Below, in pieces: positions 1 through 64,000 of a stretch of DNA of 64,000 bases. The notes beneath the pieces are model-generated. The model did not search any database. It saw nothing but the letters and a program-made list of their open reading frames with translations, and was not told where the DNA came from. This stretch comes from Patescibacteria group bacterium (GTDB lineage Bacteria; Patescibacteriota; Minisyncoccia; Phycocordibacterales; Phycocordibacteraceae): the NCBI GenBank assembly GCA_038064695.1, contig JBBTSO010000004.1:114165-178164 (forward strand), in the 5' to 3' direction. The translations under genes and the position numbers were made by a program. Each line of letters begins with the position of its first letter. Position 1 is the stretch's first letter.

Positions 1-2064
1 TGAGGTGGTGAGGATAGTGTAGAGCGTGTACTGGCGTGACAATTTTGCTTCCGCGTCACTGCCTTGAAGAATTGGTTTTGATTCCTCCAAAATTTTGTCA
101 GCGACTTCACCCCACACGTAGTGATAGGTCTTTTCTGCGGCGAGGTAGAGTTGATACTTTTCAAACTCGCTCGTAATGTCAGCAGTTTGTGTGACGAGGC
201 CATCCAGTATTTCCTGGTCGCGCTTTGTTAGTGCTGGCTGTGTAGAGAGATCAACCCCCTCGGCATTTTCAAGAGCGAAGCGGGTAATGTTCCAGAGCTT
301 GTTAGCAAAGTGTTTGTATCCTTTTACTTTTTGCTCGTCAAAGTTAATGTCGTTTCCAATGGCCACTCCTACCAAAAGTCCCATACGCACGGCGTCAGCG
401 CCGTATTTTTCAATGAGGTCGAGCGGGTCAATGCCGTTGCCGAGCGACTTGCTAAACTTTCTTCCTGACTTGTCGCGCACCAGTCCATGAATCATGACGG
501 TTTTAAAAGGCACTTGGCCAAGGTGGAAAGCGCTCATCAAAATCATACGTGACACCCACAAGGGAAGAATTTCATAGGCAGGGGACATAAAGGCCGTGGG
601 ATGGAAGGTTTTTAGGTCTTTTGTTTTTTCAGGCCAACCCAACGTTGAAAACGTCCAGAGTGCAGACGAAAACCACGTGTCCAACACGTCAGGATCCTGG
701 TTCCAGTCCGCTCCAGGGGATGCAACCTGCACTTTTATCTCGTCACCTTTGTACCAAACAGGAATGCGGTGCCCAAACCAAATTTGGCGAGAAATGCACC
801 AATCGTGGAGATTTTTAATCCAGTTGAAGTATGTTTTTCTGAATCGTTCTTGCGGCATTGAAACTGCACCACTTTCTACTGCGGCAAACATAACCTCTTT
901 CAGGGTGACAGTGGATCCGCTCTCAATCCCTGGAATTTCAGAGTGGGGGATGGTAAATGGTTTATCAACTGCTACAAACCATTGTTCAAGTATTTGAGGC
1001 TCTATGGTCGCTCCCGTTCTTTCTGAAGTGGCGATGTTGTGAACGTACTGTTCATCAATTTTTACCACCAGACCTTTTGCGGCAAGTTTTTCAACGATTT
1101 TTTCGCGCGCTTCAAGAATTTTCATCCCCGCAAATTCTCCGGCAACAGGAAGCAATTTTCCGTATGTATCAATAATCTGTTCTTTGTCTAAGTGATGGCG
1201 CTCCGCAATTTCAAAGTCCACGACTGAGTGCCAGGGAGTAATGGTCATCGCACCAGTGCCTATCTCGGGGTCAGACGCTTCGTCTTTTATTACCGTTGCC
1301 GTGATGGGGCCGTTGATCCACTCCAACTCAATTTGTTGTCCGTGAGAAAACTCTGCGTACCGGGGGTCGGTAGGGTGTACCACAACGTACTTGTCGCCGA
1401 ACTTTGTTTCAGGTCGGGCGGTGCCGATGACAAATGGTCCGTATTGAAAATAGTAAAATTTTGCTTTTTCTTCTTGGTAGACAATTTCATCGTCTGAAAT
1501 GGTGGTTTGTCCTTTGGGATCCCAATTCACAATGCGATGTCCTCGGTAAATGAGCCCCGCTTCATACATTTTTACAAACGCTGTAAAGACCGCGCGGTTT
1601 CGTGTGTCGTCCATCGTGTAGGCGTAGCGCGACCAATCTAAGGATGCACCCATTTTTTTCACCTGATTTAAGATGGTGTTCTCGCTTGCCTTTGCGAATT
1701 CGGATACTCGTAAAACGAGTTCTTCGCGACCAAGGTCGTGACGCGATTTACCTTCTGTTTTTTGAATATCTTTCTCAACGCGTGCCTGTGTGGCAATAGC
1801 AGCGCTGTCGGTACCGGGGATCCAGAGCGTTTTTTTTCCGCGCATGCGTTGGTAGCGTACGACGGCGTCTTGAAGTGAATCTTCGTACGCGTGGCCCATG
1901 TGAAGAATACCGGTGACGTTCGGCGGGGGAAGCACTACGGTGTAGGGCTCAGTTCGTTCACCAGGTAATCTGTCCGGGTTAAAGTACCCACTCTCTTCCC
2001 AGAGTGTGTATATCCGATCTTCGGTCTCGTTAGGGTTGTACGGTTTTAAAAATTTAAGATCCAT
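1..2064 (-). CDS. valS: Valine--tRNA ligase (class I aaRS), 5'-truncated at window edge (start codon at 2064, runs off position 1)
   Basis: Own translation of the minus strand from the ATG at 2062-2064: MDLKFLKPYNPNETEDRIYTLWEE..PPPNVTGILHMGHA (HIGH-type motif) and ..KFSKSLGN (KMSKS motif). Long editing-domain insertion typical of ValRS. Not in the ORF track because no stop lies inside the window. Confidence 0.9.
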   Translation of the reverse strand, partial: MDLKFLKPYNPNETEDRIYTLWEESGYFNPDRLPGERTEPYTVVLPPPNVTGILHMGHAYEDSLQDAVVRYQRMRGKKTLWIPGTDSAAIATQARVEKDIQKTEGKSRHDLGREELVLRVSEFAKASENTILNQVKKMGASLDWSRYAYTMDDTRNRAVFTAFVKMYEAGLIYRGHRIVNWDPKGQTTISDDEIVYQEEKAKFYYFQYGPFVIGTARPETKFGDKYVVVHPTDPRYAEFSHGQQIELEWINGPITATVIKDEASDPEIGTGAMTITPWHSVVDFEIAERHHLDKEQIIDTYGKLLPVAGEFAGMKILEAREKIVEKLAAKGLVVKIDEQYVHNIATSERTGATIEPQILEQWFVAVDKPFTIPHSEIPGIESGSTVTLKEVMFAAVESGAVSMPQERFRKTYFNWIKNLHDWCISRQIWFGHRIPVWYKGDEIKVQVASPGADWNQDPDVLDTWFSSALWTFSTLGWPEKTKDLKTFHPTAFMSPAYEILPLWVSRMILMSAFHLGQVPFKTVMIHGLVRDKSGRKFSKSLGNGIDPLDLIEKYGADAVRMGLLVGVAIGNDINFDEQKVKGYKHFANKLWNITRFALENAEGVDLSTQPALTKRDQEILDGLVTQTADITSEFEKYQLYLAAEKTYHYVWGEVADKILEESKPILQGSDAEAKLSRQYTLYTILTTS

Positions 2065-2127
2065 AGCAAAAAAGTATCAATTCATCATAACACTTATGGC
2101 TTTTTCTAAAAACTCGTGACCGTTGCG

Positions 2128-2155
2128 TTGATTATGAGAGGTGGCGGAGTATACT
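2128..2155 (+). promoter_or_regulatory. Sigma70-like promoter candidate TTGATT-16-TATACT upstream of the 2208 ORF
   Basis: Hexamers read directly from the sequence. Spacing and distance to the start codon are plausible. Confidence 0.3.
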
Positions 2156-2207
2156 GGGAAAGTGTCCGCCCTCAGGACGGGCTTCTCTTACTTCCTAAAA
2201 AACATCT

Positions 2208-2582
2208 ATGATTCATTCAATACGTGCTTTGGGAGTGACCGCTCTTTTCGCGCTCCTTATGTTTGTTCTCTTTGCTTCACCTACGTTTGCAAAGGGTGTA
2301 GTGGGCGAAACCTTTAGCTCGGCAACGCCAGGAACCGTTGGAGGTTTCATTTCAGGTGGCATTTATGGCAATACGTCTAATCCTTCTGGGAACGGAAGCG
2401 GAGTACTCCCTTCGTGGGCTCCGGGACCATGGGTGTGTGACTATAATCCAGGATGTGATGGGCCAACTAACCCCAGAGGATCTATGGGTGACTTTCTTGC
2501 CCCACTTGCCTCAAACGGATCTGCATCTCCTGATTTTGCCAACGGGAATGATCAGGACATAGACTTCTCACTTCACCACTAG
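2208..2582 (+). CDS. Small secreted Gly/Asn/Pro-rich protein of unknown function
   Basis: N-terminal signal peptide (MIHSIRALGVTALFALLMFVLFASPTFA), two Cys residues, followed by an intrinsic terminator. Confidence 0.5.
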   Translation: MIHSIRALGVTALFALLMFVLFASPTFAKGVVGETFSSATPGTVGGFISGGIYGNTSNPSGNGSGVLPSWAPGPWVCDYNPGCDGPTNPRGSMGDFLAPLASNGSASPDFANGNDQDIDFSLHH

Positions 2583-2601
2583 AGTTTCTTTAGTGGAACG
2601 C

Positions 2602-2630
2602 AAAACCCCGCGTATGCGGGGTTTTTGTTT
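2602..2630. terminator. Rho-independent terminator (AAAACCCCGCG-TAT-GCGGGGTTTTT)
   Basis: GC stem flanked by an A-tract and a T-tract, so potentially bidirectional. Confidence 0.6.
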
Positions 2631-2675
2631 GGACGACTTTCTAAAATAAAAGACGATTTTTCCTACAGCACTTTT

Positions 2676-2747
2676 GTCCTTTATAAAGGACAAAATTTTA
2701 AGTTTGTTTTTCTTCACATTCTGACAAAGTTGTCCTTTATAAAAGAC
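2676..2747. promoter_or_regulatory. Two copies of a 16-bp palindrome (GTCCTTTATAAAGGAC at 2676-2691; GTCCTTTATAAAAGAC at 2732-2747) in the AT-rich leader of the giant surface-protein gene
   Basis: Perfect palindrome read directly from the sequence. The first copy extends to a 24-bp palindrome TTTTGTCCTTTATAAAGGACAAAA. The second copy, 56 bp downstream, has one mismatch. Sits 140-210 bp upstream of the ATG at 2886. Confidence 0.45.
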
Positions 2748-2885
2748 ATTTTAATTTTACCTTTTAAAATATGGATTTTCTCTAGAAAAAACTATTGCTT
2801 TTCTGTAACAATCGTGGTACTTTCCGCATTAGAAATGCACCGTCGTCGGAGCTTTCATTACTTAACTACAACTTAATACAAACTC

Positions 2886-5800
2886 ATGAATTCAACAGGT
2901 TTCTATGGAGTCTCAAAGTGGCACAAAGCCCTTTCCGCTTCATTGACCGCGTTCGCGCTTGTTCTCTCAAGTGTGGCGCCTTTACTCGCGTTCCCGCAAG
3001 TTGCACATGCCGTGGCTGATCCGAGTTCGTTCTACGAAGTAACCGGGTCTATAGATTCCATTATCGGACAGACACTCAATATTTCAGGGACTGCAAAAGG
3101 TGATCCACAGAAAGGCGCAGACGGTACTCAACATATGGCAGTCGACTGGGATGAAGATCAAGATGGTGATCCAACCACAGGTTTAAGCCAATGGGGGATT
3201 GATGGTTTGACCTTCACACCAGTGTTCAGTGACTGTTATGACCACAGTACATGTTTTTTAGATAGTCACTGGACTGCTTCACACTTATATAGTGCAGGTG
3301 GTTCGTATACGGTGAGCGTCATTGTTTACCACGGCAATACACCAGGAGAAGATGGTGACGCACTCTCGACTATCACGCTTGATGTCGAGATTCCTTCAAG
3401 TATTGGCGGTCTTATAGTCCAAAAAGTATTGGTTAATGATAACGGCGGAACAGTCGCAACATCTTCTTTTTCATTCCAAATTCCGGGGGTAAATGCTGGT
3501 AATCCTATTTTCTTTGAAGAAGACGGTTCAAACGAGTTTGTGCTCGAGGCCGGCTCTTATTCGGTGACGGAAGTTTCTACCCCTGGATATGGAGTTACCT
3601 ACAGTGCAGGTTGTACGGCGGGAGTTTCTGCAGGAGCAACGACGACGTGTACTATCACCAACAACGACCAGCCAGGTACGTTGATTGTGAAAAAAACGCT
3701 CACAAAAGATAATGGAAGCACTGCTAACTACGAAGATTTCGCGTTCCAAATGACCGGTGGCGCAACAACGACGTTTAATGTGAGTGGTGAAAATAGTATT
3801 TCAGTTGATGCGGGCACGTACTCGGTGGTAGAAGTTCAGGGTACCGAGCCTCTCTCTGGGTACACCACGTCGTACGACAACTGTTCAAACATATCAGTTG
3901 CAAACGGCGAAACTGAAATCTGTACAATCACAAACAACGACCTTCCTGCAAGCATTAAAATCTTTAAGGAAATTACTAATATCGAGGGACGAGGTCTAAA
4001 AACTGATCCTTCAGAATTTAGTTATTTCGTCGATCTTGAGCAGGTAATGCACGACGTTGCCGAGTTCTTTAACTTTAAGAGCACACCCTATGTCGTTACT
4101 GAAGAGGGAGCTGATGGATACAATGTTTCATTTGGCGGAAACTGTGCTTCTGACGGGTCACTCTCGGTGGCACTTGGTGGTTCATACACTTGTACAATCA
4201 CAAACACTCAAAAGGAACCCGGTGTATTGCATGTCATTAAAGTTGTTCAAAACGATAACGCTGAAGGTTTTGAAGGTACAGCCGTATCGGGCGATTTTAA
4301 CCTCAGTGTTTCAGGAGGAAACCCTGTTCCAGCATCATTTGCAGGATCAGCAGAAGGTGTTGATGTGGTCATTGATGCGGGTGCAAGTTACACGGTATCG
4401 GAAGATAGCTTTGCGGGATACCACCAGGTGTCTATGTCTGATGATTGTGAGGGGGTTATGCCTGAAGGAGGAGAGCGCACCTGTACGATCGTAAACAACG
4501 ACAATGTACCAGAGCAGGCGTACCTTACGGTAATGAAAACCATTACCAATGACAACGGTGGGCTAGTTGAAGACCAGGACGCGTGGACACTTACTGCTAC
4601 GAATAGCGAATCAGTAGTCACTCCCTTGTCTCATGGCTCTGCGGTGCTTGTTGATCCTCAGACGTATACGATTGGTGAAACCGGCGGCCCTGACGGGTAC
4701 GAACAAACTTCAGTTACGTGCTCGGTTGATGGGGGTAGCGAAGTAGCAGGAAATTCAGTTGTTGTGGAGGCTGGACACAGTTACGTTTGTACGATTACGA
4801 ACGACGACGTCGCCCCTTCATTGACGGTGGTTAAAGCACTTGATATTCAGTACGGTGGTACTGCTTCGGAATCTGATTGGACAGTTGGAGCTTCTGGTCC
4901 ATCAGTCATTTCAGGCGCAGGCAGCGTATCAAGCGGCGGCACCTTCCAAGCTGGGACTTATACGCTCTCTGAATCTGGCGGACCAGAGTCTGGTTACACC
5001 GCTGGCGAATGGTCTTGTAACAACGAGGTAGCTGTTGATGAAAATAATCAGATCACTCTTGCTCTTGGTGAAGAAACTACTTGTACGATCACAAATTACG
5101 ACCTTCCAGGAACACTCTATGTCATTAAAAATGTCATTAACGACAACGGCGGTGAAGCAGATCCTTCAGACTTCACTATGTATGTTGATGGAACTGACGT
5201 TTCAGATGAGTCGTTCCCAGGAACTGACGAGGAGCCAGGGTATTTGGTTACGTTGGATGCAGGAGCATACAGCGTTTCTGAAGATGGTCCAAGCGGGTAC
5301 GGCATGACCGCTTCTGAAGAATGTTCAGGTGAAATTGCAAACGGTGAAACAAAAGTGTGTACATTGACTAACGACGACGGGAAAGCAACTCTCACAATTG
5401 CAAAATACACTGAAGGCGCTGACGGATCATTCACGATTTCTGTGACGGGCCAGGAAGACATAACTCTTGCCACGGAACAGGGATTTGCTTCAGCATCGCT
5501 CGCGCTTGATGCTGGAACGTATGATGTTACTGAACTTGTTCCAACAGGATGGACACTTTCATCTTCGTACTGTGAGTACGACAATGAAGAGGAGGTTGGT
5601 GAACCAGCACAAAACGGAGAAACAGTTACTCTTGGTGTTGGTGCTGATGTTACCTGTTCGTTCTACAACTACGCAACCGGTGCGGACCTCTCCATTGAAA
5701 AATCAGTTGATGATGCAACGCCTGACGCAGATCAAACATTGCAGTTCACATTGACGGTTACAAACTCCGGTCCTGCCACTGCCAACAACGTGTCAGTACT

Positions 5801-6497
5801 TGATGCGCTACCTTCTGGTTTGACGTACGTTTCTGACGACAGCGAAGGTGAGTACTCAACCACTACGGGCGCGTGGACGGTAGGCTCGCTCCTTGACGGA
5901 GAGTCAGCGACACTAGTCATAACGGCTACCGTGAGTGCTTCAGCCGGGCAAACGGTGGTAAACACTGCTTCCGTATCGTTTGAAGACGAAGGTGTTTCAG
6001 ATTACGTAGAAGAAAATAACGATGACGAAATTTCAGTTACTGTAAACACTCCATCAGGTGGCGGAGGTGGTGGATCAACTCCTCCTCCACCAGTTCTTGG
6101 TGGCGGTATTACGGGCCTCGGTGGCGGCTCAGTACTCGGTGCTTCAACCGTGGGTCAAGTCTTGGGTGAAAGCTGTGGTCTGTTTATGGACCAGTACCTA
6201 CGACGTGGCAATGCTAAAAACCGCGCTGACCAAGTAACGAAACTCCAGGAATTCTTGGTCAAACACGGATACGGAACCTTTACTCCAACAGGATTCTTTG
6301 GTCCATTGACCGAAGGTGCAGTTAAAGCATTCCAAGCTGAGTACGCTCAAAACGTGCTCGCGCCGTGGGGACTTTCAGCTCCAACGGGGCTTGCATACCT
6401 AACGACGCTCCGCCAGTTGAACCTCATTGAATGTCCTGAACTTTCACTCACCATCCCCGAGTTGGTAGAGTGGAGCAGAAACCCTGCAGTTCAGTAA
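2886..6497 (+). CDS. Giant (1203 aa) cell-surface protein: signal peptide, about 9 tandem ~100-aa Ig-like repeats each ending C-T-I-T-N-(N)-D, a DUF11-type repeat, a poly-Gly/Pro linker and a C-terminal peptidoglycan-binding domain
   Basis: Repeats show the recurring pattern PGxL.V.K....DNGG .. AG.YxVxE .. GY .. C .. NGE..CTITNND. DUF11-like segment LQFTLTVTNSGPATANNVSVLDALPSGLTYVSDDS. Linker PSGGGGGGSTPPPPVLGGGITGLGGGS. PG_binding_1-like C-terminus (LQEFLVKHGYGTFTPTGFFGPLTEGAVKAFQ). Confidence 0.85.
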   Translation: MNSTGFYGVSKWHKALSASLTAFALVLSSVAPLLAFPQVAHAVADPSSFYEVTGSIDSIIGQTLNISGTAKGDPQKGADGTQHMAVDWDEDQDGDPTTGLSQWGIDGLTFTPVFSDCYDHSTCFLDSHWTASHLYSAGGSYTVSVIVYHGNTPGEDGDALSTITLDVEIPSSIGGLIVQKVLVNDNGGTVATSSFSFQIPGVNAGNPIFFEEDGSNEFVLEAGSYSVTEVSTPGYGVTYSAGCTAGVSAGATTTCTITNNDQPGTLIVKKTLTKDNGSTANYEDFAFQMTGGATTTFNVSGENSISVDAGTYSVVEVQGTEPLSGYTTSYDNCSNISVANGETEICTITNNDLPASIKIFKEITNIEGRGLKTDPSEFSYFVDLEQVMHDVAEFFNFKSTPYVVTEEGADGYNVSFGGNCASDGSLSVALGGSYTCTITNTQKEPGVLHVIKVVQNDNAEGFEGTAVSGDFNLSVSGGNPVPASFAGSAEGVDVVIDAGASYTVSEDSFAGYHQVSMSDDCEGVMPEGGERTCTIVNNDNVPEQAYLTVMKTITNDNGGLVEDQDAWTLTATNSESVVTPLSHGSAVLVDPQTYTIGETGGPDGYEQTSVTCSVDGGSEVAGNSVVVEAGHSYVCTITNDDVAPSLTVVKALDIQYGGTASESDWTVGASGPSVISGAGSVSSGGTFQAGTYTLSESGGPESGYTAGEWSCNNEVAVDENNQITLALGEETTCTITNYDLPGTLYVIKNVINDNGGEADPSDFTMYVDGTDVSDESFPGTDEEPGYLVTLDAGAYSVSEDGPSGYGMTASEECSGEIANGETKVCTLTNDDGKATLTIAKYTEGADGSFTISVTGQEDITLATEQGFASASLALDAGTYDVTELVPTGWTLSSSYCEYDNEEEVGEPAQNGETVTLGVGADVTCSFYNYATGADLSIEKSVDDATPDADQTLQFTLTVTNSGPATANNVSVLDALPSGLTYVSDDSEGEYSTTTGAWTVGSLLDGESATLVITATVSASAGQTVVNTASVSFEDEGVSDYVEENNDDEISVTVNTPSGGGGGGSTPPPPVLGGGITGLGGGSVLGASTVGQVLGESCGLFMDQYLRRGNAKNRADQVTKLQEFLVKHGYGTFTPTGFFGPLTEGAVKAFQAEYAQNVLAPWGLSAPTGLAYLTTLRQLNLIECPELSLTIPELVEWSRNPAVQ

Positions 6498-6511
6498 ATA
6501 TAAAAGAAGCT

Positions 6512-6545
6512 AAAACACCGCCTACATGGGCGGTGTTTTGTTTTG
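6512..6545. terminator. Rho-independent bidirectional terminator (AAAACACCGCC-TACATG-GGCGGTGTTTTGTTTTG)
   Basis: Stem nearly identical to the terminator at 7890-7923. Confidence 0.7.
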
Positions 6546-6572
6546 TGCAGTTGATGTAGACAACTAGAGTAT

Positions 6573-7436
6573 TTGGACTACACTAAGAGTATTAGTAATC
6601 ATATATTCTATTTCTCTATGTTCTTAAAAACACTCGCTTCTGTCTTTGTCTTCATATTTGTATTTTCTGTCAGCACGGGGGCGCAAGCATCGCACTCGTG
6701 GGGAAATTATCACTGGGCGCGCACCGTAAATCCGTTCACGCTTAAACTTGGAGACAACGTTACCTCCGCGTGGGACGCGTATCTCGCTGAAGCATCAAGT
6801 GATTGGAGCGCGTCATCGGTACTTGATACCACCGTCGTCACTGGTTTAACTAATGCAAAAAATTGTAAAGCGGTTACGGGGCGCGTTGAAGTCTGCAACT
6901 CAAAGTATGGGAATAATGGGTGGCTTGGCATTGCTTCAATTTCAATTAACAGCGCAAAGCACATTACCAAGGGGGTCGCAAAAATGAATGACACCTACTT
7001 CAACACTGCTTCCTACAACACGCCCGCGTGGCGGCACCTCGTGATGTGTCAGGAAATTGCTCACGTGTTTGGGCTTGATCACCAGGATGAAACATTTGAC
7101 AACGCAAACGTTGGGTCATGTATGGACTACACGAACGACCCTGATGGGGGAGCGGGAGGAGCAAGTGCTTCTGATCCATCAAACGAACACCCTAACGCGC
7201 ACGACTTTGCGCAACTTGAAACTATCTACGCGCACCTTGATTCGGGAACTACCATTGGCCAGACATTAATAGGAAAAGAGTTTGGGAAACTTGTTGCTTC
7301 TCTCAAGGGGGTAGAGGCGCACGAAGAGTACGGTGTTCCAGTTGGTTTTGAGCCGAGTGGCCGCGCCAACACCTTTAAGAAAGATTTTGAGGACGGATCG
7401 TCCGAAATCACGCACGTCTTCTGGCTTCCTGAGTAA
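6573..7436 (+). CDS. Secreted protein with a variant metzincin-like zinc-binding motif (QEIAHVFGLDH = xExxHxxGxxH, first His replaced by Gln)
   Basis: N-terminal signal/TM segment, then CQEIAHVFGLDHQDE aligned by eye to matrixin HExxHxxGxxH. Downstream SCMDYT could supply a Met-turn-like residue. The family assignment is tentative. Confidence 0.45.
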   Translation: MDYTKSISNHIFYFSMFLKTLASVFVFIFVFSVSTGAQASHSWGNYHWARTVNPFTLKLGDNVTSAWDAYLAEASSDWSASSVLDTTVVTGLTNAKNCKAVTGRVEVCNSKYGNNGWLGIASISINSAKHITKGVAKMNDTYFNTASYNTPAWRHLVMCQEIAHVFGLDHQDETFDNANVGSCMDYTNDPDGGAGGASASDPSNEHPNAHDFAQLETIYAHLDSGTTIGQTLIGKEFGKLVASLKGVEAHEEYGVPVGFEPSGRANTFKKDFEDGSSEITHVFWLPE

Positions 7437-7503
7437 CTACCACTTTACAAAAACACCTTCCATGCGGAGGGTGATTCCAAGGTATTGAATCATAACGGAA
7501 TAG

Positions 7504-7532
7504 TTGACAAAAAAATATCTATATATTATAAT
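7504..7532 (+). promoter_or_regulatory. Perfect consensus sigma70 promoter TTGACA-17-TATAAT
   Basis: TTGACA at 7504-7509, exactly 17-nt spacer, TATAAT at 7527-7532, about 35 bp upstream of the ORF starting at 7568. Confidence 0.65.
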
Positions 7533-7567
7533 CTTTTTTATTAACCCTTAAACAAGTTTTAAAAAAT

Positions 7568-7870
7568 ATGTCTAAAGATGTTTTTCCTCGCATAGTGGCA
7601 GGTGTGGTGGGTGGTGGTGGTTTATACTACTCTGCTGATAAGGTAGACCTTACTCGTGATTTTCAATTTCGGTTGGGCGCGTATAGAGATTCTGTAGTGA
7701 ATGGTGACATACGCCTCCCTGAAGACGATGCCCTCCAATCCTTACAATCTATGAACGATAGGTTGAATGTAGCAGAAAATGAGGTTTTACTCTACAGTGC
7801 TATGGTACTATTTTCTCTTGTTGCAATCGCATATGCAGTCGGTGTTGGGCGACAACGATCTTTCTCCTAA
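7568..7870 (+). CDS. Small (100 aa) protein with C-terminal transmembrane helix, unknown function
   Basis: ORF preceded by a consensus promoter and followed by a terminator. C-terminal hydrophobic helix LLYSAMVLFSLVAIAYAVGV. Confidence 0.5.
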   Translation: MSKDVFPRIVAGVVGGGGLYYSADKVDLTRDFQFRLGAYRDSVVNGDIRLPEDDALQSLQSMNDRLNVAENEVLLYSAMVLFSLVAIAYAVGVGRQRSFS

Positions 7871-7889
7871 AAAGAACTTTCTCTAAGCC

Positions 7890-7923
7890 AAAACACCGCC
7901 CATGTGGGCGGTGTTTTTGTTTG
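7890..7923. terminator. Rho-independent bidirectional terminator (AAAACACCGCC-CATGTG-GGCGGTGTTTTTGTTTG)
   Basis: Near-identical stem to the terminator at 6512. Member of a recurrent terminator design in this window. Confidence 0.7.
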
Positions 7924-7931
7924 ATAAAAAC

Positions 7932-7960
7932 TTGAAATTATGACGTAAATCTTGTATAGT
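7932..7960 (+). promoter_or_regulatory. Sigma70-like promoter TTGAAA-17-TATAGT upstream of the pilus ATPase gene
   Basis: Hexamers and 17-nt spacer read directly. About 50 bp upstream of the ATG at 8010. Confidence 0.5.
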
Positions 7961-8009
7961 GCTGATGAGAAATAGGAGGGTTTTTCCCCTACGTTGAGCC
8001 ATCAAAATC

Positions 8010-9230
8010 ATGATTGATACCACAGTTGAAAAGGAACTTGAGAAGGGCGCCGCTGCCTCCATCATCAACCTGGTTGATTGTCTTATTCGTCAGGCGCACT
8101 CAATGCGTGCTTCAGACATCCACATTGACCCAACCCAAAAAGAGGTCCGCATTCGCTTTCGCATTGACGGAGCGTTGCAGGAAATGTATGTCCTTCCCAA
8201 AACTATTCATCGTGAAGTGGTGTCGCGCGTAAAAATTATCGCAGGCCTGCGTATTGATGAACACAACGCCACCCAAGATGGTCGCTGTCGGCAAATTGTT
8301 GGCGACAACGAACACGACTGTGTAGACATTCGCATTTCTATTGCCCCTACGTACCATGGAGAAAACGTGGTGATGCGCCTCCTTTCAGACCGTGAGCAAC
8401 ATTTTTCACTAGACGCGCTCGGCTTTAGTGAAGGCGATCAGAAAAAAATAATGAAGGCGATTAAAAAGCCAACCGGAATGATTTTGGCAACCGGCCCCAC
8501 GGGGTCAGGAAAAACCACCACTCTCTACACACTGGTTAAAATGTTGAATGCCAAAGATATTTCTATCGTTACCTTGGAAGACCCCATTGAGTACGCCGTT
8601 GAAGGTATTGAACAAATTCAGGTGAACCCGTTTGTGGGGCTTACCTTTGCCAGCGGGCTTCGCTCACTGTTACGCCAAGATCCCGACATTATTATGGTGG
8701 GAGAAATTCGCGACCTGGAAACCGCCTCTATTGCCGTAAACACGGCGTTGACCGGCCACCTCCTACTTTCAACACTCCACACCAACGACGCGGCGACCAC
8801 GCTGCCACGACTTATGGAAATGCGCATTGAGCCGTACCTCGTTGCCTCCACGGTGTCTATTGCCATTGGCCAGCGCCTCGTTCGCCGACTGTGCGACAAG
8901 TGCAAAACACCGCATGAGTTTACCGAAGCAGAGCAGGTAGCGCTTTCAGATATTGTGACGGGGAGCACGATTCCCGTAGGGGCAAAGTTATTTAAAAGTG
9001 TTGGTTGTGAACACTGCAACAATACCGGCTTCAGAGGCCGTATTGGGGTTAACGAGGTGTTGGTGTCCGACGGGGAAGTGCGTGACGCAATTTTAAAGAA
9101 ATCGTCAGCAAAAGATATCCGCGACATTGCTATTCAAAACGGAATGACCACGATGCTTGAAGACGGATTCCAAAAAGTACAAAAAGGACTCACCACCGTA
9201 ACCGAGGTGCTCCGTGTCGTACATGAATAA
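8010..9230 (+). CDS. pilB: Type IV pilus / type II secretion assembly ATPase (GspE/PilB family), short form without the N-terminal domains
   Basis: Walker A GPTGSGKTT, Asp/His boxes, and a C-terminal tetracysteine motif (CDKC .. CEHC) that is typical of PilB/GspE rather than PilT. Confidence 0.9.
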   Translation: MIDTTVEKELEKGAAASIINLVDCLIRQAHSMRASDIHIDPTQKEVRIRFRIDGALQEMYVLPKTIHREVVSRVKIIAGLRIDEHNATQDGRCRQIVGDNEHDCVDIRISIAPTYHGENVVMRLLSDREQHFSLDALGFSEGDQKKIMKAIKKPTGMILATGPTGSGKTTTLYTLVKMLNAKDISIVTLEDPIEYAVEGIEQIQVNPFVGLTFASGLRSLLRQDPDIIMVGEIRDLETASIAVNTALTGHLLLSTLHTNDAATTLPRLMEMRIEPYLVASTVSIAIGQRLVRRLCDKCKTPHEFTEAEQVALSDIVTGSTIPVGAKLFKSVGCEHCNNTGFRGRIGVNEVLVSDGEVRDAILKKSSAKDIRDIAIQNGMTTMLEDGFQKVQKGLTTVTEVLRVVHE

Positions 9231-10452
9231 AATACTCTCCACCATTAAAAACGCGCGCGTTGCCTTGAACGAGAATGCAAAAAAAGCAGGTGACTCACTT
9301 CGCGCGTTTAAACTTCCTGCACTTTCTAAGAAAGAAAAAACCGTTTCCCCAAAAAAAACTAACAAACCACAAGAACGTGAAGGTGAGAAAAAGCCATTCA
9401 TCATTGGCGGTATTTCTATTCGCGAGCAGAGTCTCTTTGCGCGCCGCTTGGCCTTTCTCATAAACTCAGGAGTGCCGGTGTTGGAGGCGATGCACATCAT
9501 CATTGACCAGACCTCGTCGCGCACCTTAAAAGAAGTATTGACCTACGTTGCGAAGGACATTTCCCACGGCCAGTTTTTGCATACGAGCTTAAAAAAGTTT
9601 CCAAGCGTCTTTAATGGGTTTATGGTGAACATCATTCGTGTCGGGGAAGTGTCCGGTATTCTTTCCAACAACCTCCTCTATCTCTCCGAAGAACTCCGCA
9701 AGCGCGACGTGTTAAAGAAAAAGGTAATTGGCGCCTTGGTGTACCCTGCGTTCATTACGGTCGCGACCCTAGGGGTTACCGGCATGCTCACCGCTTTTAT
9801 TTTCCCTAAAATAATGCCGATTTTTGCCTCGCTCAACGTGAAATTGCCTTTGACGACCATTATTTTGATTGCGGTTTCTGACTACTTGCGCGTGTGGGGT
9901 TTGTGGACCATTTTAGGCATCATTGTGTTTGTTGTCATTGTTATCGTTTTACGTAACACGGTACCCGCGTTCCGAGAGCTTTTGGAAAAAATAATTATCC
10001 GCATTCCCTTGGTGGGGCCAATGGTGCGTACGTACCACGTCGCGAACTTTTCTCGCACATTGGGGATTATGTTAAAGAGCGGCGCGATGGTCACGGACGC
10101 TATTGAAATTACGGGTGACACGTTGGAATTTAAAATTTACCACGACCAGTGTGACAAAATTGTTGATCGCGTGAAGCGCGGAGAGCAAATCGCCACACTA
10201 CTTAAAGAGAAAAAGATTTTGTTTCCCATTATGTTGACGCATATGGTTGCCATAGGGGAGAGGACGGGTAAGTTGTCGGAGACACTCATTTATCTTGGTG
10301 GGTTGTATGAAGAAGAGTTGGACGATCAGTCTAAAAATCTCTCATCCGCTATTGAACCTATTTTGATGGCGGTGATGGGTATTTTGGTTGGCTTTGTCGC
10401 GGTGTCGGTCATCACTCCTATTTACGGCATTACGCAATCTCTTTCCCGCTAA
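9214..10452 (+). CDS. pilC: Type IV pilus inner-membrane platform protein (GspF/PilC family)
   Basis: Two repeated GspF-type domains with three TM segments. Overlaps pilB by 17 nt, an operon-like arrangement. Confidence 0.85.
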   Translation: MSYMNKILSTIKNARVALNENAKKAGDSLRAFKLPALSKKEKTVSPKKTNKPQEREGEKKPFIIGGISIREQSLFARRLAFLINSGVPVLEAMHIIIDQTSSRTLKEVLTYVAKDISHGQFLHTSLKKFPSVFNGFMVNIIRVGEVSGILSNNLLYLSEELRKRDVLKKKVIGALVYPAFITVATLGVTGMLTAFIFPKIMPIFASLNVKLPLTTIILIAVSDYLRVWGLWTILGIIVFVVIVIVLRNTVPAFRELLEKIIIRIPLVGPMVRTYHVANFSRTLGIMLKSGAMVTDAIEITGDTLEFKIYHDQCDKIVDRVKRGEQIATLLKEKKILFPIMLTHMVAIGERTGKLSETLIYLGGLYEEELDDQSKNLSSAIEPILMAVMGILVGFVAVSVITPIYGITQSLSR

Positions 10453-10453
10453 T

Positions 10454-10888
10454 ATGCAACGAGGATTCTCATTATTTGAAGTTTTAATTGTTATCGGCAT
10501 ACTTGGTGTTGTAGCACTTTTCACCGTGGGTATTGATACGCGCTCCATTTCACGAAGCACTGCTTCCGCTGAAAGCACGGTGCTGTTACAAATGCTCATT
10601 CACGCACGCAGTCGGGCTATGAATAACGAGTATCAAATGCCTCACGGTGTGTACGTTGATGCAAACAATTTTGTACTATTTCGTGGTAATTCATATGACC
10701 CGTTGGCAGCAGGAAATGAGCCCACCCCTCGCTCAACACAGGTTTCAATTTCTATTCCACCCGCCGTTCCTTTTGAGGTCGTTTTTACCCAGCTTTCAGG
10801 CACTACGTCGGCTCAGACGGTAAAGCTTGCATCGGGGGTTGATTCGGTAGATATTGATATTAAAGAGACAGGCGCCATTGCTTGGTAA
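10454..10888 (+). CDS. Prepilin-type N-terminal cleavage/methylation domain protein (pseudopilin)
   Basis: MQRGFSLFEVLIVIGILGVVALF gives a class III signal G|FSLFE with Glu at +5. Start moved to the ATG at 10454, 1 nt after the pilC stop. The ORF-track start at 10388 overlaps pilC. Confidence 0.7.
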   Translation: MQRGFSLFEVLIVIGILGVVALFTVGIDTRSISRSTASAESTVLLQMLIHARSRAMNNEYQMPHGVYVDANNFVLFRGNSYDPLAAGNEPTPRSTQVSISIPPAVPFEVVFTQLSGTTSAQTVKLASGVDSVDIDIKETGAIAW

Positions 10889-10891
10889 CGT

Positions 10892-12430
10892 ATGAAAAAA
10901 CACCCTATCCGCGGCTTCAGTATCGTAGAAATTCTCCTCGCGCTCGCTATCGTGTCGGTAGCCATTACGGGTGCCACGGTACTGGCTTTTGGAAGCCAAG
11001 ACGCGGTGCGCGACGCGGGACTTTCGCAAGAAGCGCTCTATAAGGTGGAGCAGGCACTTGAAGAAAAATTTGCTGCTTTGAAATTTGATTGGAACCAGCT
11101 CGCCGCGAGTGCTATTGTTGCCGACAGCATTTACGACAAGCAGGTTATTGTTACCGACATTTCAGAGTGCGTGAAGCAGGTGGAAAGCCGCGCGGACTGG
11201 AGTGTGCCCCAGCGTTCACAAGCGTCGTCACTCATCACCCTTTTCTCTTCTACCTCAACCATCGCCGCGTTAGGGGGTAACTGCAATACCACTCCTACTT
11301 CGAATGATTGGGATTTTCCCAGTTCATACGGCTTCGCTGACTTTGAATCATCGAGTGGTATTCACGGTATGGACATTGATGTAACCTATCGAGGATCTCA
11401 ACGTATTGGATTTCTTGCGGGATCAATTAGTGATGACAACAAAGAAGATTTTGTTATTCTCGATCTTTCGGTCGCCAATACCCCCGCAGTTATTTCTGGT
11501 TCAGAACTAAACCTAGGAGAGTTTATTGAGGCGGGGGGTGGCGCAAACGGGCGAGTAAATGCATTAGTTGCTGCAGACAACTATGTGTATGCACTTTCAC
11601 ACACAAAGAAGAATTCACCTTCAGAAATGATTTTGACGGTTATTGATACTTCGATACTCACTGTTCCGACCGTGGTCGCTACATCAACTTTACCGGGCAA
11701 TGCCAGTGCATATGTCGATGAAGGCGCAATAGCTTATTATGACGGATATGTATACGTTGGAACATGGGATACTGCTGGTCCAGAGTTCCATGTTTTTGAC
11801 GTTTCGCTCCCTACGAATCCGATTGAAGTTGAGTCAGTTGAACTGACTCACTCAATCAAGGAACTCGTGGTGCGCAACAATTATGTATACGCTGCCACTA
11901 CTGCGGAAAACGCTGAATTAATGGTGTTTGATGTATCAAATCCTCTCAGTGTTCCAGACCCAATTTCAGCTGGTACTGTTTACGACGTAAAAAGTACTGA
12001 TGGAACGACCGCGAGTGGTCGTGACGGTACTTCCGTGTACGCTTCTGGCAACAGGGTATATCTAGGGCGCGTTGGCTCAGGGATTAATGAAAGTGATGAA
12101 CATGAATTCTTTATTCTTGACGTTTCAAACCCCGTAAGTATTTCCCTCCTCGGTTCGATGGAACTCGACTTGAAGACTACTGAAGAAGTGGTTGGTTTGA
12201 ACATTGTCGGACCTCTTGCGTTTATTGTTTCAACTGACACAAATGTGGGTTTCCAGGTATGGAATATTACTGATCCAGACAATATAGTGTCACCGTCATC
12301 GTGTAACAATTTATTTAATTATCCCGAAAAGCCAACAGCATTAGACTTTGTAGATAACTTCGGGTTTGTTTCAAATGATGCAAACAAGGCGCTAAGAGTA
12401 ATTTATGATGATCCATCCTGCACGCTATAA
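10892..12430 (+). CDS. Large (512 aa) prepilin-like protein carrying an LVIVD-repeat beta-propeller domain; candidate pilus tip adhesin / minor pilin
   Basis: N-terminus MKKHPIRGFSIVEILLALAIV (G|FSIVE). Five repeats of the LVIVD type: FVILDLSVANTP, FHVFDVSLPTNP, LMVFDVSNPLSVP, FFILDVSNPVSIS, FQVWNITDPDN, interleaved with NYVYA-type strands. Confidence 0.7.
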   Translation: MKKHPIRGFSIVEILLALAIVSVAITGATVLAFGSQDAVRDAGLSQEALYKVEQALEEKFAALKFDWNQLAASAIVADSIYDKQVIVTDISECVKQVESRADWSVPQRSQASSLITLFSSTSTIAALGGNCNTTPTSNDWDFPSSYGFADFESSSGIHGMDIDVTYRGSQRIGFLAGSISDDNKEDFVILDLSVANTPAVISGSELNLGEFIEAGGGANGRVNALVAADNYVYALSHTKKNSPSEMILTVIDTSILTVPTVVATSTLPGNASAYVDEGAIAYYDGYVYVGTWDTAGPEFHVFDVSLPTNPIEVESVELTHSIKELVVRNNYVYAATTAENAELMVFDVSNPLSVPDPISAGTVYDVKSTDGTTASGRDGTSVYASGNRVYLGRVGSGINESDEHEFFILDVSNPVSISLLGSMELDLKTTEEVVGLNIVGPLAFIVSTDTNVGFQVWNITDPDNIVSPSSCNNLFNYPEKPTALDFVDNFGFVSNDANKALRVIYDDPSCTL

Positions 12431-12884
12431 CCCTACTAGGCGAGGCGTTACGCTGTTCGAGACGCTCATCTACATTTTTATTTTCTCACTCTTGATGACG
12501 GGGGCGCTCGCCACGTCGTTTTGGACGGCGGAAACAAGTGCGCGCACCGCGCGTTTAGCGCTGATTGAGTCTGAAGCAGATTTTGTGTTGCGTAAAATTG
12601 ACTGGGCAGCAACGGGCTCCACTATCACAGAACCAGCGCCAGACGACACTGGGGATGTTTTAACTTTCGAGCGAGATGGTGAAGAATATTCTTTTATGCT
12701 CACCGGCAATACCTTGATGTTTCTTTTGAATGGTTTTGAAGCACCACTCACCACTAACAATGTGTCGGTGAGTTCTTTTTCCGCAACGCACGTGGCGGAA
12801 GCCGGGGTTGTACCCGCCGCCGCTTCAACCACAATTATTATGAACGGAAAAACGTACGGACCAAAAATTCACTATGTACGCTAA
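12405..12884 (+). CDS. Prepilin-type pseudopilin (minor pilin)
   Basis: RRGVTLFETLIYIFIFSLLMTG gives G|VTLFE with Glu at +5, with a hydrophobic helix downstream. Confidence 0.6.
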   Translation: MMIHPARYNPTRRGVTLFETLIYIFIFSLLMTGALATSFWTAETSARTARLALIESEADFVLRKIDWAATGSTITEPAPDDTGDVLTFERDGEEYSFMLTGNTLMFLLNGFEAPLTTNNVSVSSFSATHVAEAGVVPAAASTTIIMNGKTYGPKIHYVR

Positions 12885-13344
12885 CCCCCTTAACAAAAAA
12901 ATTATCATATATGGTAATTTTTTTCATATAGGGAAAAGTGAAAGGGGATACATCGCACTTGTGTCTGTACTCATTATTTCGTTGGTGCTTTTAACACTTG
13001 CGGTGTCGGTTAGTTTGACTGGGTTTTATGCACGTTCAAATATTTTGGGGAGCGAAATTAAAGAGCAGAGCATGGCGCTTGCAGAAAGTTGCGTCAGTAA
13101 AGCAGTGGCCGATGTCGCGATAGGGAACCCTACGACGGGCGTGGTTTCGTTTAGCGAAAATCCCTACACGGGAGATGCGTACGAGTGCACCATTCTTTCC
13201 ATTACATCTGACTCACCAAACACAGGAGAAACCACCATAGAAACTCAAGGAATTTTCTACAATTCGTACACCAACCTCGTCGTAACTATTGACAGTAATA
13301 ACCAAAATGTGTTGAAATGGCGAGAGGTTCCAACGCTCCCGTAA
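12874..13344 (+). CDS. PilX/GspK-like pilus-associated protein (hydrophobic N-terminal segment without the +5 Glu); start uncertain
   Basis: ERGYIALVSVLIISLVLLTLAV resembles PilX/GspK N-termini. The N-terminal region carries the 27-bp repeat also found inside tsaD. Confidence 0.4.
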   Translation: MYANPLNKKIIIYGNFFHIGKSERGYIALVSVLIISLVLLTLAVSVSLTGFYARSNILGSEIKEQSMALAESCVSKAVADVAIGNPTTGVVSFSENPYTGDAYECTILSITSDSPNTGETTIETQGIFYNSYTNLVVTIDSNNQNVLKWREVPTLP

Positions 13345-13444
13345 CTATTGATTTTGAGTGCGTTTTGTGGTAGTTTTTAAGCAGGGTACTTCCAAAAATA
13401 CCCTTTAATTAGAACTTATTTTTGGAGATTAGTCTCTTAAAAAA

Positions 13445-13900
13445 ATGAATAAAACTCTTAAATCAGCACGTGGTTTCACATTGATTGAAATCCTCGTCGT
13501 GATTGGTATTATTGCAATCCTCGCCGCAGTGGTGTTGATTGCTATTAACCCCGCTCGCCAGTTCTCACAGGCAAATAACAGTCAGCGTACATCAAACGTT
13601 AACGCTATTCTTAACGCTGTTGGTCAAAAACTTGCGGATGGCAAAGGTGCCTTCAATACAGGCGGTTGTCCAGCTCTTCCAACAACTCTATCAGAAATCA
13701 TTGTTGGTGGTACTGTATCAGGTAACCAAGTTGACCTAGCTTGTTTGACCCCAACCTACCTACCCTCATTCCCATTTGATCCGGCAACAGGAAACACTGC
13801 TTCAACAACAGGATACTTCATCATTGTCGACGGAAACAGTCGAGTAACGGTGAGTGCTCCTGATGCTGAGCTAAGTCAGACCATCTCAGTCACTCGTTAG
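13445..13900 (+). CDS. pilA: Type IV major pilin (PilA-like)
   Basis: MNKTLKSARGFTLIEILVVIGIIAILAAVVLIAINPA: canonical G|FTLIE class III signal, 151 aa, with its own leader and terminator. Confidence 0.8.
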   Translation: MNKTLKSARGFTLIEILVVIGIIAILAAVVLIAINPARQFSQANNSQRTSNVNAILNAVGQKLADGKGAFNTGGCPALPTTLSEIIVGGTVSGNQVDLACLTPTYLPSFPFDPATGNTASTTGYFIIVDGNSRVTVSAPDAELSQTISVTR

Positions 13901-13911
13901 TTTGTCCTCTC

Positions 13912-13944
13912 AAAAACACCCAGCCAACGCTGGGTGTTTTTTTG
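13912..13944. terminator. Rho-independent terminator (AAAAACACCCAGC-CAAC-GCTGGGTGTTTTTTT)
   Basis: GC stem with flanking A- and T-tracts, directly after the major pilin gene. Confidence 0.6.
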
Positions 13945-13970
13945 TCACATTTTCCCTCAAAATCCGTCAT

Positions 13971-14004
13971 ACAACTATATCTGACGGTCGTCAGATATAG
14001 TTGT
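13971..14004. repeat. 34-bp perfect palindrome ACAACTATATCTGACGG|TCGTCAGATATAGTTGT, member of a 3-copy family
   Basis: Reverse complement equals itself. Related copies at 31439-31487 and 40774-40807 share the core TCTGACGGNCGTCAGA. Confidence 0.6.
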
Positions 14005-14061
14005 ATTGATGGAAGGGTGTTTTACCCCTAAAGATAGGGATAACAGGGGAGTGGGGATAAC

Positions 14062-14090
14062 TTGCTTTTTGTAATAATGTATGGTATAAT
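14062..14090 (+). promoter_or_regulatory. Sigma70-like promoter TTGCTT-17-TATAAT upstream of the CAP-domain gene
   Basis: Read directly from the sequence, 52 bp upstream of the ATG at 14142. Confidence 0.55.
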
Positions 14091-14141
14091 ACACAGTACG
14101 TAAAAAGGCGACACATTTTCCTTGATACAATTCCAGTACTT

Positions 14142-15191
14142 ATGTTTCCAACATTCAAAAAATGGTTCATTCCAAGCTCGGAAAACGACTACCTGCCGTA
14201 CTCGGTACGCGTGGTTCCGTTTGTGCTTTTGAGCGCCTTTGTCGGATTTGTGTTCCTCACTTCAGCGTCGGTCCAGAAACTTTTAACTGACCAAGACAGC
14301 TTTCTCGCCGCGGTTGTTGCAAGCGTGCTCGTTGACCTCGCTAATGGCGACCGCGCGGGTGAAGGACTTCACGGGCTTTCAGTGAACCCAACCTTGGTTG
14401 AGGCGGCACAGGCAAAGGCAGATGATATGGCGCGCGCGGGATACTTTTCACACAACTCACCTGATGGGAAAACGCCGTGGTACTGGTTTGGAGAAGCGGG
14501 GTACCAATTTTCATACGCTGGTGAAAATCTCGCTGTCTTTTTTGGTGACTCAGCGGACGTTGAGCGTGCGTGGATGAATTCGCCTTCTCACCGCGCGAAC
14601 ATTTTGAGTTCAAATTTTACTGAAATTGGCATTGCTACTGCTGAAGGATATTATCAAGGTCAGCCAACGGTGTTTGTGGTTCAAATGTTTGGCGCGCCCG
14701 CAACGAAAAAACCACTCGCTACCGTTCAGACGAGTCCAGTATTGGGTGAAAGCGCGGAAACCATTGAAACTGGTTCTGTCGGAGGCGAAACTATTGAAGT
14801 AGTAACTGAAAACGATCCCGTTTCTACTCCTGTCGCCGTCCTGCCAAGCGAGCCTACTGTCATTCACGAAGATGATATGTTCATCGCGGTTAAAAATACC
14901 GACGTCGTGGAAGCGCCCAGCGACTATGCCGTGGAGCGTCAGACCAACATTGCAGAGCGCGTTGCCGCTTCACCACACACTACGCTGACGTATGTCTATG
15001 GTTTGATTGGAACTATTCTCGCACTTGCGGTAGTGTTGTTTGTCTTTTTGGAATTTCACATACAAAAACCAACGCACGTCTTTTTAAGTCTTGCGCTCAT
15101 CCTCTTCATGGGATTGTTACTTTTCTTCACCGACCACCACGTGGCACTTGCTGAGTTGCAAGCATTGAGCTCACTCCTTCCTCACTCATAA
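14142..15191 (+). CDS. Membrane-anchored CAP/SCP (PR-1-like, YkwD-type) domain protein
   Basis: GYFSHNSPDGKTPWYWF .. GENLAV .. AWMNSPSHRANIL matches the CAP-domain signature. N- and C-terminal hydrophobic helices. Confidence 0.7.
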   Translation: MFPTFKKWFIPSSENDYLPYSVRVVPFVLLSAFVGFVFLTSASVQKLLTDQDSFLAAVVASVLVDLANGDRAGEGLHGLSVNPTLVEAAQAKADDMARAGYFSHNSPDGKTPWYWFGEAGYQFSYAGENLAVFFGDSADVERAWMNSPSHRANILSSNFTEIGIATAEGYYQGQPTVFVVQMFGAPATKKPLATVQTSPVLGESAETIETGSVGGETIEVVTENDPVSTPVAVLPSEPTVIHEDDMFIAVKNTDVVEAPSDYAVERQTNIAERVAASPHTTLTYVYGLIGTILALAVVLFVFLEFHIQKPTHVFLSLALILFMGLLLFFTDHHVALAELQALSSLLPHS

Positions 15192-15193
15192 AT

Positions 15194-16357
15194 TCACGTC
15201 AGTGAAAGAGACCCGCGCGCCACGAGTGTTTTTTCCGTGTCTGTTCTTTTGTGGTGCGCGCGAAGTAATCCCGCGATGCCTATCATAATAGCGTTATCGC
15301 CGGTCAGTGATTTTTCAGGGTATCCAAAATAGATCCCAGGGAATTCTTCAACAACGAGCTTGTGCAGTGCTTCACGAATGTTTTGGTTAGCCGACACGCC
15401 ACCGCCAACGGCGAGTGTGCGTGCGCCGGTTTCATCAAGAGCTCGTTTTGTTTTTGAAACGAGCACGTCGCGGACTGCATTTTGAAATTCGTGCGCGATG
15501 TTTTCTTTATCAGATTCCGAAAGAGAGGGAATAGCTTCTACCATATATCGCACCGCGGTTTTAAGACCAGAAAATGAAAAGTCACACGACTGCTCGTGAA
15601 TCATGGGGCGGGGGAGCGTGAAAGGTTTTAGGGTATCGGTTTTAGGTTTTAGCTTTGCGGCGTACGTTTCTATGTGTGGACCGCCGGGGTACGGAAGCCC
15701 CAAAAGGCGCGCTACTTTGTCGTATGCTTCCCCCACGGCGTCGTCTTTCGTGCGCCCCACCAACTCGTAAGAAAACCACTCTTCCATAAGCACGAGTTCA
15801 GTGTGCCCGCCTGAAATAAGGAGACTTAACACCGGAAAGGCAACATCATGCATCGTAAATCGTACATTGTCCTCCGTATCAAGAAGTGCCGAAATAATGT
15901 GGCCTTCTAAGTGATTAACTCCTACCGCAGGAATATTCCATACCGCGCTCAGTGCATTGGCAAACGAGACCCCGCTCCACAGTGCTGGCTCTAACCCAGG
16001 GCCGTACGTTACCGCAATTAAATCAATGTCAGGTTTTTCGGTGTGTGCTAAAAACGCGCGCACGTTGTTTCTAAAATTTTCTTCTTTTATGTCAGAAAAA
16101 TTATCATATATGGTAATTTTTTCTTGAAGCGTTTTTAGTAAACCCGCTTCGGAAAGTGTTTTTGTGGTAAGAGGGACAAGGTTTTCTTGGTGTTCACGTT
16201 TTGCGAGGTTTGGATATACGCCTCCATACTCAGCGTGTTTTGACGCTTGAGAGTAGAGCGCGCTTCCAAGTACCGAGAATGTTTTTCCTACCGTGTCGCT
16301 CTCTATCACCGCGAGGGCGGTTTCGTCGCACGAGGTTTCTATAGCTAATACCTTCAT
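15194..16357 (-). CDS. tsaD: tRNA N6-adenosine threonylcarbamoyltransferase TsaD (Kae1/YgjD family) with an in-frame ~34-aa insertion
   Basis: MKVLAIETSCDETALAV, metal-binding NHLEGHI, GPGLxxAL motif. Insertion LKTLQEKITIYDNFSDIKEENFRNNVRAFLAHTE relative to canonical TsaD contains the 27-bp repeat at 16096-16122. The ORF-track start at 16381 adds 8 aa. Confidence 0.85.
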   Translation of the reverse strand: MKVLAIETSCDETALAVIESDTVGKTFSVLGSALYSQASKHAEYGGVYPNLAKREHQENLVPLTTKTLSEAGLLKTLQEKITIYDNFSDIKEENFRNNVRAFLAHTEKPDIDLIAVTYGPGLEPALWSGVSFANALSAVWNIPAVGVNHLEGHIISALLDTEDNVRFTMHDVAFPVLSLLISGGHTELVLMEEWFSYELVGRTKDDAVGEAYDKVARLLGLPYPGGPHIETYAAKLKPKTDTLKPFTLPRPMIHEQSCDFSFSGLKTAVRYMVEAIPSLSESDKENIAHEFQNAVRDVLVSKTKRALDETGARTLAVGGGVSANQNIREALHKLVVEEFPGIYFGYPEKSLTGDNAIMIGIAGLLRAHHKRTDTEKTLVARGSLSLT

Positions 16358-16389
16358 ACTTTGGTGAAGTAACGGTATCATGTCCTGAT

Positions 16390-17040
16390 ATGTCTGGCGA
16401 ATTTAAAGTAGTGGCGTTTGATGTTGACGGAACCTTGATGGAAAGCAATCTCTGGCCCCGTTTGCACAAAGTTATGGGACTCAACCAAGCGGTTGATACG
16501 GAGTGGATGCGACGCTACCTCAAAGGTGATTTAACGCTACGCGAGTGGTATACCAACATCGGCATTGCGTGGCGGACACATCCAGAGTCACGTTCAGTAT
16601 GTGAGGAAATTTGTAAAGATTTTACTTTATTACCGAATGCAGATCATTTAGTAAAAACAATTATGGGGCGTGGCATACCCGTTGCGCTCATTTCAAGTGG
16701 TTTAGATTTGTACGTGGAAGCGGTAGCGGCGCGCTTCGGAATTAGTCACGTCTATTGCTACACTAAAACCATATTTAATGAACAAGATTTTTTTCACGAT
16801 ATTACGTTCACTTCTCTACAGTCAGAACACAGCGCAAAGGTAGATGGTATTCGTGATTTAGAAAAAATATATGGTGTTAGTCCAGAGGAGGTTTTGTTTG
16901 TGGGGGACTCTATTAACGACTTGGAAGCGTTCCAATATACAAAACGGGGCATTTTATATGGAGAAGGAAACGAGACACTTCGAAGCGCGGCGTGGAAACA
17001 GGTGAACGATTTAAAGGACGTCCTTGCCTTTGTTGAGTAA
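16390..17040 (+). CDS. HAD-superfamily hydrolase (phosphoserine-phosphatase-like subfamily IB)
   Basis: Motif I VAFDVDGTL and motif IV FVGDSINDLEA. Confidence 0.7.
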   Translation: MSGEFKVVAFDVDGTLMESNLWPRLHKVMGLNQAVDTEWMRRYLKGDLTLREWYTNIGIAWRTHPESRSVCEEICKDFTLLPNADHLVKTIMGRGIPVALISSGLDLYVEAVAARFGISHVYCYTKTIFNEQDFFHDITFTSLQSEHSAKVDGIRDLEKIYGVSPEEVLFVGDSINDLEAFQYTKRGILYGEGNETLRSAAWKQVNDLKDVLAFVE

Positions 17041-17862
17041 CTTCCAGGGGGTAGGAGTTCCATAAGGGATTCTGAATGCGGCGGCGTTGGGGTGCCCATT
17101 ACCTCCATATTTTTTTGCGATATCTGAGAGGTCAACGGTACCGTCTCCGCGGAGAGAAACTGAAATGAAGTCACCTTTCGCTCTGGTGACGAGCGCGAGT
17201 GGGCCTTTTTTCTGCGCAAGTTTGTTGCCAACATCTGACTTAAACATATCGTGCGTGCTCACCAGGTAACACTGATATCCCTCAAACTCAACCAGTTCGG
17301 CGCTCTGCATTATTTTTTCAACGAGGAGGTTCCAGTGGCTTTTGTACGATGCCCCTTTATTTTTTATTTCGTTCCGAGTGTTTTCATTTTCTAGAAGCTG
17401 TTCCAAATTATTCCATGATTCAAAGGTGTATGGCTCTAAATACACGTAAGCCAAAATGGAGCGCGCATCCGGTAGGGTAAATGTATACAAGTCGCCATCC
17501 TGGACGTAGTTTAAAAGCTGAGGGCGTTTTTTTTCGGGGTGAAAATAGTCCCAGGCAATACCCGCACCAGAGCGTTTCTCGTCAAATACGAATTCTTGTA
17601 CTGACTCTACGTCACTCTTTGCCCCAAGGTGGTGGTCTAAAATAACCACCCGTTTTGCAATCTTTTGTAAACCAGCTAAGGTCTCTTTTGGATAGCTAAA
17701 GTCAGCAATGTACACTTCCTTTCCTTCAAGTCCTTCTGGGGGTGGTTTTTGGTGTTCTACGGGCAGGTAATCGGCTGTGTCGCCAAACTTCCTCCAGGCT
17801 GCATAGGCAGCGCCAAAACCGTCTGAGCATTGCGCATGGTACAGAATTACGATGTTTTTCAT
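17011..17862 (-). CDS. nrnA: DHH/DHHA1 phosphoesterase (NrnA-like nanoRNase / pAp phosphatase)
   Basis: DHH motif ILDHHLGAK and DHHA1 motif GGNGHPNAAAF. Confidence 0.75.
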   Translation of the reverse strand: MKNIVILYHAQCSDGFGAAYAAWRKFGDTADYLPVEHQKPPPEGLEGKEVYIADFSYPKETLAGLQKIAKRVVILDHHLGAKSDVESVQEFVFDEKRSGAGIAWDYFHPEKKRPQLLNYVQDGDLYTFTLPDARSILAYVYLEPYTFESWNNLEQLLENENTRNEIKNKGASYKSHWNLLVEKIMQSAELVEFEGYQCYLVSTHDMFKSDVGNKLAQKKGPLALVTRAKGDFISVSLRGDGTVDLSDIAKKYGGNGHPNAAAFRIPYGTPTPWKLLNKGKDVL

Positions 17863-18209
17863 ATATAGAAACCTATTATACCTCGCATGTTTTTTGCTGG
17901 AAAAACATGGTCGGGGCTGGTATCAGTGGTCACTCATAAATTTCCTGACGGAAATTTTGCGCGACCCGATAAAAGCGAACAAGAAGCTTTTGTCCGTGAG
18001 AGCGAAGCGATACACGCTCGTGATGTTCGCCTTGCCTACGGCAAACTCACACATGCCTGTGCCTCGCACAAGTGGTCACAGATATTTTGCTCGCCGTCGC
18101 TTGCAAAATTCTGCGACCCCGTCTCGCGTGTTTCTTCTGCTGGAGAAACATCGCTCCGACTCGCACAAAACCAGAAAATGGTCCGCAGGGACCATTATTC
18201 TGTGTTTTG

Positions 18210-18282
18210 TGCGCGACATAGGACTCGAACCTATAACATCCACAACGTCAATGTGGCGCTCTACCAATTGAGCTAGTCGCGC
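18210..18282 (-). tRNA. tRNA-Val (anticodon GAC)
   Basis: Cloverleaf folded by hand: GCGCGAC acceptor, D-arm GCTC/GAGC, anticodon loop TTGACGT, T-loop TTCGAGT. CCA is not encoded. Confidence 0.85.
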
Positions 18283-18464
18283 TTGAACCCTTGCATTATA
18301 GCCTTTAGAGGTATAGAATCAAAAATTATAATAATTAACGATAGAATTATGGGTAGTTTTGATGTATTTAAAGGATTTGTCGGTGTTTCAGAAGAGGCTT
18401 CAAGTCAAGGTAGTCCCTCTCGTCCTCCAAAAAAAGGACCATATCAGGGACCAAAAAAATAGCC

Positions 18465-19016
18465 TTGAAAATTGTTCTCTATCCAACAGATACGCTCTAC
18501 GGTCTTGGGGTTGATGCAACCAACCCCGAGGCCGTTTTGCGTTTACAGGATCTAAAAGGCAGGGGGGAAGAAAAGCCAATTTCTATAGTCGTTTCAGACC
18601 TCGCCATGATGAAAAACTACGCGATAGTGACACCTCTCGCGGAGCGTTTAATTACACAGTTTCTGCCAGGAAAACTAACGCTGGTTTTATGTTCGAAACC
18701 CGGGTTTCAAACACCGGGGGTGGTTGGGGCAGACGGTTCAGTGGGGATTCGCATTCCTAACCACCCTACGCCACTACGGCTTGTACGCGAGTTAGGGAAG
18801 CCCATTACTGCAACGAGCGCGAATGTATCAGGAATGGTGCCCGAGTCAACTCCACAAAAAATCCTCGCGCAGTTTAAAGAAAAAGCGTCGTGGATCACTG
18901 AGGTTTTTGACGAGGGCGCACTTCCTGAAAATGATGCGTCTACCGTCGTTGATGCGCGCGGTGATAAGCCTGTTATCCTACGTGAAGGCGCCATTGCCGT
19001 TTCAGAAATAATGTGA
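18465..19016 (+). CDS. tsaC: L-threonylcarbamoyladenylate synthase (TsaC/YrdC family)
   Basis: (M/L)KIVLYPTDTLYGLGVDATNPEAV, the YrdC fold signature. Apparent TTG start. Confidence 0.8.
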   Translation: MKIVLYPTDTLYGLGVDATNPEAVLRLQDLKGRGEEKPISIVVSDLAMMKNYAIVTPLAERLITQFLPGKLTLVLCSKPGFQTPGVVGADGSVGIRIPNHPTPLRLVRELGKPITATSANVSGMVPESTPQKILAQFKEKASWITEVFDEGALPENDASTVVDARGDKPVILREGAIAVSEIM

Positions 19017-19168
19017 TATTATAAAAAAAGCTGGTACTTGTAACCAAAAGGACAGCCGGAACAAAATGTACGCGAGGGAGCATACTCCCATAGAAAGAAG
19101 TCGCAAACGCCCGTGAGGCGTTTTTTTATGTTCCAGGTATATACTTTTGGTATATCGGCTTAGAACAT

Positions 19169-20950
19169 ATGCATAGAGTAAAAAGTAAAAATCAGTCAAT
19201 TCCTCATAAACCTCTCCGTTACGGGTTGTTCGTGACGCGCCCCTTTGCGCTGTGGGCGGTTCTTTCTATTGTGTTTGTTGTTCTCGCGCAAGGGTTGGAA
19301 ACGAGTACGTACTACGTATTTAAAAAACTCATAGACACGGCAGAACTTTTTTCATCAGGTCAGGATGCCACCAACATGCTCATGGTGTGGATTATTATTT
19401 ACCCTATTGCGGCGGTGGGGCACTCGCTCATGTACCGCGCGAGCGGGCTTACCGCGATGCGCTGGGTTACGGGAGTGCAAAAGTACGGACGAGACGCACT
19501 TTTTGCGTACCTCGTTAAACATAGCCACACCTACTTTTCAAACAAGTTTGCGGGAGCGTTAGGGAACAAAATATGGAACGCTGCCGATGGAGTAGGAGAC
19601 TTAATTGAAAACTTTTTGTGGTCAGGGGTGAACGTGGTCGTCGCGTTCTTGGGTTCGCTGCTTCTCGTCTTTTTAGCAAGCCCAACACTGGCACTCGTCT
19701 ATTCGTTTTGGATGGTGATTTTGATTGTGGTGAGTTACTTCCTATCACGTCGTAACTCGGGTTTGTCTGAGCAGCACTCAAAAGAACGCACGCACGTCAG
19801 CGGTTTAACGGTTGATGTACTTTCAAATATCACCGCGCTTCGTCAGTACGTCATGTGCACTGCTGAAATAGTTCGCGCAGAAGGAGCAACAAAGGCACTG
19901 CGCGACGCGGCGCTTCGCGCGTGGTTTGGACGCGAAGTGCTCCTTATCATTAGTAACGTGGTGATGGGTATGTTCGTGGTTTCCATGCTCTACGGATCTT
20001 TTTCGCTGTGGCGAGGAGGGAGTATGACCACGGGGAGTTTCATTATGATTTTAACGCTGATGAGCGGTTTGGCTGGGTGGTTTTCTCAGATCGGGAATTC
20101 AATGAACGCGTTTGCGCGCGGGTACGGGCTCATTAAGGAAGGTCTTGAGGAGATTCTTTTGCCTCACGACATTACCGACTTCCCCAAAGCGCCCGCGCTC
20201 GCGGTTTCCGACGGCGCTATTGTCTTCAATAAGGTGACCTTTTTGTACGGAACACAGCCAGTATTTTCTGACTTCTCCATATCGCTTGAGGGAGGAAAAC
20301 GCGTAGGGCTAGTGGGGCCTTCAGGGAGCGGAAAAACCACGTTCGTCTCGCTACTTTTGAGACAGCAAGATGTACACGAAGGGGAAATTTGCATTGATGG
20401 GCAGAACCTACGCAAGGTTACTCAGGACTCACTGAACGCGGCTATTTCGGTGGTGCCGCAGGAGTCAGTTCTCTTCCATCGCACGCTCAGAGAAAATATT
20501 GCCTACGGTAAACCAGACGCGACTGACGAAGAAATATTTGAAGCAGCACGCAAAGCTCAGGCGCATGAATTTATTATGATGCTTCCGGAGGGGTATGGAA
20601 CGCTGGTAGGAGAGCGCGGGGTGAAATTGTCAGGCGGGCAGCGTCAGCGTGTTGCCATTGCGCGCGCCATTTTGAAAGCAGCTCCCATTCTCATTTTGGA
20701 CGAAGCAACGAGTTCGCTTGACAGCGAGAGCGAAGTTGAAATTCAGAAAGCACTTCACGAACTGATGCAGGGTAAAACGGTGATTGCCATTGCGCACCGC
20801 CTCTCTACTATTCGTGAAATGGATCGTATTCTCGTTCTTGATGGAGGCACGATTGTGCAAGACGGTTCACACGACGAGCTGGTAAAAGATGAACACGGTG
20901 TGTACGCGCGTTTGTGGAATCACCAAGCGGGAGGATTCTTGCCCGACTAA
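19169..20950 (+). CDS. ABC exporter, fused permease/ATPase (MsbA-like)
   Basis: Six TM helices in the N-terminal half, Walker A GPSGSGKTT, signature LSGGQRQR, Walker B ILILDEATS. Confidence 0.85.
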   Translation: MHRVKSKNQSIPHKPLRYGLFVTRPFALWAVLSIVFVVLAQGLETSTYYVFKKLIDTAELFSSGQDATNMLMVWIIIYPIAAVGHSLMYRASGLTAMRWVTGVQKYGRDALFAYLVKHSHTYFSNKFAGALGNKIWNAADGVGDLIENFLWSGVNVVVAFLGSLLLVFLASPTLALVYSFWMVILIVVSYFLSRRNSGLSEQHSKERTHVSGLTVDVLSNITALRQYVMCTAEIVRAEGATKALRDAALRAWFGREVLLIISNVVMGMFVVSMLYGSFSLWRGGSMTTGSFIMILTLMSGLAGWFSQIGNSMNAFARGYGLIKEGLEEILLPHDITDFPKAPALAVSDGAIVFNKVTFLYGTQPVFSDFSISLEGGKRVGLVGPSGSGKTTFVSLLLRQQDVHEGEICIDGQNLRKVTQDSLNAAISVVPQESVLFHRTLRENIAYGKPDATDEEIFEAARKAQAHEFIMMLPEGYGTLVGERGVKLSGGQRQRVAIARAILKAAPILILDEATSSLDSESEVEIQKALHELMQGKTVIAIAHRLSTIREMDRILVLDGGTIVQDGSHDELVKDEHGVYARLWNHQAGGFLPD

Positions 20951-21471
20951 AACGTTAACGAAAGTTGGGGAAAGGTGTCAGGTTGATGAAAGTTTGGATG
21001 ATCCCCAGGAGTTTGTGCGTATGCTAAAAAGTTTTCACCCACAATAACGAACGCATTCGCGCGAGAAAGTTTTTTAGGAATCATAGAAGGGGGAATAAGA
21101 ATGGACGAACTCCACGAGTGTTCTGTGTGACGTGGGTTGTAGGTGAGTGTGGGTTGAAAGTTCTCATACTCATTTTTTCGTACGCGAGGCGCGCTAAAAT
21201 CAAGCACTAAAAAATGCCCCCCTGCGCCAAGCTCCACTTCAAGGTAGGTATCTTCTCCCACCAAGAAGCACTCCACCACGTCGTGTTCCCAAAGGTTATG
21301 AACGCGTGAACCAGCGGGAGATGCAGGTACGTTAGGTGTTTTTTGATGGGGGAGTGTTGCCGAAATTAGTATTCCACCGTCAGTGGTATTGAGCGTCACT
21401 GAGCCGTGAAGCGACAGTTCTTTGCAGGGTGTGCCGTTCCAAAAGTGGGTGATGGGAAGTGTAAGACTCAT
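20947..21471 (-). CDS. Hypothetical protein (174 aa)
   Basis: ORF with coding-like composition, translationally coupled to the upstream methyltransferase gene (ATGA overlap). No recognisable motif. Confidence 0.4.
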   Translation of the reverse strand: MSLTLPITHFWNGTPCKELSLHGSVTLNTTDGGILISATLPHQKTPNVPASPAGSRVHNLWEHDVVECFLVGEDTYLEVELGAGGHFLVLDFSAPRVRKNEYENFQPTLTYNPRHTEHSWSSSILIPPSMIPKKLSRANAFVIVGENFLAYAQTPGDHPNFHQPDTFPQLSLTF

Positions 21472-22253
21472 TACTGTTTTTGCGCACGGAGCATTAAAAA
21501 GAGTGGAAATTCTTTTCGGGCGGCGTCTTCAGCTTCAGCGCGTGGGCCTTTTTGACTGGTGCGGTGCGAGTGCCACTCTTCTAGCCCCGTGACCACGAGC
21601 CCTGCTTTGGTCACTGCCTTTACGTAGTCTTGGAGTGAACGATGAAATGAAAGCGTATAGATTTTCTTTTTTGAATCAGCGGTTCCAGGAGTCATATCAA
21701 TTTTGGTAGAAAAGGGAAGTGCGTAGCGGTCAACACGGCGGTACTGTGTTTTTGTTGCTTCATCAAACTCCCACGAAGACGAAGTCGGGATACGGAAGGC
21801 GGGATGGTTGAGCACGATAAACAATTCTCCCCCTTGCTTTAAGACACGAGCGGATTCAGCCACGGCTTCGCGGTATTCTTCAATGTTTTGGAGTGATAAA
21901 ACGAACAGAGCGGTGTCAAAGGCGTTGTCGCGAGCAGGAAGTTGGTTTGCAGGCGCGGTATAGAAAGCAACATTTAGTTTGGAATGCTCCTTGGCGTGCG
22001 TGGTGGCAAGCGCAGTTAGTTCTTTTGCAATGTCAAAGCCGGTAACCGTGGCGCCACTTTCGGCAAAAGCGAATGAAAAAAATCCTTGTCCGCACCCGAT
22101 GTCAGCGATGCGCTTTCCTGACTTTGGTGCCACGAGCCGTAGCAGGTGGGGAAGGATGACTTCTTTTTGGTATGTGTCATTTCCTCTGATAAGCGTGTTA
22201 TACCACACCGCTACAGTGCCCCACCCGGTATCTTTTTTGTTATTTTTTTTCAT
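21471..22253 (-). CDS. Class I SAM-dependent methyltransferase
   Basis: Motif I ADIGCGQGFFSFAFA, and post-I/II motifs of Methyltransf_11 type. Confidence 0.7.
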   Translation of the reverse strand: MKKNNKKDTGWGTVAVWYNTLIRGNDTYQKEVILPHLLRLVAPKSGKRIADIGCGQGFFSFAFAESGATVTGFDIAKELTALATTHAKEHSKLNVAFYTAPANQLPARDNAFDTALFVLSLQNIEEYREAVAESARVLKQGGELFIVLNHPAFRIPTSSSWEFDEATKTQYRRVDRYALPFSTKIDMTPGTADSKKKIYTLSFHRSLQDYVKAVTKAGLVVTGLEEWHSHRTSQKGPRAEAEDAARKEFPLFLMLRAQKQ

Positions 22254-22269
22254 ATATAAAAATTGGGTG

Positions 22270-22354
22270 CGGAAACGGCGAGATTCGAACTCGCGGAGGT
22301 GTTACCCTCACTCGCTTTCCAAGCGAGCGCACTAGACCACTATGCGACGTTTCC
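22270..22354 (-). tRNA. tRNA-Ser (anticodon GGA), long variable arm
   Basis: Hand fold: acceptor GGAAACG/CGTTTCC, anticodon loop TTGGAAA, 16-nt variable arm, T-loop TTCGAAT. Confidence 0.8.
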
Positions 22355-22401
22355 TTACGTGGCTTTCCCTATCCTACTGAAGAAGTGCAGTCTACACAAG
22401 G

Positions 22402-23727
22402 TTATGTGGGAAGATGGGTGCGGGTTAGATTTTGAGACCCTCCTTTTGTGACAACCAGGTTATCTTCAATGCGAATTCCTCCATACGGTGTGAGTTCATC
22501 CACCAGACTCCAGTTAATGAGTGGTGAGTGGTCTGAAACACGCAATTTTTCAAGAAGGAGTGGATTGAAGTAGAGACCCGGTTCTATGGTGGTCACCATA
22601 CCCTCAACAAGTGCTCGGTTTGTACGGACTTTCGGATAGTGTTTTTTTAATTCATGTACTTCGCCGTCCGGCGTCGCATTTCCCACGTCGTGAACCTGGA
22701 GCCCCAGCATATGCCCCACGCCGTGAGGAAAAAAGGTGTGGGTGATTTCTTTTTCCACCAACTCTTCTGGAGTAGTTTTTGAGATCCCGTGTCGGGAAAG
22801 TATTTCGGCTATGCCCCGGTGCGCTTCGTGATGTATTTCAATAAATTGTTTTCCAGGGGCTACGAGCGCACAGAGTTTTTGTTGCAATGTTTCAACATCG
22901 TCAAGCAATTTTTTAAACAGTGGGTGCACGTGTGAGTTAGCGGTAGTGCGGGTAATGTCTGATGCATAGCCATTGACGGCATATCCTGCGTCCAGTAGGA
23001 GTACCAAGGCATTTTTTACCCCCTCTCGTTTTCTACGATAGTGGAGTGTAGATGCTTTTTCGTTTAAGGCAATAATTGTTTCGTAGGGAAGTTCATTCTC
23101 AAGCGCGCCGACTGTTTTTAGGTAGTGATAATATAGGTCGCGCTCAGAAGCGCCACCTAGGAACGCTTCGCACGCGGCCTTGTGGCCACGCGCGGCAATT
23201 TCATTTGCTTTTTCTATACAGGCAACTTCATACGGAGTTTTTATGGCACGACTGAAATCAAGTATTGTTGTTGCCCGTCTTGCATCAACGAGTGTTACAC
23301 CCCACGAAGCGACAAGTGCACTACTCGCGGCGTCGCTGATAAGCACACAGGACTTCTTCATTGTTTCTCCTACCACCGCGCGTTTCAGTTCTTCTTCATT
23401 GGTAACGATATGTGATTCAAGATGTTTTCTCCAAAATGGCGCTGAGTCGTCAGTCTGTTCTTCCCAAAAGTCGTCCGGTCGATACTCTATCAGGAGCGCG
23501 GAAGGGCGCGCAGTGCTCACCATAATGTAGTGGTTTGGCCCCGATACTGGTGTAAACCGCTTAAAATGCGCGTGTGCACGGAATGGAATTTCTTGGTCAT
23601 CCGCGTGATAAAAAACAGGTGAACCTGCATGAATCACCGCCACCTCTGCAGACTCTTTTTCTAAAATTTCCTTCGCCTCTTTTATGAGGTGTTCAAGATG
23701 ATTTTTATACAATTGCTCCATCGTCAT
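22402..23727 (-). CDS. pepP: Xaa-Pro aminopeptidase / M24B family metallopeptidase
   Basis: Pita-bread fold metal ligands DAGYAVNGYASDITRT .. HGVGHMLGLQVHD .. E residues, plus an N-terminal creatinase-like domain. Confidence 0.8.
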   Translation of the reverse strand: MTMEQLYKNHLEHLIKEAKEILEKESAEVAVIHAGSPVFYHADDQEIPFRAHAHFKRFTPVSGPNHYIMVSTARPSALLIEYRPDDFWEEQTDDSAPFWRKHLESHIVTNEEELKRAVVGETMKKSCVLISDAASSALVASWGVTLVDARRATTILDFSRAIKTPYEVACIEKANEIAARGHKAACEAFLGGASERDLYYHYLKTVGALENELPYETIIALNEKASTLHYRRKREGVKNALVLLLDAGYAVNGYASDITRTTANSHVHPLFKKLLDDVETLQQKLCALVAPGKQFIEIHHEAHRGIAEILSRHGISKTTPEELVEKEITHTFFPHGVGHMLGLQVHDVGNATPDGEVHELKKHYPKVRTNRALVEGMVTTIEPGLYFNPLLLEKLRVSDHSPLINWSLVDELTPYGGIRIEDNLVVTKGGSQNLTRTHLPT

Positions 23728-23768
23728 AGAGTACCATTCATTGGCTCGTCAGTACCTAACAGTGTTCT

Positions 23769-23856
23769 GCGGAAGAGGAGGGATTTGAACCCTCGATACC
23801 TTTTACAGTATGCCGGTTTTCGAAACCGGTGCAATAAACCACTATGCGACTCTTCC
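23769..23856 (-). tRNA. tRNA-Ser (anticodon CGA), long variable arm
   Basis: Hand fold: acceptor GGAAGAG/CTCTTCC, anticodon loop TTCGAAA, long variable arm, T-loop TTCAAAT. Confidence 0.8.
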
Positions 23857-23906
23857 GTATCGCCAAATCCTAGCATTTTAGGCAAAAAATGCTATATTTT
23901 AGCCAC

Positions 23907-23978
23907 GGCCTCATCGTCTAACGGCTAGGACACATCCCTTTCACGGATGAAATCGGGGTTCGATTCCCCGTGGGGTCA
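23907..23978 (+). tRNA. tRNA-Glu (anticodon TTC)
   Basis: Hand fold: acceptor GGCCTCA/TGGGGTC with two G-U pairs, D-arm GTCT/GGAC, anticodon stem CATCC/GGATG, loop CTTTCAC, T-loop TTCGATT. The overlapping ORF-track start at 23947 is therefore not real. Confidence 0.75.
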
Positions 23979-23982
23979 CCTA

Positions 23983-24777
23983 ATGATACTTTTGCCCACG
24001 CTCAAACGATTCTACTCATTTACTTCACAATGGAACTTGGGTTTGAAATGCCAGAAATTGGGGCTGGCGATTTTGAGCTATCTAAGGGGGATCTTCAAAC
24101 CCCCTAACGATGTTTTGAACCTAGCAGACAACGAAGAGTATAAAAAACGCTTCGCTACTTTATACAGTCATTTACTGGGAACTTCCGCCACTTTTTACTC
24201 ATGGAAAGGTTTACAGAAGAAAGACTACGAGCCCCTGTATGGCAGAGCAAAGTATTTTTGGGGTTCAGTCCTAATTGCGCTTCAGAATGAGTGGGTGATA
24301 AGTATTGCAAAGTGCTTTGAAAAATCGAGCTACAGTAGACGCAATGAGGTTATTTCCGTACATGCGTTACTCAGACATTACCTTCGTAGGCACATAGATT
24401 CCAGCAAAGCAGATAAAGTCAAAGCCCTTCTCAAGAAGCACAAGAAGGTGATTTCAAATATCTACCAGCTACGCCATAAGCTTGCCCATATAGACGCTAA
24501 ATATTTTGATAACCCGTCAGAGTTTTTAAAGAAATACCCAGTTGATTACGGAGAAGTTGAGGATTTATTGGCGGATTTTGCAGATTTACTTTCCTCTCTC
24601 AATCCAGAGTCAGGTGTTGGATACTCGTTGGATAATTACGTAAAAACTCCAGAATGGGAGGCTGGAGACGTTATGGACGAGATCAATTTTTATGTCCAAG
24701 AAGAGAAGAAGCATTTAGATAGGTTCTCTGCTGGCGAGACTGACGACCCGTTTCTTCTCCCAAGAAAAACGCCTTAA
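23983..24777 (+). CDS. HEPN-motif protein resembling abortive-infection (Abi_2/AbiU2-like) proteins; AT-rich gene inserted next to a tRNA cluster
   Basis: Rx4H motif in IYQLRHKLAHIDAKY (R-HKLA-H), about 265 aa, lysine-rich alpha-helical composition. Visibly lower GC than its neighbours. Start placed at the ATG at 23983, just after tRNA-Glu. Confidence 0.5.
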   Translation: MILLPTLKRFYSFTSQWNLGLKCQKLGLAILSYLRGIFKPPNDVLNLADNEEYKKRFATLYSHLLGTSATFYSWKGLQKKDYEPLYGRAKYFWGSVLIALQNEWVISIAKCFEKSSYSRRNEVISVHALLRHYLRRHIDSSKADKVKALLKKHKKVISNIYQLRHKLAHIDAKYFDNPSEFLKKYPVDYGEVEDLLADFADLLSSLNPESGVGYSLDNYVKTPEWEAGDVMDEINFYVQEEKKHLDRFSAGETDDPFLLPRKTP

Positions 24778-24850
24778 ATTCACAGCAATATGCGATATTT
24801 CTTTCAGCAACTCAATAATAGGTTTTGAATTTGCTATCGTTAGGGTCATG

Positions 24851-24889
24851 CCACCAAAAAACACCCATTGCTTGGGTGTTTTTTGGTGG
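24851..24889. terminator. Rho-independent terminator (CCACCAAAAAACACCCA-TTGC-TTGGGTGTTTTTTGGTGG)
   Basis: GC stem with flanking A- and T-tracts, after the HEPN gene. Confidence 0.55.
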
Positions 24890-24929
24890 CACATGAATCG
24901 ATGAAGATAATCGAAAGTCGGACTGAGCG

Positions 24930-25015
24930 AAGCGAGGGAGATGGGGTCGAGGACACTTAGTATTTTGCGAATGCCTGAAGCAAAATACTTAGTGAACCGT
25001 GACCGATTCTCTCAC
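24930..25015 (+). repeat. Copy A of a ~90-bp two-copy element (other copy at 60385-60476) with a 13-bp-stem hairpin; embeds a 60-aa ORF (24941..25123)
   Basis: ACTTAGTATTTTGC-GAATGCCTGAA-GCAAAATACTTAGTGAACCGTGACCG here versus ACTTAGCATTTTAC-GAATTCTTGAA-GTAAAATACTTAGTGACTCGTGACCG in copy B. Both ORFs share the peptide SR(T/A)LSILR..E(A/V)KYLV(N/T)RDR. Confidence 0.5.
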
Positions 25016-25117
25016 GGGTTTCCACGGGGAATCGAAAGATGGAGCGCAGTGAGCATCAGTAGATGCGAAGTGCGAGTCAGGGTCGTAGAAATTTCTGAGT
25101 GGCGACGAAGAAGTTAT

Positions 25118-25726
25118 CTATGACCGATGCGTGCCTGTGTACTCACCGGACATTTCCCCGTGGGGACACAAAAAGAAACTTCTTCGGAAGAAAGTGCGGA
25201 ATGCCTCCAGTCGAAGAAATGGTACGAGGTAGTTTTTTGCCACCCGTACTAACTCTATTACCCCCACTAATCCAACCGTGTACAAAAGGTCACCGAGGAG
25301 CATATTTTTTAGAAACGGAATACCCATTTCATATGCATGCAAGAGCCCGCTTATACTTTTTTCATACCATGGTGAAAATGCCCACACGGCGCCGTTAGTA
25401 ATGAAGAAAAAGAGAAAAGGGGAGAGAATGACTGGGAGTGTCAGAGACCATACCCCCGGTTTTCGCGAAAGCCAACTTAGTACGCCAATTGCAGCAAACG
25501 AACCGTAGACACTCGCCATAATGCGCCAATCGTAGAAACCAATAAATAAATCAGACATGGCGAGCGTTGCAGTTGGCACGACCAGTCCGATTCGTTTTCC
25601 AAAGTAAAGTGATCCGACGATTGCGAGTGCGGTTACAGGAGTCATATTAGGTGTGTGAGGGAGGAGGCGCATCAACGTACCGTACGCTATGAGGAGAAGA
25701 ACAGTAATAAGAGTGGTTCGTGTCAT
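25118..25726 (-). CDS. Polytopic membrane protein (5-6 TM); possibly an ECF-type substrate-capture component (inferred from B12 context)
   Basis: Hydrophobic helices throughout. First gene of the operon with DUF4430, PduO and NrdJ. The C-terminal ~40 aa look non-protein-like, so the true stop may be earlier. Confidence 0.45.
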   Translation of the reverse strand: MTRTTLITVLLLIAYGTLMRLLPHTPNMTPVTALAIVGSLYFGKRIGLVVPTATLAMSDLFIGFYDWRIMASVYGSFAAIGVLSWLSRKPGVWSLTLPVILSPFLFFFITNGAVWAFSPWYEKSISGLLHAYEMGIPFLKNMLLGDLLYTVGLVGVIELVRVAKNYLVPFLRLEAFRTFFRRSFFLCPHGEMSGEYTGTHRS

Positions 25727-25729
25727 AGG

Positions 25730-26206
25730 TTAAAATGACGATATCTCAAAAAACCACTCAACATCATCACCGTTGGAAAGTAGGTATTGGTCGGCGCCAA
25801 CTTGCGGCAATACTCCGTTCACGCGGTACTGCCAGTATTTATCACCCGCTCCATTTTCTTTCCCTGCGAGCCCTGTGATGAGTGTCCCTAAACCTTCATA
25901 TTCTGTAGTGCGCATCATGAGGGCTGGGTCGTTACGGTACTGTTCGGCCAACAGTGTGAGCACTGATGAGTCTTGAGAGATAGTTATATGTTCAGCATCG
26001 TAGAGACCTTCTATACGAAGCGTTACTTCAATCTGGTTTTCGACCTCGTTTGAATATGGTGTACCAGAAACATTGTTTTGAGTGGCAGTGAGTAGTGATA
26101 CGCTGAGCAAAACCGCAAGTCCTACGGCGAGTGTTGCAAGTGTTTTTAATAGTGTTCTATGTTTCATAGAAGAATGATTAGAGATACTGTGGCGCGCGCT
26201 CATCAA
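25730..26206 (-). CDS. Signal-peptide protein with a DUF4430 (transcobalamin-like) domain
   Basis: GAGDKYWQYRVNGVLPQVGADQYLLSNGDDVEWFF matches the DUF4430 pattern (..YW.Y.VNG....G.....L..GD.V.W..). N-terminal TM/signal segment. Confidence 0.6.
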   Translation of the reverse strand: MMSARHSISNHSSMKHRTLLKTLATLAVGLAVLLSVSLLTATQNNVSGTPYSNEVENQIEVTLRIEGLYDAEHITISQDSSVLTLLAEQYRNDPALMMRTTEYEGLGTLITGLAGKENGAGDKYWQYRVNGVLPQVGADQYLLSNGDDVEWFFEISSF

Positions 26207-26726
26207 CTGACGCCAGTTTTGCTGCGGCGCGCGCCAAGATAAAGAACATGCTCGAAAGACGGTTTATAAAAGTCTGAAGGTGTGGGGAAACAGTGTGCTG
26301 TTCGGCGCACACGGCGACTGCGCGCTCGGCACGTCGCGCAACCGTGCGTGCATAGTCGAGCATACCGCTTGCTATCGTGGCTCCGGGAATAATGAAGGAG
26401 TTTGGTTTCTGCACAGCACTCGCGTACGTTTCGATGGTGTTGTTCAACCACACTACGTGGTGTTCCTCGAGGTGCGGTGACGCGCCTGCCAGTTCAGCTT
26501 GTGCGGTAAAGAGATACTCCTGAATCGTTTCGATGGTTTTTCTGAGCGGCGCGGTATATTTTTGCTCAACTACCACTGCGCGGCATACCCCGAGGAGCGA
26601 GTTTAATTCGTCGATGCTTCCGAGCGCCTCAAAACGTACGTCGTTTTTGGGAATGCGATCTTTTGATCCAAACAACGTCGAAGTGCCAGAGTCTCCCTTA
26701 CCTGAGTACCATGGGTGTGTGTTCAT
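26178..26726 (-). CDS. pduO: ATP:cob(I)alamin adenosyltransferase, PduO type
   Basis: SGKGDSGTSTLFGSKDRIPKNDVRFEALGSIDELNSLLG matches the PduO/MMAB N-terminal signature. Confidence 0.8.
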   Translation of the reverse strand: MNTHPWYSGKGDSGTSTLFGSKDRIPKNDVRFEALGSIDELNSLLGVCRAVVVEQKYTAPLRKTIETIQEYLFTAQAELAGASPHLEEHHVVWLNNTIETYASAVQKPNSFIIPGATIASGMLDYARTVARRAERAVAVCAEQHTVSPHLQTFINRLSSMFFILARAAAKLASVDERAPQYL

Positions 26727-29095
26727 ATAGCAAGCGGCGTTTGCGGAGTTATTTCTATTTCACACGTCCCGCCCGCGCAGGCAAGTTCACGTTTCTGTTC
26801 TGTTTCGTCGGTCTGCTCGTATGTGACCAACTTCGCGTAGTCAACCACCGGGAACGCTCGGGCGATTTCCTCGTACCGTTCTTTACTGATTGCCTCATAC
26901 GGCGCGAGTTGGTAGATGTGGTCAAACCTCGGCAAGAATGAAAGTCCGCCGACAATATCCCAATTTTTTTGAATCCAATTTACCACTTCGATCCACTCAT
27001 CTTCTGCAACCGAAATAGTCGCGGAAGGATTATGCTCAGTGTACTCACATTTTACCCGTTTCCAGTACTCGAGCTGTTCGAGCGCAGACAGATCGTCTTT
27101 GAATACCGACCCTTCTGGTGCTTTGACCGGAAACTCTAAGACGTAGGTGGTTGCACGTTCTATCGTTTGTCCCACTTCAGGGACAAACGGCACGCCCTGG
27201 TCTTTGAGGAGCGCAAAGAGGGAATCGGTTGCTGAAATGCGGATACGACGAATGTAGTAGGGCGCGTGGCGCGGGTGGATACCTGACGAGCAGTTGAAAG
27301 TCTGCGACACTGTACCTGATGGCTTCACCGCAGTAACTGCGTGCGATGCAGAGACTCCAAACCGTGCTGCGTATTCAGCGTTTGTTTTGACCGCACACTC
27401 GCGCAGTGCACGGAGTGTCTCAGGATTTCGCGCCTCTTTTGAGTCCCACTGGCCAGTTATGGAGACACCTAACAGACGTTCTTCTTCGCAGTGCTGTTTC
27501 CACTCAGGGGAGAGGTATCGAAACGAGACGAGTGTTGACTGGTAGGTGCCTACTATAGCGGCGATACGAATTTTAGCGAGGAGTGTTTCGCCCGTATCGC
27601 CGCTCCGTGCAATGACTTCAGAGAGGTTACAAAACTGCTTTGACTGTAGGATTATTTCGCCGCACGGGTTCGTGCCGAGTGGGCCGTGAATGACACCATC
27701 CTCGCCTAAAAACCCGCGAGAAGCAAAGTACGGCTTTCGCCTCACGGGGAGTGTTTTACCAAGTGCTCCCCGATTAAAAATGCCGCGTTCGCCGGAGCCT
27801 GATTTCATCAAGGCAATCCACTCGTCCATCAACTCCGTGCTCGACGGTTGGTTGGTGTATACGGCTGAGTTGTTCGCGATAGTTCGGTGAGGTTCGGTGA
27901 GATAGAACTGACCTTTCTTTGCATCACGCATGTCGTAGTCGTCGAGATCAGAGAGTGAAATCATCGCGGTTCGTCGCACGCCACCTGAAACCACGCACTC
28001 GCCGATTTTGCAAATAATGTCGTGGACATCGATAGGGCGCAGACGCCTGCCTTGTCGTGCAAGAATTTTTCGTCGTGCGAACTCGAGAAGTGACCGAAGT
28101 GGTTCGGGACCCGATGCTTTTCCACCCATGGTTTTTAGGCGCGCTCCCGCAGGGCGGATTGCTGAAAAGTCGAAGGTGATGTCGGAACCTCCGTACCAGG
28201 CATTGAGCCCCGCACCGAGTGCATCGCACCACCCTTCTTTTGAATCGAGAACCGTGTAGAGGGGAAGAGTGATTCTTTTCTGTTTTTGTATTTGCGGGAG
28301 TCGCTCCACGTTTTCGCTCTCCACTGAAAATCCGACACCACAGCCCTGCATGGAAAGGTACATAATTTCTGAAAAGTCTTGGAGTGAAGACGGTGCAATA
28401 AACGTACAGTTGTAGGCGCACGTATTACATTTTCGCGCTGGTTCTCCCGCAAACTGCATCAGGCGCATTGAAGGCATTACCGACTGTGTGAGAATTGCAG
28501 TTTTGATTTCAGCATACTCATCAGCGCTTAGCATTTCTTGTAGATTTTCTTGCATAAAATCCATATACCGGTTCACCGTTTCAACCCACGTTTCGCGACG
28601 CTGTTCAGCATCAATCCACCGCGCGTAGGTGCGCAGGTACACCAGCTCGCCCAACGGATTTCCTTCAAAGTATTTTTTACTTTCCTCACTGAGCACACGT
28701 ACTCGATCAGAAACAGGTCGTGCGGTATACCGTGCGCGATTTCTCTCAGCGCGGTAGAGGATGTATACTTTTGCGGTTTTAGGGAAGTTTTGCGCAATGA
28801 GTTCTGCTTCTACATCGTCCTGAACTCCTTCAACTGTTGCAATAAATTGTTCATTTTTTTCTTTTCGAGCCTCAAGTCGTTTCACCACTCCACGAGCAAC
28901 ACAGTGAGGTGATTCAGCATTCCCTTCGTCGGCTGCACGCAAAGCTTTTGCGACCGCGGTTGCGATTTTTGTTTGGTCGAAAGCAACGATACTGCCGTCT
29001 CGTTTAATAATTAACGTAATGGCTGTGGATAGGGGTGTGTTCATAGGGCGGTGGGTGATATATTGATAATGGTCTATGTATAGTAATATAGACAA
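26723..29095 (-). CDS. nrdJ: Adenosylcobalamin-dependent (class II) ribonucleotide reductase with N-terminal ATP-cone
   Basis: ATP-cone ITLIIKRDGSIVAFDQTKIATAV, active-site NPCGEI loop, about 770 aa. Probable true start at the internal Met (MNTPLSTAI, about 29044), which leaves a promoter gap to the divergent arsR-like gene. Confidence 0.85.
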   Translation of the reverse strand: MSILLYIDHYQYITHRPMNTPLSTAITLIIKRDGSIVAFDQTKIATAVAKALRAADEGNAESPHCVARGVVKRLEARKEKNEQFIATVEGVQDDVEAELIAQNFPKTAKVYILYRAERNRARYTARPVSDRVRVLSEESKKYFEGNPLGELVYLRTYARWIDAEQRRETWVETVNRYMDFMQENLQEMLSADEYAEIKTAILTQSVMPSMRLMQFAGEPARKCNTCAYNCTFIAPSSLQDFSEIMYLSMQGCGVGFSVESENVERLPQIQKQKRITLPLYTVLDSKEGWCDALGAGLNAWYGGSDITFDFSAIRPAGARLKTMGGKASGPEPLRSLLEFARRKILARQGRRLRPIDVHDIICKIGECVVSGGVRRTAMISLSDLDDYDMRDAKKGQFYLTEPHRTIANNSAVYTNQPSSTELMDEWIALMKSGSGERGIFNRGALGKTLPVRRKPYFASRGFLGEDGVIHGPLGTNPCGEIILQSKQFCNLSEVIARSGDTGETLLAKIRIAAIVGTYQSTLVSFRYLSPEWKQHCEEERLLGVSITGQWDSKEARNPETLRALRECAVKTNAEYAARFGVSASHAVTAVKPSGTVSQTFNCSSGIHPRHAPYYIRRIRISATDSLFALLKDQGVPFVPEVGQTIERATTYVLEFPVKAPEGSVFKDDLSALEQLEYWKRVKCEYTEHNPSATISVAEDEWIEVVNWIQKNWDIVGGLSFLPRFDHIYQLAPYEAISKERYEEIARAFPVVDYAKLVTYEQTDETEQKRELACAGGTCEIEITPQTPLAI

Positions 29096-29101
29096 TCATC
29101 T

Positions 29102-29479
29102 ATGAGTCAACGGAAGATAAAAAAAGTGGGGAAAAGAAGTAGTGGCACCACAAAAACACTTAAAGTTCAACCGCTTCGCCCTCGTCCGTCATGGGTACCT
29201 CAGACGATGGTTGGCGAAGAACTTCTATGTCCAGACTGTTTTAAAGTAGTTGGTGAGCGAAGTCGATACAACCTTGTGTGTTTGTTAGGAAAGCAAAAAG
29301 AGGGTATGACGGTCACGGAACTCACGGCACACCTCAAGTTACGCCAACCGACGGTAACTCACCATTTACAAACGCTCGCTTCGGTGGACGCGGTGTCGAG
29401 CGTGTCTCGCGGACGTGAACGCGTGTATACACTTAATCGCGATGCTCATTGTTTTGAAGAGTGTAAAATTCCTTACTAA
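29102..29479 (+). CDS. ArsR/SmtB-family transcriptional regulator
   Basis: HTH LKLRQPTVTHHLQTLASV, upstream Cys pair CPDC. The start is possibly the internal Met at 29207. Confidence 0.65.
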   Translation: MSQRKIKKVGKRSSGTTKTLKVQPLRPRPSWVPQTMVGEELLCPDCFKVVGERSRYNLVCLLGKQKEGMTVTELTAHLKLRQPTVTHHLQTLASVDAVSSVSRGRERVYTLNRDAHCFEECKIPY

Positions 29480-29502
29480 TCATTAGTTCATTCACTATAT
29501 TT

Positions 29503-30723
29503 ATGGAGCTTGTATCATACTTGTGGCAATACTTGGTTGAAGCTTTCGGGTTATCAATTGCGTATGTTTTTGCGGCGATTTTTATTTTTCTCGTGCTCCG
29601 CAATTTTAATTCGTGGAAAATTACTACGGCGCTGGTCGCTATTTTTATTGGCGTGTCGATCGCGTTTTATGTGCCGAACGGCATACCGAACGCGTTTCAG
29701 TATCCGTTTGGATTAAAAACCTTTGGTCCCGCAGCCGGCCCCGTGTTGCCGTTTCAAAACATCGTTTCATTTTTTAAACATTTCAACGAATTTGAACGGG
29801 TGGCGTCTATTGCGCGCGACCCGAACGACACTAAACCACAACACGCTGTCAGTGAAGACGGAGTTGTTGAAATTGATGTGGTCGCCAAAGAGGTTGTTGC
29901 TGAAATGGCAGACGGAGTCACGGTGAACTACTGGACCTTTGGCGGAACCGTGCCAGGACCGTTTATGCGCGTGAAAGAAGGTGATACCGTACGCCTCACC
30001 CTTTATAACGACCCTTCGAGTCTTCACCACCACTCTATTGACCTTCACGCAGTAACCGGCCCTGGAGGAGGTGCAGCAGCTACTATGGTTGCGCCTGGCG
30101 AAAGCAAGACCATTACGTTTAAGGCATTGAATGCGGGGCTCTTTATATACCACTGTGCGTACCCGAACGTGGCGAACCATATGGCGCACGGTATGTACGG
30201 ACTTGTTTTAGTGGAACCGGAAGGCGGACTTTCACCGGTTGATAAAGAGTTTTATATAACGCAAGGCGAGTTTTATACCTCCGGCGCGCTTGGCCGGCAA
30301 GGGTTGCAGTTGTTTGACCCACAGGCAATGCTTGATGGAAAACCACAGTACGTGGTGTTTAACGGAAAAGTTGGAGCGCTCTCAAACAATATGACTGCGA
30401 ACGTGGGAGACACGGTTCGTATGTTTGTCGGAAATGGTGGCGTCAATTTAATTTCAAGTTTTCACGTTATTGGAGAAATTTTTGACCGTGTGTACCGCGA
30501 GGGCGATCTAGTAACATCACCGGCAGAGAGTGTCCAAACTACACTCGTTCCCGCGGGGGGTGCGACGATGGTGGAGTTTACCGTAGATTACCCCGGCAAC
30601 TACGTTCTTGTTGACCACGCGCTGTCACGACTTGACCGTGGTGCGTGGGGGGTGCTCCATGTTGACGGCGCCGCTGATCCGACCATATTTGACGGAAACA
30701 TTGAGACAAGCCACGGACACTAG
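29503..30723 (+). CDS. nirK: Copper-containing nitrite reductase-like multicopper oxidase (NirK family) with N-terminal membrane anchor
   Basis: Type-1/type-2 Cu ligands HHHSIDLHAVTGPGGGAA .. FIYHCAYPNVANHMAHGMYGLVLVEP, aligned by eye to NirK (HNIDFHAATG .. YHCAP .. H .. M). Confidence 0.6.
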   Translation: MELVSYLWQYLVEAFGLSIAYVFAAIFIFLVLRNFNSWKITTALVAIFIGVSIAFYVPNGIPNAFQYPFGLKTFGPAAGPVLPFQNIVSFFKHFNEFERVASIARDPNDTKPQHAVSEDGVVEIDVVAKEVVAEMADGVTVNYWTFGGTVPGPFMRVKEGDTVRLTLYNDPSSLHHHSIDLHAVTGPGGGAAATMVAPGESKTITFKALNAGLFIYHCAYPNVANHMAHGMYGLVLVEPEGGLSPVDKEFYITQGEFYTSGALGRQGLQLFDPQAMLDGKPQYVVFNGKVGALSNNMTANVGDTVRMFVGNGGVNLISSFHVIGEIFDRVYREGDLVTSPAESVQTTLVPAGGATMVEFTVDYPGNYVLVDHALSRLDRGAWGVLHVDGAADPTIFDGNIETSHGH

Positions 30724-30757
30724 GCGCATTTTAAACGATTAGTGTTATAGTGCTTCA

Positions 30758-31393
30758 ATGCAAAAAGAAGTCGTCGCAAAAGCACTCTACCAGCTGAAAA
30801 AAGATTCACATCTGAAGGGGCTCATCGCGCGGTTTCCTGAACCCGATTTTGACGGTGGGCAAAAGGGTCTGACGGCCTTCCAGGCGCTTCTTCGGGCCAT
30901 TGTGTTTCAACAACTCTCTGGCAAGGCGGCGCGGACTATTCTTGACCGATTTTTGGAACAATTTCCGAAAGGGCGTTTTCCATCACCGGAAGAAGTAAAA
31001 AAACTACCCGAAAGCGCGTTCCGCTCCGCAGGTATATCTTCTCAAAAAACCAGCTATCTTAAAGACTTAGCAGAAAAGTTTCTTGACGGCACCGTAGTAC
31101 CAAAACATTTTTCAAAAATGACCGATGAAGAAATCCACGAACATGTCGTAGCAGTGAAAGGTGTTGGACCGTGGACGGCGGATATGTTTTTAATGTTTAC
31201 CTTGGGAAGGCCAGACGTGCTGCCGACGGGGGATTTAGGAATTCAAAAAGCAATGCAAAAATTATTTAAACTAAAAACTCTTCCAACTCCTGAAAAAATG
31301 CGCTCGCTTGCTGAAGAGTGGCGTCCCTACCGAACAGTCGCTTGCTGGTACTTATGGCGCCTTTCTGATGAAGGAAACACCAACCGCCCGTAA
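30758..31393 (+). CDS. HhH-GPD DNA glycosylase (AlkA-like 3-methyladenine DNA glycosylase II)
   Basis: VKGVGPWTADMFLMFTLGRPDVLPTGDLGIQKA: helix-hairpin-helix, Gly/Pro loop and catalytic Asp. Confidence 0.75.
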   Translation: MQKEVVAKALYQLKKDSHLKGLIARFPEPDFDGGQKGLTAFQALLRAIVFQQLSGKAARTILDRFLEQFPKGRFPSPEEVKKLPESAFRSAGISSQKTSYLKDLAEKFLDGTVVPKHFSKMTDEEIHEHVVAVKGVGPWTADMFLMFTLGRPDVLPTGDLGIQKAMQKLFKLKTLPTPEKMRSLAEEWRPYRTVACWYLWRLSDEGNTNRP

Positions 31394-31438
31394 CTTTAAT
31401 AATCCATTCTTCTCTTTAAATTATTTTATCAAAAATTG

Positions 31439-31487
31439 CCCCCCAATTATCTCTGACGGTCGTCAGAGATAATTGGGGGGGGGGGGG
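31439..31487. repeat. Palindromic element CCCCCC-AATTATCTCTGACGGTCGTCAGAGATAATT-G13 (member of the 3-copy palindrome family) between convergent genes
   Basis: Perfect 30-bp palindrome with C6/G13 extensions, giving a stem of about 36 bp. Likely a bidirectional terminator/hairpin. Confidence 0.6.
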
Positions 31488-31534
31488 AATAGAGAGAAGG
31501 GTTAGTGAATGTTGAGAATTTGGCCAAAAAGTTT

Positions 31535-32440
31535 TTAGTAAAGGGCTTTGATGTCGGCTAGAGAGAACGTATGGTTTTGGGTTCCTTGGGTTTCAATAGC
31601 ATAGGAAGCGGCTGCTGAGGCAAGTTGAGCACATTCGCGTATAGAAAGGTCCATAGCGAGCCCCTTAATAAGTCCCGCACGGTACGCGTCTCCCGCGCCC
31701 GTGGGGTCGGTTACCACATCAGCAGGAACTTTATCTACTTCAATAACGGACCCTTCTGTGTGAATACGTGACCCTTCCTCTCCGAGAGTAGTAATTACCA
31801 CGGGCACGCGTTGGTACAATTCCTCTTCGGTCCATCCGAGTTTTGCAAGTGAGAGTGCCATTTCATAGTCGTTTGCCACAAAAATCCATGCATTTCCAAC
31901 GCACGTTCGGTACTCCTCAGGCGTAAATGTGGGTGTTTGTTGACCAGGATCAAAAATGTACCGCATGTCGTTAGCTTTACAGTGTTCCGCGAAAGCAAGC
32001 ATTTCTTTTGCGTACGACGGCGCGATGATGGTAATGCTGTCAGAACCAACAGGGAACTCACCAGGGTAAATATCACTTCCTGCGCCTTGGTGGAACCCCG
32101 TAATTTGGTTATTGTCGCGGTCAGACATAATGTGCGCCTGAGGGGTCAATTTCTCTGGTAGAGGTATCACGTGTTCACGCGATATCTTAATGCGAGAAAA
32201 ATATTCAAGGTACCGATTTCCGTCACCCCCCACTACGCTGTAGAGGATAGGGTCTATACCGAGAAGTTTTAAATTGTATGCAATATTGGCACCAGCACCA
32301 CCAAAACTTTCTTCTATAGTTTCAATGGGAAAGCTCACTGAGAGTGCGTGGATTTTGTCAGGCAAAAAGTGGTCTTTGAAACTACCATCAAAGTAAAGGA
32401 TACGGTCGTACGCAGTAGATCCTGTTACATTAATTTTCAT
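31535..32440 (-). CDS. PfkB-family carbohydrate/nucleoside kinase
   Basis: C-terminal DPTGAGDAYRAGLI (PfkB signature 2) and an N-terminal GG motif. Confidence 0.75.
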   Translation of the reverse strand: MKINVTGSTAYDRILYFDGSFKDHFLPDKIHALSVSFPIETIEESFGGAGANIAYNLKLLGIDPILYSVVGGDGNRYLEYFSRIKISREHVIPLPEKLTPQAHIMSDRDNNQITGFHQGAGSDIYPGEFPVGSDSITIIAPSYAKEMLAFAEHCKANDMRYIFDPGQQTPTFTPEEYRTCVGNAWIFVANDYEMALSLAKLGWTEEELYQRVPVVITTLGEEGSRIHTEGSVIEVDKVPADVVTDPTGAGDAYRAGLIKGLAMDLSIRECAQLASAAASYAIETQGTQNHTFSLADIKALY

Positions 32441-32446
32441 AGAGTG

Positions 32447-33370
32447 TTAGTGAGCATTAAGAAAGAGGTAAATATCTTCCAATGCTTTTACGGCATCTCC
32501 CGCGGCGATGTTGTTCTGGTGGTAGAGACCGTTGGTGCAGTCTCCCGCAGCCCAAATGCCGTTTAAATTGGTGCGTTGTGTGCGCGGGTCCACAATGATG
32601 CGGTTGTACTGATCCATATCCACAATGTCTTTCACAAAGTGTGTGTTGGGAATCATGCCAATTTCCACGAAGATGCCGGCAACCGGAAGTGTTTGTTCAA
32701 TGCTGGTTTTTGTATCTTTGTATTTTAATCCTGACACAAATTTGTCTCCCTGTACTTCAGTAGTTTCAGCGTTCGTAATGCCTCGCATGTGGGGGTGGGC
32801 AAGGACTTTGGCAACCGTGGAAGGATCCGCGGTGTACGTGTCGCCGCGCTGCAGGAGTGTCACCGACTTTGCGTAGGCGAGCAGCTGGGATGCGGTTTCA
32901 AATCCTGCGTTGCCACCACCGATGACGGCGACATCCTGACCAGAAAACAGAGGTCCGTCACACGAGGCACAGTACGTAAGGCCTTTATTATCAAACTTTA
33001 GAGCGCCAGGCGCATCTAGTTTACGACGGTTACCACCCGTGGTGACAAGAATCGTTTTGGCATTTAGCACTTCTCCTTTTTTAGTGGTGATAGTGAAGTG
33101 GTTGTCAGTGCACGTTACCTTCTCTACCAGATCTTCTGTTTTTATATCCACCACGTCACCTGCGTATGCACGGACGTGTTTTTCTAAATCTTTTGCAAGT
33201 TGATCCCCTGGAATTGTGGTCGTTCCTATCCAGTTTTGAATGTCAGGAGAAACGACGCTCTGACCTCCAAAGTCGCTAGTTACGAGCACGGTTTTGAGAA
33301 GTTTGCGCGCGGCGTACACTGCTGCGGCCGATCCGCCGGGGCCCGCGCCTATGATTGCTAAGTCGTACAT
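32447..33370 (-). CDS. trxB: Thioredoxin reductase (NADPH)
   Basis: FAD site MYDLAIIGAGPGGSAAAVYAAR, redox-active CASCDG, NADPH site. Start set at MYDL; the ORF-track N-terminal extension would read through the heptad-repeat leader. Confidence 0.85.
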   Translation of the reverse strand: MYDLAIIGAGPGGSAAAVYAARKLLKTVLVTSDFGGQSVVSPDIQNWIGTTTIPGDQLAKDLEKHVRAYAGDVVDIKTEDLVEKVTCTDNHFTITTKKGEVLNAKTILVTTGGNRRKLDAPGALKFDNKGLTYCASCDGPLFSGQDVAVIGGGNAGFETASQLLAYAKSVTLLQRGDTYTADPSTVAKVLAHPHMRGITNAETTEVQGDKFVSGLKYKDTKTSIEQTLPVAGIFVEIGMIPNTHFVKDIVDMDQYNRIIVDPRTQRTNLNGIWAAGDCTNGLYHQNNIAAGDAVKALEDIYLFLNAH

Positions 33371-33374
33371 AAAA

Positions 33375-33397
33375 AGTAATGAGTTATGAGTAATGAG
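33375..33397. repeat. Heptad leader repeat AGTAATG-AGTTATG-AGTAATG immediately upstream of the trxB start
   Basis: 7-bp periodicity read directly. Same flavour as 46837-46871. Confidence 0.5.
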
Positions 33398-33429
33398 AAA
33401 AAACAACTACAGAAATACATTCTAACAAC

Positions 33430-33462
33430 AAACGCCGCGTCTATCTAGTGACGCGGCGTTTA
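33430..33462. terminator. Hairpin terminator AACGCCGCGTC-TATCTAGT-GACGCGGCGTT downstream of ftsZ
   Basis: Perfect 11-bp GC-rich stem. Located between the ftsZ stop and the trxB leader. Confidence 0.5.
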
Positions 33463-33473
33463 ATGGTTTAACC

Positions 33474-34676
33474 CTACTCTTGATTTTTGCGGCTCCGACG
33501 GAGGAATGCGGGTACGGCACCCCAATCGTCGTCTTCGTCACTCGCTTTTGGAGTTGTTTTTTTGGATGACTCTTCAGGAGAAGTTTTTTCAGTAACCTCG
33601 TCTGAAGGGAGAACGGTATTATAAATTCTGCCTGAGCGCTCCTCTTCAACGGTCGCCTCACGACGCTCTTTCTTTCCAGCGCCCATCTGGAAGAGGGGAG
33701 CTCCACGAGACCCACCTGGTTCGTCTGAGAAACCGGTTGCAATAACGGTGACGCGAATTTCACCTCGTTTGAGGCGTTCGTCTTTTGAGGTACCAAAGAT
33801 AACTTTTGCATTCTTATCAATAGTCTCGGTTACAATTTGTGCCGCTGCCTGAACTTCTAAGAGTCCTAGATCTTCGCCTCCCGCAATAGAGAGGAGAACG
33901 CCCTTCGCACCGTTGATAGAAATATCCAAGAGAGGGGAGTTGATTGCAAGGCGTGCTGCTTCTTCCGCGCGTTTGTCGCCTGCGGCAACACCCACACCCA
34001 TCAACGCGCTTCCCGCATCTTCCATGACTGCTTTGATGTCGGCGAAGTCAAGGTTGATAGAACCCGGCGTGGTGATGAGGTCAGAGACGCCTTCAACTGC
34101 TTGACGCAATACTTCGTCACACATAGCGAAGGCGCTTTTTACCGTGGTGTTTTGGTCAACTACCGCAAGGAGGCGGTCGTTAGGAATGACAATGAGCGCG
34201 TCGACTTCTTTACGCAACTCTTCAAGACCGCTCTCAGCAAGGCGCATGCGCTGCTGTCCTTCAAATGAAAATGGTTTGGTAACGACTGCCACGGTCAAGG
34301 CACCAAGGTCACGCGCAATGCGCGCAACTACCGGTGCACTTCCCGTACCCGTTCCTCCTCCTTCTCCGCAGGCGATAAACACCATGTCGGATCCGCGAAG
34401 TGAGTCTTGAATTTCAGCTTGCGTTTCTTCCGCAGCGCGTTTTCCAAGTTCAGGGTTCATGCCGGCACCCAATCCTCTGGTCAAATTTTTTCCAATGTGG
34501 ATTTTTGCTTTCGCGAGTGATTTTTGCAAATCTTGCGCATCAGTGTTGATGACGAGGAAATCTACTCCCTTCACTTTGGAAGCGATCATGTGGTTGATGG
34601 CGTTTCCACCAGAACCTCCTACCCCGACAACGCGTATCCGTGCTGCAGACTCGCTCTCCTGATGAATTTGTGGCAT
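33474..34676 (-). CDS. ftsZ: Cell division GTPase FtsZ
   Basis: Tubulin signature GGGTGTGSAPVVA and T7 loop NLDFAD. Confidence 0.95.
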   Translation of the reverse strand: MPQIHQESESAARIRVVGVGGSGGNAINHMIASKVKGVDFLVINTDAQDLQKSLAKAKIHIGKNLTRGLGAGMNPELGKRAAEETQAEIQDSLRGSDMVFIACGEGGGTGTGSAPVVARIARDLGALTVAVVTKPFSFEGQQRMRLAESGLEELRKEVDALIVIPNDRLLAVVDQNTTVKSAFAMCDEVLRQAVEGVSDLITTPGSINLDFADIKAVMEDAGSALMGVGVAAGDKRAEEAARLAINSPLLDISINGAKGVLLSIAGGEDLGLLEVQAAAQIVTETIDKNAKVIFGTSKDERLKRGEIRVTVIATGFSDEPGGSRGAPLFQMGAGKKERREATVEEERSGRIYNTVLPSDEVTEKTSPEESSKKTTPKASDEDDDWGAVPAFLRRSRKNQE

Positions 34677-34754
34677 GTGTTTTTTTAACCCTAGTAAGTA
34701 GGACTATGATACTCGCTTCAGGGTGTTATGAAAAGCACTTGACTTTTTCTTGCT

Positions 34755-34825
34755 TTTAGTTGCTAGTTGTTAGCGGTTAGTTTCTAGCTAAACACTAGCC
34801 ACCAGTAACTAGCCACTAGTTTAGG
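34755..34825. repeat. TAG-heptad intergenic repeat block (TTTAGTTGCTAGTTGTTAGCGGTTAGTTTCTAGCTAAACACTAGCCACCAGTAACTAGCCACTAGTTTAG) between ftsA and ftsZ
   Basis: Built from the words TAGTTGT, TAGCGGT, TAGTTTC and their complements CTAGCCA/CTAACCA, which recur at at least 9 other intergenic loci. Confidence 0.6.
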
Positions 34826-35993
34826 GCAAAAACTGTTTAAAAAAATGATGAATTGAGGAACCAAACTTTCCTACGGCGTTTTTCATGGCGCTCGTGTCAC
34901 CCGACTCTCCCGTGAGCCCCCACATAGTGAGACCATACGCCACTGCCCACGATGAATCTTTTATTTTCCCTCCCTGCGCGTTGTTGAGTGAGATTGTTTT
35001 TGAAGGGAGCTTGAGCGCGTGCGCGGCGATTTCTTTTATGGGACCAATGCCTGCGCCACCACCAGAGAGAATAATTCCCGCGGGCAACAGTTGATCTTTT
35101 CCTAATTTTTTCAAATGTACATCAATGAGTTCAAAAATGTCAGTGAGGCGCGCGGAGAGAATGTCGTCAAATTTTTTCTTCGGGTAGGTTCCCCCAATGA
35201 CCGCGCCAAGTTTAAGTTGTTCAGCTTCGTCCAAAGAAACACGCAACCCCAACGCGATGTCTTTGGTGATATCCATTGAACCAATTTTCAGCACTTTCAG
35301 TGAAATGGGCGCGCCATTTTCAAATACCACGATGGAAACGGTTTCTGATCCAATGTTGGCAAGCACGCACCCCGCGCGCTTTTCCGCGTTCGTCACCGTG
35401 ACAATAGAGCCCGCGAGTGGGGAAGCCATAACGTCGGCAACTGAAATATCTGCGCCTTCTACTGCTTCAATAAGGTCACGCACGTGTTGCTCTAAACACG
35501 TGACGAAGAGTGCTTCAACGGAAAGTTTTGAACCCTTCATTCCTTGCGGGTGTCCTAAAACTTCCGCACCGTCTATGGAGTAGGTTACGGGAATGGTGTG
35601 AAGCACGCGGCGATTCATTAAACGCCCTTTGGCGTTTTCCTGCGCGCCTTCCAACGCACGCTCTACGTCGAGGTCAGTCACTTCAGCATCGGCGCGCGCA
35701 ATGACCACTTCGCCGCGGCTACGTACTTCGTCAAGCCCAATACCTCCTACCGCAAGGAAGGCGCTTCGCACGCGTACTCCCGCAATTTCTTCTGCCTGCG
35801 CTGTTGCCTGACGTACCGCGCGCGTGACGTCTTGAATGTTCGTAATGTATCCGTGTCGAAGTCCTTTGCTTTCAGCAAAACCAGTACCAATTATTTTAGG
35901 AGTCGTATTTGCCGAGTCTCCCGACTCGCGAGCAATAACCACCCGCACGTGGTAGGTTCCTATATCTATTCCAACTGCAATGCGTTGAGCCAT
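34821..35993 (-). CDS. ftsA: Cell division protein FtsA (actin-like ATPase)
   Basis: N-terminal phosphate-1 motif IAVGIDIGTYHVRVVIA, and the actin-fold adenosine motif. Confidence 0.9.
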   Translation of the reverse strand: MAQRIAVGIDIGTYHVRVVIARESGDSANTTPKIIGTGFAESKGLRHGYITNIQDVTRAVRQATAQAEEIAGVRVRSAFLAVGGIGLDEVRSRGEVVIARADAEVTDLDVERALEGAQENAKGRLMNRRVLHTIPVTYSIDGAEVLGHPQGMKGSKLSVEALFVTCLEQHVRDLIEAVEGADISVADVMASPLAGSIVTVTNAEKRAGCVLANIGSETVSIVVFENGAPISLKVLKIGSMDITKDIALGLRVSLDEAEQLKLGAVIGGTYPKKKFDDILSARLTDIFELIDVHLKKLGKDQLLPAGIILSGGGAGIGPIKEIAAHALKLPSKTISLNNAQGGKIKDSSWAVAYGLTMWGLTGESGDTSAMKNAVGKFGSSIHHFFKQFLP

Positions 35994-36097
35994 GGTATTA
36001 AAATGGTGTGTGGTGCGTGAGCGCCTTTTTATTGTACCTTAGCGCGCGGACTTTCTTGGTACGGGCGCACGCCAACCTGTTAGGAACACTGACGTAC

Positions 36098-36493
36098 TTA
36101 GCGCAGCGGCTTCTGTAGTTTAAACGCGCGTAGCCATCGGTCTTCCAATTTTTCCATTGTACGCCCGTGGGTGTACCCCTTCAAATGTAAACACCCGTGG
36201 ATAAAAACATACGCGAGGTATGCGCGAGGGGAGAGTGAAAAGAGTGATGCTTTTTTGGTCACGCTCCTCATATGGAGTACTATTTCACCGGAGTTTTTTG
36301 AGAGGGGAAATGAAAGAATATCGGTCGGAGTATTTTTTTTTCGATACGTGGCGTTTAAGTCGCGCATTCGTTTTTCACCCACAAAAACCACTGAGAGCGC
36401 GTATGACCCTCCAAGAATTTTTTCTTTAATAACAGAAAACGCCACGCGGGGTAGGGAACTCCGCGTGGCGTTTTTTAGTGAAAAGGTGTCCAT
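36098..36493 (-). CDS. ybeY: Endoribonuclease YbeY (rRNA maturation factor)
   Basis: DILSFP and the zinc-binding motif HGCLHLKGYTH (HxxxHxxGxxH). Confidence 0.85.
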   Translation of the reverse strand: MDTFSLKNATRSSLPRVAFSVIKEKILGGSYALSVVFVGEKRMRDLNATYRKKNTPTDILSFPLSKNSGEIVLHMRSVTKKASLFSLSPRAYLAYVFIHGCLHLKGYTHGRTMEKLEDRWLRAFKLQKPLR

Positions 36494-36496
36494 TGT

Positions 36497-36745
36497 CTAA
36501 CGGCGTCGTCCTCGAACTTGCGGCACAATGAGGCCCAATTTTTCTTTCTCCTCACGCTCTTCAACGCGTTCAATTCTGCGGAGTGCTGAGGCGCGCTTCT
36601 TGGTTTTTGAAAGCGTGCGCGTGTGGTAGCGAATACTCTTCGCGCGACGAACGACGCCCGACCCCTGAACGCGTTTTGAAAAACGTCTAATTAAAGACGG
36701 GGTTGATTCAGACCCGGTTTTCTTTACTGATGCGGTAATTGCCAT
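36497..36745 (-). CDS. rpsU: 30S ribosomal protein S21
   Basis: LIRRFSKRVQGSGVVRRAKSIRYHTRTLSKTKKRASALRR aligned by eye to S21 (ALRRFKR..G....RRR..YEKP...RKRAKA.A.KR). Strongly basic. Confidence 0.65.
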   Translation of the reverse strand: MAITASVKKTGSESTPSLIRRFSKRVQGSGVVRRAKSIRYHTRTLSKTKKRASALRRIERVEEREEKEKLGLIVPQVRGRRR

Positions 36746-36792
36746 AGTTTTTCAATTAAAACACACCATTGGCTTTTCTGCAATGCACCCCC

Positions 36793-37896
36793 TTAGGCGC
36801 GAACGCGTGACATGCGGTTTAGGAGTGTTGAAACGGGGATTGTTTCTTGCATTTGGGTTCCGGTATTTTTAATAATGACCGTGTTGTCCAACGCCTCTCG
36901 CTGTCCAATAATGGCGACGTACTTTGTCTCCGATTCGCGTGCATGGCGCATTTGTTCATCAATAGTTTCGGCAAGCAGCGCTTGGCCGAGCGTAATGTGT
37001 GCTCTCCACAGCGAGTCAAGGAGCGTAAATGCTTTCAGTTTTGCTGCTTCTCCCACGTGGACCACAAAACAAGCAGGGACCTGTTTTGTAGAAGTTCCGC
37101 GTACATCAACCACGTCAGGCATAGACACTGACATTCCCACCAACTCTAGAGCGTCTTTCTTCTTTCCTTGGTATTCAAAGCGTCCGCCCTTGGCAACGTG
37201 CACGCGCGTGCCTTTTTCATCAATACCTGAAATAGCAAATACGAGCTCTTGGTTCACCTCGGGCGTGTAGGGAAGACGCGCGTCCAGTTCGTACTGGATA
37301 CCTAGTTTTTCAAAGAGGGTGATGGTCTCCAACATTATTTTTCGTGATGGTTCCGAAAGATAATCAATGGTGCGGGGCAGTGAGTCGGTGAGAGGGTGTC
37401 CTGACTCAACAATCGTCGTAGCGGCTGCCTCTGGGTGTTTGAGCGCGAGTGAAAGGATGTCATCAGGGAGTTCTTTTCCATACTTTTTGAAAAAGTTTCC
37501 GAGCTCACGCAAGTAGCGGCGTCTACTCTCGGCATCCCCCACGGAAGAAATGAGCACCACGGTTTCGGCAAACCCTGCTGCTTCCACGACACTGAGCGCG
37601 GCCTTTACCACAAACGCTTGAGCGATGGCAATTTTTGCGCTGAGTGCGGTGAACACTACCGCGGTACCGTTTCCTTTTCGCGCGGTTCCCCACGCCTGCG
37701 TGGTTTGGGTAACCGGTCCCATTTTTCCGGCAACGGTAGCAATGAAGCCAGTGTCTTTGTCCAGCCCTTCAGGAATATCATTCGCGTCTTTGCGCGTTAC
37801 GGACACCGGGGGGTTCGTAAATCCGTATGCGCGTGCAACTGAAATAATTTGTGCATCCAGTGATTCTCTCTCTCGGCCTCGTTCAAATGATTTCAT
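36793..37896 (-). CDS. Histidyl-tRNA synthetase-like protein (HisS/HisZ family) that appears to lack the canonical class II motif 2/His-binding region
   Basis: Motif-3 region AKGGRFEYQGKK..LVGMSVSM, HisRS insertion domain and a class II anticodon-binding C-terminus align to HisRS, but no FRxERPQ.GRxREF motif is found. Only 367 aa and directly abutting lepB, so there is no room for a longer N-terminus. Confidence 0.55.
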   Translation of the reverse strand: MKSFERGRERESLDAQIISVARAYGFTNPPVSVTRKDANDIPEGLDKDTGFIATVAGKMGPVTQTTQAWGTARKGNGTAVVFTALSAKIAIAQAFVVKAALSVVEAAGFAETVVLISSVGDAESRRRYLRELGNFFKKYGKELPDDILSLALKHPEAAATTIVESGHPLTDSLPRTIDYLSEPSRKIMLETITLFEKLGIQYELDARLPYTPEVNQELVFAISGIDEKGTRVHVAKGGRFEYQGKKKDALELVGMSVSMPDVVDVRGTSTKQVPACFVVHVGEAAKLKAFTLLDSLWRAHITLGQALLAETIDEQMRHARESETKYVAIIGQREALDNTVIIKNTGTQMQETIPVSTLLNRMSRVRA

Positions 37897-37899
37897 ATA

Positions 37900-38463
37900 T
37901 TATTGTCCCTGCGTGTACGCACCAGGAAACATATCAACGCGCGTTACTGGAAGGAGTCGCAAAAACGCGCGTCCCACTACTTCATTTCGTTTCAATACAC
38001 CCCACGAACGCGAGTCTGAACTTTCTCTTCGATTGTCACCCATCACGAAGTACTCGTTGTCGCCGAGCACGTACACGCCGTACTCATCTTGCAGTCGGTC
38101 TTCAGCAATGTACGGTTCGTCTAACGTAATGACGGGGAGATTGTTACCACGTTCTATCACGATGCGTTTCCCAATAATTTCCACCGTTTCTCCGGGGAGG
38201 CCAATGACCCGCTTAATGAAGAAAATAGATTCGTCTTTTGGATATTTCAAAATGATGACGTCACCACGTTCTGGATCGCCAAGGCGGTAGGAGATTTGGT
38301 CAACAATGAGGTATTCGCCACCGAGAAAGGTTGGTTCCATAGATGCGCCACGCACAATGTATGGCTGCGCGATGAACATACGTATAGGAAGTACGATCAG
38401 GAGCGCAATGAGAGCAAATTTCACTAGGTCATCCACCAGAGTGTCGTGACGTTCGTGTTCCAT
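37900..38463 (-). CDS. lepB: Signal peptidase I
   Basis: S26 boxes GASMEPTF (catalytic Ser), KRVIGLPGE (Lys), GDNRRESSDSR. Confidence 0.85.
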   Translation of the reverse strand: MEHERHDTLVDDLVKFALIALLIVLPIRMFIAQPYIVRGASMEPTFLGGEYLIVDQISYRLGDPERGDVIILKYPKDESIFFIKRVIGLPGETVEIIGKRIVIERGNNLPVITLDEPYIAEDRLQDEYGVYVLGDNEYFVMGDNRRESSDSRSWGVLKRNEVVGRAFLRLLPVTRVDMFPGAYTQGQ

Positions 38464-38657
38464 TCACCACATTGTACGCACCTGCACACGTCGGTCAACT
38501 ATATTTTTAAAAAAAGCGTTGTAGAAACTTTTTTTTCGGAGATTGGGTTGGCACAAAGTCCTTTTCTTCAGAGAGATAAACGCTACAAGCTCTTGCGAAA
38601 AGGCTTTTGTGCGGCGTCGTTGTACTTTCTGATACACTATATGTGTGTTTCTGGGGA

Positions 38658-38690
38658 CTAGAAACTAACCGCTAGCCACTAGCACCTATT
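38658..38690. repeat. TAG-heptad repeat CTAGAAACTAACCGCTAGCCACTAGCACCTATT ending 3 bp before the pth start codon
   Basis: Reverse complement of words in the 34755 block. The CACTAGCACCTA motif also occurs twice at 41595-41625. Confidence 0.6.
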
Positions 38691-38693
38691 TTT

Positions 38694-39299
38694 ATGTACA
38701 CCATTGTTGGTTTGGGTAATCCTGGAGGGGAATATAATTACACGCGTCACAATACAGGAAGAATGATTGTTGAAAAAATGGCTTCCGAGGGCGCTGTTTC
38801 TCTAAAACAAAAGAAAAAACCCGATCTTTGGGTTGGCACGGGAGATGTAGTGGGTGAGCAGGTGCGCCTCGTACTGCCGGATACGTTTATGAATAATTCA
38901 GGGAAAGCGGTGGCGTTCTATATAAAGAGTGTCAGCGCGGCAAAGAAGCTTGTGGTGGTGTATGACGACATAGATTTGCCATTGGGCGTGGTGCGCGTGG
39001 CGTTCGGTTCAAGTTCAGGTGGCCACAATGGGGTAAAAAGTGTGGAGCGTGCTCTTAAAACAAAGGATTTTATTAAAGTACGCGTGGGCGTTGCTAAAGC
39101 GGCGCGCGGAAAAGCAAAAAAACCAGTAGGGGAGAAGGCAGTGCTCGCGCACCTTCTTTCTAAATTTTCTAAAAAAGAGCATGAGCTGGTGGTGGGTGGC
39201 GTGTACGAGCGCGTCTTGGTCGCGCTCGCTGCTATTTTTGAAAGTGGTGACCCTGTGAAAGGGATGAATGCGGTTAATGGTCTCCCACTTGCATCGTAA
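38694..39299 (+). CDS. pth: Peptidyl-tRNA hydrolase
   Basis: MYTIVGLGNPGGEYNYTRHNTG and the catalytic His/Asp motifs. Confidence 0.9.
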   Translation: MYTIVGLGNPGGEYNYTRHNTGRMIVEKMASEGAVSLKQKKKPDLWVGTGDVVGEQVRLVLPDTFMNNSGKAVAFYIKSVSAAKKLVVVYDDIDLPLGVVRVAFGSSSGGHNGVKSVERALKTKDFIKVRVGVAKAARGKAKKPVGEKAVLAHLLSKFSKKEHELVVGGVYERVLVALAAIFESGDPVKGMNAVNGLPLAS

Positions 39300-39300
39300 C

Positions 39301-39337
39301 AAAAACACCCCCGCGTACGCGGGGGTGTTTTTGTTTA
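39301..39337. terminator. Bidirectional rho-independent terminator (AAAAACACCCCCGCG-TAC-GCGGGGGTGTTTTTGTTT) between convergent pth and rpsA
   Basis: Perfect GC stem with flanking A- and T-tracts. Confidence 0.65.
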
Positions 39338-39341
39338 AGAA

Positions 39342-40421
39342 CTATTTCGCCTTTGTGTATGAGAGGGTCATCTTGTGCTCTTTTGGATCAAAGAGCGTAA
39401 TTTTGAATTTGTAGACTTTTCCCAAGCCAAGCTCATTTTTGAGTGCTGCTTCGCTTTCAAATTCAGAAACGTGTACCAAGCCCGCAACGCCTTCTTCAAT
39501 TGAGGCGAGCGCGCCGTACTTGTTGTATTTAATGACGGCTGCCTCCACGAGGTCATCTTTTTTGTATTTTTTCGCCGCGGTAGTCCATGGGTCGTCACCA
39601 AGTTGTTTGATTGAGAGGGAAATTTTTCCGTCTTTCACGTCAATCACTTTCACTTTCACCTTATCTCCGACTTTTGCAAAGGTGCGTGGATCTTCTACCA
39701 AACCCCAGTCAATTTCTGAAATGTGAACTAAGCCCTCAAGTCCGCCGTCAACTTTAACAAAGATACCAAAGTCAACGATGCCGGTGACTTCGCCTGAAAG
39801 AACATCGCCAACCGCGTACTGGTCAACGTTTGTTGAAACAGGAGTTTCTTCGCTGGTGTCACGTTCAGAGAAAATAAGTTTTCCTTCGCGTGGGTCCGCG
39901 GTAATGATACGCACCGAGAGCGTTGTTCCAATCAATTTTTTCAACTCATCAAGAATGAGTTGTTTCTCACCGTTAGCGACGCGTGGGTAGTGTTCTGTTC
40001 GCAATTGACTTGCGGGCAAAAAGCCGTTAATACCTTGCCACCCGATAATGAGTCCGCCTTTGTTTGCGTCTTTCACCGTGAGTTCAAAGACATTGCCTCC
40101 GGCGATAGCGCGTTCAGCATCAGACCAAATCATTGCTTGGCGAGCTTCTTTGAGTGAGAGTTCAATGTATCCGTCTTTGTTTTCAGTTTCTACAATTTTT
40201 GCAGAAATGATGTCGCCGAGCGCAACTTTTTTAAGAATGTCGCGTGCGGCTAGGTATTCTCTTCCGTAAATAATTCCGGTGCCGTAGGGAGGGAGGTCAA
40301 TGTAAACTTTACCGCTTGAAAGGGCGACCACCGGGCCCTCAATAGTTTCTCCTACGCTCGGAAGTGTTGTTGTTTCTTCTAGGAGAGTGTTCATCACACT
40401 CTCAGTATTGTGTTGATTCAT
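39342..40421 (-). CDS. rpsA: 30S ribosomal protein S1 (four S1 domains)
   Basis: Four repeats of the S1 fold pattern (G.V.G.V..I..FG.FV.....GL.H.SE). Confidence 0.85.
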   Translation of the reverse strand: MNQHNTESVMNTLLEETTTLPSVGETIEGPVVALSSGKVYIDLPPYGTGIIYGREYLAARDILKKVALGDIISAKIVETENKDGYIELSLKEARQAMIWSDAERAIAGGNVFELTVKDANKGGLIIGWQGINGFLPASQLRTEHYPRVANGEKQLILDELKKLIGTTLSVRIITADPREGKLIFSERDTSEETPVSTNVDQYAVGDVLSGEVTGIVDFGIFVKVDGGLEGLVHISEIDWGLVEDPRTFAKVGDKVKVKVIDVKDGKISLSIKQLGDDPWTTAAKKYKKDDLVEAAVIKYNKYGALASIEEGVAGLVHVSEFESEAALKNELGLGKVYKFKITLFDPKEHKMTLSYTKAK

Positions 40422-40456
40422 GAGTAGTAGACAGTAATCGGATTGGTACTTCGTAA

Positions 40457-40488
40457 GTTTCTAGCGGTTAGTGGCTAGTTGCTAGGAA
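40457..40488. repeat. TAG-heptad repeat GTTTCTAGCGGTTAGTGGCTAGTTGCTAGG, 35-65 bp upstream of the rpsA start
   Basis: Same words as the 34755 and 38658 blocks. Confidence 0.6.
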
Positions 40489-40633
40489 GGGTTAACCGGA
40501 TCCAAAGTGGCTAAATCCTTCATTAAATAGAGGGATTTACTAAAAGAGGATAACATACTTGCGTTCAAAAATAAAGGGAGTAGTATGCTCCCAAGCCAAC
40601 GACTTTAAAGCCATTGGCGGCTTAGCAGCTTTA

Positions 40634-40732
40634 ATGTCAAAAGATACTATGATTTCAGGACACGATGGTCTTGATCACCACATGAGTGGAGGTCATCACG
40701 ACGATGACGATGATCACAAAAAGCATCATTAG
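40634..40732 (+). CDS. Candidate 32-aa His/Asp-rich micro-protein MSKDTMISGHDGLDHHMSGGHHDDDDDHKKHH
   Basis: Preceded by AAAGGGAG (Shine-Dalgarno-like) about 45 nt upstream and an AT-rich leader. Followed within 7 nt by a strong intrinsic terminator. Absent from the ORF track only because it is under 60 aa. Confidence 0.3.
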   Translation: MSKDTMISGHDGLDHHMSGGHHDDDDDHKKHH

Positions 40733-40738
40733 TTAGCA

Positions 40739-40770
40739 AAAAACCACCCGCTCTATCGGGTGGTTTTTTT
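40739..40770. terminator. Rho-independent terminator (AAAAACCACCCG-CTCTAT-CGGGTGGTTTTTTT)
   Basis: Perfect GC stem plus T7 tract. Confidence 0.6.
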
Positions 40771-40773
40771 AAT

Positions 40774-40807
40774 ACAATTATCTCTGACGGCCGTCAGAGA
40801 TAATTGT
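40774..40807. repeat. 34-bp perfect palindrome ACAATTATCTCTGACGG|CCGTCAGAGATAATTGT (member of the 3-copy family)
   Basis: Self-complementary. Core shared with 13971 and 31439. Confidence 0.6.
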
Positions 40808-40874
40808 ATGGGGTACAGAAAACCACACTCATTCTTTTTTGTGCTCGTTACATTTCTCCGTTATAATCAAGGCA

Positions 40875-41498
40875 ATGGTTATTTCATACATAGGAGGGCA
40901 CTGTTTTAAATTGTCATCAGGCGACACGACCATCGCTATTAATCCACCGAGGAGTACGAGCGAGTTTAAGGTTTCAAAATTTGGCGCAGATGTTGTTTTG
41001 ATTTCTGCCGCCGACCCCGAGTGGGATGGAGAAGAAACAGCATCACACGGGGGAAAGGAACCGTTTGTTATACGCGGTCCCGGCGCGTATGAAGTGGGGG
41101 ATGTGGTGGTAACAGGGTATGCCTCAGAAGGTGCACTCGGAAAAGAAACGAGTGAATTTGGTAACACCGTGTACGTGGTTGAGTTTGACGGTATGAAGGT
41201 GCTTCTCCTCGGCGCGCTCTCTTCAACAAAACTTTCTCCCGAACTACGCGCTGACTTGGATGAAATAAATATAGTGTTTGTTCCGGTGGGGGGTAAAACG
41301 CTTGACCCGAAAGGCGCGCATGAGTTAGTTGTGTCGCTTGAACCGAACGTCATTATTCCGTACGCGGTAGACGGCGATGCTGACATAAAGTCGTTTGTAA
41401 AAACAGCAGGCGCGCACGAGGTAAAGCCCGTTGATAAATTGACGCTCCGCGCAAAAGAGGTTGCGTTGATGAGTGGGGAGGTGGTGTTGTTAAAGTAG
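40875..41498 (+). CDS. Metallo-beta-lactamase-fold metal-dependent hydrolase (UPF0173/YtkL-like)
   Basis: MVISYIGGHCFKLSSGDTTIAINP is the typical N-terminus of this family. Start set at the internal Met. The opposite-strand ORF 40829..41386 is rejected. Confidence 0.6.
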   Translation: MVISYIGGHCFKLSSGDTTIAINPPRSTSEFKVSKFGADVVLISAADPEWDGEETASHGGKEPFVIRGPGAYEVGDVVVTGYASEGALGKETSEFGNTVYVVEFDGMKVLLLGALSSTKLSPELRADLDEINIVFVPVGGKTLDPKGAHELVVSLEPNVIIPYAVDGDADIKSFVKTAGAHEVKPVDKLTLRAKEVALMSGEVVLLK

Positions 41499-41632
41499 GT
41501 GTTAGTGGTTAGTGGATAGTTTTTAGCGGTATAGAAAGTGTTAAACTAGCGATTAGTGGCTAGTTGTTAGTGGTTAGCTGTTGTTTGGGCTATCCACTAG
41601 CACCTATCTACTAGCACCTAGTCTCATGTTTT
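41499..41632. repeat. Long TAG-heptad repeat block (GTTAGTGGTTAGTGGATAG...TAGTGGCTAGTTGTTAGTGGTTAGCTGTTG...CCACTAGCACCTATCTACTAGCACCTAG) with internal inverted repeats
   Basis: Read directly from the sequence. Ends at the ATG of the small ORF at 41626. Confidence 0.6.
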
Positions 41633-41820
41633 CGTATATTGATAAATTACGTAAAGCACCGATTGAAAAACGGCGAGAGGCGGCGGTTACATTTACTTTA
41701 GTTTTGGTCGCGATAATTCTTGTCCTTTCTTTTTTTATTGGGTGGATTCGTTCATTTATTTTAGAACAGGCCGTTGGCGATACTCCGGAAACCGTTCAAG
41801 GCATTGTGGCACCGTATTGA
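41626..41820 (+). CDS. Small single-TM membrane protein (about 64 aa)
   Basis: MFSYIDKLRKAPIEKRREAAVTFTLVLVAIILVLSFFIGW. The start is placed after the repeat block. Confidence 0.35.
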   Translation: MFSYIDKLRKAPIEKRREAAVTFTLVLVAIILVLSFFIGWIRSFILEQAVGDTPETVQGIVAPY

Positions 41821-41936
41821 ATTAGTTGTTAGTGACTAGCGGTTAGTTTCTAGCAATAAGCAAACCCACAAACTTCGCACTATAGCGTGAGGGTCCGATG
41901 CTAGCCACTAACAACTAAAAACTATCCACTAGGTGC
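41821..41936. repeat. TAG-heptad repeat block arranged as a long inverted repeat (TTAGTTGTTAGTGACTAGCGGTTAGTTTCTAGC ... GCTAGCCACTAACAACTAA ... CCACTAGGTGCT) upstream of gyrA
   Basis: The arms are reverse complements of each other with a few mismatches. Ends 27 bp before the gyrA ATG. Confidence 0.6.
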
Positions 41937-41962
41937 TCCTTTTGCTATACTAAACGATATCT

Positions 41963-44440
41963 ATGCCTCGTAAAAAAGTCGTTTCTGCCTCCACTAGTGG
42001 TGACACCCCCGATACTCCAACGCCTCACACAGGCGTTATTGATCGCTCTATCGTTGAAGAAATGCGCGAGAGTTATTTGGACTACGCGATGAGCGTCATT
42101 ACCAGCCGTGCGCTTCCCGACGTGCGTGACGGGTTAAAGCCAGTGCACCGACGCATCCTTTTTGCCATGCATCGCATGGGGTTGACCTCAAACTCTAAAC
42201 CAAGAAAAAGCGCCTCGGTTGTTGGAGACGTGCTCGCAAAATTTCACCCCCACGGCGATTCATCAGTGTATGAGGCGATGGTGAAAATGGCACAGAGTTT
42301 CACTATGCGGTATCCCTTGGTCATTGGTCAGGGAAACTTTGGTTCTATTGATGGCGATGCCGCCGCCGCGTACCGTTACACTGAGGCAAAAATGGCAGCG
42401 CTCGCCAGCGAATTAGTGCGCGACTTAGAAAAAGAGACGGTGGATTGGCGTCCTAACTACGACGGACGAGAAAAAGAACCAACCGTGCTTCCAGCCGCCG
42501 TGCCAAACCTACTTCTAAACGGAACACTTGGTATCGCTGTGGGTATGGCAACGAACATTCCGCCACATAACTTGGGTGAACTGGTAAGCGCAACGGTACA
42601 TTTAATAGACAATCCCAAAGCATCTACCGAAGATTTGCTTGAGTTCGTGAAAGGGCCCGACTTTCCTGTGGGCGGCATTGCGTTTAATCAGAAAGACATT
42701 GCGCACGCCTACGCAACGGGTAGGGGTCCTGTTATTGTTCGTGGCGATGCTGAAATTACTGAAGATAAAAAAGGCAACGCGCAAATTATCATTACCTCCA
42801 TTCCGTACCGCGTAAACAAAGCAGATTTGATTGTAAAAATTGCCGATTTAGTGCGCGAGAAAAAACTGGACGGCATTCGTGACCTTCGCGATGAATCAAC
42901 AAAAGACATTCGCGTGGTGGTTGACCTTAAAAACAACGCGCAACCACAGGCAGTTTTGAATTACCTGTATAAACACACACAGCTTGAAGAGGCGTTCCAC
43001 TACAACATGGTGATGCTGGTTGATGGTGTTCCGCAAACACTTTCATTAGGCGCAGTTCTGTTTCATTTTATTGAACATCGCAAAGAGGTAGTAAAACGCC
43101 GCACGGAGTTTGACTTAGGAAAAGCAAAAGACCGTGAGCACATTCTCCTCGGACTCACCAAGGCGTTGGATCACATCGATGAAATTATTGCTCTTATAAA
43201 AAAAGCAAAAGACGTTCCAACCGCGCATGCGGAGTTGATGAAGCGGTTCAAGTTTTCTGAACGTCAGGCGAGCGCCATTCTTGAAATGAAGTTGTCGCGC
43301 CTCGCGGGGTTGGAGCGCAAGAAAATTGAAGACGAACTCAAAGAAATCCAAACGCTCATTAAAGAGCTGGAGAGCATTTTGGGAAGCGAAAAGAAAATGC
43401 TCGCGGTGGTGAAGTCAGAATTGATTGCAACGGGAGAAAAGTACAGCGATGAACGCCGTACCAAGATAGTGAAAGGTGGAGTAAAAAATATGTCGGCGGA
43501 GGATTTGGTTCCCGACGAGGCGGCGATGCTCACGTTGACGAATGCCGGCTACGTAAAACGTACCAACCCCGCCGAGTATAAAAAACAAAACCGAGGCGGC
43601 GTCGGTGTCATTGACCTTTCAACCAAAGATGAAGATTTCGTGACGCGTTTCTTGGAAGGGTCAACGCACGACGCTATCCTTTTCTTCTCGGATCGTGGAA
43701 AAGTGTACCGCACGCGTATGTATGAAATTCCTGAAGGGCGGCGCGCCACAAAAGGAAAGAGCATTATGAACGTGCTCCCACTTTCCTCCGAGGAACAGGT
43801 GACGAGTGTTGTTTCAATACCAAAGTCAGGGGGCGCCGAGTCGTTTATGCTCGTCACTGAAAAAGGAGTAGTGAAAAAAGTGGCTGCAGACCAATTTGAA
43901 GACGTGAGAAAGAGCGGCATCATTGCCATTTCACTTTCACCTGACGACCGCCTCATTGCGGCGCTCCCTGTTTCAGCAAAACAATCAGTTTCGCTGGTGA
44001 CTCAAAAAGGACAGTCTATTCACTTTAGAGAGTCTGACGTTCGTACCATGGGAAGAACCGCCGCGGGTGTGTCTGGAATGAAACTTGCTAAAGGAGACGC
44101 TATTGTCGGAGCGGACGTCGTTAAAGACATTAAAAAGGTACACCTCTTAGTAGTGACTGACCGCGGGTACGGTAAACGAACGCCGATGGACGAGTATAAA
44201 ATTCAGAAGCGAGCGGGGAGCGGAATAAAGACAGCGAATGTTACTGAAAAAACGGGGCGTGTCATTGCAGCACTCGTTGTTACGGAAGAGGAAATGGGTG
44301 AGATTATTGTCGCAAGCAAGAAGGGGCAAGTGATTCGCACCGAACTAAATCAGGTACCAATTCTTGGGCGTGCCACCCAAGGCGTGCGTGTGATGAAACT
44401 CCGCGACGGCGACGCTATTGCGGCCTTCACAGCGTTTTAG
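41963..44440 (+). CDS. gyrA: DNA gyrase subunit A
   Basis: AMSVITSRALPDVRDGLKPVHRRILFAM with active-site Tyr region, and a C-terminal beta-pinwheel. Confidence 0.95.
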   Translation: MPRKKVVSASTSGDTPDTPTPHTGVIDRSIVEEMRESYLDYAMSVITSRALPDVRDGLKPVHRRILFAMHRMGLTSNSKPRKSASVVGDVLAKFHPHGDSSVYEAMVKMAQSFTMRYPLVIGQGNFGSIDGDAAAAYRYTEAKMAALASELVRDLEKETVDWRPNYDGREKEPTVLPAAVPNLLLNGTLGIAVGMATNIPPHNLGELVSATVHLIDNPKASTEDLLEFVKGPDFPVGGIAFNQKDIAHAYATGRGPVIVRGDAEITEDKKGNAQIIITSIPYRVNKADLIVKIADLVREKKLDGIRDLRDESTKDIRVVVDLKNNAQPQAVLNYLYKHTQLEEAFHYNMVMLVDGVPQTLSLGAVLFHFIEHRKEVVKRRTEFDLGKAKDREHILLGLTKALDHIDEIIALIKKAKDVPTAHAELMKRFKFSERQASAILEMKLSRLAGLERKKIEDELKEIQTLIKELESILGSEKKMLAVVKSELIATGEKYSDERRTKIVKGGVKNMSAEDLVPDEAAMLTLTNAGYVKRTNPAEYKKQNRGGVGVIDLSTKDEDFVTRFLEGSTHDAILFFSDRGKVYRTRMYEIPEGRRATKGKSIMNVLPLSSEEQVTSVVSIPKSGGAESFMLVTEKGVVKKVAADQFEDVRKSGIIAISLSPDDRLIAALPVSAKQSVSLVTQKGQSIHFRESDVRTMGRTAAGVSGMKLAKGDAIVGADVVKDIKKVHLLVVTDRGYGKRTPMDEYKIQKRAGSGIKTANVTEKTGRVIAALVVTEEEMGEIIVASKKGQVIRTELNQVPILGRATQGVRVMKLRDGDAIAAFTAF

Positions 44441-44479
44441 TGAAAATATTGACTTTTTCAAAAAAACATATATTATTTT

Positions 44480-44887
44480 TTGATGATTGATAGTAGAGCT
44501 GAAGCGTTTTCGTCGTCTCCCACTCTGCCAACGTATGCCCTGGCGGGTTTTTTTGCGACTGTTGCTGCTGGGCTGGTCGCTGTGACAATGAGTGGCGAGC
44601 AAACCTTTGAAGGATTAGTTAATTTTTACAAAACAGTAGTGAAAGATGATTTGATTGAGCACTGTCCTGATGGATATGAAAAAGAATGGTTGCAAATGGC
44701 GTTTGAAAAAATTCTCCATTGGCAAAAAGATACTGAAGAAGCTTTAAAAACATGCCCTGACGAAAGTCATGAACTAGGTCAAAGTGCTTTAAATGATATT
44801 TTGGCGAGAAGAATTGCAATGAAAGTTACGCTGGTCTCTCTTTTTATTGGCGGTGCTGCAGCAATTGGTTTACGAAGAAGGAAGTAA
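44480..44887 (+). CDS. Hypothetical protein with N- and C-terminal hydrophobic segments
   Basis: ORF only. AT-richer than its neighbours. Confidence 0.4.
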   Translation: MMIDSRAEAFSSSPTLPTYALAGFFATVAAGLVAVTMSGEQTFEGLVNFYKTVVKDDLIEHCPDGYEKEWLQMAFEKILHWQKDTEEALKTCPDESHELGQSALNDILARRIAMKVTLVSLFIGGAAAIGLRRRK

Positions 44888-44957
44888 TAAAATAAAATTT
44901 ATTTCACATACACACAGGACTGTATCAACGTGCAGTATTCTCGTTTACAATGGAGGT

Positions 44958-45479
44958 ATGTTTTTGAAACCATCAGAAGTGGTAAAACACCTTGCGCTCC
45001 GAAGTGGACTCAAGGTAGGAGACTTTGGCGCGGGGGGAGGAGAGTACGCTCCCTTGGTACTCGCCGAGTTGCAGAACGAAGGCGCGTTGTACGCGTTTGA
45101 CGTGGTGCCTGAAATGGTAGAACGACTTCATCGAAAAAAAGTGAGCGCGCAGGCAGATAATTTCTTTACTATCCATGCTGATTTAAACACCGCGCTTCCC
45201 CTTAAAGGTGAGCTTCTTGATCGCGCGCTAGTTATTAACACGCTCTACGCGCTTCGTGAACGAGCACGTTTTTTAAGTGAACTTAACCGCGTTCTTGCGC
45301 GCGGAGGGCAAACACTCTTTGTTGACTGGACATCGTCGTTTAAAAATATGGGTCCTCGTGAAGAAGAAGTAGTCTCTCCAGGAGAAGCGGTACGTCTGTT
45401 TCAATCGCACGGCTTTTCGGTAGGTACTATGCTTCCGGCAGGCAGTCACCACTACGCGTTTGTGGCGAGGAAACAGTGA
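44958..45479 (+). CDS. Class I SAM-dependent methyltransferase (small)
   Basis: Motif I VGDFGAGGGEY. Start set at the ATG at 44958 to avoid the overlap of the ORF-track start. Confidence 0.6.
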   Translation: MFLKPSEVVKHLALRSGLKVGDFGAGGGEYAPLVLAELQNEGALYAFDVVPEMVERLHRKKVSAQADNFFTIHADLNTALPLKGELLDRALVINTLYALRERARFLSELNRVLARGGQTLFVDWTSSFKNMGPREEEVVSPGEAVRLFQSHGFSVGTMLPAGSHHYAFVARKQ

Positions 45480-45535
45480 AAAGTCTTGTTGATTGTTGCC
45501 GAATGCTCCTTTCTCGATGCTGTATGCTGTAATAT

Positions 45536-46819
45536 ATGAAACCCTTTCATATTGCGGTTCTCGTTTTTTTTGGCGCGCTCGCGATGTTCGCGGTATTTAT
45601 TTTTGCCAGCTTTTCTTCGCAAAACCGTGACGCGGTTGGTGAGGTAGTTATATGGGGGACGCTCCCTGAAAACACGGTTGATGAGGTGCTGTCGGCGTTG
45701 TTTCTTGTTTCAGACGGTTACGAGGAAGTATCGTATCGGCAACTCGCGGAATCAACGTTTGTTGCAACACTTGTTGAAGCAATCGCTGCTGACCGTGGCC
45801 CTGACCTCATCCTGCTTCCTCATGACGCGGTGTTGAGTGAACGTGACAAAGTTATAACCATCCCGTACCGTTCCATTTCACGCCGGTCGTTCCAAGACAC
45901 CTTTGTTGAAGCGGGGGAAGCGTTCCTCACTGACGAAGGGATGTTAGGACTACCATTTTATATTGACCCATTCGTGCTTTATTGGAACCGCACGCTCTTC
46001 TCTAATGCGGGAATTGCCCGTGTCCCTCGCTTCTGGGATGAGTTTGTTGATATTGCGCCTGTACTTTCAAAGCACACTCAAGGAGGCACACTAACGCAAA
46101 GCGCGGTGAGTTTAGGCGAGTGGGGGAACATCACTCACGCAAAAGAAGTTTTTACCTCACTCATTATTGGGCTCGGCAATCCCATTACTCAGTTTGCTGA
46201 CGACGGAGAACTGCGGGTGGTGTTAAACGGAGATCAAAACGCCGCAGTGTCGCCGGCTGAGTCAGCGCTCCGTTTCTACACCGACTTTGCTGATCCGGTA
46301 AAAACAACGTACTCATGGAATCGTTCCCTCTCACCTTCACGAGATGCTTTTACGGCGGGTTTTTTGGCGACGTACTTTGGTAAGGCAAGCGAGCTACTCC
46401 CTATTCGCGCACAAAATCCTAATCTCAATTTTGATGTTGCCGCGTATCCCCGCGTGCGTGACGGAGTGCTCGCGGTGCCCGCGGACGTGTACGCGCTCGC
46501 CATTCCGCGTGGCTCAAAAAACCAGAGCGGAGCATTGAAAGTGGCAGTCGCATTCTCAGGAATTGATGTTCAGAAATCTCTCATGGCTCAAACAGGACTC
46601 CCGTCAGTGCGGAGAGACGTTTTGAGCGCGTCTCCAGAAAACCCTTTTGAGTCCATATTCCGCGATGCTGCTTTAAATGCGTACGTGTGGTTTGACCCGG
46701 ATCCGGAAGGTACTGAAAAGATTTTTGAACGAATGGTTGAAGAAACATCATCAGGGAAATTGCGTATTCCTGAGGCGGTGAGTCAAGCACAGGAGGAGCT
46801 TTCTACTCTTGCGCGGTAG
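45536..46819 (+). CDS. Membrane-anchored extracellular solute-binding-like protein
   Basis: N-terminal TM anchor, then about 400 aa of periplasmic-binding-protein-like composition (VIWGTLPEN...). No cognate permease is adjacent, so the assignment is weak. Confidence 0.4.
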   Translation: MKPFHIAVLVFFGALAMFAVFIFASFSSQNRDAVGEVVIWGTLPENTVDEVLSALFLVSDGYEEVSYRQLAESTFVATLVEAIAADRGPDLILLPHDAVLSERDKVITIPYRSISRRSFQDTFVEAGEAFLTDEGMLGLPFYIDPFVLYWNRTLFSNAGIARVPRFWDEFVDIAPVLSKHTQGGTLTQSAVSLGEWGNITHAKEVFTSLIIGLGNPITQFADDGELRVVLNGDQNAAVSPAESALRFYTDFADPVKTTYSWNRSLSPSRDAFTAGFLATYFGKASELLPIRAQNPNLNFDVAAYPRVRDGVLAVPADVYALAIPRGSKNQSGALKVAVAFSGIDVQKSLMAQTGLPSVRRDVLSASPENPFESIFRDAALNAYVWFDPDPEGTEKIFERMVEETSSGKLRIPEAVSQAQEELSTLAR

Positions 46820-46836
46820 GGTACAATAGAAAAGGA

Positions 46837-46871
46837 AGTAATGAGATATCAGTAACGAGTAATCAGTAAAA
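46837..46871. repeat. Heptad leader repeat AGTAATG-AGATATC-AGTAACG-AGTAATC-AGTAAAA upstream of the first pilin-like gene
   Basis: 7-bp periodicity read directly from the sequence. Confidence 0.5.
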
Positions 46872-46875
46872 ATAA

Positions 46876-47253
46876 ATGAAAAAGTTTTTTAATTATATTT
46901 CGTATCTTGCTGTTTTTGCGCTCGTCTCCATTCCGCGCGTGTCGTACGCTGCAACGTGTGGTGAGGGGAGTGGGGGGCTTCAGAATCCACTCCAGTTCTG
47001 TACATTGACCGACTTCCTCTCCGCACTTCTAGGCGCGGTCATTCAGATCGCGTTTCCTATTATTGTGCTCTTTATTGTGTTCATTGGTTTTAGATTTGTG
47101 CAGGAATCAGCAGCGGGCAACGCGGAAAAAATGAAAGAGCTCCGTGGTTTGTTGTTTTGGGCTATTGTGGGCGCGCTCCTTATTCTTGGTGCGCAGGTCC
47201 TCTCCTACGCCATTGACGCTACGGTGCAGCAGCTAGGAAGTGGAATTCGTTAA
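46876..47253 (+). CDS. Small pilin-like protein 1 (signal peptide + two TM helices; VirB2/TrbC-like topology)
   Basis: Signal peptide ..SYA|ATCGEG, then LSALLGAVIQIAFPIIVLFIVFIGF .. LLFWAIVGALLILGAQVLS. Paralogous to the next three genes and to the N-terminus of 58870. Confidence 0.55.
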   Translation: MKKFFNYISYLAVFALVSIPRVSYAATCGEGSGGLQNPLQFCTLTDFLSALLGAVIQIAFPIIVLFIVFIGFRFVQESAAGNAEKMKELRGLLFWAIVGALLILGAQVLSYAIDATVQQLGSGIR

Positions 47254-47268
47254 TATATAACGGGAGGT

Positions 47269-47700
47269 ATGACACTGACTGACATCATCAATATCATTAC
47301 CAATCTCGCGCAGCTTGTTGTTCCTATTTTAGTGGCACTTGCGCTCCTATTTTTCCTGTGGGGTCTCGCTACTTTTATTTTGAATGCAGGCGAAACTGAT
47401 AAGCAAAAAGTGGGGAAGGATCGTATGCTCTGGGGGCTCGTCGCGCTTTTCTTCATTATTTCCATTGGTGGGTTGTTGGTTATTCTTCAAGGAACCTTTT
47501 TCCCTGACCAGGGGCTCCATAACACCCCTTCAGGGTTCACCGCTAACCAATTTCCAACTTCAGGTGGTGCAGGCGGGGGAGGCGGAGAGGGTAGTTTGCT
47601 TGACGGTGGCTCAGCAGATAGACCATTTCGATTTGGTGGGTTTGCCTGCTTTTTTGGGAACTGCGAAGGAGAAACTGAAGGATTCCGACGTATACGGTAG
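47269..47700 (+). CDS. Small pilin-like protein 2 with Gly-rich C-terminal tail
   Basis: Shared family motif PILVALALLFFLWGLATFILNAGETDKQKVGKDRMLWGLVALFFIISIGG. C-terminal GGAGGGGGEGS and CFFGNC. Confidence 0.55.
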   Translation: MTLTDIINIITNLAQLVVPILVALALLFFLWGLATFILNAGETDKQKVGKDRMLWGLVALFFIISIGGLLVILQGTFFPDQGLHNTPSGFTANQFPTSGGAGGGGGEGSLLDGGSADRPFRFGGFACFFGNCEGETEGFRRIR

Positions 47701-47802
47701 TTTTTTAGTATCCACACCCAACTTTTTGGTGTCTTGTGGGTGTGTGTAGAGTGATATACTGGAAGGGTAGTATTAATAAATTATTGAAACTCTCGTACAA
47801 TT

Positions 47803-48108
47803 ATGGACGGTATTGAAAACATTTTAAGAATTATCGGCGAATTAATTAACCTTGCTACGCCGATTGTTGTCGCGCTCGCGCTTCTCTACTTCTTTTGGGG
47901 TCTTGCCAGTTACATTTTGAAGGCAGGTGAAGAGGATGGAAGAAAGAAGGCAAAAGACACCATGATCTGGGGTATTCTTGCTCTTTTCGTGATGGTTTCG
48001 GTATGGGGCATTATCAACGTCGTTCGTGATACGTTTGAAATTGATAATAACAACCAGATTGACATCCCTATTGTTGATATAGATCAGAGTGGCGGTTCTG
48101 CACGTTAG
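47803..48108 (+). CDS. Small pilin-like protein 3
   Basis: PIVVALALLYFFWGLASYILKAGEEDGRKKAKDTMIWGILALFVMVSVWG. Confidence 0.55.
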   Translation: MDGIENILRIIGELINLATPIVVALALLYFFWGLASYILKAGEEDGRKKAKDTMIWGILALFVMVSVWGIINVVRDTFEIDNNNQIDIPIVDIDQSGGSAR

Positions 48109-48346
48109 TGTGAAAGAAGAACGCGAACCACATACTTCGCCCGTAAAACCCGCGGACGCGCTTGGAACTCTCTCCAATCGCACGCGGGTTTCGCGTTACT
48201 CGGGATTGTTAGTTGCCGTGGTCGGTTTTTTCGTCATCGCCTTTTTTATTGGCTTGCTCTTTCGGTTTGTGTTTGACGAGTCAAACACACCCGACATTCC
48301 CACTGTTGATTTAAAGCAGGACTCGTTTTAAGGGTATACTTTTAGT

Positions 48347-48592
48347 ATGAATAATTTTGATATTTTTGTCGGGAACCTCGTTGAGTTCCTTATTCAACCA
48401 CTCATCAACTTACTTTTCGCGCTCGCGTTAGTGTACTTTTTATGGGGGCTTACTATGTTTATTTTAAACGCGGGTGACCCTGAAGGTCAGAAAAAAGGAA
48501 AGACCGCGCTCATTTGGGGGATTATCGGGCTTTTCATTATGACTTCGGTCTTAGGCATTCTTGCCGTTGCTCAAAATACGTTTGGGATTTAA
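48347..48592 (+). CDS. Small pilin-like protein 4
   Basis: LINLLFALALVYFLWGLTMFILNAGDPEGQKKGKTALIWGIIGLFIMTSVLG. Confidence 0.55.
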   Translation: MNNFDIFVGNLVEFLIQPLINLLFALALVYFLWGLTMFILNAGDPEGQKKGKTALIWGIIGLFIMTSVLGILAVAQNTFGI

Positions 48593-48638
48593 ACCAGTTC
48601 GTGCAGAGACAATTTTTTTCTGGTATTGTAGGAAAACT

Positions 48639-48723
48639 GCTGGGATGGCGAAATTGGTAGACGCACTTGCCTTAGGAGCAAGCGGGGTGACCCATGGAGG
48701 TTCGAGTCCTCTTCCCAGCACCA
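48639..48723 (+). tRNA. tRNA-Leu (anticodon TAG), CCA encoded
   Basis: Hand fold: acceptor GCTGGGA/TCCCAGC, anticodon loop CTTAGGA, long variable arm, T-loop TTCGAGT, then ACCA. Confidence 0.85.
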
Positions 48724-48762
48724 GTTCAAAAATTAAGAATAATTTGTTACAGTGGGGAGCAT

Positions 48763-48835
48763 CCGCCCTTAGCTCAGTTGGTAGAGCAACTCCCTCTTAA
48801 GGAGATGGTCCTTGGTTCAAATCCAAGAGGGCGGA
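48763..48835 (+). tRNA. tRNA-Lys (anticodon CTT)
   Basis: Hand fold: acceptor CCGCCCT/AGGGCGG (C1-G72), D-arm GCTCAGTTGGTAGAGC, anticodon loop CTCTTAA, T-loop TTCAAAT. Confidence 0.7.
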
Positions 48836-48952
48836 CAGCGAATCGAAACAAAACCCCTACGGGCTTTTTTCGTTTACGTTGTCCGGGTCGAAAAGGTGGT
48901 ACGTTTCGAGTGCAACTCTTTACTTTGACACTTTTTCTATACTAACCTGCAC

Positions 48953-49255
48953 ATGGCAGAAATCGCAGCGGCAGAGTCATCATTAATCCCCGGTTGGGTG
49001 CTACCATCGGGAATCGCGGTTGCCCTCCTTATTGGAATTTTCAAAATGACTGTTGAAGGTGATATCGATATTGATTCAGATAGTAAAAATGAAGACACAG
49101 AAGAAGAAAGTAAAGAATGTGAAAATTGCGGTGGCAGTAGGTTTGTGACCTGCGGTAGGTGTGAAGGTGATGGAGATGATCCTGAATTTTTTAATGAAGA
49201 GTGTTGGTGGTGTGATGGTAGTGGAAAAGTACCTTGTTGGGAATGTAATTCATAA
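48953..49255 (+). CDS. Membrane-anchored mini-protein with a DnaJ-type cysteine-rich zinc-finger (4 x CxxCxGxG) and an acidic linker
   Basis: TM helix WVLPSGIAVALLIGIF, linker DIDIDSDSKNEDTEEESKE, then CENCGGSRFVTCGRCEGDG and CWWCDGSGKVPCWEC. Confidence 0.55.
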   Translation: MAEIAAAESSLIPGWVLPSGIAVALLIGIFKMTVEGDIDIDSDSKNEDTEEESKECENCGGSRFVTCGRCEGDGDDPEFFNEECWWCDGSGKVPCWECNS

Positions 49256-49326
49256 CAACTCCAACATTACCCCACGGGGCGGGCATTCTTTGTTGTTCTC
49301 TTATATCGTAGTATCCTTTATAAATC

Positions 49327-49398
49327 GGCCACGTCGTCAAGTGGTAAGACAAGGGACTGCAAATCCCTTATACGCGAGTTCGATTCTCGCCGTGGCCT
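49327..49398 (+). tRNA. tRNA-Cys (anticodon GCA)
   Basis: Hand fold: acceptor GGCCACG/CGTGGCC, anticodon loop CTGCAAA, T-loop TTCGATT, discriminator U. Confidence 0.85.
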
Positions 49399-49496
49399 CA
49401 AGTATGGTAAAAATAAGAAATCGCTCGGGTAAGCAGAGCTTGCCCGAGCGTCGCTCGGAGACAGTGCATATATAATATTCACTGTCCTCCTCACTC

Positions 49497-49580
49497 GCCC
49501 GGGTGGCGAAATTGGTAGACGCGCAAGACTTAAAATTTTGTAACCGAAAGGTTATGCGGGTTCGATTCCCGCCCCGGGCA
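49497..49580 (+). tRNA. tRNA-Leu (anticodon TAA)
   Basis: Hand fold: acceptor GCCCGGG/CCCGGGC, anticodon loop CTTAAAA, long variable arm, T-loop TTCGATT. Confidence 0.85.
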
Positions 49581-49674
49581 CTTTTTAAATAATCTAGAAT
49601 TCTAGATTATTTTGGCAAGGGAATCAGATAGAGTGAGTGCGCGCAACGACCCGGCTCTGAGTCGGAGCGAAGAG

Positions 49675-49693
49675 GATTCCCGCCCCGGGCACT
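49675..49693 (+). repeat. 19-bp direct duplicate of the tRNA-Leu(TAA) 3' end (GATTCCCGCCCCGGGCACT), 92 bp downstream of the tRNA; att-like scar
   Basis: Identical to 49564-49582. The intervening 92 bp contains the perfect 26-bp palindrome AAATAATCTAGAATTCTAGATTATTT (49587-49612). Confidence 0.6.
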
Positions 49694-50006
49694 ACTTTTT
49701 CTCTGTTGTTTCAACCGGCTCTATGGTCCCCCCGACCACAGGGTCGGCAAGGAAGGTAACGTGGGGGAGTGCGCGTACACGGAGGCGTGATTTTAAGTAA
49801 TCGCTAAAGTTACTGCGTTGTCGGTTCAAAAAGTCAGTCGCCGCGTGCGTTTCTTTTTCTGGGAAAACACTCACAAAAATGTCGGCGCGCATACCCCTGC
49901 GATCCAATACCACCTTGGTCACCGTAATCATAGACCGACGGTTACTTTCTCGGTTTATAAATTCAGACGCTGCTTGCTGAAGTGCCTCAATAAGTCGTTC
50001 CCTCAT
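49692..50006 (-). CDS. rbfA: Ribosome-binding factor A
   Basis: SMITVTKVVLDRRGMRADIFVSV .. LRVRALPHVTFLAD aligned by eye to RbfA. Immediately downstream of infB, the classic infB-rbfA order. Confidence 0.7.
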   Translation of the reverse strand: MRERLIEALQQAASEFINRESNRRSMITVTKVVLDRRGMRADIFVSVFPEKETHAATDFLNRQRSNFSDYLKSRLRVRALPHVTFLADPVVGGTIEPVETTEKK

Positions 50007-51485
50007 TTACATACTTCGAATTTCTATTTGATCGCCACCAATAATGTCTGCCTTTGTTTCTATCTGCGCGCCAAATTCTTTTCCCTCTGAGAGTGAATCT
50101 ACATCTGCGCGTTGTGCCTGCAAGTTAGTTATTTTGCCGTTGGCCACTTCAATGCCGCGACGAATAATGGTGACGGTAGCGTTACGTTTTATAATTCCCA
50201 TTTCTACTTTACCTCCCACGACGTGTTTATTGCCTGTAGTTGAAAAATGTTTAAGAATTTTTGCGCGCCCTTCAATGGTTGCCACGGTGGGAGCGGGAGC
50301 ACGGGTTGCGACTTGTTTTTCCAACCACTCGGTGAGTTCGTAAATAATAGAACGAGTTTCAATGACGACGCCTTGTCGGTCGGCGAGGTCTTTGGCAGAC
50401 GCATCCACCTTCACATTGAAGCCAAGAATAATAGCGTCGGGGAAGCCAATTAAGAGCTTCACATCATTTTCTGAAACTGCGCCAACGGTTTTTTGAACCA
50501 CCACCAGCTGTGCGTTCTCACCGGAAATTTTCTTTAATTCAAATTCAAGCGCCTCAATAGAACCAAGAGTGTCGGCCTTGAGCACCAACCGAATTGGTTT
50601 TTTACTTTCATCGTATACCTCCTGTTCACGAAGTGGTGCTTCGCCGAGTTTTGCCATACTCTCGGCTTCTTTTTTCGTCGCAACGACGCGTAGCTCGCTT
50701 CCCACCCGTGGTTCTTTAGAAAAACCAGTAATACGTGCCGGTTTACCACACGCAAGCGCTTTTACCTTTTCTCCAAGTGCGTTTTCAACGATACGGAGCG
50801 GAGCCCACGCATCGTCAGCAACGGCGAATGATCCGACCTCTAAAGTTCCTTCACGCACAATAACCGTTGCAGAAACACCAGCGCGTGGGTCGCGAGAGGA
50901 CTCAATCACGATAGCGCGAGCACTGGCGGATGAATCGCAGGTTATTTCCTCTAGGTCAGCAACGAGGGCAATGAGGTCAAGAAGCTCTGACACACCCTCG
51001 CCTTTCTTTGAAGAGACACCCACCCATGGCACGGTGCCCCCAAGCCCTTCAAGGTAGATTCCTTCTTTCAATACGCTCTCTTTTGCGCGGTCAATGTTCG
51101 CGGTGTCTTTGTCTATTTTGGTGAAGGCGACAATATAGGGAATTCCTGCGGCAGTTATTGCATTCCACGCTTCTTTCGTTTGGGGTTTTACCCCGTCGTC
51201 CGCGGCAATAACTAAAATAGCAATGTCAGCTGCGGAGGCACCACGGCGGCGCATTTCCTGAAACGCCTCGTGTCCAGGGGTGTCTATGAAAGTAATGGGG
51301 CGCGTGACGCCCTCATTGGTTGTGTGTTCAATTTCATACGCCGAAATACGCTGGGTGATGCCACCCACTTCACGGTCGGCAACCTTACTTTTGCGGATGT
51401 AGTCCAAAAGGGAAGTCTTGCCGTGGTCAATGTGGCCGACGACCGCCACGACGGGCTGGGAGTGAGATTTACTAGGAGTTGTCAT
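50007..51485 (-). CDS. infB: Translation initiation factor IF-2 (short form: G domain + C-terminal domains)
   Basis: G1 VAVVGHIDHGKTSLLD, G3 DTPGHEAF, G4 NKID. Confidence 0.9.
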   Translation of the reverse strand: MTTPSKSHSQPVVAVVGHIDHGKTSLLDYIRKSKVADREVGGITQRISAYEIEHTTNEGVTRPITFIDTPGHEAFQEMRRRGASAADIAILVIAADDGVKPQTKEAWNAITAAGIPYIVAFTKIDKDTANIDRAKESVLKEGIYLEGLGGTVPWVGVSSKKGEGVSELLDLIALVADLEEITCDSSASARAIVIESSRDPRAGVSATVIVREGTLEVGSFAVADDAWAPLRIVENALGEKVKALACGKPARITGFSKEPRVGSELRVVATKKEAESMAKLGEAPLREQEVYDESKKPIRLVLKADTLGSIEALEFELKKISGENAQLVVVQKTVGAVSENDVKLLIGFPDAIILGFNVKVDASAKDLADRQGVVIETRSIIYELTEWLEKQVATRAPAPTVATIEGRAKILKHFSTTGNKHVVGGKVEMGIIKRNATVTIIRRGIEVANGKITNLQAQRADVDSLSEGKEFGAQIETKADIIGGDQIEIRSM

Positions 51486-51554
51486 ACGTCCTTATAGGAA
51501 ACCACAAAAAACCCTTTAAATCAATGTTCTTTTTCAGATGCCTTGAAAAATACT

Positions 51555-51583
51555 TGACAAAATGTTTAATTTAGTTTAATATT
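51555..51583 (+). promoter_or_regulatory. Sigma70 promoter TTGACA-16/17-TAATAT in an AT-rich leader
   Basis: Consensus -35 hexamer read directly. About 40 bp upstream of the ATG at 51620. Confidence 0.5.
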
Positions 51584-51619
51584 AAATAGTACGTTTTAAA
51601 AATTAAATTATAAAAAGAT

Positions 51620-52042
51620 ATGGAATTTAAACTAGGATCATTTGTAGGAACAGCAGGATCGGCTCTTGCATACTATTCAGCGGATATACTCGGTAAGCAA
51701 CACAATGTTTCTAATAATGAAATGTTAGGTGTTCTTTACGAAAAATTACATCCCGGAGTTGAACCAACCTCAGATGCACTTTCAGATCTTGAATATGTTA
51801 TTCAAAATAGTTTAGGAAGGGAAGAAGCACTTTTTTCTGAACAGTACGATGAAATTCGTGCAGCACTCGTTGGACTTGGCTATGCTACTGACGCAGAATC
51901 AGCTCTCGCTTCAAATTCAATTCTTTCGGAGCTTAATTTGGAAGATTTTTTTGAAAGTGCTTCTTACGGTGCGTTAGGTGCAGCAGGAGTTGCGGCCATT
52001 AGCTTTGTTGCTGGTTTATTTGACAGACGTGAACGTTGGTAA
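51620..52042 (+). CDS. AT-rich orphan hypothetical protein (140 aa) with C-terminal hydrophobic helix
   Basis: ORF bracketed by a consensus promoter and a strong terminator. GC visibly lower than its neighbours. Confidence 0.45.
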   Translation: MEFKLGSFVGTAGSALAYYSADILGKQHNVSNNEMLGVLYEKLHPGVEPTSDALSDLEYVIQNSLGREEALFSEQYDEIRAALVGLGYATDAESALASNSILSELNLEDFFESASYGALGAAGVAAISFVAGLFDRRERW

Positions 52043-52062
52043 TTGCTAAAAATCACCAATAG

Positions 52063-52095
52063 AAAAACCCTCGCTTAGGCGAGGGTTTTTTGTGA
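52063..52095. terminator. Bidirectional rho-independent terminator (GAAAAACCCTCGC-TTAG-GCGAGGGTTTTTTGTG)
   Basis: Perfect GC stem with A/T tracts. Serves the convergent genes on both sides. Confidence 0.6.
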
Positions 52096-52593
52096 GTGGG
52101 CGACTGCCTTTGCTTCTTCTTCCGAAAGTTCACGCTCTGACTTAAATTGTTTTATTTCTTTTGCGTAGACACGAACGCCGTCACGAGAATGGATACCGGA
52201 GAGAACCACACCATCGCCTTTTTCATTTAAGAGCGCTGTCGCAAAACTTTGTTGTCCCGAGTTTCCAAACGGGTCAAAACGTTCAACCGCAACGCCTCGT
52301 ACTGCGCCCTGAAGGCGCTCGTCAACATTTTCCAGTGCTACTTCAGTTGTTTTAGCGTGAGTTTCAAGCGCCGTTGTTCGGTCGCCTAATTTTTTTATGG
52401 TTCCTTCTAGTGTTTTTCCGTCACCGCCCTTGGTGAGTTTGGTGAGTCGGCGAGAGAGGAGCGATGTGCGAATGAGCGAGTAGAGAAGAAGCACCGCGAG
52501 CCCTGAAAGAATAGGTTCGTAGCGGATGAGGTTGAGCACCATCAGTGTGTATTCAGAAACTATCTCCATAGATATATAATAACAGGGAAGCAA
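52075..52593 (-). CDS. DUF4446-like membrane-anchored protein
   Basis: N-terminal TM helix, then ERFDPFGNSGQQSFATALLNEKGDGVVLSGIHSRDGVRVYAKEI, which resembles the DUF4446 core. The assignment is from memory of that family. Confidence 0.4.
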   Translation of the reverse strand: MLPCYYISMEIVSEYTLMVLNLIRYEPILSGLAVLLLYSLIRTSLLSRRLTKLTKGGDGKTLEGTIKKLGDRTTALETHAKTTEVALENVDERLQGAVRGVAVERFDPFGNSGQQSFATALLNEKGDGVVLSGIHSRDGVRVYAKEIKQFKSERELSEEEAKAVAHSQKTLA

Positions 52594-52599
52594 GAAGTG

Positions 52600-52667
52600 T
52601 TTAGTTGATGGTGGATAGTTTCTAGCCAGAGGATGCTAACCACTAACCACTAACCACTAGCAACTAA
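52600..52667. repeat. TAG-heptad repeat block including three tandem CTAACCA units (GTTTAGTTGATGGTGGATAGTTTCTAGCC...GCTAACCACTAACCACTAACCACTAGCAACTAAC) in the divergent promoter region upstream of iscS
   Basis: Read directly from the sequence. Ends 2 bp before the ORF-track start of iscS. Confidence 0.6.
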
Positions 52668-52692
52668 CATGCTATTCAAAAAACACCTCTAT

Positions 52693-53880
52693 ATGGACTA
52701 TGCGTCTTCCACTCCACTGACGAGGGAAGTGCGTCGCGCTATGCGCCGCGCGCTGTCTGCGTACGGGAACCCCTCGGCGCCCCACGAAGAGGGGCGCCGA
52801 GCAAAGAAGCTCATCGAAGACGCGCGTGCAGCCATTGCACGAGCGCTCACCGTGCGACCCGAAACAGTGTATTTCACTGGGAGTGGTACGGAGTCAAATG
52901 GAATGGCCATTTTTGGATTTATTGAAGCACTCGTTGAACGAGGAGCCACTTATTCCGATCTTCACATAGTTGTTTCTGAATTTGAGCATCCGTCAGTGTT
53001 GGAACCTATCGCGTACTTTATTAAAAAAGGAGTCGCCGTGTCCTATGTTCGCCCCACTGAGGACGGCATTATAACTCCCGAGGCAGTACATGCAGAAATT
53101 AAACCGGAAACAGTGTTCGTTTCCGTGGTTTCCGTGCAGAGCGAATTAGGCCAGATACAACCACTCAAAGACATTTCTCGTATTGTTGAAAAAATTCAAG
53201 GTGCGCGCACTCAAAAAAATCAACATCGTGTGCCCGAATGTCCGCTTCCCATTCTTCACACCGACGCAAGTCAGGGTTTGATGTACGTTGATGTATCGCC
53301 TGAGCGACTCGGAGTAGACATGGCGAGTTATGACGCGCAAAAAATAGGTGGACCAAAAGGAGTGGGGGTGCTCTACAAACACTCACGCGTTCCCTTGGTT
53401 CCGCTTATTCGTGGAGGGTCGCAAGAAAGAAAGTTGCGCGCGGGTACTGAAAATGTAGTGGGGATTGTGGGAATGGCGGTTGCGTTTGTGGGCGCAGAGC
53501 AGGGAAGAAAAGAGCGTAGCGCGCGCGTGAGTGCCGTGCGAGAGTACATGCGCGCATTGCTCCAAAAAATAGTGCCCGATGTAGAAGTGAATGGAGGAAT
53601 GAAGCATCGCATTGCGAACAATCTTCACGTTTCTGTACCCGCATCTGACGGAGATTATCTCGCGGTACTCATGGATCGTGAGGGAGTTTCGGTTTCGCCC
53701 CGCTCTGCCTGCATCGCTTCAGGCACTTCTTCAAAAGCGGTATCACTGCTTGGAAAAAGTGAAGAGGCCGCGCGAGGCACGCTCCGCTTTACCTTTTCTC
53801 CCCACGTGAGCAAACGTGATGTGCGTAGGGCAGTACGCGCGCTGGCACGCGCCCGGAGAATTATTGACACAAAAAAGTAG
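52693..53880 (+). CDS. Cysteine desulfurase / class V aminotransferase (IscS/NifS family)
   Basis: MDYASSTPL, PLP-lysine region (HTDASQG .. D .. AQKIGGPKGVG), and the conserved active-site Cys region SACIASGTS. Confidence 0.85.
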   Translation: MDYASSTPLTREVRRAMRRALSAYGNPSAPHEEGRRAKKLIEDARAAIARALTVRPETVYFTGSGTESNGMAIFGFIEALVERGATYSDLHIVVSEFEHPSVLEPIAYFIKKGVAVSYVRPTEDGIITPEAVHAEIKPETVFVSVVSVQSELGQIQPLKDISRIVEKIQGARTQKNQHRVPECPLPILHTDASQGLMYVDVSPERLGVDMASYDAQKIGGPKGVGVLYKHSRVPLVPLIRGGSQERKLRAGTENVVGIVGMAVAFVGAEQGRKERSARVSAVREYMRALLQKIVPDVEVNGGMKHRIANNLHVSVPASDGDYLAVLMDREGVSVSPRSACIASGTSSKAVSLLGKSEEAARGTLRFTFSPHVSKRDVRRAVRALARARRIIDTKK

Positions 53881-53967
53881 TGTTGTATAATTAAACCCTA
53901 GTAAGGATGTGCAGAACATCCAGTCTCTCTTATAGAGAGATACGATACAATATAAACAAGCGTTGTT

Positions 53968-54798
53968 ATGGAAATTGAAGAACTAACTAAATCACAAATT
54001 ATTCTCCTCGTGCTCTTGGTGTCTTTCGTGACCTCAATTGCAACCGGCATTGTTACCGTGTCGCTTTTGGCGCAAGCTCCCCCGGCTATTACGCAAACCG
54101 TAAACCGTGTTATTGAGCGTACCGTGGAAACGGTGGTGCCGGCTGAGAACCAAACCGCAGCGGTGGTCACCAAAGAAACTACCGTCGTGGTTAAAGAAGA
54201 CGACCTCATCACTCAATCAATTACCAACTCTTTTGGTATAGTTGCGCGTATTCACGAAACAACCTCTACCTCATCGCCCATCCTTGCGCTTGGTGCGGTA
54301 GTGGGACAGGGTACATTGGTAACTGACGCGTCTATGGTTTCAGGCGAACACGCGGTGGTAATCGGCGGTGATACGTTTCGCTTCGTTGTGTCTGCAAAAA
54401 TTCCTGAGGCGGGGATCGCGCTTTTAACGGCAACGGGAACGGTGCCAAGCGTCTCTTCGTTCAAGTCAGTTGACGCGGGTTCTATAAAACTGGGACAAAC
54501 ACTGATTGGACTCTATGGCGCACGCAGTGATCGGGTGGCTATGAGCACGCTTTCAGGTGTGGGTGAGTTGGTGAAGGTGGGGAAAGGAGACGCGGCCAGT
54601 TCAGTGCGCGCCCTTGCAACAACCGTTGATGCCACCCTAACCCCCGGTACGCCACTCATTACTATTTTCGGAGAACTTGCGGGAATTTCAACAAATGTTT
54701 CAAGAAGTGATAGCCGCGGCTCTTTTGTTGCGTATAGCGACATCGCGAGCTACCTTTCAAAACCGGTCGCACCAACCGCTACCACTACACCACAATAA
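53968..54798 (+). CDS. Hypothetical membrane-anchored extracellular protein (276 aa)
   Basis: N-terminal TM helix, then a Thr/Val/Ser-rich beta-type composition. Confidence 0.4.
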   Translation: MEIEELTKSQIILLVLLVSFVTSIATGIVTVSLLAQAPPAITQTVNRVIERTVETVVPAENQTAAVVTKETTVVVKEDDLITQSITNSFGIVARIHETTSTSSPILALGAVVGQGTLVTDASMVSGEHAVVIGGDTFRFVVSAKIPEAGIALLTATGTVPSVSSFKSVDAGSIKLGQTLIGLYGARSDRVAMSTLSGVGELVKVGKGDAASSVRALATTVDATLTPGTPLITIFGELAGISTNVSRSDSRGSFVAYSDIASYLSKPVAPTATTTPQ

Positions 54799-54858
54799 GA
54801 AATAAAAATGTGGTGTAGTTTTTTTCACAATTAATTTGTTTTGGTATACACTGGATGT

Positions 54859-57552
54859 ATGCCACCTTTCAATAATTTCACGACGAAAGCAAAAGAAGCA
54901 GTTCGCAAAGCGCACGAACTTGCCATTGAGCGCGGGCAGAATCAAGTGACATCACTTCACATGGTGTTGGCGCTCATTTTGCAAGAAGAGTCACTCATTC
55001 TCTCTATTTTAGAGCGTCTCGACGTTGATACGGTGCTCCTTACGGACTCGCTCATTGAACTTTTAGAAATGCCACCCGCAGGTGGGACACTCTCACCGAG
55101 TTACCAACTCTACTTAACACCTGATCTCGCGCAAGCACTTGAAGGATCGGTAAAAATCGCGGCATCACTCGGCGAATCCTTCGTATCGGTAGAGCACATT
55201 TTCCTTGGCGCGCTGCAACACCCAGGTCCCGCAGCAGAAGTATTTAGTCGTTTCCGCATTGACCGCAACGCGGTGATGTCAGTTATGCAAGAGTTTAAGG
55301 CAGGACACACCACCGAGGTTGAAGCACCGAAAAAATTTCGCGCGTTGCCTAAATACACGAGGAATCTCACTAAACTTGCGAGTGAAAATAAATTAGACCC
55401 GGTTATTGGGCGCGATCCCGAAATTGCTCGCATCATACAAATTTTGTCTCGCCGCACTAAAAATAACCCAATGTTAATTGGTGAAGCAGGGGTGGGAAAA
55501 ACCGCCATTGCAGAAGGCCTCGCGCAGCGAATGGCAAGTAACGATGTCCCTGAGTCGTTAAAGAATAAAGAGTTGTTGACGCTTGACCTAGGGCTCTTGA
55601 TTGCGGGAACAAAGTATCGCGGAGAATTTGAAGAGCGTCTCAAAGCAATTATGAAAGAGGTAGAGAAGTCAGACGGGAAAGTCATTCTTTTTATTGATGA
55701 AATCCATACGTTGGTTGGCGCGGGAGCCGCTGAGGGCGCGATGGACGCATCAAATATGTTAAAGCCAGCGCTCGCGCGTGGCGACTTGCGCGTCATTGGT
55801 GCAACAACCTTGAAGGAGTATCAGCAACACATTGAGCGCGACCCTGCGCTCACGCGTCGCTTTCAACCCGTCCACGTGCAAGAACCATCAACGGAAGACG
55901 CGGTAGCTATTTTACGTGGGTTACGAGAAAAGTATGAACTTTACCACGGTGTCAGAATTACTGACGATGCTATCGTCGGCGCGGTAGAACTTTCCAGCCG
56001 CTACATTAGCGATCGGTTCCTTCCTGATAAAGCGGTCGATTTGATTGATGAAGCGGCGTCGGCACTTCGTATCGCGCTTGAAAATAAACCGGCAGCACTT
56101 GAAGAAACCGATCGAAAAATCCGTCGACTCGAAATTGAACTTGCCGCGCTCAAAAAAGACGAAGCGGAAGACTTAGGTAAAAATACTAAAACGCGGATTA
56201 AAGATATAGAAAAGGAAATTGTTGAGGTGCGTGAAAAAACCGCGGAGCTTGAAGTGAAGTGGAAAAATGAAAAAGAGGTTTTGAATGCGATAGGAAAGTT
56301 AAAGAAAGAAATTGATCAACTAAAAGCGGAGGCAGATGGCGCTGAGGCGAGGGCTGACTTGGCTCGTACAGCCGAAATTCGGTATGGGAAGTTGCCCGAC
56401 CTAGAAAAAGAACTTGAAAAAGAGTTAGGACGGTTAAAGCGTTTCCACCGTTCACGTCGCGTACTTAAAGAAGAGGTGACCGAGATTGATATTGCGGAAG
56501 TGGTGTCACGTTGGACGGGTGTTCCCGTATCACGCATGTTGGAAGCCGAAGCGCAAAAGCTGGCCCGCATGGAAGAGGAATTAAAAACTCAGGTGGTGGG
56601 GCAAGAGGACGCGGTACGACTCGTGTCAGACGCGGTGAAACGTTCTCGCGTTGGTATTGCAGACCCTAACAAACCCATTGGTTCGTTCCTTTTCCTAGGT
56701 CCTACGGGAGTGGGGAAGACAGAACTTTCAAAATCACTCGCGCGGTTTATGTTTGACGATGAGAACGCCATCATCCGTGTTGATATGTCTGAGTTTATGG
56801 AGAAGCATTCCGTGTCAAAAATGATTGGTTCGCCGCCCGGGTACGTAGGGCATGAAGAGGGAGGATCTTTGACTGAAAAAGTACGTCATCGACCGTACTC
56901 CGTTATTCTTTTTGACGAAATTGAAAAAGCGCACCCAGAAATATTCAACATTTTGTTGCAGGTTTTGGATAACGGCCAGTTAACTGACGCTAAGGGGCGA
57001 AGGGTGAACTTCAAAAATTCTATTGTTATCTTAACGAGCAACATCGGCGCGGAATTCATAGATAAAATGTCGTCGTTTGGTTTCTCGTCAGCACAAGGTG
57101 GAGACCATGGCGAATACGAGTTAGTGAAAGAAAAGGTGATGAGTAAACTCAAAGATTACTTTAGGCCGGAGTTCCTCAACCGCCTTGACGAAATTATTCT
57201 CTTCAACATTCTCTCGGAAGCAGCTATTCGTGACATTGTACAAATGCAAATTGAGATTGTAAAAAGTCGGCTTAAGGCAAAAGACATTGCGCTTGAGGTT
57301 ACGCCCGAAGTCTACGACTTTCTTGCAAAAGAAGGCTACAACCCACAGTACGGCGCGCGACCGCTGAAACGCCTCATTCAATCAAAAATCTTAACCCCCG
57401 TCGCCTCGTTTATGATTAGCCGCGGGGTAATGGAAGGTGGCGGCGTTACTGTCGGACTCCAGGGTAAAGAGTTTGTGTTTGATGTCGTCAAAAGCGCGCG
57501 TGCAAGTAAGCCACGTCGTCAGAAAACGGTCGCTGCTTCAAAAGCGGTCTAA
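54859..57552 (+). CDS. clpB: ATP-dependent chaperone ClpB (two AAA+ modules with a long coiled-coil M-domain)
   Basis: N-terminal Clp_N repeats, Walker A GEAGVGKT and GPTGVGKT, long coiled coil between NBD1 and NBD2, about 900 aa. Confidence 0.9.
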
Positions 57553-57562
57553 ATAGTGTTAT

Positions 57563-57600
57563 TCTAGCTTTTAGTTGTTAGGTTTCTTTAGCAACTAGAC
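57563..57600. repeat. TAG-heptad repeat TTCTAGCTTTTAGTTGTTAGGTTTCTTTAGCAACTAGACC between clpB and tRNA-Tyr
   Basis: Contains the inverted pair TTAGTTGTTAG / CTTTAGCAACTAG. Confidence 0.55.
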
Positions 57601-57611
57601 CTATACGTAAT

Positions 57612-57695
57612 GCGTCGATGGCGGAGTGGTCAATCGCAACAGACTGTAAATCTGTCGCCCTACGGGCTACGGAGGTTCGAATCCTCCTCGGCGCA
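57612..57695 (+). tRNA. tRNA-Tyr (anticodon GTA), long variable arm
   Basis: Hand fold: acceptor GCGTCGA/TCGGCGC, anticodon loop CTGTAAA, T-loop TTCGAAT. Confidence 0.85.
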
Positions 57696-57857
57696 CAAAT
57701 TAAAAATCTGAACTCCCGTTCGGTATTTTAATTTGTGCCACACGAAGAAAGGTATTTGCATACCTTTCGTGGAGGATTCGAAGGTGGTTGAGCATATGAG
57801 CGAACGTAAGTGAAGCGAATGCGAAACCCGTACCGTTCCCGTAGGGAAGAAATCCTT

Positions 57858-58514
57858 CTACTTTGTTTTATATCGCCATGTGACTTCCGACACCGCGTCT
57901 CCTGATTTAAATGCAACAAGCACTTTTGGTTTAATACCCGTCTCTTTTTCTATCCGTTCGCTCCCGTCGTAATCTTCCTTTCGAGCAACGGCGAAAATAT
58001 CAAGAATTTCTACGCTTGCTTCTCGGAGGAGATGCACCATCGCAATAATGGTGCCACCGGTGTCTATCATATCTTCCACAATAACTGCCTTCTTTAGCTC
58101 CGGGGTAATGCCGTTTAAGTACAAACTACCCTTAGTGTAGGCGTTTCTAAAATCAACGTGGAGTTCGCCTTCAAACCCACTTGGGTTCCACTTGGTTAAG
58201 GTAAATGGTTTCTGCCACGGCACCGAAAAGAGGGAACAGATGTACCCACCACGATCTTCTTCACCAATCAAAAAGTCCGCATCAGCGTGATTTATAAGGT
58301 GCGATGCTTCATCAATAATTTGAGAAAGGAGTTCAGGGCGTGTAATAGGCACGTGGTCGGTGAGCGGGTTTACACAGTATTTTTTTCCCGAAACTACCTG
58401 AATCTGCCTGTTATGAAATGCATCGTGAATATGGTCTGTCGTGTTCATACAAATTCCATTGATAGTAACAGAGGAGTACCCTTTTTCAAAGGAATGATAT
58501 AGGATAGGAGACAC
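57858..58514 (-). CDS. Type I phosphoribosyltransferase (purine/pyrimidine PRT family)
   Basis: PRPP-binding motif VIVEDMIDTGGTII. Confidence 0.7.
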   Translation of the reverse strand: MSPILYHSFEKGYSSVTINGICMNTTDHIHDAFHNRQIQVVSGKKYCVNPLTDHVPITRPELLSQIIDEASHLINHADADFLIGEEDRGGYICSLFSVPWQKPFTLTKWNPSGFEGELHVDFRNAYTKGSLYLNGITPELKKAVIVEDMIDTGGTIIAMVHLLREASVEILDIFAVARKEDYDGSERIEKETGIKPKVLVAFKSGDAVSEVTWRYKTK

Positions 58515-58515
58515 T

Positions 58516-58800
58516 ATGGGACTTGCTCATGCGTATGAGAGAAAGAGTTTTTTACCAGCATTTAATTCTCCTGCAGGTCTTTTACTGATTTTTGGTGGAG
58601 CGTACATTGCGCTCAGTGCAGTATTAATGGGGATAGCAGAGTTTACCGAAAACCAGTCAGCGTTAGAGGAGATGGGGTATCATCGTTGTGCTTGCGAAAA
58701 TGAATATCACGATTGCTACGTTATTTTGACACCAATTTACCCGTTTCCAACCTGCGCTACATGCACCTTTGGACAATGCTATTTAAAATACCACGCGTAG
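58516..58800 (+). CDS. Hypothetical small membrane protein with a Cys/His-rich tail
   Basis: TM helix LLLIFGGAYIALSAVLMGIA. C-terminal HRCACENEYHDC .. CATCTFGQC. Weakly supported. Confidence 0.25.
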   Translation: MGLAHAYERKSFLPAFNSPAGLLLIFGGAYIALSAVLMGIAEFTENQSALEEMGYHRCACENEYHDCYVILTPIYPFPTCATCTFGQCYLKYHA

Positions 58801-58869
58801 TCCTACCTACTTTTTCATCTTCCACTTTAAACACGGGAAGGGAGTATTTGACAGGGTATACTGGACACT

Positions 58870-59814
58870 ATGAAAAAGGCACTTATTTTCTTAGGGGTGT
58901 TTCTGTTCCTTTTAGCTCCTGGAGTTGTGTTTGCAGAATCATTTTTAGGTCCGATTGTTCCCGTTGAAATCCAGGAAGGGGGTCCGTATCTACAGGGGTG
59001 TGATTTAGTTAAACTTTTTGACAGTGCTCTAAAATTTGCTGTTGGTTTCGCCACTATGGTTGCGACGTTGATGTTTGCCTACGCAGGGTTTCTGTATGTG
59101 ACGGCTGCATCAAAGCCGGAAAATTTAAATCAAGCTAAAAGTGTTTTTGGTAACGTCTTTACGGGATTCATCATCATTCTCATCGCGTGGCTCGTTGTTG
59201 ATCTTATTATGTCGGTGTTCGTTGATGAGAAAAAAATAGGACCGTGGAATCAAATTTCCTGCGTTGAAAGACCAGCTCAGCCATACTACCCAGACTCTGG
59301 AACAATAGATTCAAGTTTGCCAGGAGATCAAACGCAGTGGACTTTAGAGGATCAACAGCGCGCGAAACTTGCTGCCGCGGGCGTTCAATGGAATAACTCT
59401 CCTTGTACTGGTGGTGCTACGACTGGTTGCACCAATCTCGCTAGAACAAGTTCGGATACTATTGACTACGTCATTGAAACTAAAAAACAGTGTGACAGTG
59501 CAACCGGAAGTTCTTGTCAGGTGGTAGTTTCCGGTGGGAGCGAGGGCGGACACGCTGGGGGGTCTAACCCCGGTTCACATGGCGCGGGCGACAAGGTAGA
59601 TTTGCGGGCAACGCCAGATTTAAATAGCTACGTTGATAAACAAATTACCGCAGGGACATTCACGAAAGTAGAAGATCCAAAATTTGGAGAGAGTCAGTAC
59701 ATTGATACGAAAACGGGATCCGTGTGGACCTATGAAAAAGGTGATTCTGGCGAATATGATCACTACGATATCTGCACTTCAAACTGTGCTGCCCCCGCGG
59801 CTCAAGGGAGTTGA
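58870..59814 (+). CDS. Pilin-like protein 5: N-terminal module homologous to the 46876-48592 family fused to a about 200-aa extracellular Cys/Gly-rich domain
   Basis: Signal peptide ..VFA|[27 protein letters not shown] .. [22 protein letters not shown] parallels LLGAVIQIAFPIIVLFIVFIGF .. LLFWAIVGALLILGAQVLS of 46876. Confidence 0.5.
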
Positions 59815-59846
59815 TTTTTGAACCTCTTTCAGGTAATATTGCTCAC

Positions 59847-60005
59847 ATGTCACAAGATAACCTCACTAAACTCAAATCTTCCGCTACGGGCCGGATTATC
59901 TGGACCCGTAAGAATAAGAAGAAACTTGCCAATCACAAATTGGAGCTAAAGAAGTACGACCCTGTTACTCGAAAACACGTTACCTATAAAGAGGTGAAGA
60001 AGTAA
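59847..60005 (+). CDS. rpmG: 50S ribosomal protein L33
   Basis: [52 protein letters not shown] aligned to L33 (..KLELKKFDPVVRQHVIYKE.K). Start at the ATG at 59847 rather than the ORF-track start at 59811. Confidence 0.8.
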
Positions 60006-60203
60006 GAAATCCTCGATTTCTTGCCTGCATCCTCGGCTCGGAAATAGAAATTATTCTATTTCTCTCGCCCTATGTCGCAGGTAGAAGCCCTTTGAAAAGG
60101 ACTTTTTTTAACGTACACTCATACATATTGGGCCTGATAGGCAAAGCTTGTAGGCCCATCGTTCGGGAAAAATGAAAATAAATTTTCATTTTCTTCCTCT
60201 CTC

Positions 60204-60276
60204 GGGCCTATAGTTCAATGGTAGAATTACGGTCTCCAAAACCGTCGATCATGGTTCGAATCCATGTGGGCCCGCC
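60204..60276 (+). tRNA. tRNA-Trp (anticodon CCA)
   Basis: Hand fold: acceptor GGGCCTA/TGGGCCC, anticodon loop CTCCAAA, T-loop TTCGAAT, 3' GCC. Confidence 0.85.
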
Positions 60277-60280
60277 TGAC

Positions 60281-60312
60281 TAAAAGCAGCACCTACGTGC
60301 TGTTTTTTTGTA
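60281..60312. terminator. Rho-independent terminator (AAAAGCAGCAC-CTA-CGTGCTGTTTTTTTG) after tRNA-Trp
   Basis: Perfect stem plus T7 tract. Confidence 0.6.
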
Positions 60313-60384
60313 CAGGCGGGGGTCGGAGCGATGTCGTCCATTTTGGACGAAACCTTCACCTGTCTATGCAGGGACGTATGCTAC

Positions 60385-60476
60385 CTGCTGTCGCATACGT
60401 CGGGTCGCGAGCACTTAGCATTTTACGAATTCTTGAAGTAAAATACTTAGTGACTCGTGACCGCCGACTAACGTAA
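60385..60476 (+). repeat. Copy B of the two-copy hairpin element (see 24930-25015); embeds a possible 36-aa ORF (60366..60476) MQGRMLPAVAYVGSRALSILRILEVKYLVTRDRRLT
   Basis: About 85% identity to copy A over about 60 bp, including the hairpin and the CGTGACCG tail. One compensatory G-C to A-T change in the stem. Confidence 0.5.
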
Positions 60477-60487
60477 AATATACAACT

Positions 60488-60874
60488 ATGGCAAAACCAA
60501 AATCAAAGGGAGGGTTCGGGCACATTATGGACGCGTTTGGCTACTCTCTCCAGGGGGTGACTGCCATGTGGAAGCGTGAGGAGTCTTTTCGCCTTGAAAT
60601 TATTATCTACTCTCCTTTCATTCTTGTCGCGTTGTTTCTTGGAGAAACGTACGTGGAAAAAGCGTTACTTATTGGCTCTGTGTTCTTTATTTTTTTTGCG
60701 GAACTTACTAACTCAGCAATTGAAGCGATTGTGGACCGCATAGGAGATGACATTCACCCGCTGTCTCGCATTGCAAAAGATTCTGGCTCGGCAGTGGTAA
60801 TGAGCGCGATGGTTATTTTTTGGCTTCTGTGGGTTGCGACTTTTGCAGACCGCTTTCTTCCTCGCTTTTTTTAA
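60488..60874 (+). CDS. dgkA: Diacylglycerol kinase / undecaprenol kinase family membrane protein
   Basis: ELTNSAIEAIVDRIG matches the DgkA signature. Three TM helices. The 3' end overlaps the miaA 3' end by about 60 nt. Confidence 0.8.
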   Translation: MAKPKSKGGFGHIMDAFGYSLQGVTAMWKREESFRLEIIIYSPFILVALFLGETYVEKALLIGSVFFIFFAELTNSAIEAIVDRIGDDIHPLSRIAKDSGSAVVMSAMVIFWLLWVATFADRFLPRFF

Positions 60875-61781
60875 GGAACGTCTCACATTCTTTGTATATG
60901 CGCGAGTAGTCTTCTTTCGGGTGAAACCACTGTATGTCTTTGTTTTTCTTAAACCACGTCATTTGCCTTTTTGCGTATCGGTAAATGTCTCGGCGAAGAT
61001 TTTCTTCCATTTCTTTCTCAGTAATTTCTCCTTTCAGTAGTTTTGCAAGGGCACGATATTCAAGTCCCAACGTTTCCATACGTTCATACGAAAGCCCACC
61101 CTGGTGGAGCGTATGCGCTTCTTTAACCATACCGTCGTTCATTCGTTCACGAAGCCGCTCAGCAATATTTTTTTTCAATTCCTCTCGAGGGAGTGTTAGC
61201 CCTATCCACAGTAAGTTGTAAGTTGTAGGTTGTAGGGTAGAGGCTTTGGGAGACAGTTTTCTGTGTGTAGGCGATGCATGAGCGATTTCAAGAGCGCGAA
61301 CGAGTCGGCGAGGGTTTTTTTGATCTACCGTTTCAAAGCGTGCAGGATTCATTTTTCTTAGCATTTTTTGTAGTACTTCCAGTGGTTGTTGTTCTAATTC
61401 AGCCCTCAGTTCTTGATTAGGGACAACTGATGCAAGCAATAGACGCCCCAGGAGCGCATCAATGTAGAAACCACTTCCGCCAACCACGAAAGGAATGTGA
61501 CTTCGCTCACGTATGTCGCGAAGTGCGCGTCCTCCGTCCTCAATAAAATCAGAGGCGGTGTACACCACTTTGGGATCGGCAACGTCAGTCAGGTGGTGGG
61601 GAATTCCCCTCGTTTCATTGGGTTTAATTTTCCCCGTTCCTAAATCCAGTCCGCGATAGACTTGTCGCGCGTCTCCCGAAACAACTTCACCGTGGAATGC
61701 CTCGGCAAGGTCAAGGGAAAGACCCGTTTTTCCTGATGACGTGGGGCCTACAATGCAGATCACATTCTCTAGTGGTACCAT
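60813..61781 (-). CDS. miaA: tRNA dimethylallyltransferase
   Basis: P-loop IVGPTSSGKTGLSLDLA, and the DSRQVYRGLDIGT-type motif (DARQVYRGLDLGT). Confidence 0.85.
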   Translation of the reverse strand: MVPLENVICIVGPTSSGKTGLSLDLAEAFHGEVVSGDARQVYRGLDLGTGKIKPNETRGIPHHLTDVADPKVVYTASDFIEDGGRALRDIRERSHIPFVVGGSGFYIDALLGRLLLASVVPNQELRAELEQQPLEVLQKMLRKMNPARFETVDQKNPRRLVRALEIAHASPTHRKLSPKASTLQPTTYNLLWIGLTLPREELKKNIAERLRERMNDGMVKEAHTLHQGGLSYERMETLGLEYRALAKLLKGEITEKEMEENLRRDIYRYAKRQMTWFKKNKDIQWFHPKEDYSRIYKECETFLKKSEEESGLQKSQPTEAKK

Positions 61782-61822
61782 GTAGTGATAGTATAGACGT
61801 ATATTAAAAATCACAAAGACCT

Positions 61823-62464
61823 ATGGCGAAACACGATGACGTACACGAGGAGGAAATGAGCGGCTTTGTTAGCTTAATAAAAGTGGGGCACCCAGTCCCT
61901 GATTTTGAATTTGAAGTATTTCACAAAGAAAAAGTATCGTCCATGCGCTTTTCAGACTTGAAAGGGAAGTGGGTTATTCTCTTTTTCTACCCCGCCGATT
62001 TCACTTTCGTGTGTCCTACGGAGTTGGAAGAACTCGCAAACTGTTATGAGGAGTGCACGGGACTTGACGCAGAAATTGTTTCTGTATCAACTGATACGGT
62101 GTTTACACACAAAGCGTGGCACGACACCTCACCCGCAATTAAGAAAATTAATTTCCCTATGGCTGCGGATCCTTCAGGAAAACTCTCTATTGCTTTTGGT
62201 ACGTACATTGAAAGTGAATCACTGAATCACGTAGAGGATGAGGGACTCTCACTTCGTGGGACATTTATTATTGACCCTGACGGTATTCTTCGCGCTATGG
62301 AGGTCAATGACAACTCCATCGGTCGCTCAGCGCGCGAGTTGGTGCGAAAACTGAAAGCCGCTCAGTACGTACGCGCGCACGGTGGTCAGGTATGTCCTGC
62401 AAGTTGGGAAGAGGGTGATGATACTTTGAAGGGTGGCGACCTTTCACTCGTGGGGAAGATATAA
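61823..62464 (+). CDS. Peroxiredoxin (AhpC/TSA family, 2-Cys type)
   Basis: Peroxidatic Cys motif FTFVCPTEL. Resolving Cys near the C-terminus (VCPASW). Confidence 0.85.
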   Translation: MAKHDDVHEEEMSGFVSLIKVGHPVPDFEFEVFHKEKVSSMRFSDLKGKWVILFFYPADFTFVCPTELEELANCYEECTGLDAEIVSVSTDTVFTHKAWHDTSPAIKKINFPMAADPSGKLSIAFGTYIESESLNHVEDEGLSLRGTFIIDPDGILRAMEVNDNSIGRSARELVRKLKAAQYVRAHGGQVCPASWEEGDDTLKGGDLSLVGKI

Positions 62465-62504
62465 GGGGACAGCATTCAGCAATGAGCATTCAGTCTTCCT
62501 GGAG

Positions 62505-62532
62505 AGTGGCTAGTTGTTAGTTTTTAGTGTAG
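62505..62532. repeat. TAG-heptad repeat GAGTGGCTAGTTGTTAGTTTTTAGTGTAGC between convergent prx and pyrF
   Basis: Same word family (TGGCTAG, TTGTTAG, TTTTTAG). Confidence 0.5.
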
Positions 62533-63175
62533 CAAGAATATCCTCAAGCGCCTGACGTGGGTCAGGTGCTTTTGTTATGGGGCGACCAATCACTAGTAGG
62601 TTGGCGCCTTCTACGACTGCTTCGCGCGCGGTCATGGTGCGTTTCTGATCGTCAGTTGTTTTTACTTCTCGGATACCAGGAGTGATAACGTTGAGTGTGG
62701 AGTTTACTTGTTTCACTATGTTAATTTCATGAGGAGAACATACTATGTTTTTTACACCAGCCTCAGAGGCAAGGGTGCTGAGTCGGCGAACCATCTCTTC
62801 CGCGGACGCGTTATAGGTGTGCGCAACCTCTTGCTCATCTAACGAAGTGAGAATGGTAATAGCGGTGATTTTGTCGCCTCCCTGCTTTACGGCCTCTTTC
62901 AACATTTCAACTCCTCCTGACGCGTGTACGGTAATTAAATCAGCGCCTTTTTCAACGAGCGCGTGAACCTCAGCACCTACGGTGGTGGGAGTATCGTGAA
63001 ATTTGAAATCAACAAATACTTTGCCGAATTTTTTAAACTCTTGAATAAGTCCAAAGCCCTCTCGAAGAATATGTTCGTGTATTTTATACCCCCACACTAG
63101 TCCTTGTGTTTCTTCAGCGAGTGACAACGCTTCCTTAGTGGTTAATCCGTCAAGCGCAATAATTATGTTTTTCAT
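62510..63175 (-). CDS. pyrF: Orotidine 5'-phosphate decarboxylase
   Basis: IIALDGL .. KIHEHI .. DFKFHDTPTTV .. ILTSL .. ITPGIR .. LVIGRPI, matching the ODCase active-site motifs. Confidence 0.8.
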   Translation of the reverse strand: MKNIIIALDGLTTKEALSLAEETQGLVWGYKIHEHILREGFGLIQEFKKFGKVFVDFKFHDTPTTVGAEVHALVEKGADLITVHASGGVEMLKEAVKQGGDKITAITILTSLDEQEVAHTYNASAEEMVRRLSTLASEAGVKNIVCSPHEINIVKQVNSTLNVITPGIREVKTTDDQKRTMTAREAVVEGANLLVIGRPITKAPDPRQALEDILATLKTNN

Positions 63176-63195
63176 AGTGCCCAGGGAGGGAATCG
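63176..63195 (-). repeat. 20-bp direct duplicate of the tRNA-Leu(CAA) 3' end (plus strand AGTGCCCAGGGAGGGAATCG), 149 bp from the tRNA; att-like scar
   Basis: Identical to 63345-63364, which overlaps the tRNA 3' end. Begins 1 nt upstream of the pyrF start codon. Confidence 0.6.
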
Positions 63196-63346
63196 GTCAC
63201 TGATAATTTTACTACGTAAAATTTCATCGACCCCGCCTCGACAGCGTCCCGATAACGGGACGGCTTTGCGTCTCCGGCTTTCTCCTCCCCCTATGGTAGC
63301 AAAATAATAGTCGCCGAACACGTTCGTGTCCGGCTCGTTTATTTAG

Positions 63347-63430
63347 TGCCCAGGGAGGGAATCGAACCCTCATGACCTTGCGATCGCAGGATTTTGAGTC
63401 CTGTGCGTCTACCAATTCCGCCACCTGGGC
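63347..63430 (-). tRNA. tRNA-Leu (anticodon CAA)
   Basis: Hand fold: acceptor GCCCAGG/CCTGGGC, D-arm GCGGAATTGGTAGACGC, anticodon loop CTCAAAA, long variable arm, T-loop TTCGATT. Confidence 0.8.
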
Positions 63431-63490
63431 GCGGATTTCACTATCGTACTTTGGATTTTGTTTGCTGTCTATCGTGGTACAATTTTCTCT

Positions 63491-64000
63491 ATGACGTATT
63501 TTGAAAGTGATGCTATTTTTTGGGTTGAAATTGATAAAATTCGCCCCAACCCCTATCAACCGCGCACCGAGTTTGATGAATCAAAATTGCGCGATTTGGC
63601 GGACTCTATTCGTCAGTATGGCGTTCTTCAGCCGTTGGTGGTAACGCGTCATGAAGAAGAAAAACCAGACGGAGGTATCGCCACATTTTACGAATTGATT
63701 GCGGGGGAACGCCGGTTGCGCGCTTCAAAACTCGCAGGATTACTCCAGATTCCGGTCATCATTCGCTCTTCTGAAGAGCATGATCGTATGAAGCTGGAGT
63801 TGGCAATTATTGAAAACTTACAGCGAGAAGATTTAAATGCCATCGACCGCGCGCGCGCGTTTGAACGGCTGCAAAAAGAGTTCAAACTTAATAATACTGA
63901 CATTGCTAAAAAGGTGGGGAAGAGCCGCGAGTACGTTTCAAACTCGCTCCGTCTATTAAATTTGCCGCAGGAAATTCAAGACGCGGTGACGGGGGGTAAA
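63491..64000 (+). CDS. parB: Chromosome partitioning protein ParB/Spo0J, 3'-truncated at window end
   Basis: Own translation: MTYFESDAIFWVEIDKIRPNPYQPRTEFDE..LADSIRQYGVLQPLVV..ELIAGERRLRASKLAG (ParB box II GERRxRA). Absent from the ORF track because no stop lies in the window. Confidence 0.8.
   Translation, partial: MTYFESDAIFWVEIDKIRPNPYQPRTEFDESKLRDLADSIRQYGVLQPLVVTRHEEEKPDGGIATFYELIAGERRLRASKLAGLLQIPVIIRSSEEHDRMKLELAIIENLQREDLNAIDRARAFERLQKEFKLNNTDIAKKVGKSREYVSNSLRLLNLPQEIQDAVTGGK

Follow-up and report, generated by a model that had tools for sequence, protein, structure and literature searches.

A PF18895 (T4SS_pilin) gene array and a separate fusion of the pilin module to a predicted zinc-peptidase domain on the chromosome of a groundwater Patescibacteria

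The DNA analysed in this work, a window of 64,000 nucleotides, belongs to a groundwater bacterium of the Patescibacteria (CPR), class Paceibacteria, related to Kaiserbacteria and UBA2163. The products of four tandem genes, p1 to p4, and the N-terminal module of a fifth protein, p5, are small helix-loop-helix membrane proteins of the PF18895 family. Each of the four pilin genes, and a single-pass membrane gene lying among them, retains its own orthologue at the corresponding position in related genomes. Taken as a whole, the locus is likely to be a vertically inherited chromosomal PF18895 array whose products are used by a VirB4-powered T4SS encoded elsewhere, with p5 tethering a zinc peptidase. 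The initial annotation had proposed a distinct, poorly described family; this proposal had to be dropped, since Pfam and NCBI already name these proteins "pilin" and multi-paralogue arrays of Patescibacteria have been published (PMC12102498, PMC10633639, PMC12857230). The gene family and the array type are already described, and the array itself is known biology; the pilin-hydrolase fusion p5 is possibly the only part of the finding that appears new.

The array occupies no more than 1.7 kb of one strand, in the order p1, p2, p3, a small ORF and p4; the array genes, p5, the solute-binding protein gene and the zinc-finger ORF discussed below are all on the forward strand. The p1 gene (46876..47253, 125 aa) encodes the signal-peptide-bearing subtype; its product is predicted to begin with a signal peptide (…VSYA|AT) and contains a Cys-x13-Cys loop as well as two hydrophobic helices (segments 52-70 and 91-109 in a hydropathy scan). 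The p2 gene (47269..47700, 143 aa) begins 15 nt past the p1 stop codon, immediately downstream of a Shine-Dalgarno sequence, GGGAGG; its leaderless product has transmembrane segments 16-34 and 54-72 and a Gly-rich C-terminal tail of ca. 70 aa that terminates in a CxxxxxC motif. The products of p3 (47803..48108, 101 aa) and p4 (48347..48592, 81 aa) are also leaderless, and p4 is essentially the two-helix module alone. Between p3 and p4 lies a non-pilin gene (48110..48331, 73 aa), a fifth conserved array gene that had been overlooked in the initial annotation. Its GTG start at 48110, 2 nt past the p3 stop codon, agrees with the start in the related locus L005, while the ORF-finding tool lists a GTG at 48089. 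The predicted protein has a basic cytoplasmic N-terminus, a single transmembrane helix (residues 40-58 in the 80-aa form) and a short external tail. Such an arrangement constitutes a Patescibacteria pilin array sensu Quinonero-Coronel 2025, i.e., at least two tandem pilin genes with one non-pilin gene permitted. In-frame codon-usage scores were positive for p1-p5 and for the small ORF, and overlapping alternative ORFs scored 0.03 or less. The ORFs of p1-p5, and that of a zinc-finger mini-protein discussed below, were confirmed at the positions first assigned to them, as was the observation as a whole.

Membership in the VirB2-like pilin family was validated by Pfam profile searches. p1 through p5 scored 33.8, 33.5, 43.8, 39.0 and 30.7 bits, respectively, all above the PF18895 gathering threshold of 26.6 bits (E 3e-7 to 3e-11), with p3 being nearest to the family consensus. 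The alignments covered positions 4-71, 6-68, 5-71, 14-68 and 10-71 of the 71-position profile, and all five proteins qualify under the membership rule of PMC12102498 (>50% profile coverage, i-Evalue <0.001). The claim of two transmembrane helices also held, as a hydropathy scan revealed two such segments per module in every member; a Lys/Arg-rich loop between them was evident from the scan and from direct reading of the sequence, which was also how the signal peptides of p1 and p5 (…VVFA|ES in the latter) were predicted. Pairwise identity among p2, p3 and p4 is 42-52% (E 5e-20 to 2e-25). p1 is a divergent subtype: its similarity to p2-p4 is not significant in pairwise comparison, in which it comes closest to p5 (24% identity, E 0.003), and only the Pfam profile ties it to p2-p4. 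A consensus core initially quoted for all four array members thus describes p2-p4 but not p1. When an HMM built from the five proteins was run against the six-frame translation, no further family members were found in the window.

As had been proposed, the proteins are not type IV pilins: the prepilin cleavage/methylation motif (TIGR02532) was found in none of p1-p5. The motif is present in the product of an ORF at 10892-12430, which belongs, with the adjoining PilB and PilC genes (8010-10452), to a separate type IV pilus cluster in the window. Resemblance to canonical VirB2/TrbC/TraA proteins (PF04956; T-pilus, F-pilus) includes size (ca. 70-130 aa), two helices joined by a short basic loop, a predicted location of both ends outside and, for p1 and p5, a predicted cleavable leader. 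In contrast to those pilins, p1-p5 gave no PF04956 match at E<=1 and no sequence match to solved conjugative pilins, p2-p4 lack a leader, the host lacks an outer membrane, and VirB3 and VirB4 are not adjacent. PF04956 was, however, weakly matched by 4 of 24 p5-family members (best E 0.0038). Another relative is the 80-aa two-helix protein Mbov_0395/MMCAP2_0565 of Mycoplasma ICEs (NF045849, pilin-like conjugal transfer protein), which likewise comes from a wall-less/single-membrane lineage with a Gram-positive-type T4SS. p3 aligned over positions 7-78 of the 80 in the NCBIfam model NF045849, with a score (35.7 bits) slightly below the cutoff of 40. The Mycoplasma gene resides in a mobile element, while the array studied here is chromosomal and vertically inherited. 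A tblastn search of 72,556 plasmids gave no match. The word "pilin" is itself inferred for this family, since in no organism have PF18895 proteins been observed to form a pilus.

Patescibacteria arrays of 2-11 VirB2-like PF18895 pilins have been catalogued in 383 assemblies (PMC12102498); the 441 arrays have a mean identity of 25% and a maximum of 54% (PMC12102498, Quinonero-Coronel et al. 2025). In the same survey, PF18895/VirB2 homologues of 1,948 VirB4-positive Patescibacteria assemblies adjoined virB4 in 1,135 cases, so that proximity to virB4 is not obligatory (PMC12102498). A six-pilin array of Southlakia epibionticum ML1 is essential (PMC10633639; PMC12857230). The array described here shares with these T4SS arrays the Pfam family, the tandem arrangement of divergent paralogues (up to 52% identity in our case), the tolerance of a non-pilin gene inside, a single-membrane host, and the absence of a relaxase context. 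It differs in being located outside any T4SS cluster, in a housekeeping block (gyrA...IF-2...ClpB), downstream of an orphan solute-binding protein gene. The published surveys, which are centred on virB4 neighbourhoods, make no mention of a solute-binding-protein context.

The solute-binding protein (45536..46819, 427 aa) is of sugar/oligosaccharide type and has an N-terminal membrane anchor. It matches Pfam SBP_bac_8 (3.4e-16) and SBP_bac_1 (1.1e-11), and its closest solved relatives are oligosaccharide-binding proteins, e.g., 4r9f (2e-10). No adjoining ABC permease or ATPase gene was identified. The expectation that the paralogues are kept as an array in related genomes proved correct in loci L005, L006 (on the complete chromosome CP174359.1) and L010, in each of which a homologue of the solute-binding protein gene is found directly upstream, and in metagenomic loci, where the array directly follows this gene in all 40 loci with enough upstream sequence. 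The two remain contiguous even where identity has fallen to ca. 56-66% for GyrA and 30-63% for the solute-binding protein, while the sequence 3' of the array differs by several kb between related loci. In total, 33 complete arrays of 4-7 members each were found in related loci, and the distant relative L010 carries a six-member array at the same site, with both the signal-peptide and the leaderless subtypes retained.

Each paralogue could be matched with its positional counterpart. Identities in L005 and L006, respectively, were 55% and 52% for p1, 62% and 57% for p2, 65% and 59% for p3, 53% and 61% for p4, and 41% and 44% for the small ORF; tblastn also found same-position orthologues of the small ORF in loci L021, L024 and L025, at 39-52%. 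In the same genomes, IF-2 is 69-75%, the solute-binding protein 58-59% and a methyltransferase 45-55% identical. Since the identity of pilin orthologues, 52-65%, is within the range of the solute-binding protein and the methyltransferase, we conclude that the pilins are not hypervariable. These data bear on the suggestion, made from the array alone, of antigenic variation, in which the genes would form a cassette of interchangeable, fast-diversifying major pilins that alters antigens or host range, as proposed for the VirB2 paralogues of Bartonella and Anaplasma and put forward for Patescibacteria in PMC12102498. The low identity within the array (24-52%, with p1 not significant) and the dependence of member number on the locus agree with such a cassette. 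With every paralogue having a same-position orthologue that diverges no faster than neighbouring non-informational genes, and with both subtypes retained as far as L010, we consider it very unlikely. The individual conservation of paralogues favours a heteromeric structure over variation: their roles are most likely non-redundant, for example those of major and minor subunits or of components of a heteropolymer, and interchangeable variants are unlikely.

Pfam and NCBIfam scans detected no VirB4, VirD4 or VirB6 family member among the ORFs of the 64-kb window, in agreement with the earlier statement that VirB4/VirD4 ATPases are absent nearby. Each of the six window ORFs of more than 500 aa is assigned to a different Pfam or NCBIfam family from these, and none of the remaining ORFs scanned matched a T4SS component family. 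Likewise, no T4SS core genes were seen beside the array among the large ORFs of ca. 45 related loci of at least 6 kb. Since no T4SS ATPase is nearby, the assembly machinery, if any, must be encoded elsewhere; in Paceibacteria virB4 is usually near dnaA, and GCA_002773335.1, the genome behind the syntenic locus L008, appears in a list of VirB4-positive assemblies. The lack of a core gene in the window or beside related arrays, of a match to PF04956, to solved conjugative pilins or to plasmids, and of a VirB2-typical leader in p2-p4 all count against a T4SS link.

We also weighed the view that the solute-binding protein and the array products make up an envelope module independent of any T4SS, for which the name "T4SS_pilin" would be misleading in this subfamily, with the two-helix proteins staying membrane-bound as oligomeric partners in sensing, uptake or host-glycan docking. 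Several observations are in line with it: the solute-binding protein homologue is upstream in 40/40 loci despite sequence divergence, the block stays contiguous next to a variable region, virB4 is adjacent in no examined locus, no ABC permease/ATPase gene was identified adjacent, and similarity to solved conjugative pilins is undetectable. However, the whole gyrA...ClpB region is syntenic in the clade, so that adjacency may be mere conservation of gene order; family-wide, PF18895 genes often adjoin virB4, and an array within a T4SS cluster is essential; and known transporters and sensors use no such subunits. This alternative thus appears unlikely. In the preferred reading, that of an array used by a T4SS, both ends of each inserted pilin would lie outside, and its short basic loop would face the cytoplasm; insertion would take place via Sec and signal peptidase for p1 and p5 and without a leader for p2-p4. 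Extraction and polymerisation would then fall to a Gram-positive-type T4SS, powered by VirB4 and encoded elsewhere, yielding a tube or stalk that resembles a pilus and spans the cell wall, as proposed for epibiotic Saccharibacteria.

The p5 gene (58870..59814, 314 aa), whose product NCBI names "pilin", encodes a predicted signal peptide (residues 1-22, 58870-58935), a T4SS_pilin two-helix module (residues ca. 43-117, 58996-59220; helices 43-80 and 84-117 in the structure model), a disordered linker and an extracytoplasmic LAS-type zinc-peptidase-like domain (residues 150-314, 59317-59811). The putative zinc ligands are H237 (59578-59580), D244 (59599-59601) and H298 (59761-59763). Among 24 p5 homologues, H237 and D244 do not vary, and conservation of H298 is 90% or more; the domain has the LAS signature, H-x(3-6)-D plus a distal His, and D244 and H298 are on beta-strands of the model. 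Judging by the structure model, the C-terminal domain folds like a LAS-type zinc peptidase and has a conserved metal triad, and the enzyme probably cuts peptide bonds of peptidoglycan. The proposal that the fifth member carries a homologous N-module was thus upheld, while its reading as a tip or adhesin variant was not. Compared with known LAS zinc metallopeptidases (MEROPS M15 and M74, hedgehog N-domain: VanX, VanY, MepA, Ply500, VldE), the p5 domain carries additional N-terminal helices, together with several conserved cysteines, and is missed by the Pfam M15 models: only 1 of the 24 family members matched a curated M15 model (Peptidase_M15_4, E 0.069). The p5 domain had no sequence match in the PDB.

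PF18895 was matched by the p5 family (n=24), with scores above threshold in most full-length relatives, and the N-module is better conserved than the enzyme domain. In 8/8 genomic contexts examined, p5 was found beside rpmG and miaA, near ClpB, and never beside T4SS genes. In other lineages the same slot holds proteins whose C-terminal domain is LAS-like, SLT or of two unassigned types, while the pilin module is kept, which argues for selection on the anchor itself. With its predicted membrane-held, extracytoplasmic wall-hydrolase domain, p5 resembles VirB1, TraG (pIP501), PrgK (pCF10) and CwlT (ICEBs1), and one same-slot relative bears the SLT domain typical of VirB1. It differs from them in that its domain is LAS-type rather than SLT, CHAP or NlpC/P60, its anchor is a pilin module, and its gene is outside a T4SS operon, beside rpmG. 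The pilin module would tether the peptidase outside the membrane, where it may breach the cell's own wall to make way for the apparatus, in the manner of VirB1, or perform general wall remodelling. The position of p5 beside rpmG and miaA is as compatible with a housekeeping role as with one in a T4SS. It is quite possible, if short of probable, that p5 is a housekeeping wall peptidase (an LD-/DD-carboxypeptidase or endopeptidase) whose anchor is merely pilin-like and which plays no part in secretion; the single core-genome slot occupied in all contexts, and the fact that the LAS enzymes VanY, LdcB and MepA are ordinary wall-remodelling enzymes, speak for it. The conservation of the N-module and its retention through swaps of the C-terminal domain speak for a role of the pilin module instead, and hydrolases associated with Gram-positive T4SS are also membrane-anchored.

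A wider reading, which we offer tentatively and with considerable doubt, is that in this Paceibacteria clade the VirB2-like module serves as a general platform, beyond a filament subunit: an operon of a conserved sugar-binding protein and 4-7 pilins, far from virB4, may build or decorate an envelope-spanning structure, and a separate, universally retained gene may use that module to bear wall-degrading domains that can be exchanged for one another (LAS peptidase, SLT transglycosylase, others). Surveys have reported VirB1 wall-opening activity to be missing. If the reading is true, pilin-hydrolase fusions would be the "missing VirB1" of the Patescibacteria T4SS or, alternatively, an enzyme borne on the pilus that breaks through the wall of the host during epibiosis; a p5-type fusion, with its constant chromosomal position, offers a concrete candidate for the former activity. 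In the one genetically manipulable Patescibacteria species, neither the T4SS nor its pilin array is dispensable, and whether a single-membrane bacterium builds a VirB2 pilus, and what this pilus carries, is a question to which the present locus gives no answer. What it reveals is an array tied, clade-wide, to a membrane-anchored sugar-type binding protein instead of virB4. The literature searched does not mention the individual conservation of paralogues, the solute-binding-protein tie or swappable pilin-hydrolase fusions, all of which could help direct experiments.

The array is followed by tRNA genes, identified with ARAGORN and Rfam: tRNA-Leu (48639-48723), tRNA-Lys (48763-48836), tRNA-Cys (49327-49399) and a second tRNA-Leu (49497-49581). 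They had been described as interleaved with the pilin genes; in fact they come after the array, and it is the zinc-finger ORF (48953..49255, 100 aa) alone that sits between tRNAs. Its predicted product has one transmembrane helix, an acidic linker and four CxxC pairs at intervals of 11, 17 and 11 residues, and its coding score is positive. A DnaJ cysteine-rich-type module, as initially recognised, appears to be present, but only two of the four motifs are exact CxxCxGxG (the others being one CxxCxGxx and one terminal CxxC). Unlike DnaJ, the protein has no J-domain, scores below the cutoff (13.6 versus 32.7 bits for PF00684, with NCBIfam DnaJ matches likewise sub-threshold), and had no orthologues in our searches. 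A word-indexed search found no homologue beyond the protein itself; an exhaustive search yielded 11 matches (E 1.5e-9 to 8e-4), a genuine DnaJ among them, none of which extends beyond the Cys-rich part and which are weak but significant library-wide. A partnership with the pilins, e.g., as a membrane chaperone or disulfide catalyst for Cys-containing members, was considered, since the ORF follows the array at a distance of 360 nt in the same orientation, and p1, p2 and p5 have cysteines predicted to be extracytoplasmic. Plant proteins with a membrane anchor and a DnaJ-like zinc finger act in protein assembly. Yet no homologue was found outside the species, the ORF is missing from L005-L010, all of them syntenic relatives that keep the array, and two tRNA genes separate it from p4, which makes such a partnership extremely improbable; the pilin link suggested at the outset was not sustained. 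The ORF also abuts a small, lineage-specific inversion of the tRNA-Cys/tRNA-Leu segment that is bounded by inverted copies of a tRNA 3' end. We conclude that it is a lineage-specific orphan, unrelated to the pilin system.

Four genes on the same strand at 46876-48592 (p1, p2, p3 and p4, with ORFs of 125, 143, 101 and 81 aa) and a fifth ORF on the plus strand at 58870-59814 (p5, 314 aa) were searched against Pfam. All five matched PF18895 (T4SS_pilin) at 30.7-43.8 bits, above the curated cutoff of 26.6, with profile coverage of 77-96%. Codon usage supported the frames of p1-p5 and spoke against overlapping alternative ORFs. We conclude that p1-p5 are almost certainly members of the T4SS_pilin family, and that the initial annotation was right to describe a genuine gene array and to assign it to VirB2-like pilins. 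Chance similarity of hydrophobic ORFs was rejected, as was type IV pilin identity, the prepilin motif being absent. The genes p2, p3 and p4 are clear paralogues (pairwise identity 42-52%, E 5e-20 to 2e-25). With their predicted signal peptides, p1 and p5 belong to a second subtype, tied to p2-p4 through the profile only; the consensus core quoted earlier for the four array members fits p2-p4 only. Two-helix topology is common to p1-p4 and the p5 module. An HMM made from the five members revealed no further member in the window, a pilin-module profile found no meaningful relative among PDB sequences, and tblastn of p3 against 72,556 plasmids gave no match.

An additional gene, overlooked in the initial annotation, is located between p3 and p4 (48110-48331, plus strand). 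Its 73-aa product has a single transmembrane helix and matched no family, and its GTG start is 2 nt past the p3 stop; the gene is conserved, with same-position orthologues in five related loci (L005, L006, L021, L024 and L025). A promoter and terminator scan of 44400-50100 returned no more sites than shuffled sequence. A -10-like TAnAnT hexamer, ending 3-9 nt before the ATG and with no Shine-Dalgarno sequence, was seen upstream of p3 (47790-47802), p4 (48333-48346), a Cys-rich ORF downstream of the array (48938-48952), p5 (58856-58869) and rpmG (59833-59846), while p2 has GGGAGG instead. These upstream segments are a hint that several of the genes named have leaders that are very short, if present at all.

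Related genomes were retrieved with IF-2 as an anchor. In two of them, L005 and L006, the order gyrA, methyltransferase, solute-binding protein, p1, p2, p3, small ORF, p4 is collinear with that of the window, and the best match of every pilin is the one at the same ordinal position. Identities to L005 and L006, respectively, were 55% and 52% for p1, 62% and 57% for p2, 65% and 59% for p3, 41% and 44% for the small ORF, 53% and 61% for p4, 59% and 58% for the solute-binding protein, 55% and 45% for the methyltransferase, and 75% and 69% for IF-2; thus, the pilins diverge at about the pace of neighbouring non-informational genes. The same site holds six pilins in a distant relative, L010 (IF-2 identity 47%). 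A p2-p4 profile, built on a 9-sequence alignment and run against metagenomes, yielded 80 loci (L019-L098), including 33 complete arrays of 4-7 members each. IF-2 was present in 16 of the 20 metagenomic loci that extend 9 kb or more downstream, and no T4SS ATPase was found among the large ORFs of these loci. The paralogues are therefore kept as an array in related genomes, and position-wise orthology together with shared synteny indicates an ancient array, passed on vertically, whose members are each conserved individually. This favours non-redundant structural roles over the antigenic variation suggested earlier, since each pilin has a same-position orthologue at 52-65% identity.

The gene directly upstream of the array (45536-46819, plus strand) encodes an orphan, membrane-anchored solute-binding protein of the sugar/oligosaccharide type, with distant kinship to oligosaccharide-binding proteins. 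Its neighbours include no recognised ABC permease or ATPase gene. A homologue occupies the same position in 40/40 metagenomic loci, i.e., in every locus whose sequence reaches 1.5 kb or more upstream of the array. This association, which is not mentioned in a survey of Patescibacteria pilins (PMC12102498), may be either functional or a matter of conserved gene order only; we regard the solute-binding protein and the array as a conserved module and a modest new lead.

More broadly, the window is housekeeping DNA, with GyrA, the methyltransferase and the solute-binding protein preceding the array and RbfA, IF-2, ClpB, L33 and others downstream. Assembly GCA_964357335.1 has proteins identical to those of the window on a contig of 220 kb, as do contigs from the Hainich aquifer (well H41, 0.1 µm filter); the annotation of relatives is Paceibacteria, Kaiserbacteria or UBA2163. 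The six window ORFs longer than 500 aa all had other Pfam or NCBIfam assignments, and none of the remaining scanned ORFs matched a T4SS component family. VirB4, VirD4 and VirB6 are therefore absent from the 64-kb window, in agreement with the earlier remark that VirB4/VirD4 ATPases are not nearby. A separate type IV pilus cluster at 8010-13900 (plus strand) comprises a PilB-like ATPase (8010-9230), PilC (9214-10452) and a prepilin-motif protein of 512 aa (10892-12430; cleavage motif present), followed by three small ORFs that are possible pilins. A 1,203-aa surface protein (2886-6497, plus strand), with repeated SpaA-type prealbumin-fold domains, DUF11 and a C-terminal peptidoglycan-binding domain, is likely an adhesin of this epibiont-type bacterium.

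Arrays of this kind are already described, contrary to the earlier idea of a distinct, poorly described family, and in the window's array the initial annotation correctly recognised a known system. In a survey of 3,035 Patescibacteria genomes based on the PF18895 and PF04956 models, 1,948 VirB4-positive assemblies had VirB2-like genes, which adjoined virB4 in 1,135 of them (PMC12102498). In Southlakia epibionticum, an essential pilin array lies within the T4SS cluster (PMC10633639; reviewed in PMC12857230), whereas no T4SS gene accompanies the array of the window. In Paceibacteria, virB4 is usually near dnaA, and the genome of one syntenic relative, L008, is VirB4-positive by published listing. 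We consider a connection of the array to a T4SS probable. The pilin-family proteins would insert in the membrane with both ends outside, and a distant VirB4-type T4SS would extract and polymerise them, giving a pilus or stalk that spans the wall and has specialised subunits. That the product is a true extracellular filament is a more tentative proposal, for which the balance is slightly unfavourable.

The fusion protein p5, whose NCBI annotation is already "pilin", had 39 homologues, 24 of them full-length and all 24 PF18895-positive. Within its C-terminal 165 residues, H237, G240 and D244 are invariant in the 24 homologues, and conservation reaches at least 90% at E225, H228 and H298. In LAS metallopeptidases (VanX, MepA, sonic hedgehog), the zinc ligands are spaced as H-x6-D...H. 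Since H237, D244 and H298 are conserved in this spacing, and p5 is modelled with a LAS-like fold and metal triad, the domain is best read as a predicted, divergent LAS-type peptidoglycan peptidase; the tip or adhesin reading that the initial annotation gave to this Cys/Gly-rich extracellular domain was rejected. A word-indexed search with the C-domain alone returned nothing, while the full-length query gave the 39 homologues, and a p5-family profile found no meaningful relative among PDB sequences.

In relatives, the same N-module carries other C-domains in p5's genomic slot (ClpB ... X ... rpmG, miaA, AhpC, pyrF, parB, relA, topA, dprA, serS). Slot genes with the p5-type signal peptide and pilin module were found in L013 (7154-8350, SLT) and, with two further, unassigned domain types, in L014 (10001-10924) and L016 (98-1207). 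Among p5 relatives in the slot, P0033 ends in an SLT lytic transglycosylase and P0020 and P0035 in unassigned domains; the more distant LAS-type P0022 and P0039 likewise adjoin rpmG or ClpB. Single-sequence PDB searches with the P0035 and P0020 domains found no meaningful relative. When the p5 C-domain profile was compared with these domains by local hhalign, the HxxGxxxD region aligned suggestively but without statistical support, and the domains are not taken to be LAS-like. The pattern indicates that C-terminal domains have apparently been swapped at one constant chromosomal site, and swapping on an unchanged module suggests that the pilin module may be a selected platform for wall-active enzymes. 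The p5 enzyme would cut peptidoglycan cross-links, at the pilus or stalk site or in general. A housekeeping role for p5 stays a serious rival, since slot genes are never adjacent to a T4SS gene; the pilin-hydrolase fusion with domain swapping is thus offered as a modest new lead. Directly upstream of p5 is an ORF at 58516-58800 (plus strand; 94 aa, one transmembrane helix, Cys/His-rich tail). Gene calls on same-species contigs include it, but it is missing from relatives and its coding score is close to zero, so that it may be spurious.

Downstream of p1-p4 are, in order, tRNA-Leu(UAG), tRNA-Lys(CUU), the Cys-rich zinc-finger ORF (48953-49255, 100 aa), tRNA-Cys and tRNA-Leu(UAA); the tRNA genes thus follow the array, although they had been stated to be interleaved with it. 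The product of the zinc-finger ORF combines a single transmembrane helix with an acidic linker and four CxxC pairs in DnaJ-like spacing; of the four CxxCxGxG knuckles described initially, only two are exact. Its Pfam and NCBIfam matches were all below threshold. A word-indexed search returned only itself, and an exhaustive search of 1.84 billion representatives gave 11 weak matches to the Cys-rich part only, including a genuine DnaJ and a membrane-anchored zinc-finger protein. It is plausibly a real gene; absent from every syntenic relative, it is a lineage-specific orphan, incidental and outside the pilin system with which it had been grouped. The gene stops some 20 nt short of the left breakpoint of the tRNA-Cys/tRNA-Leu(UAA) segment (49275-49693), which is inverted relative to IF-2 compared with all five related genomes. 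Inverted 15-nt copies of the tRNA-Leu 3' end bound this segment (49275-49289 and 49673-49687), and the same 3' end is also present as an exact 19-nt direct duplicate (49564-49582 and 49675-49693). More distant relatives (L010, 12908-14053; L028, 6162-7883; L057, L063, L066 and L089) have, after the array, a gene for an SPFH/Band-7-like protein or ORFs of 500-590 aa with no Pfam match; the window contains no gene of either kind. In L005, the tRNA-gene gap downstream of the array (13219-13744) contains three repeat copies, with the translation ...GLRLGHVQKNSTQ...
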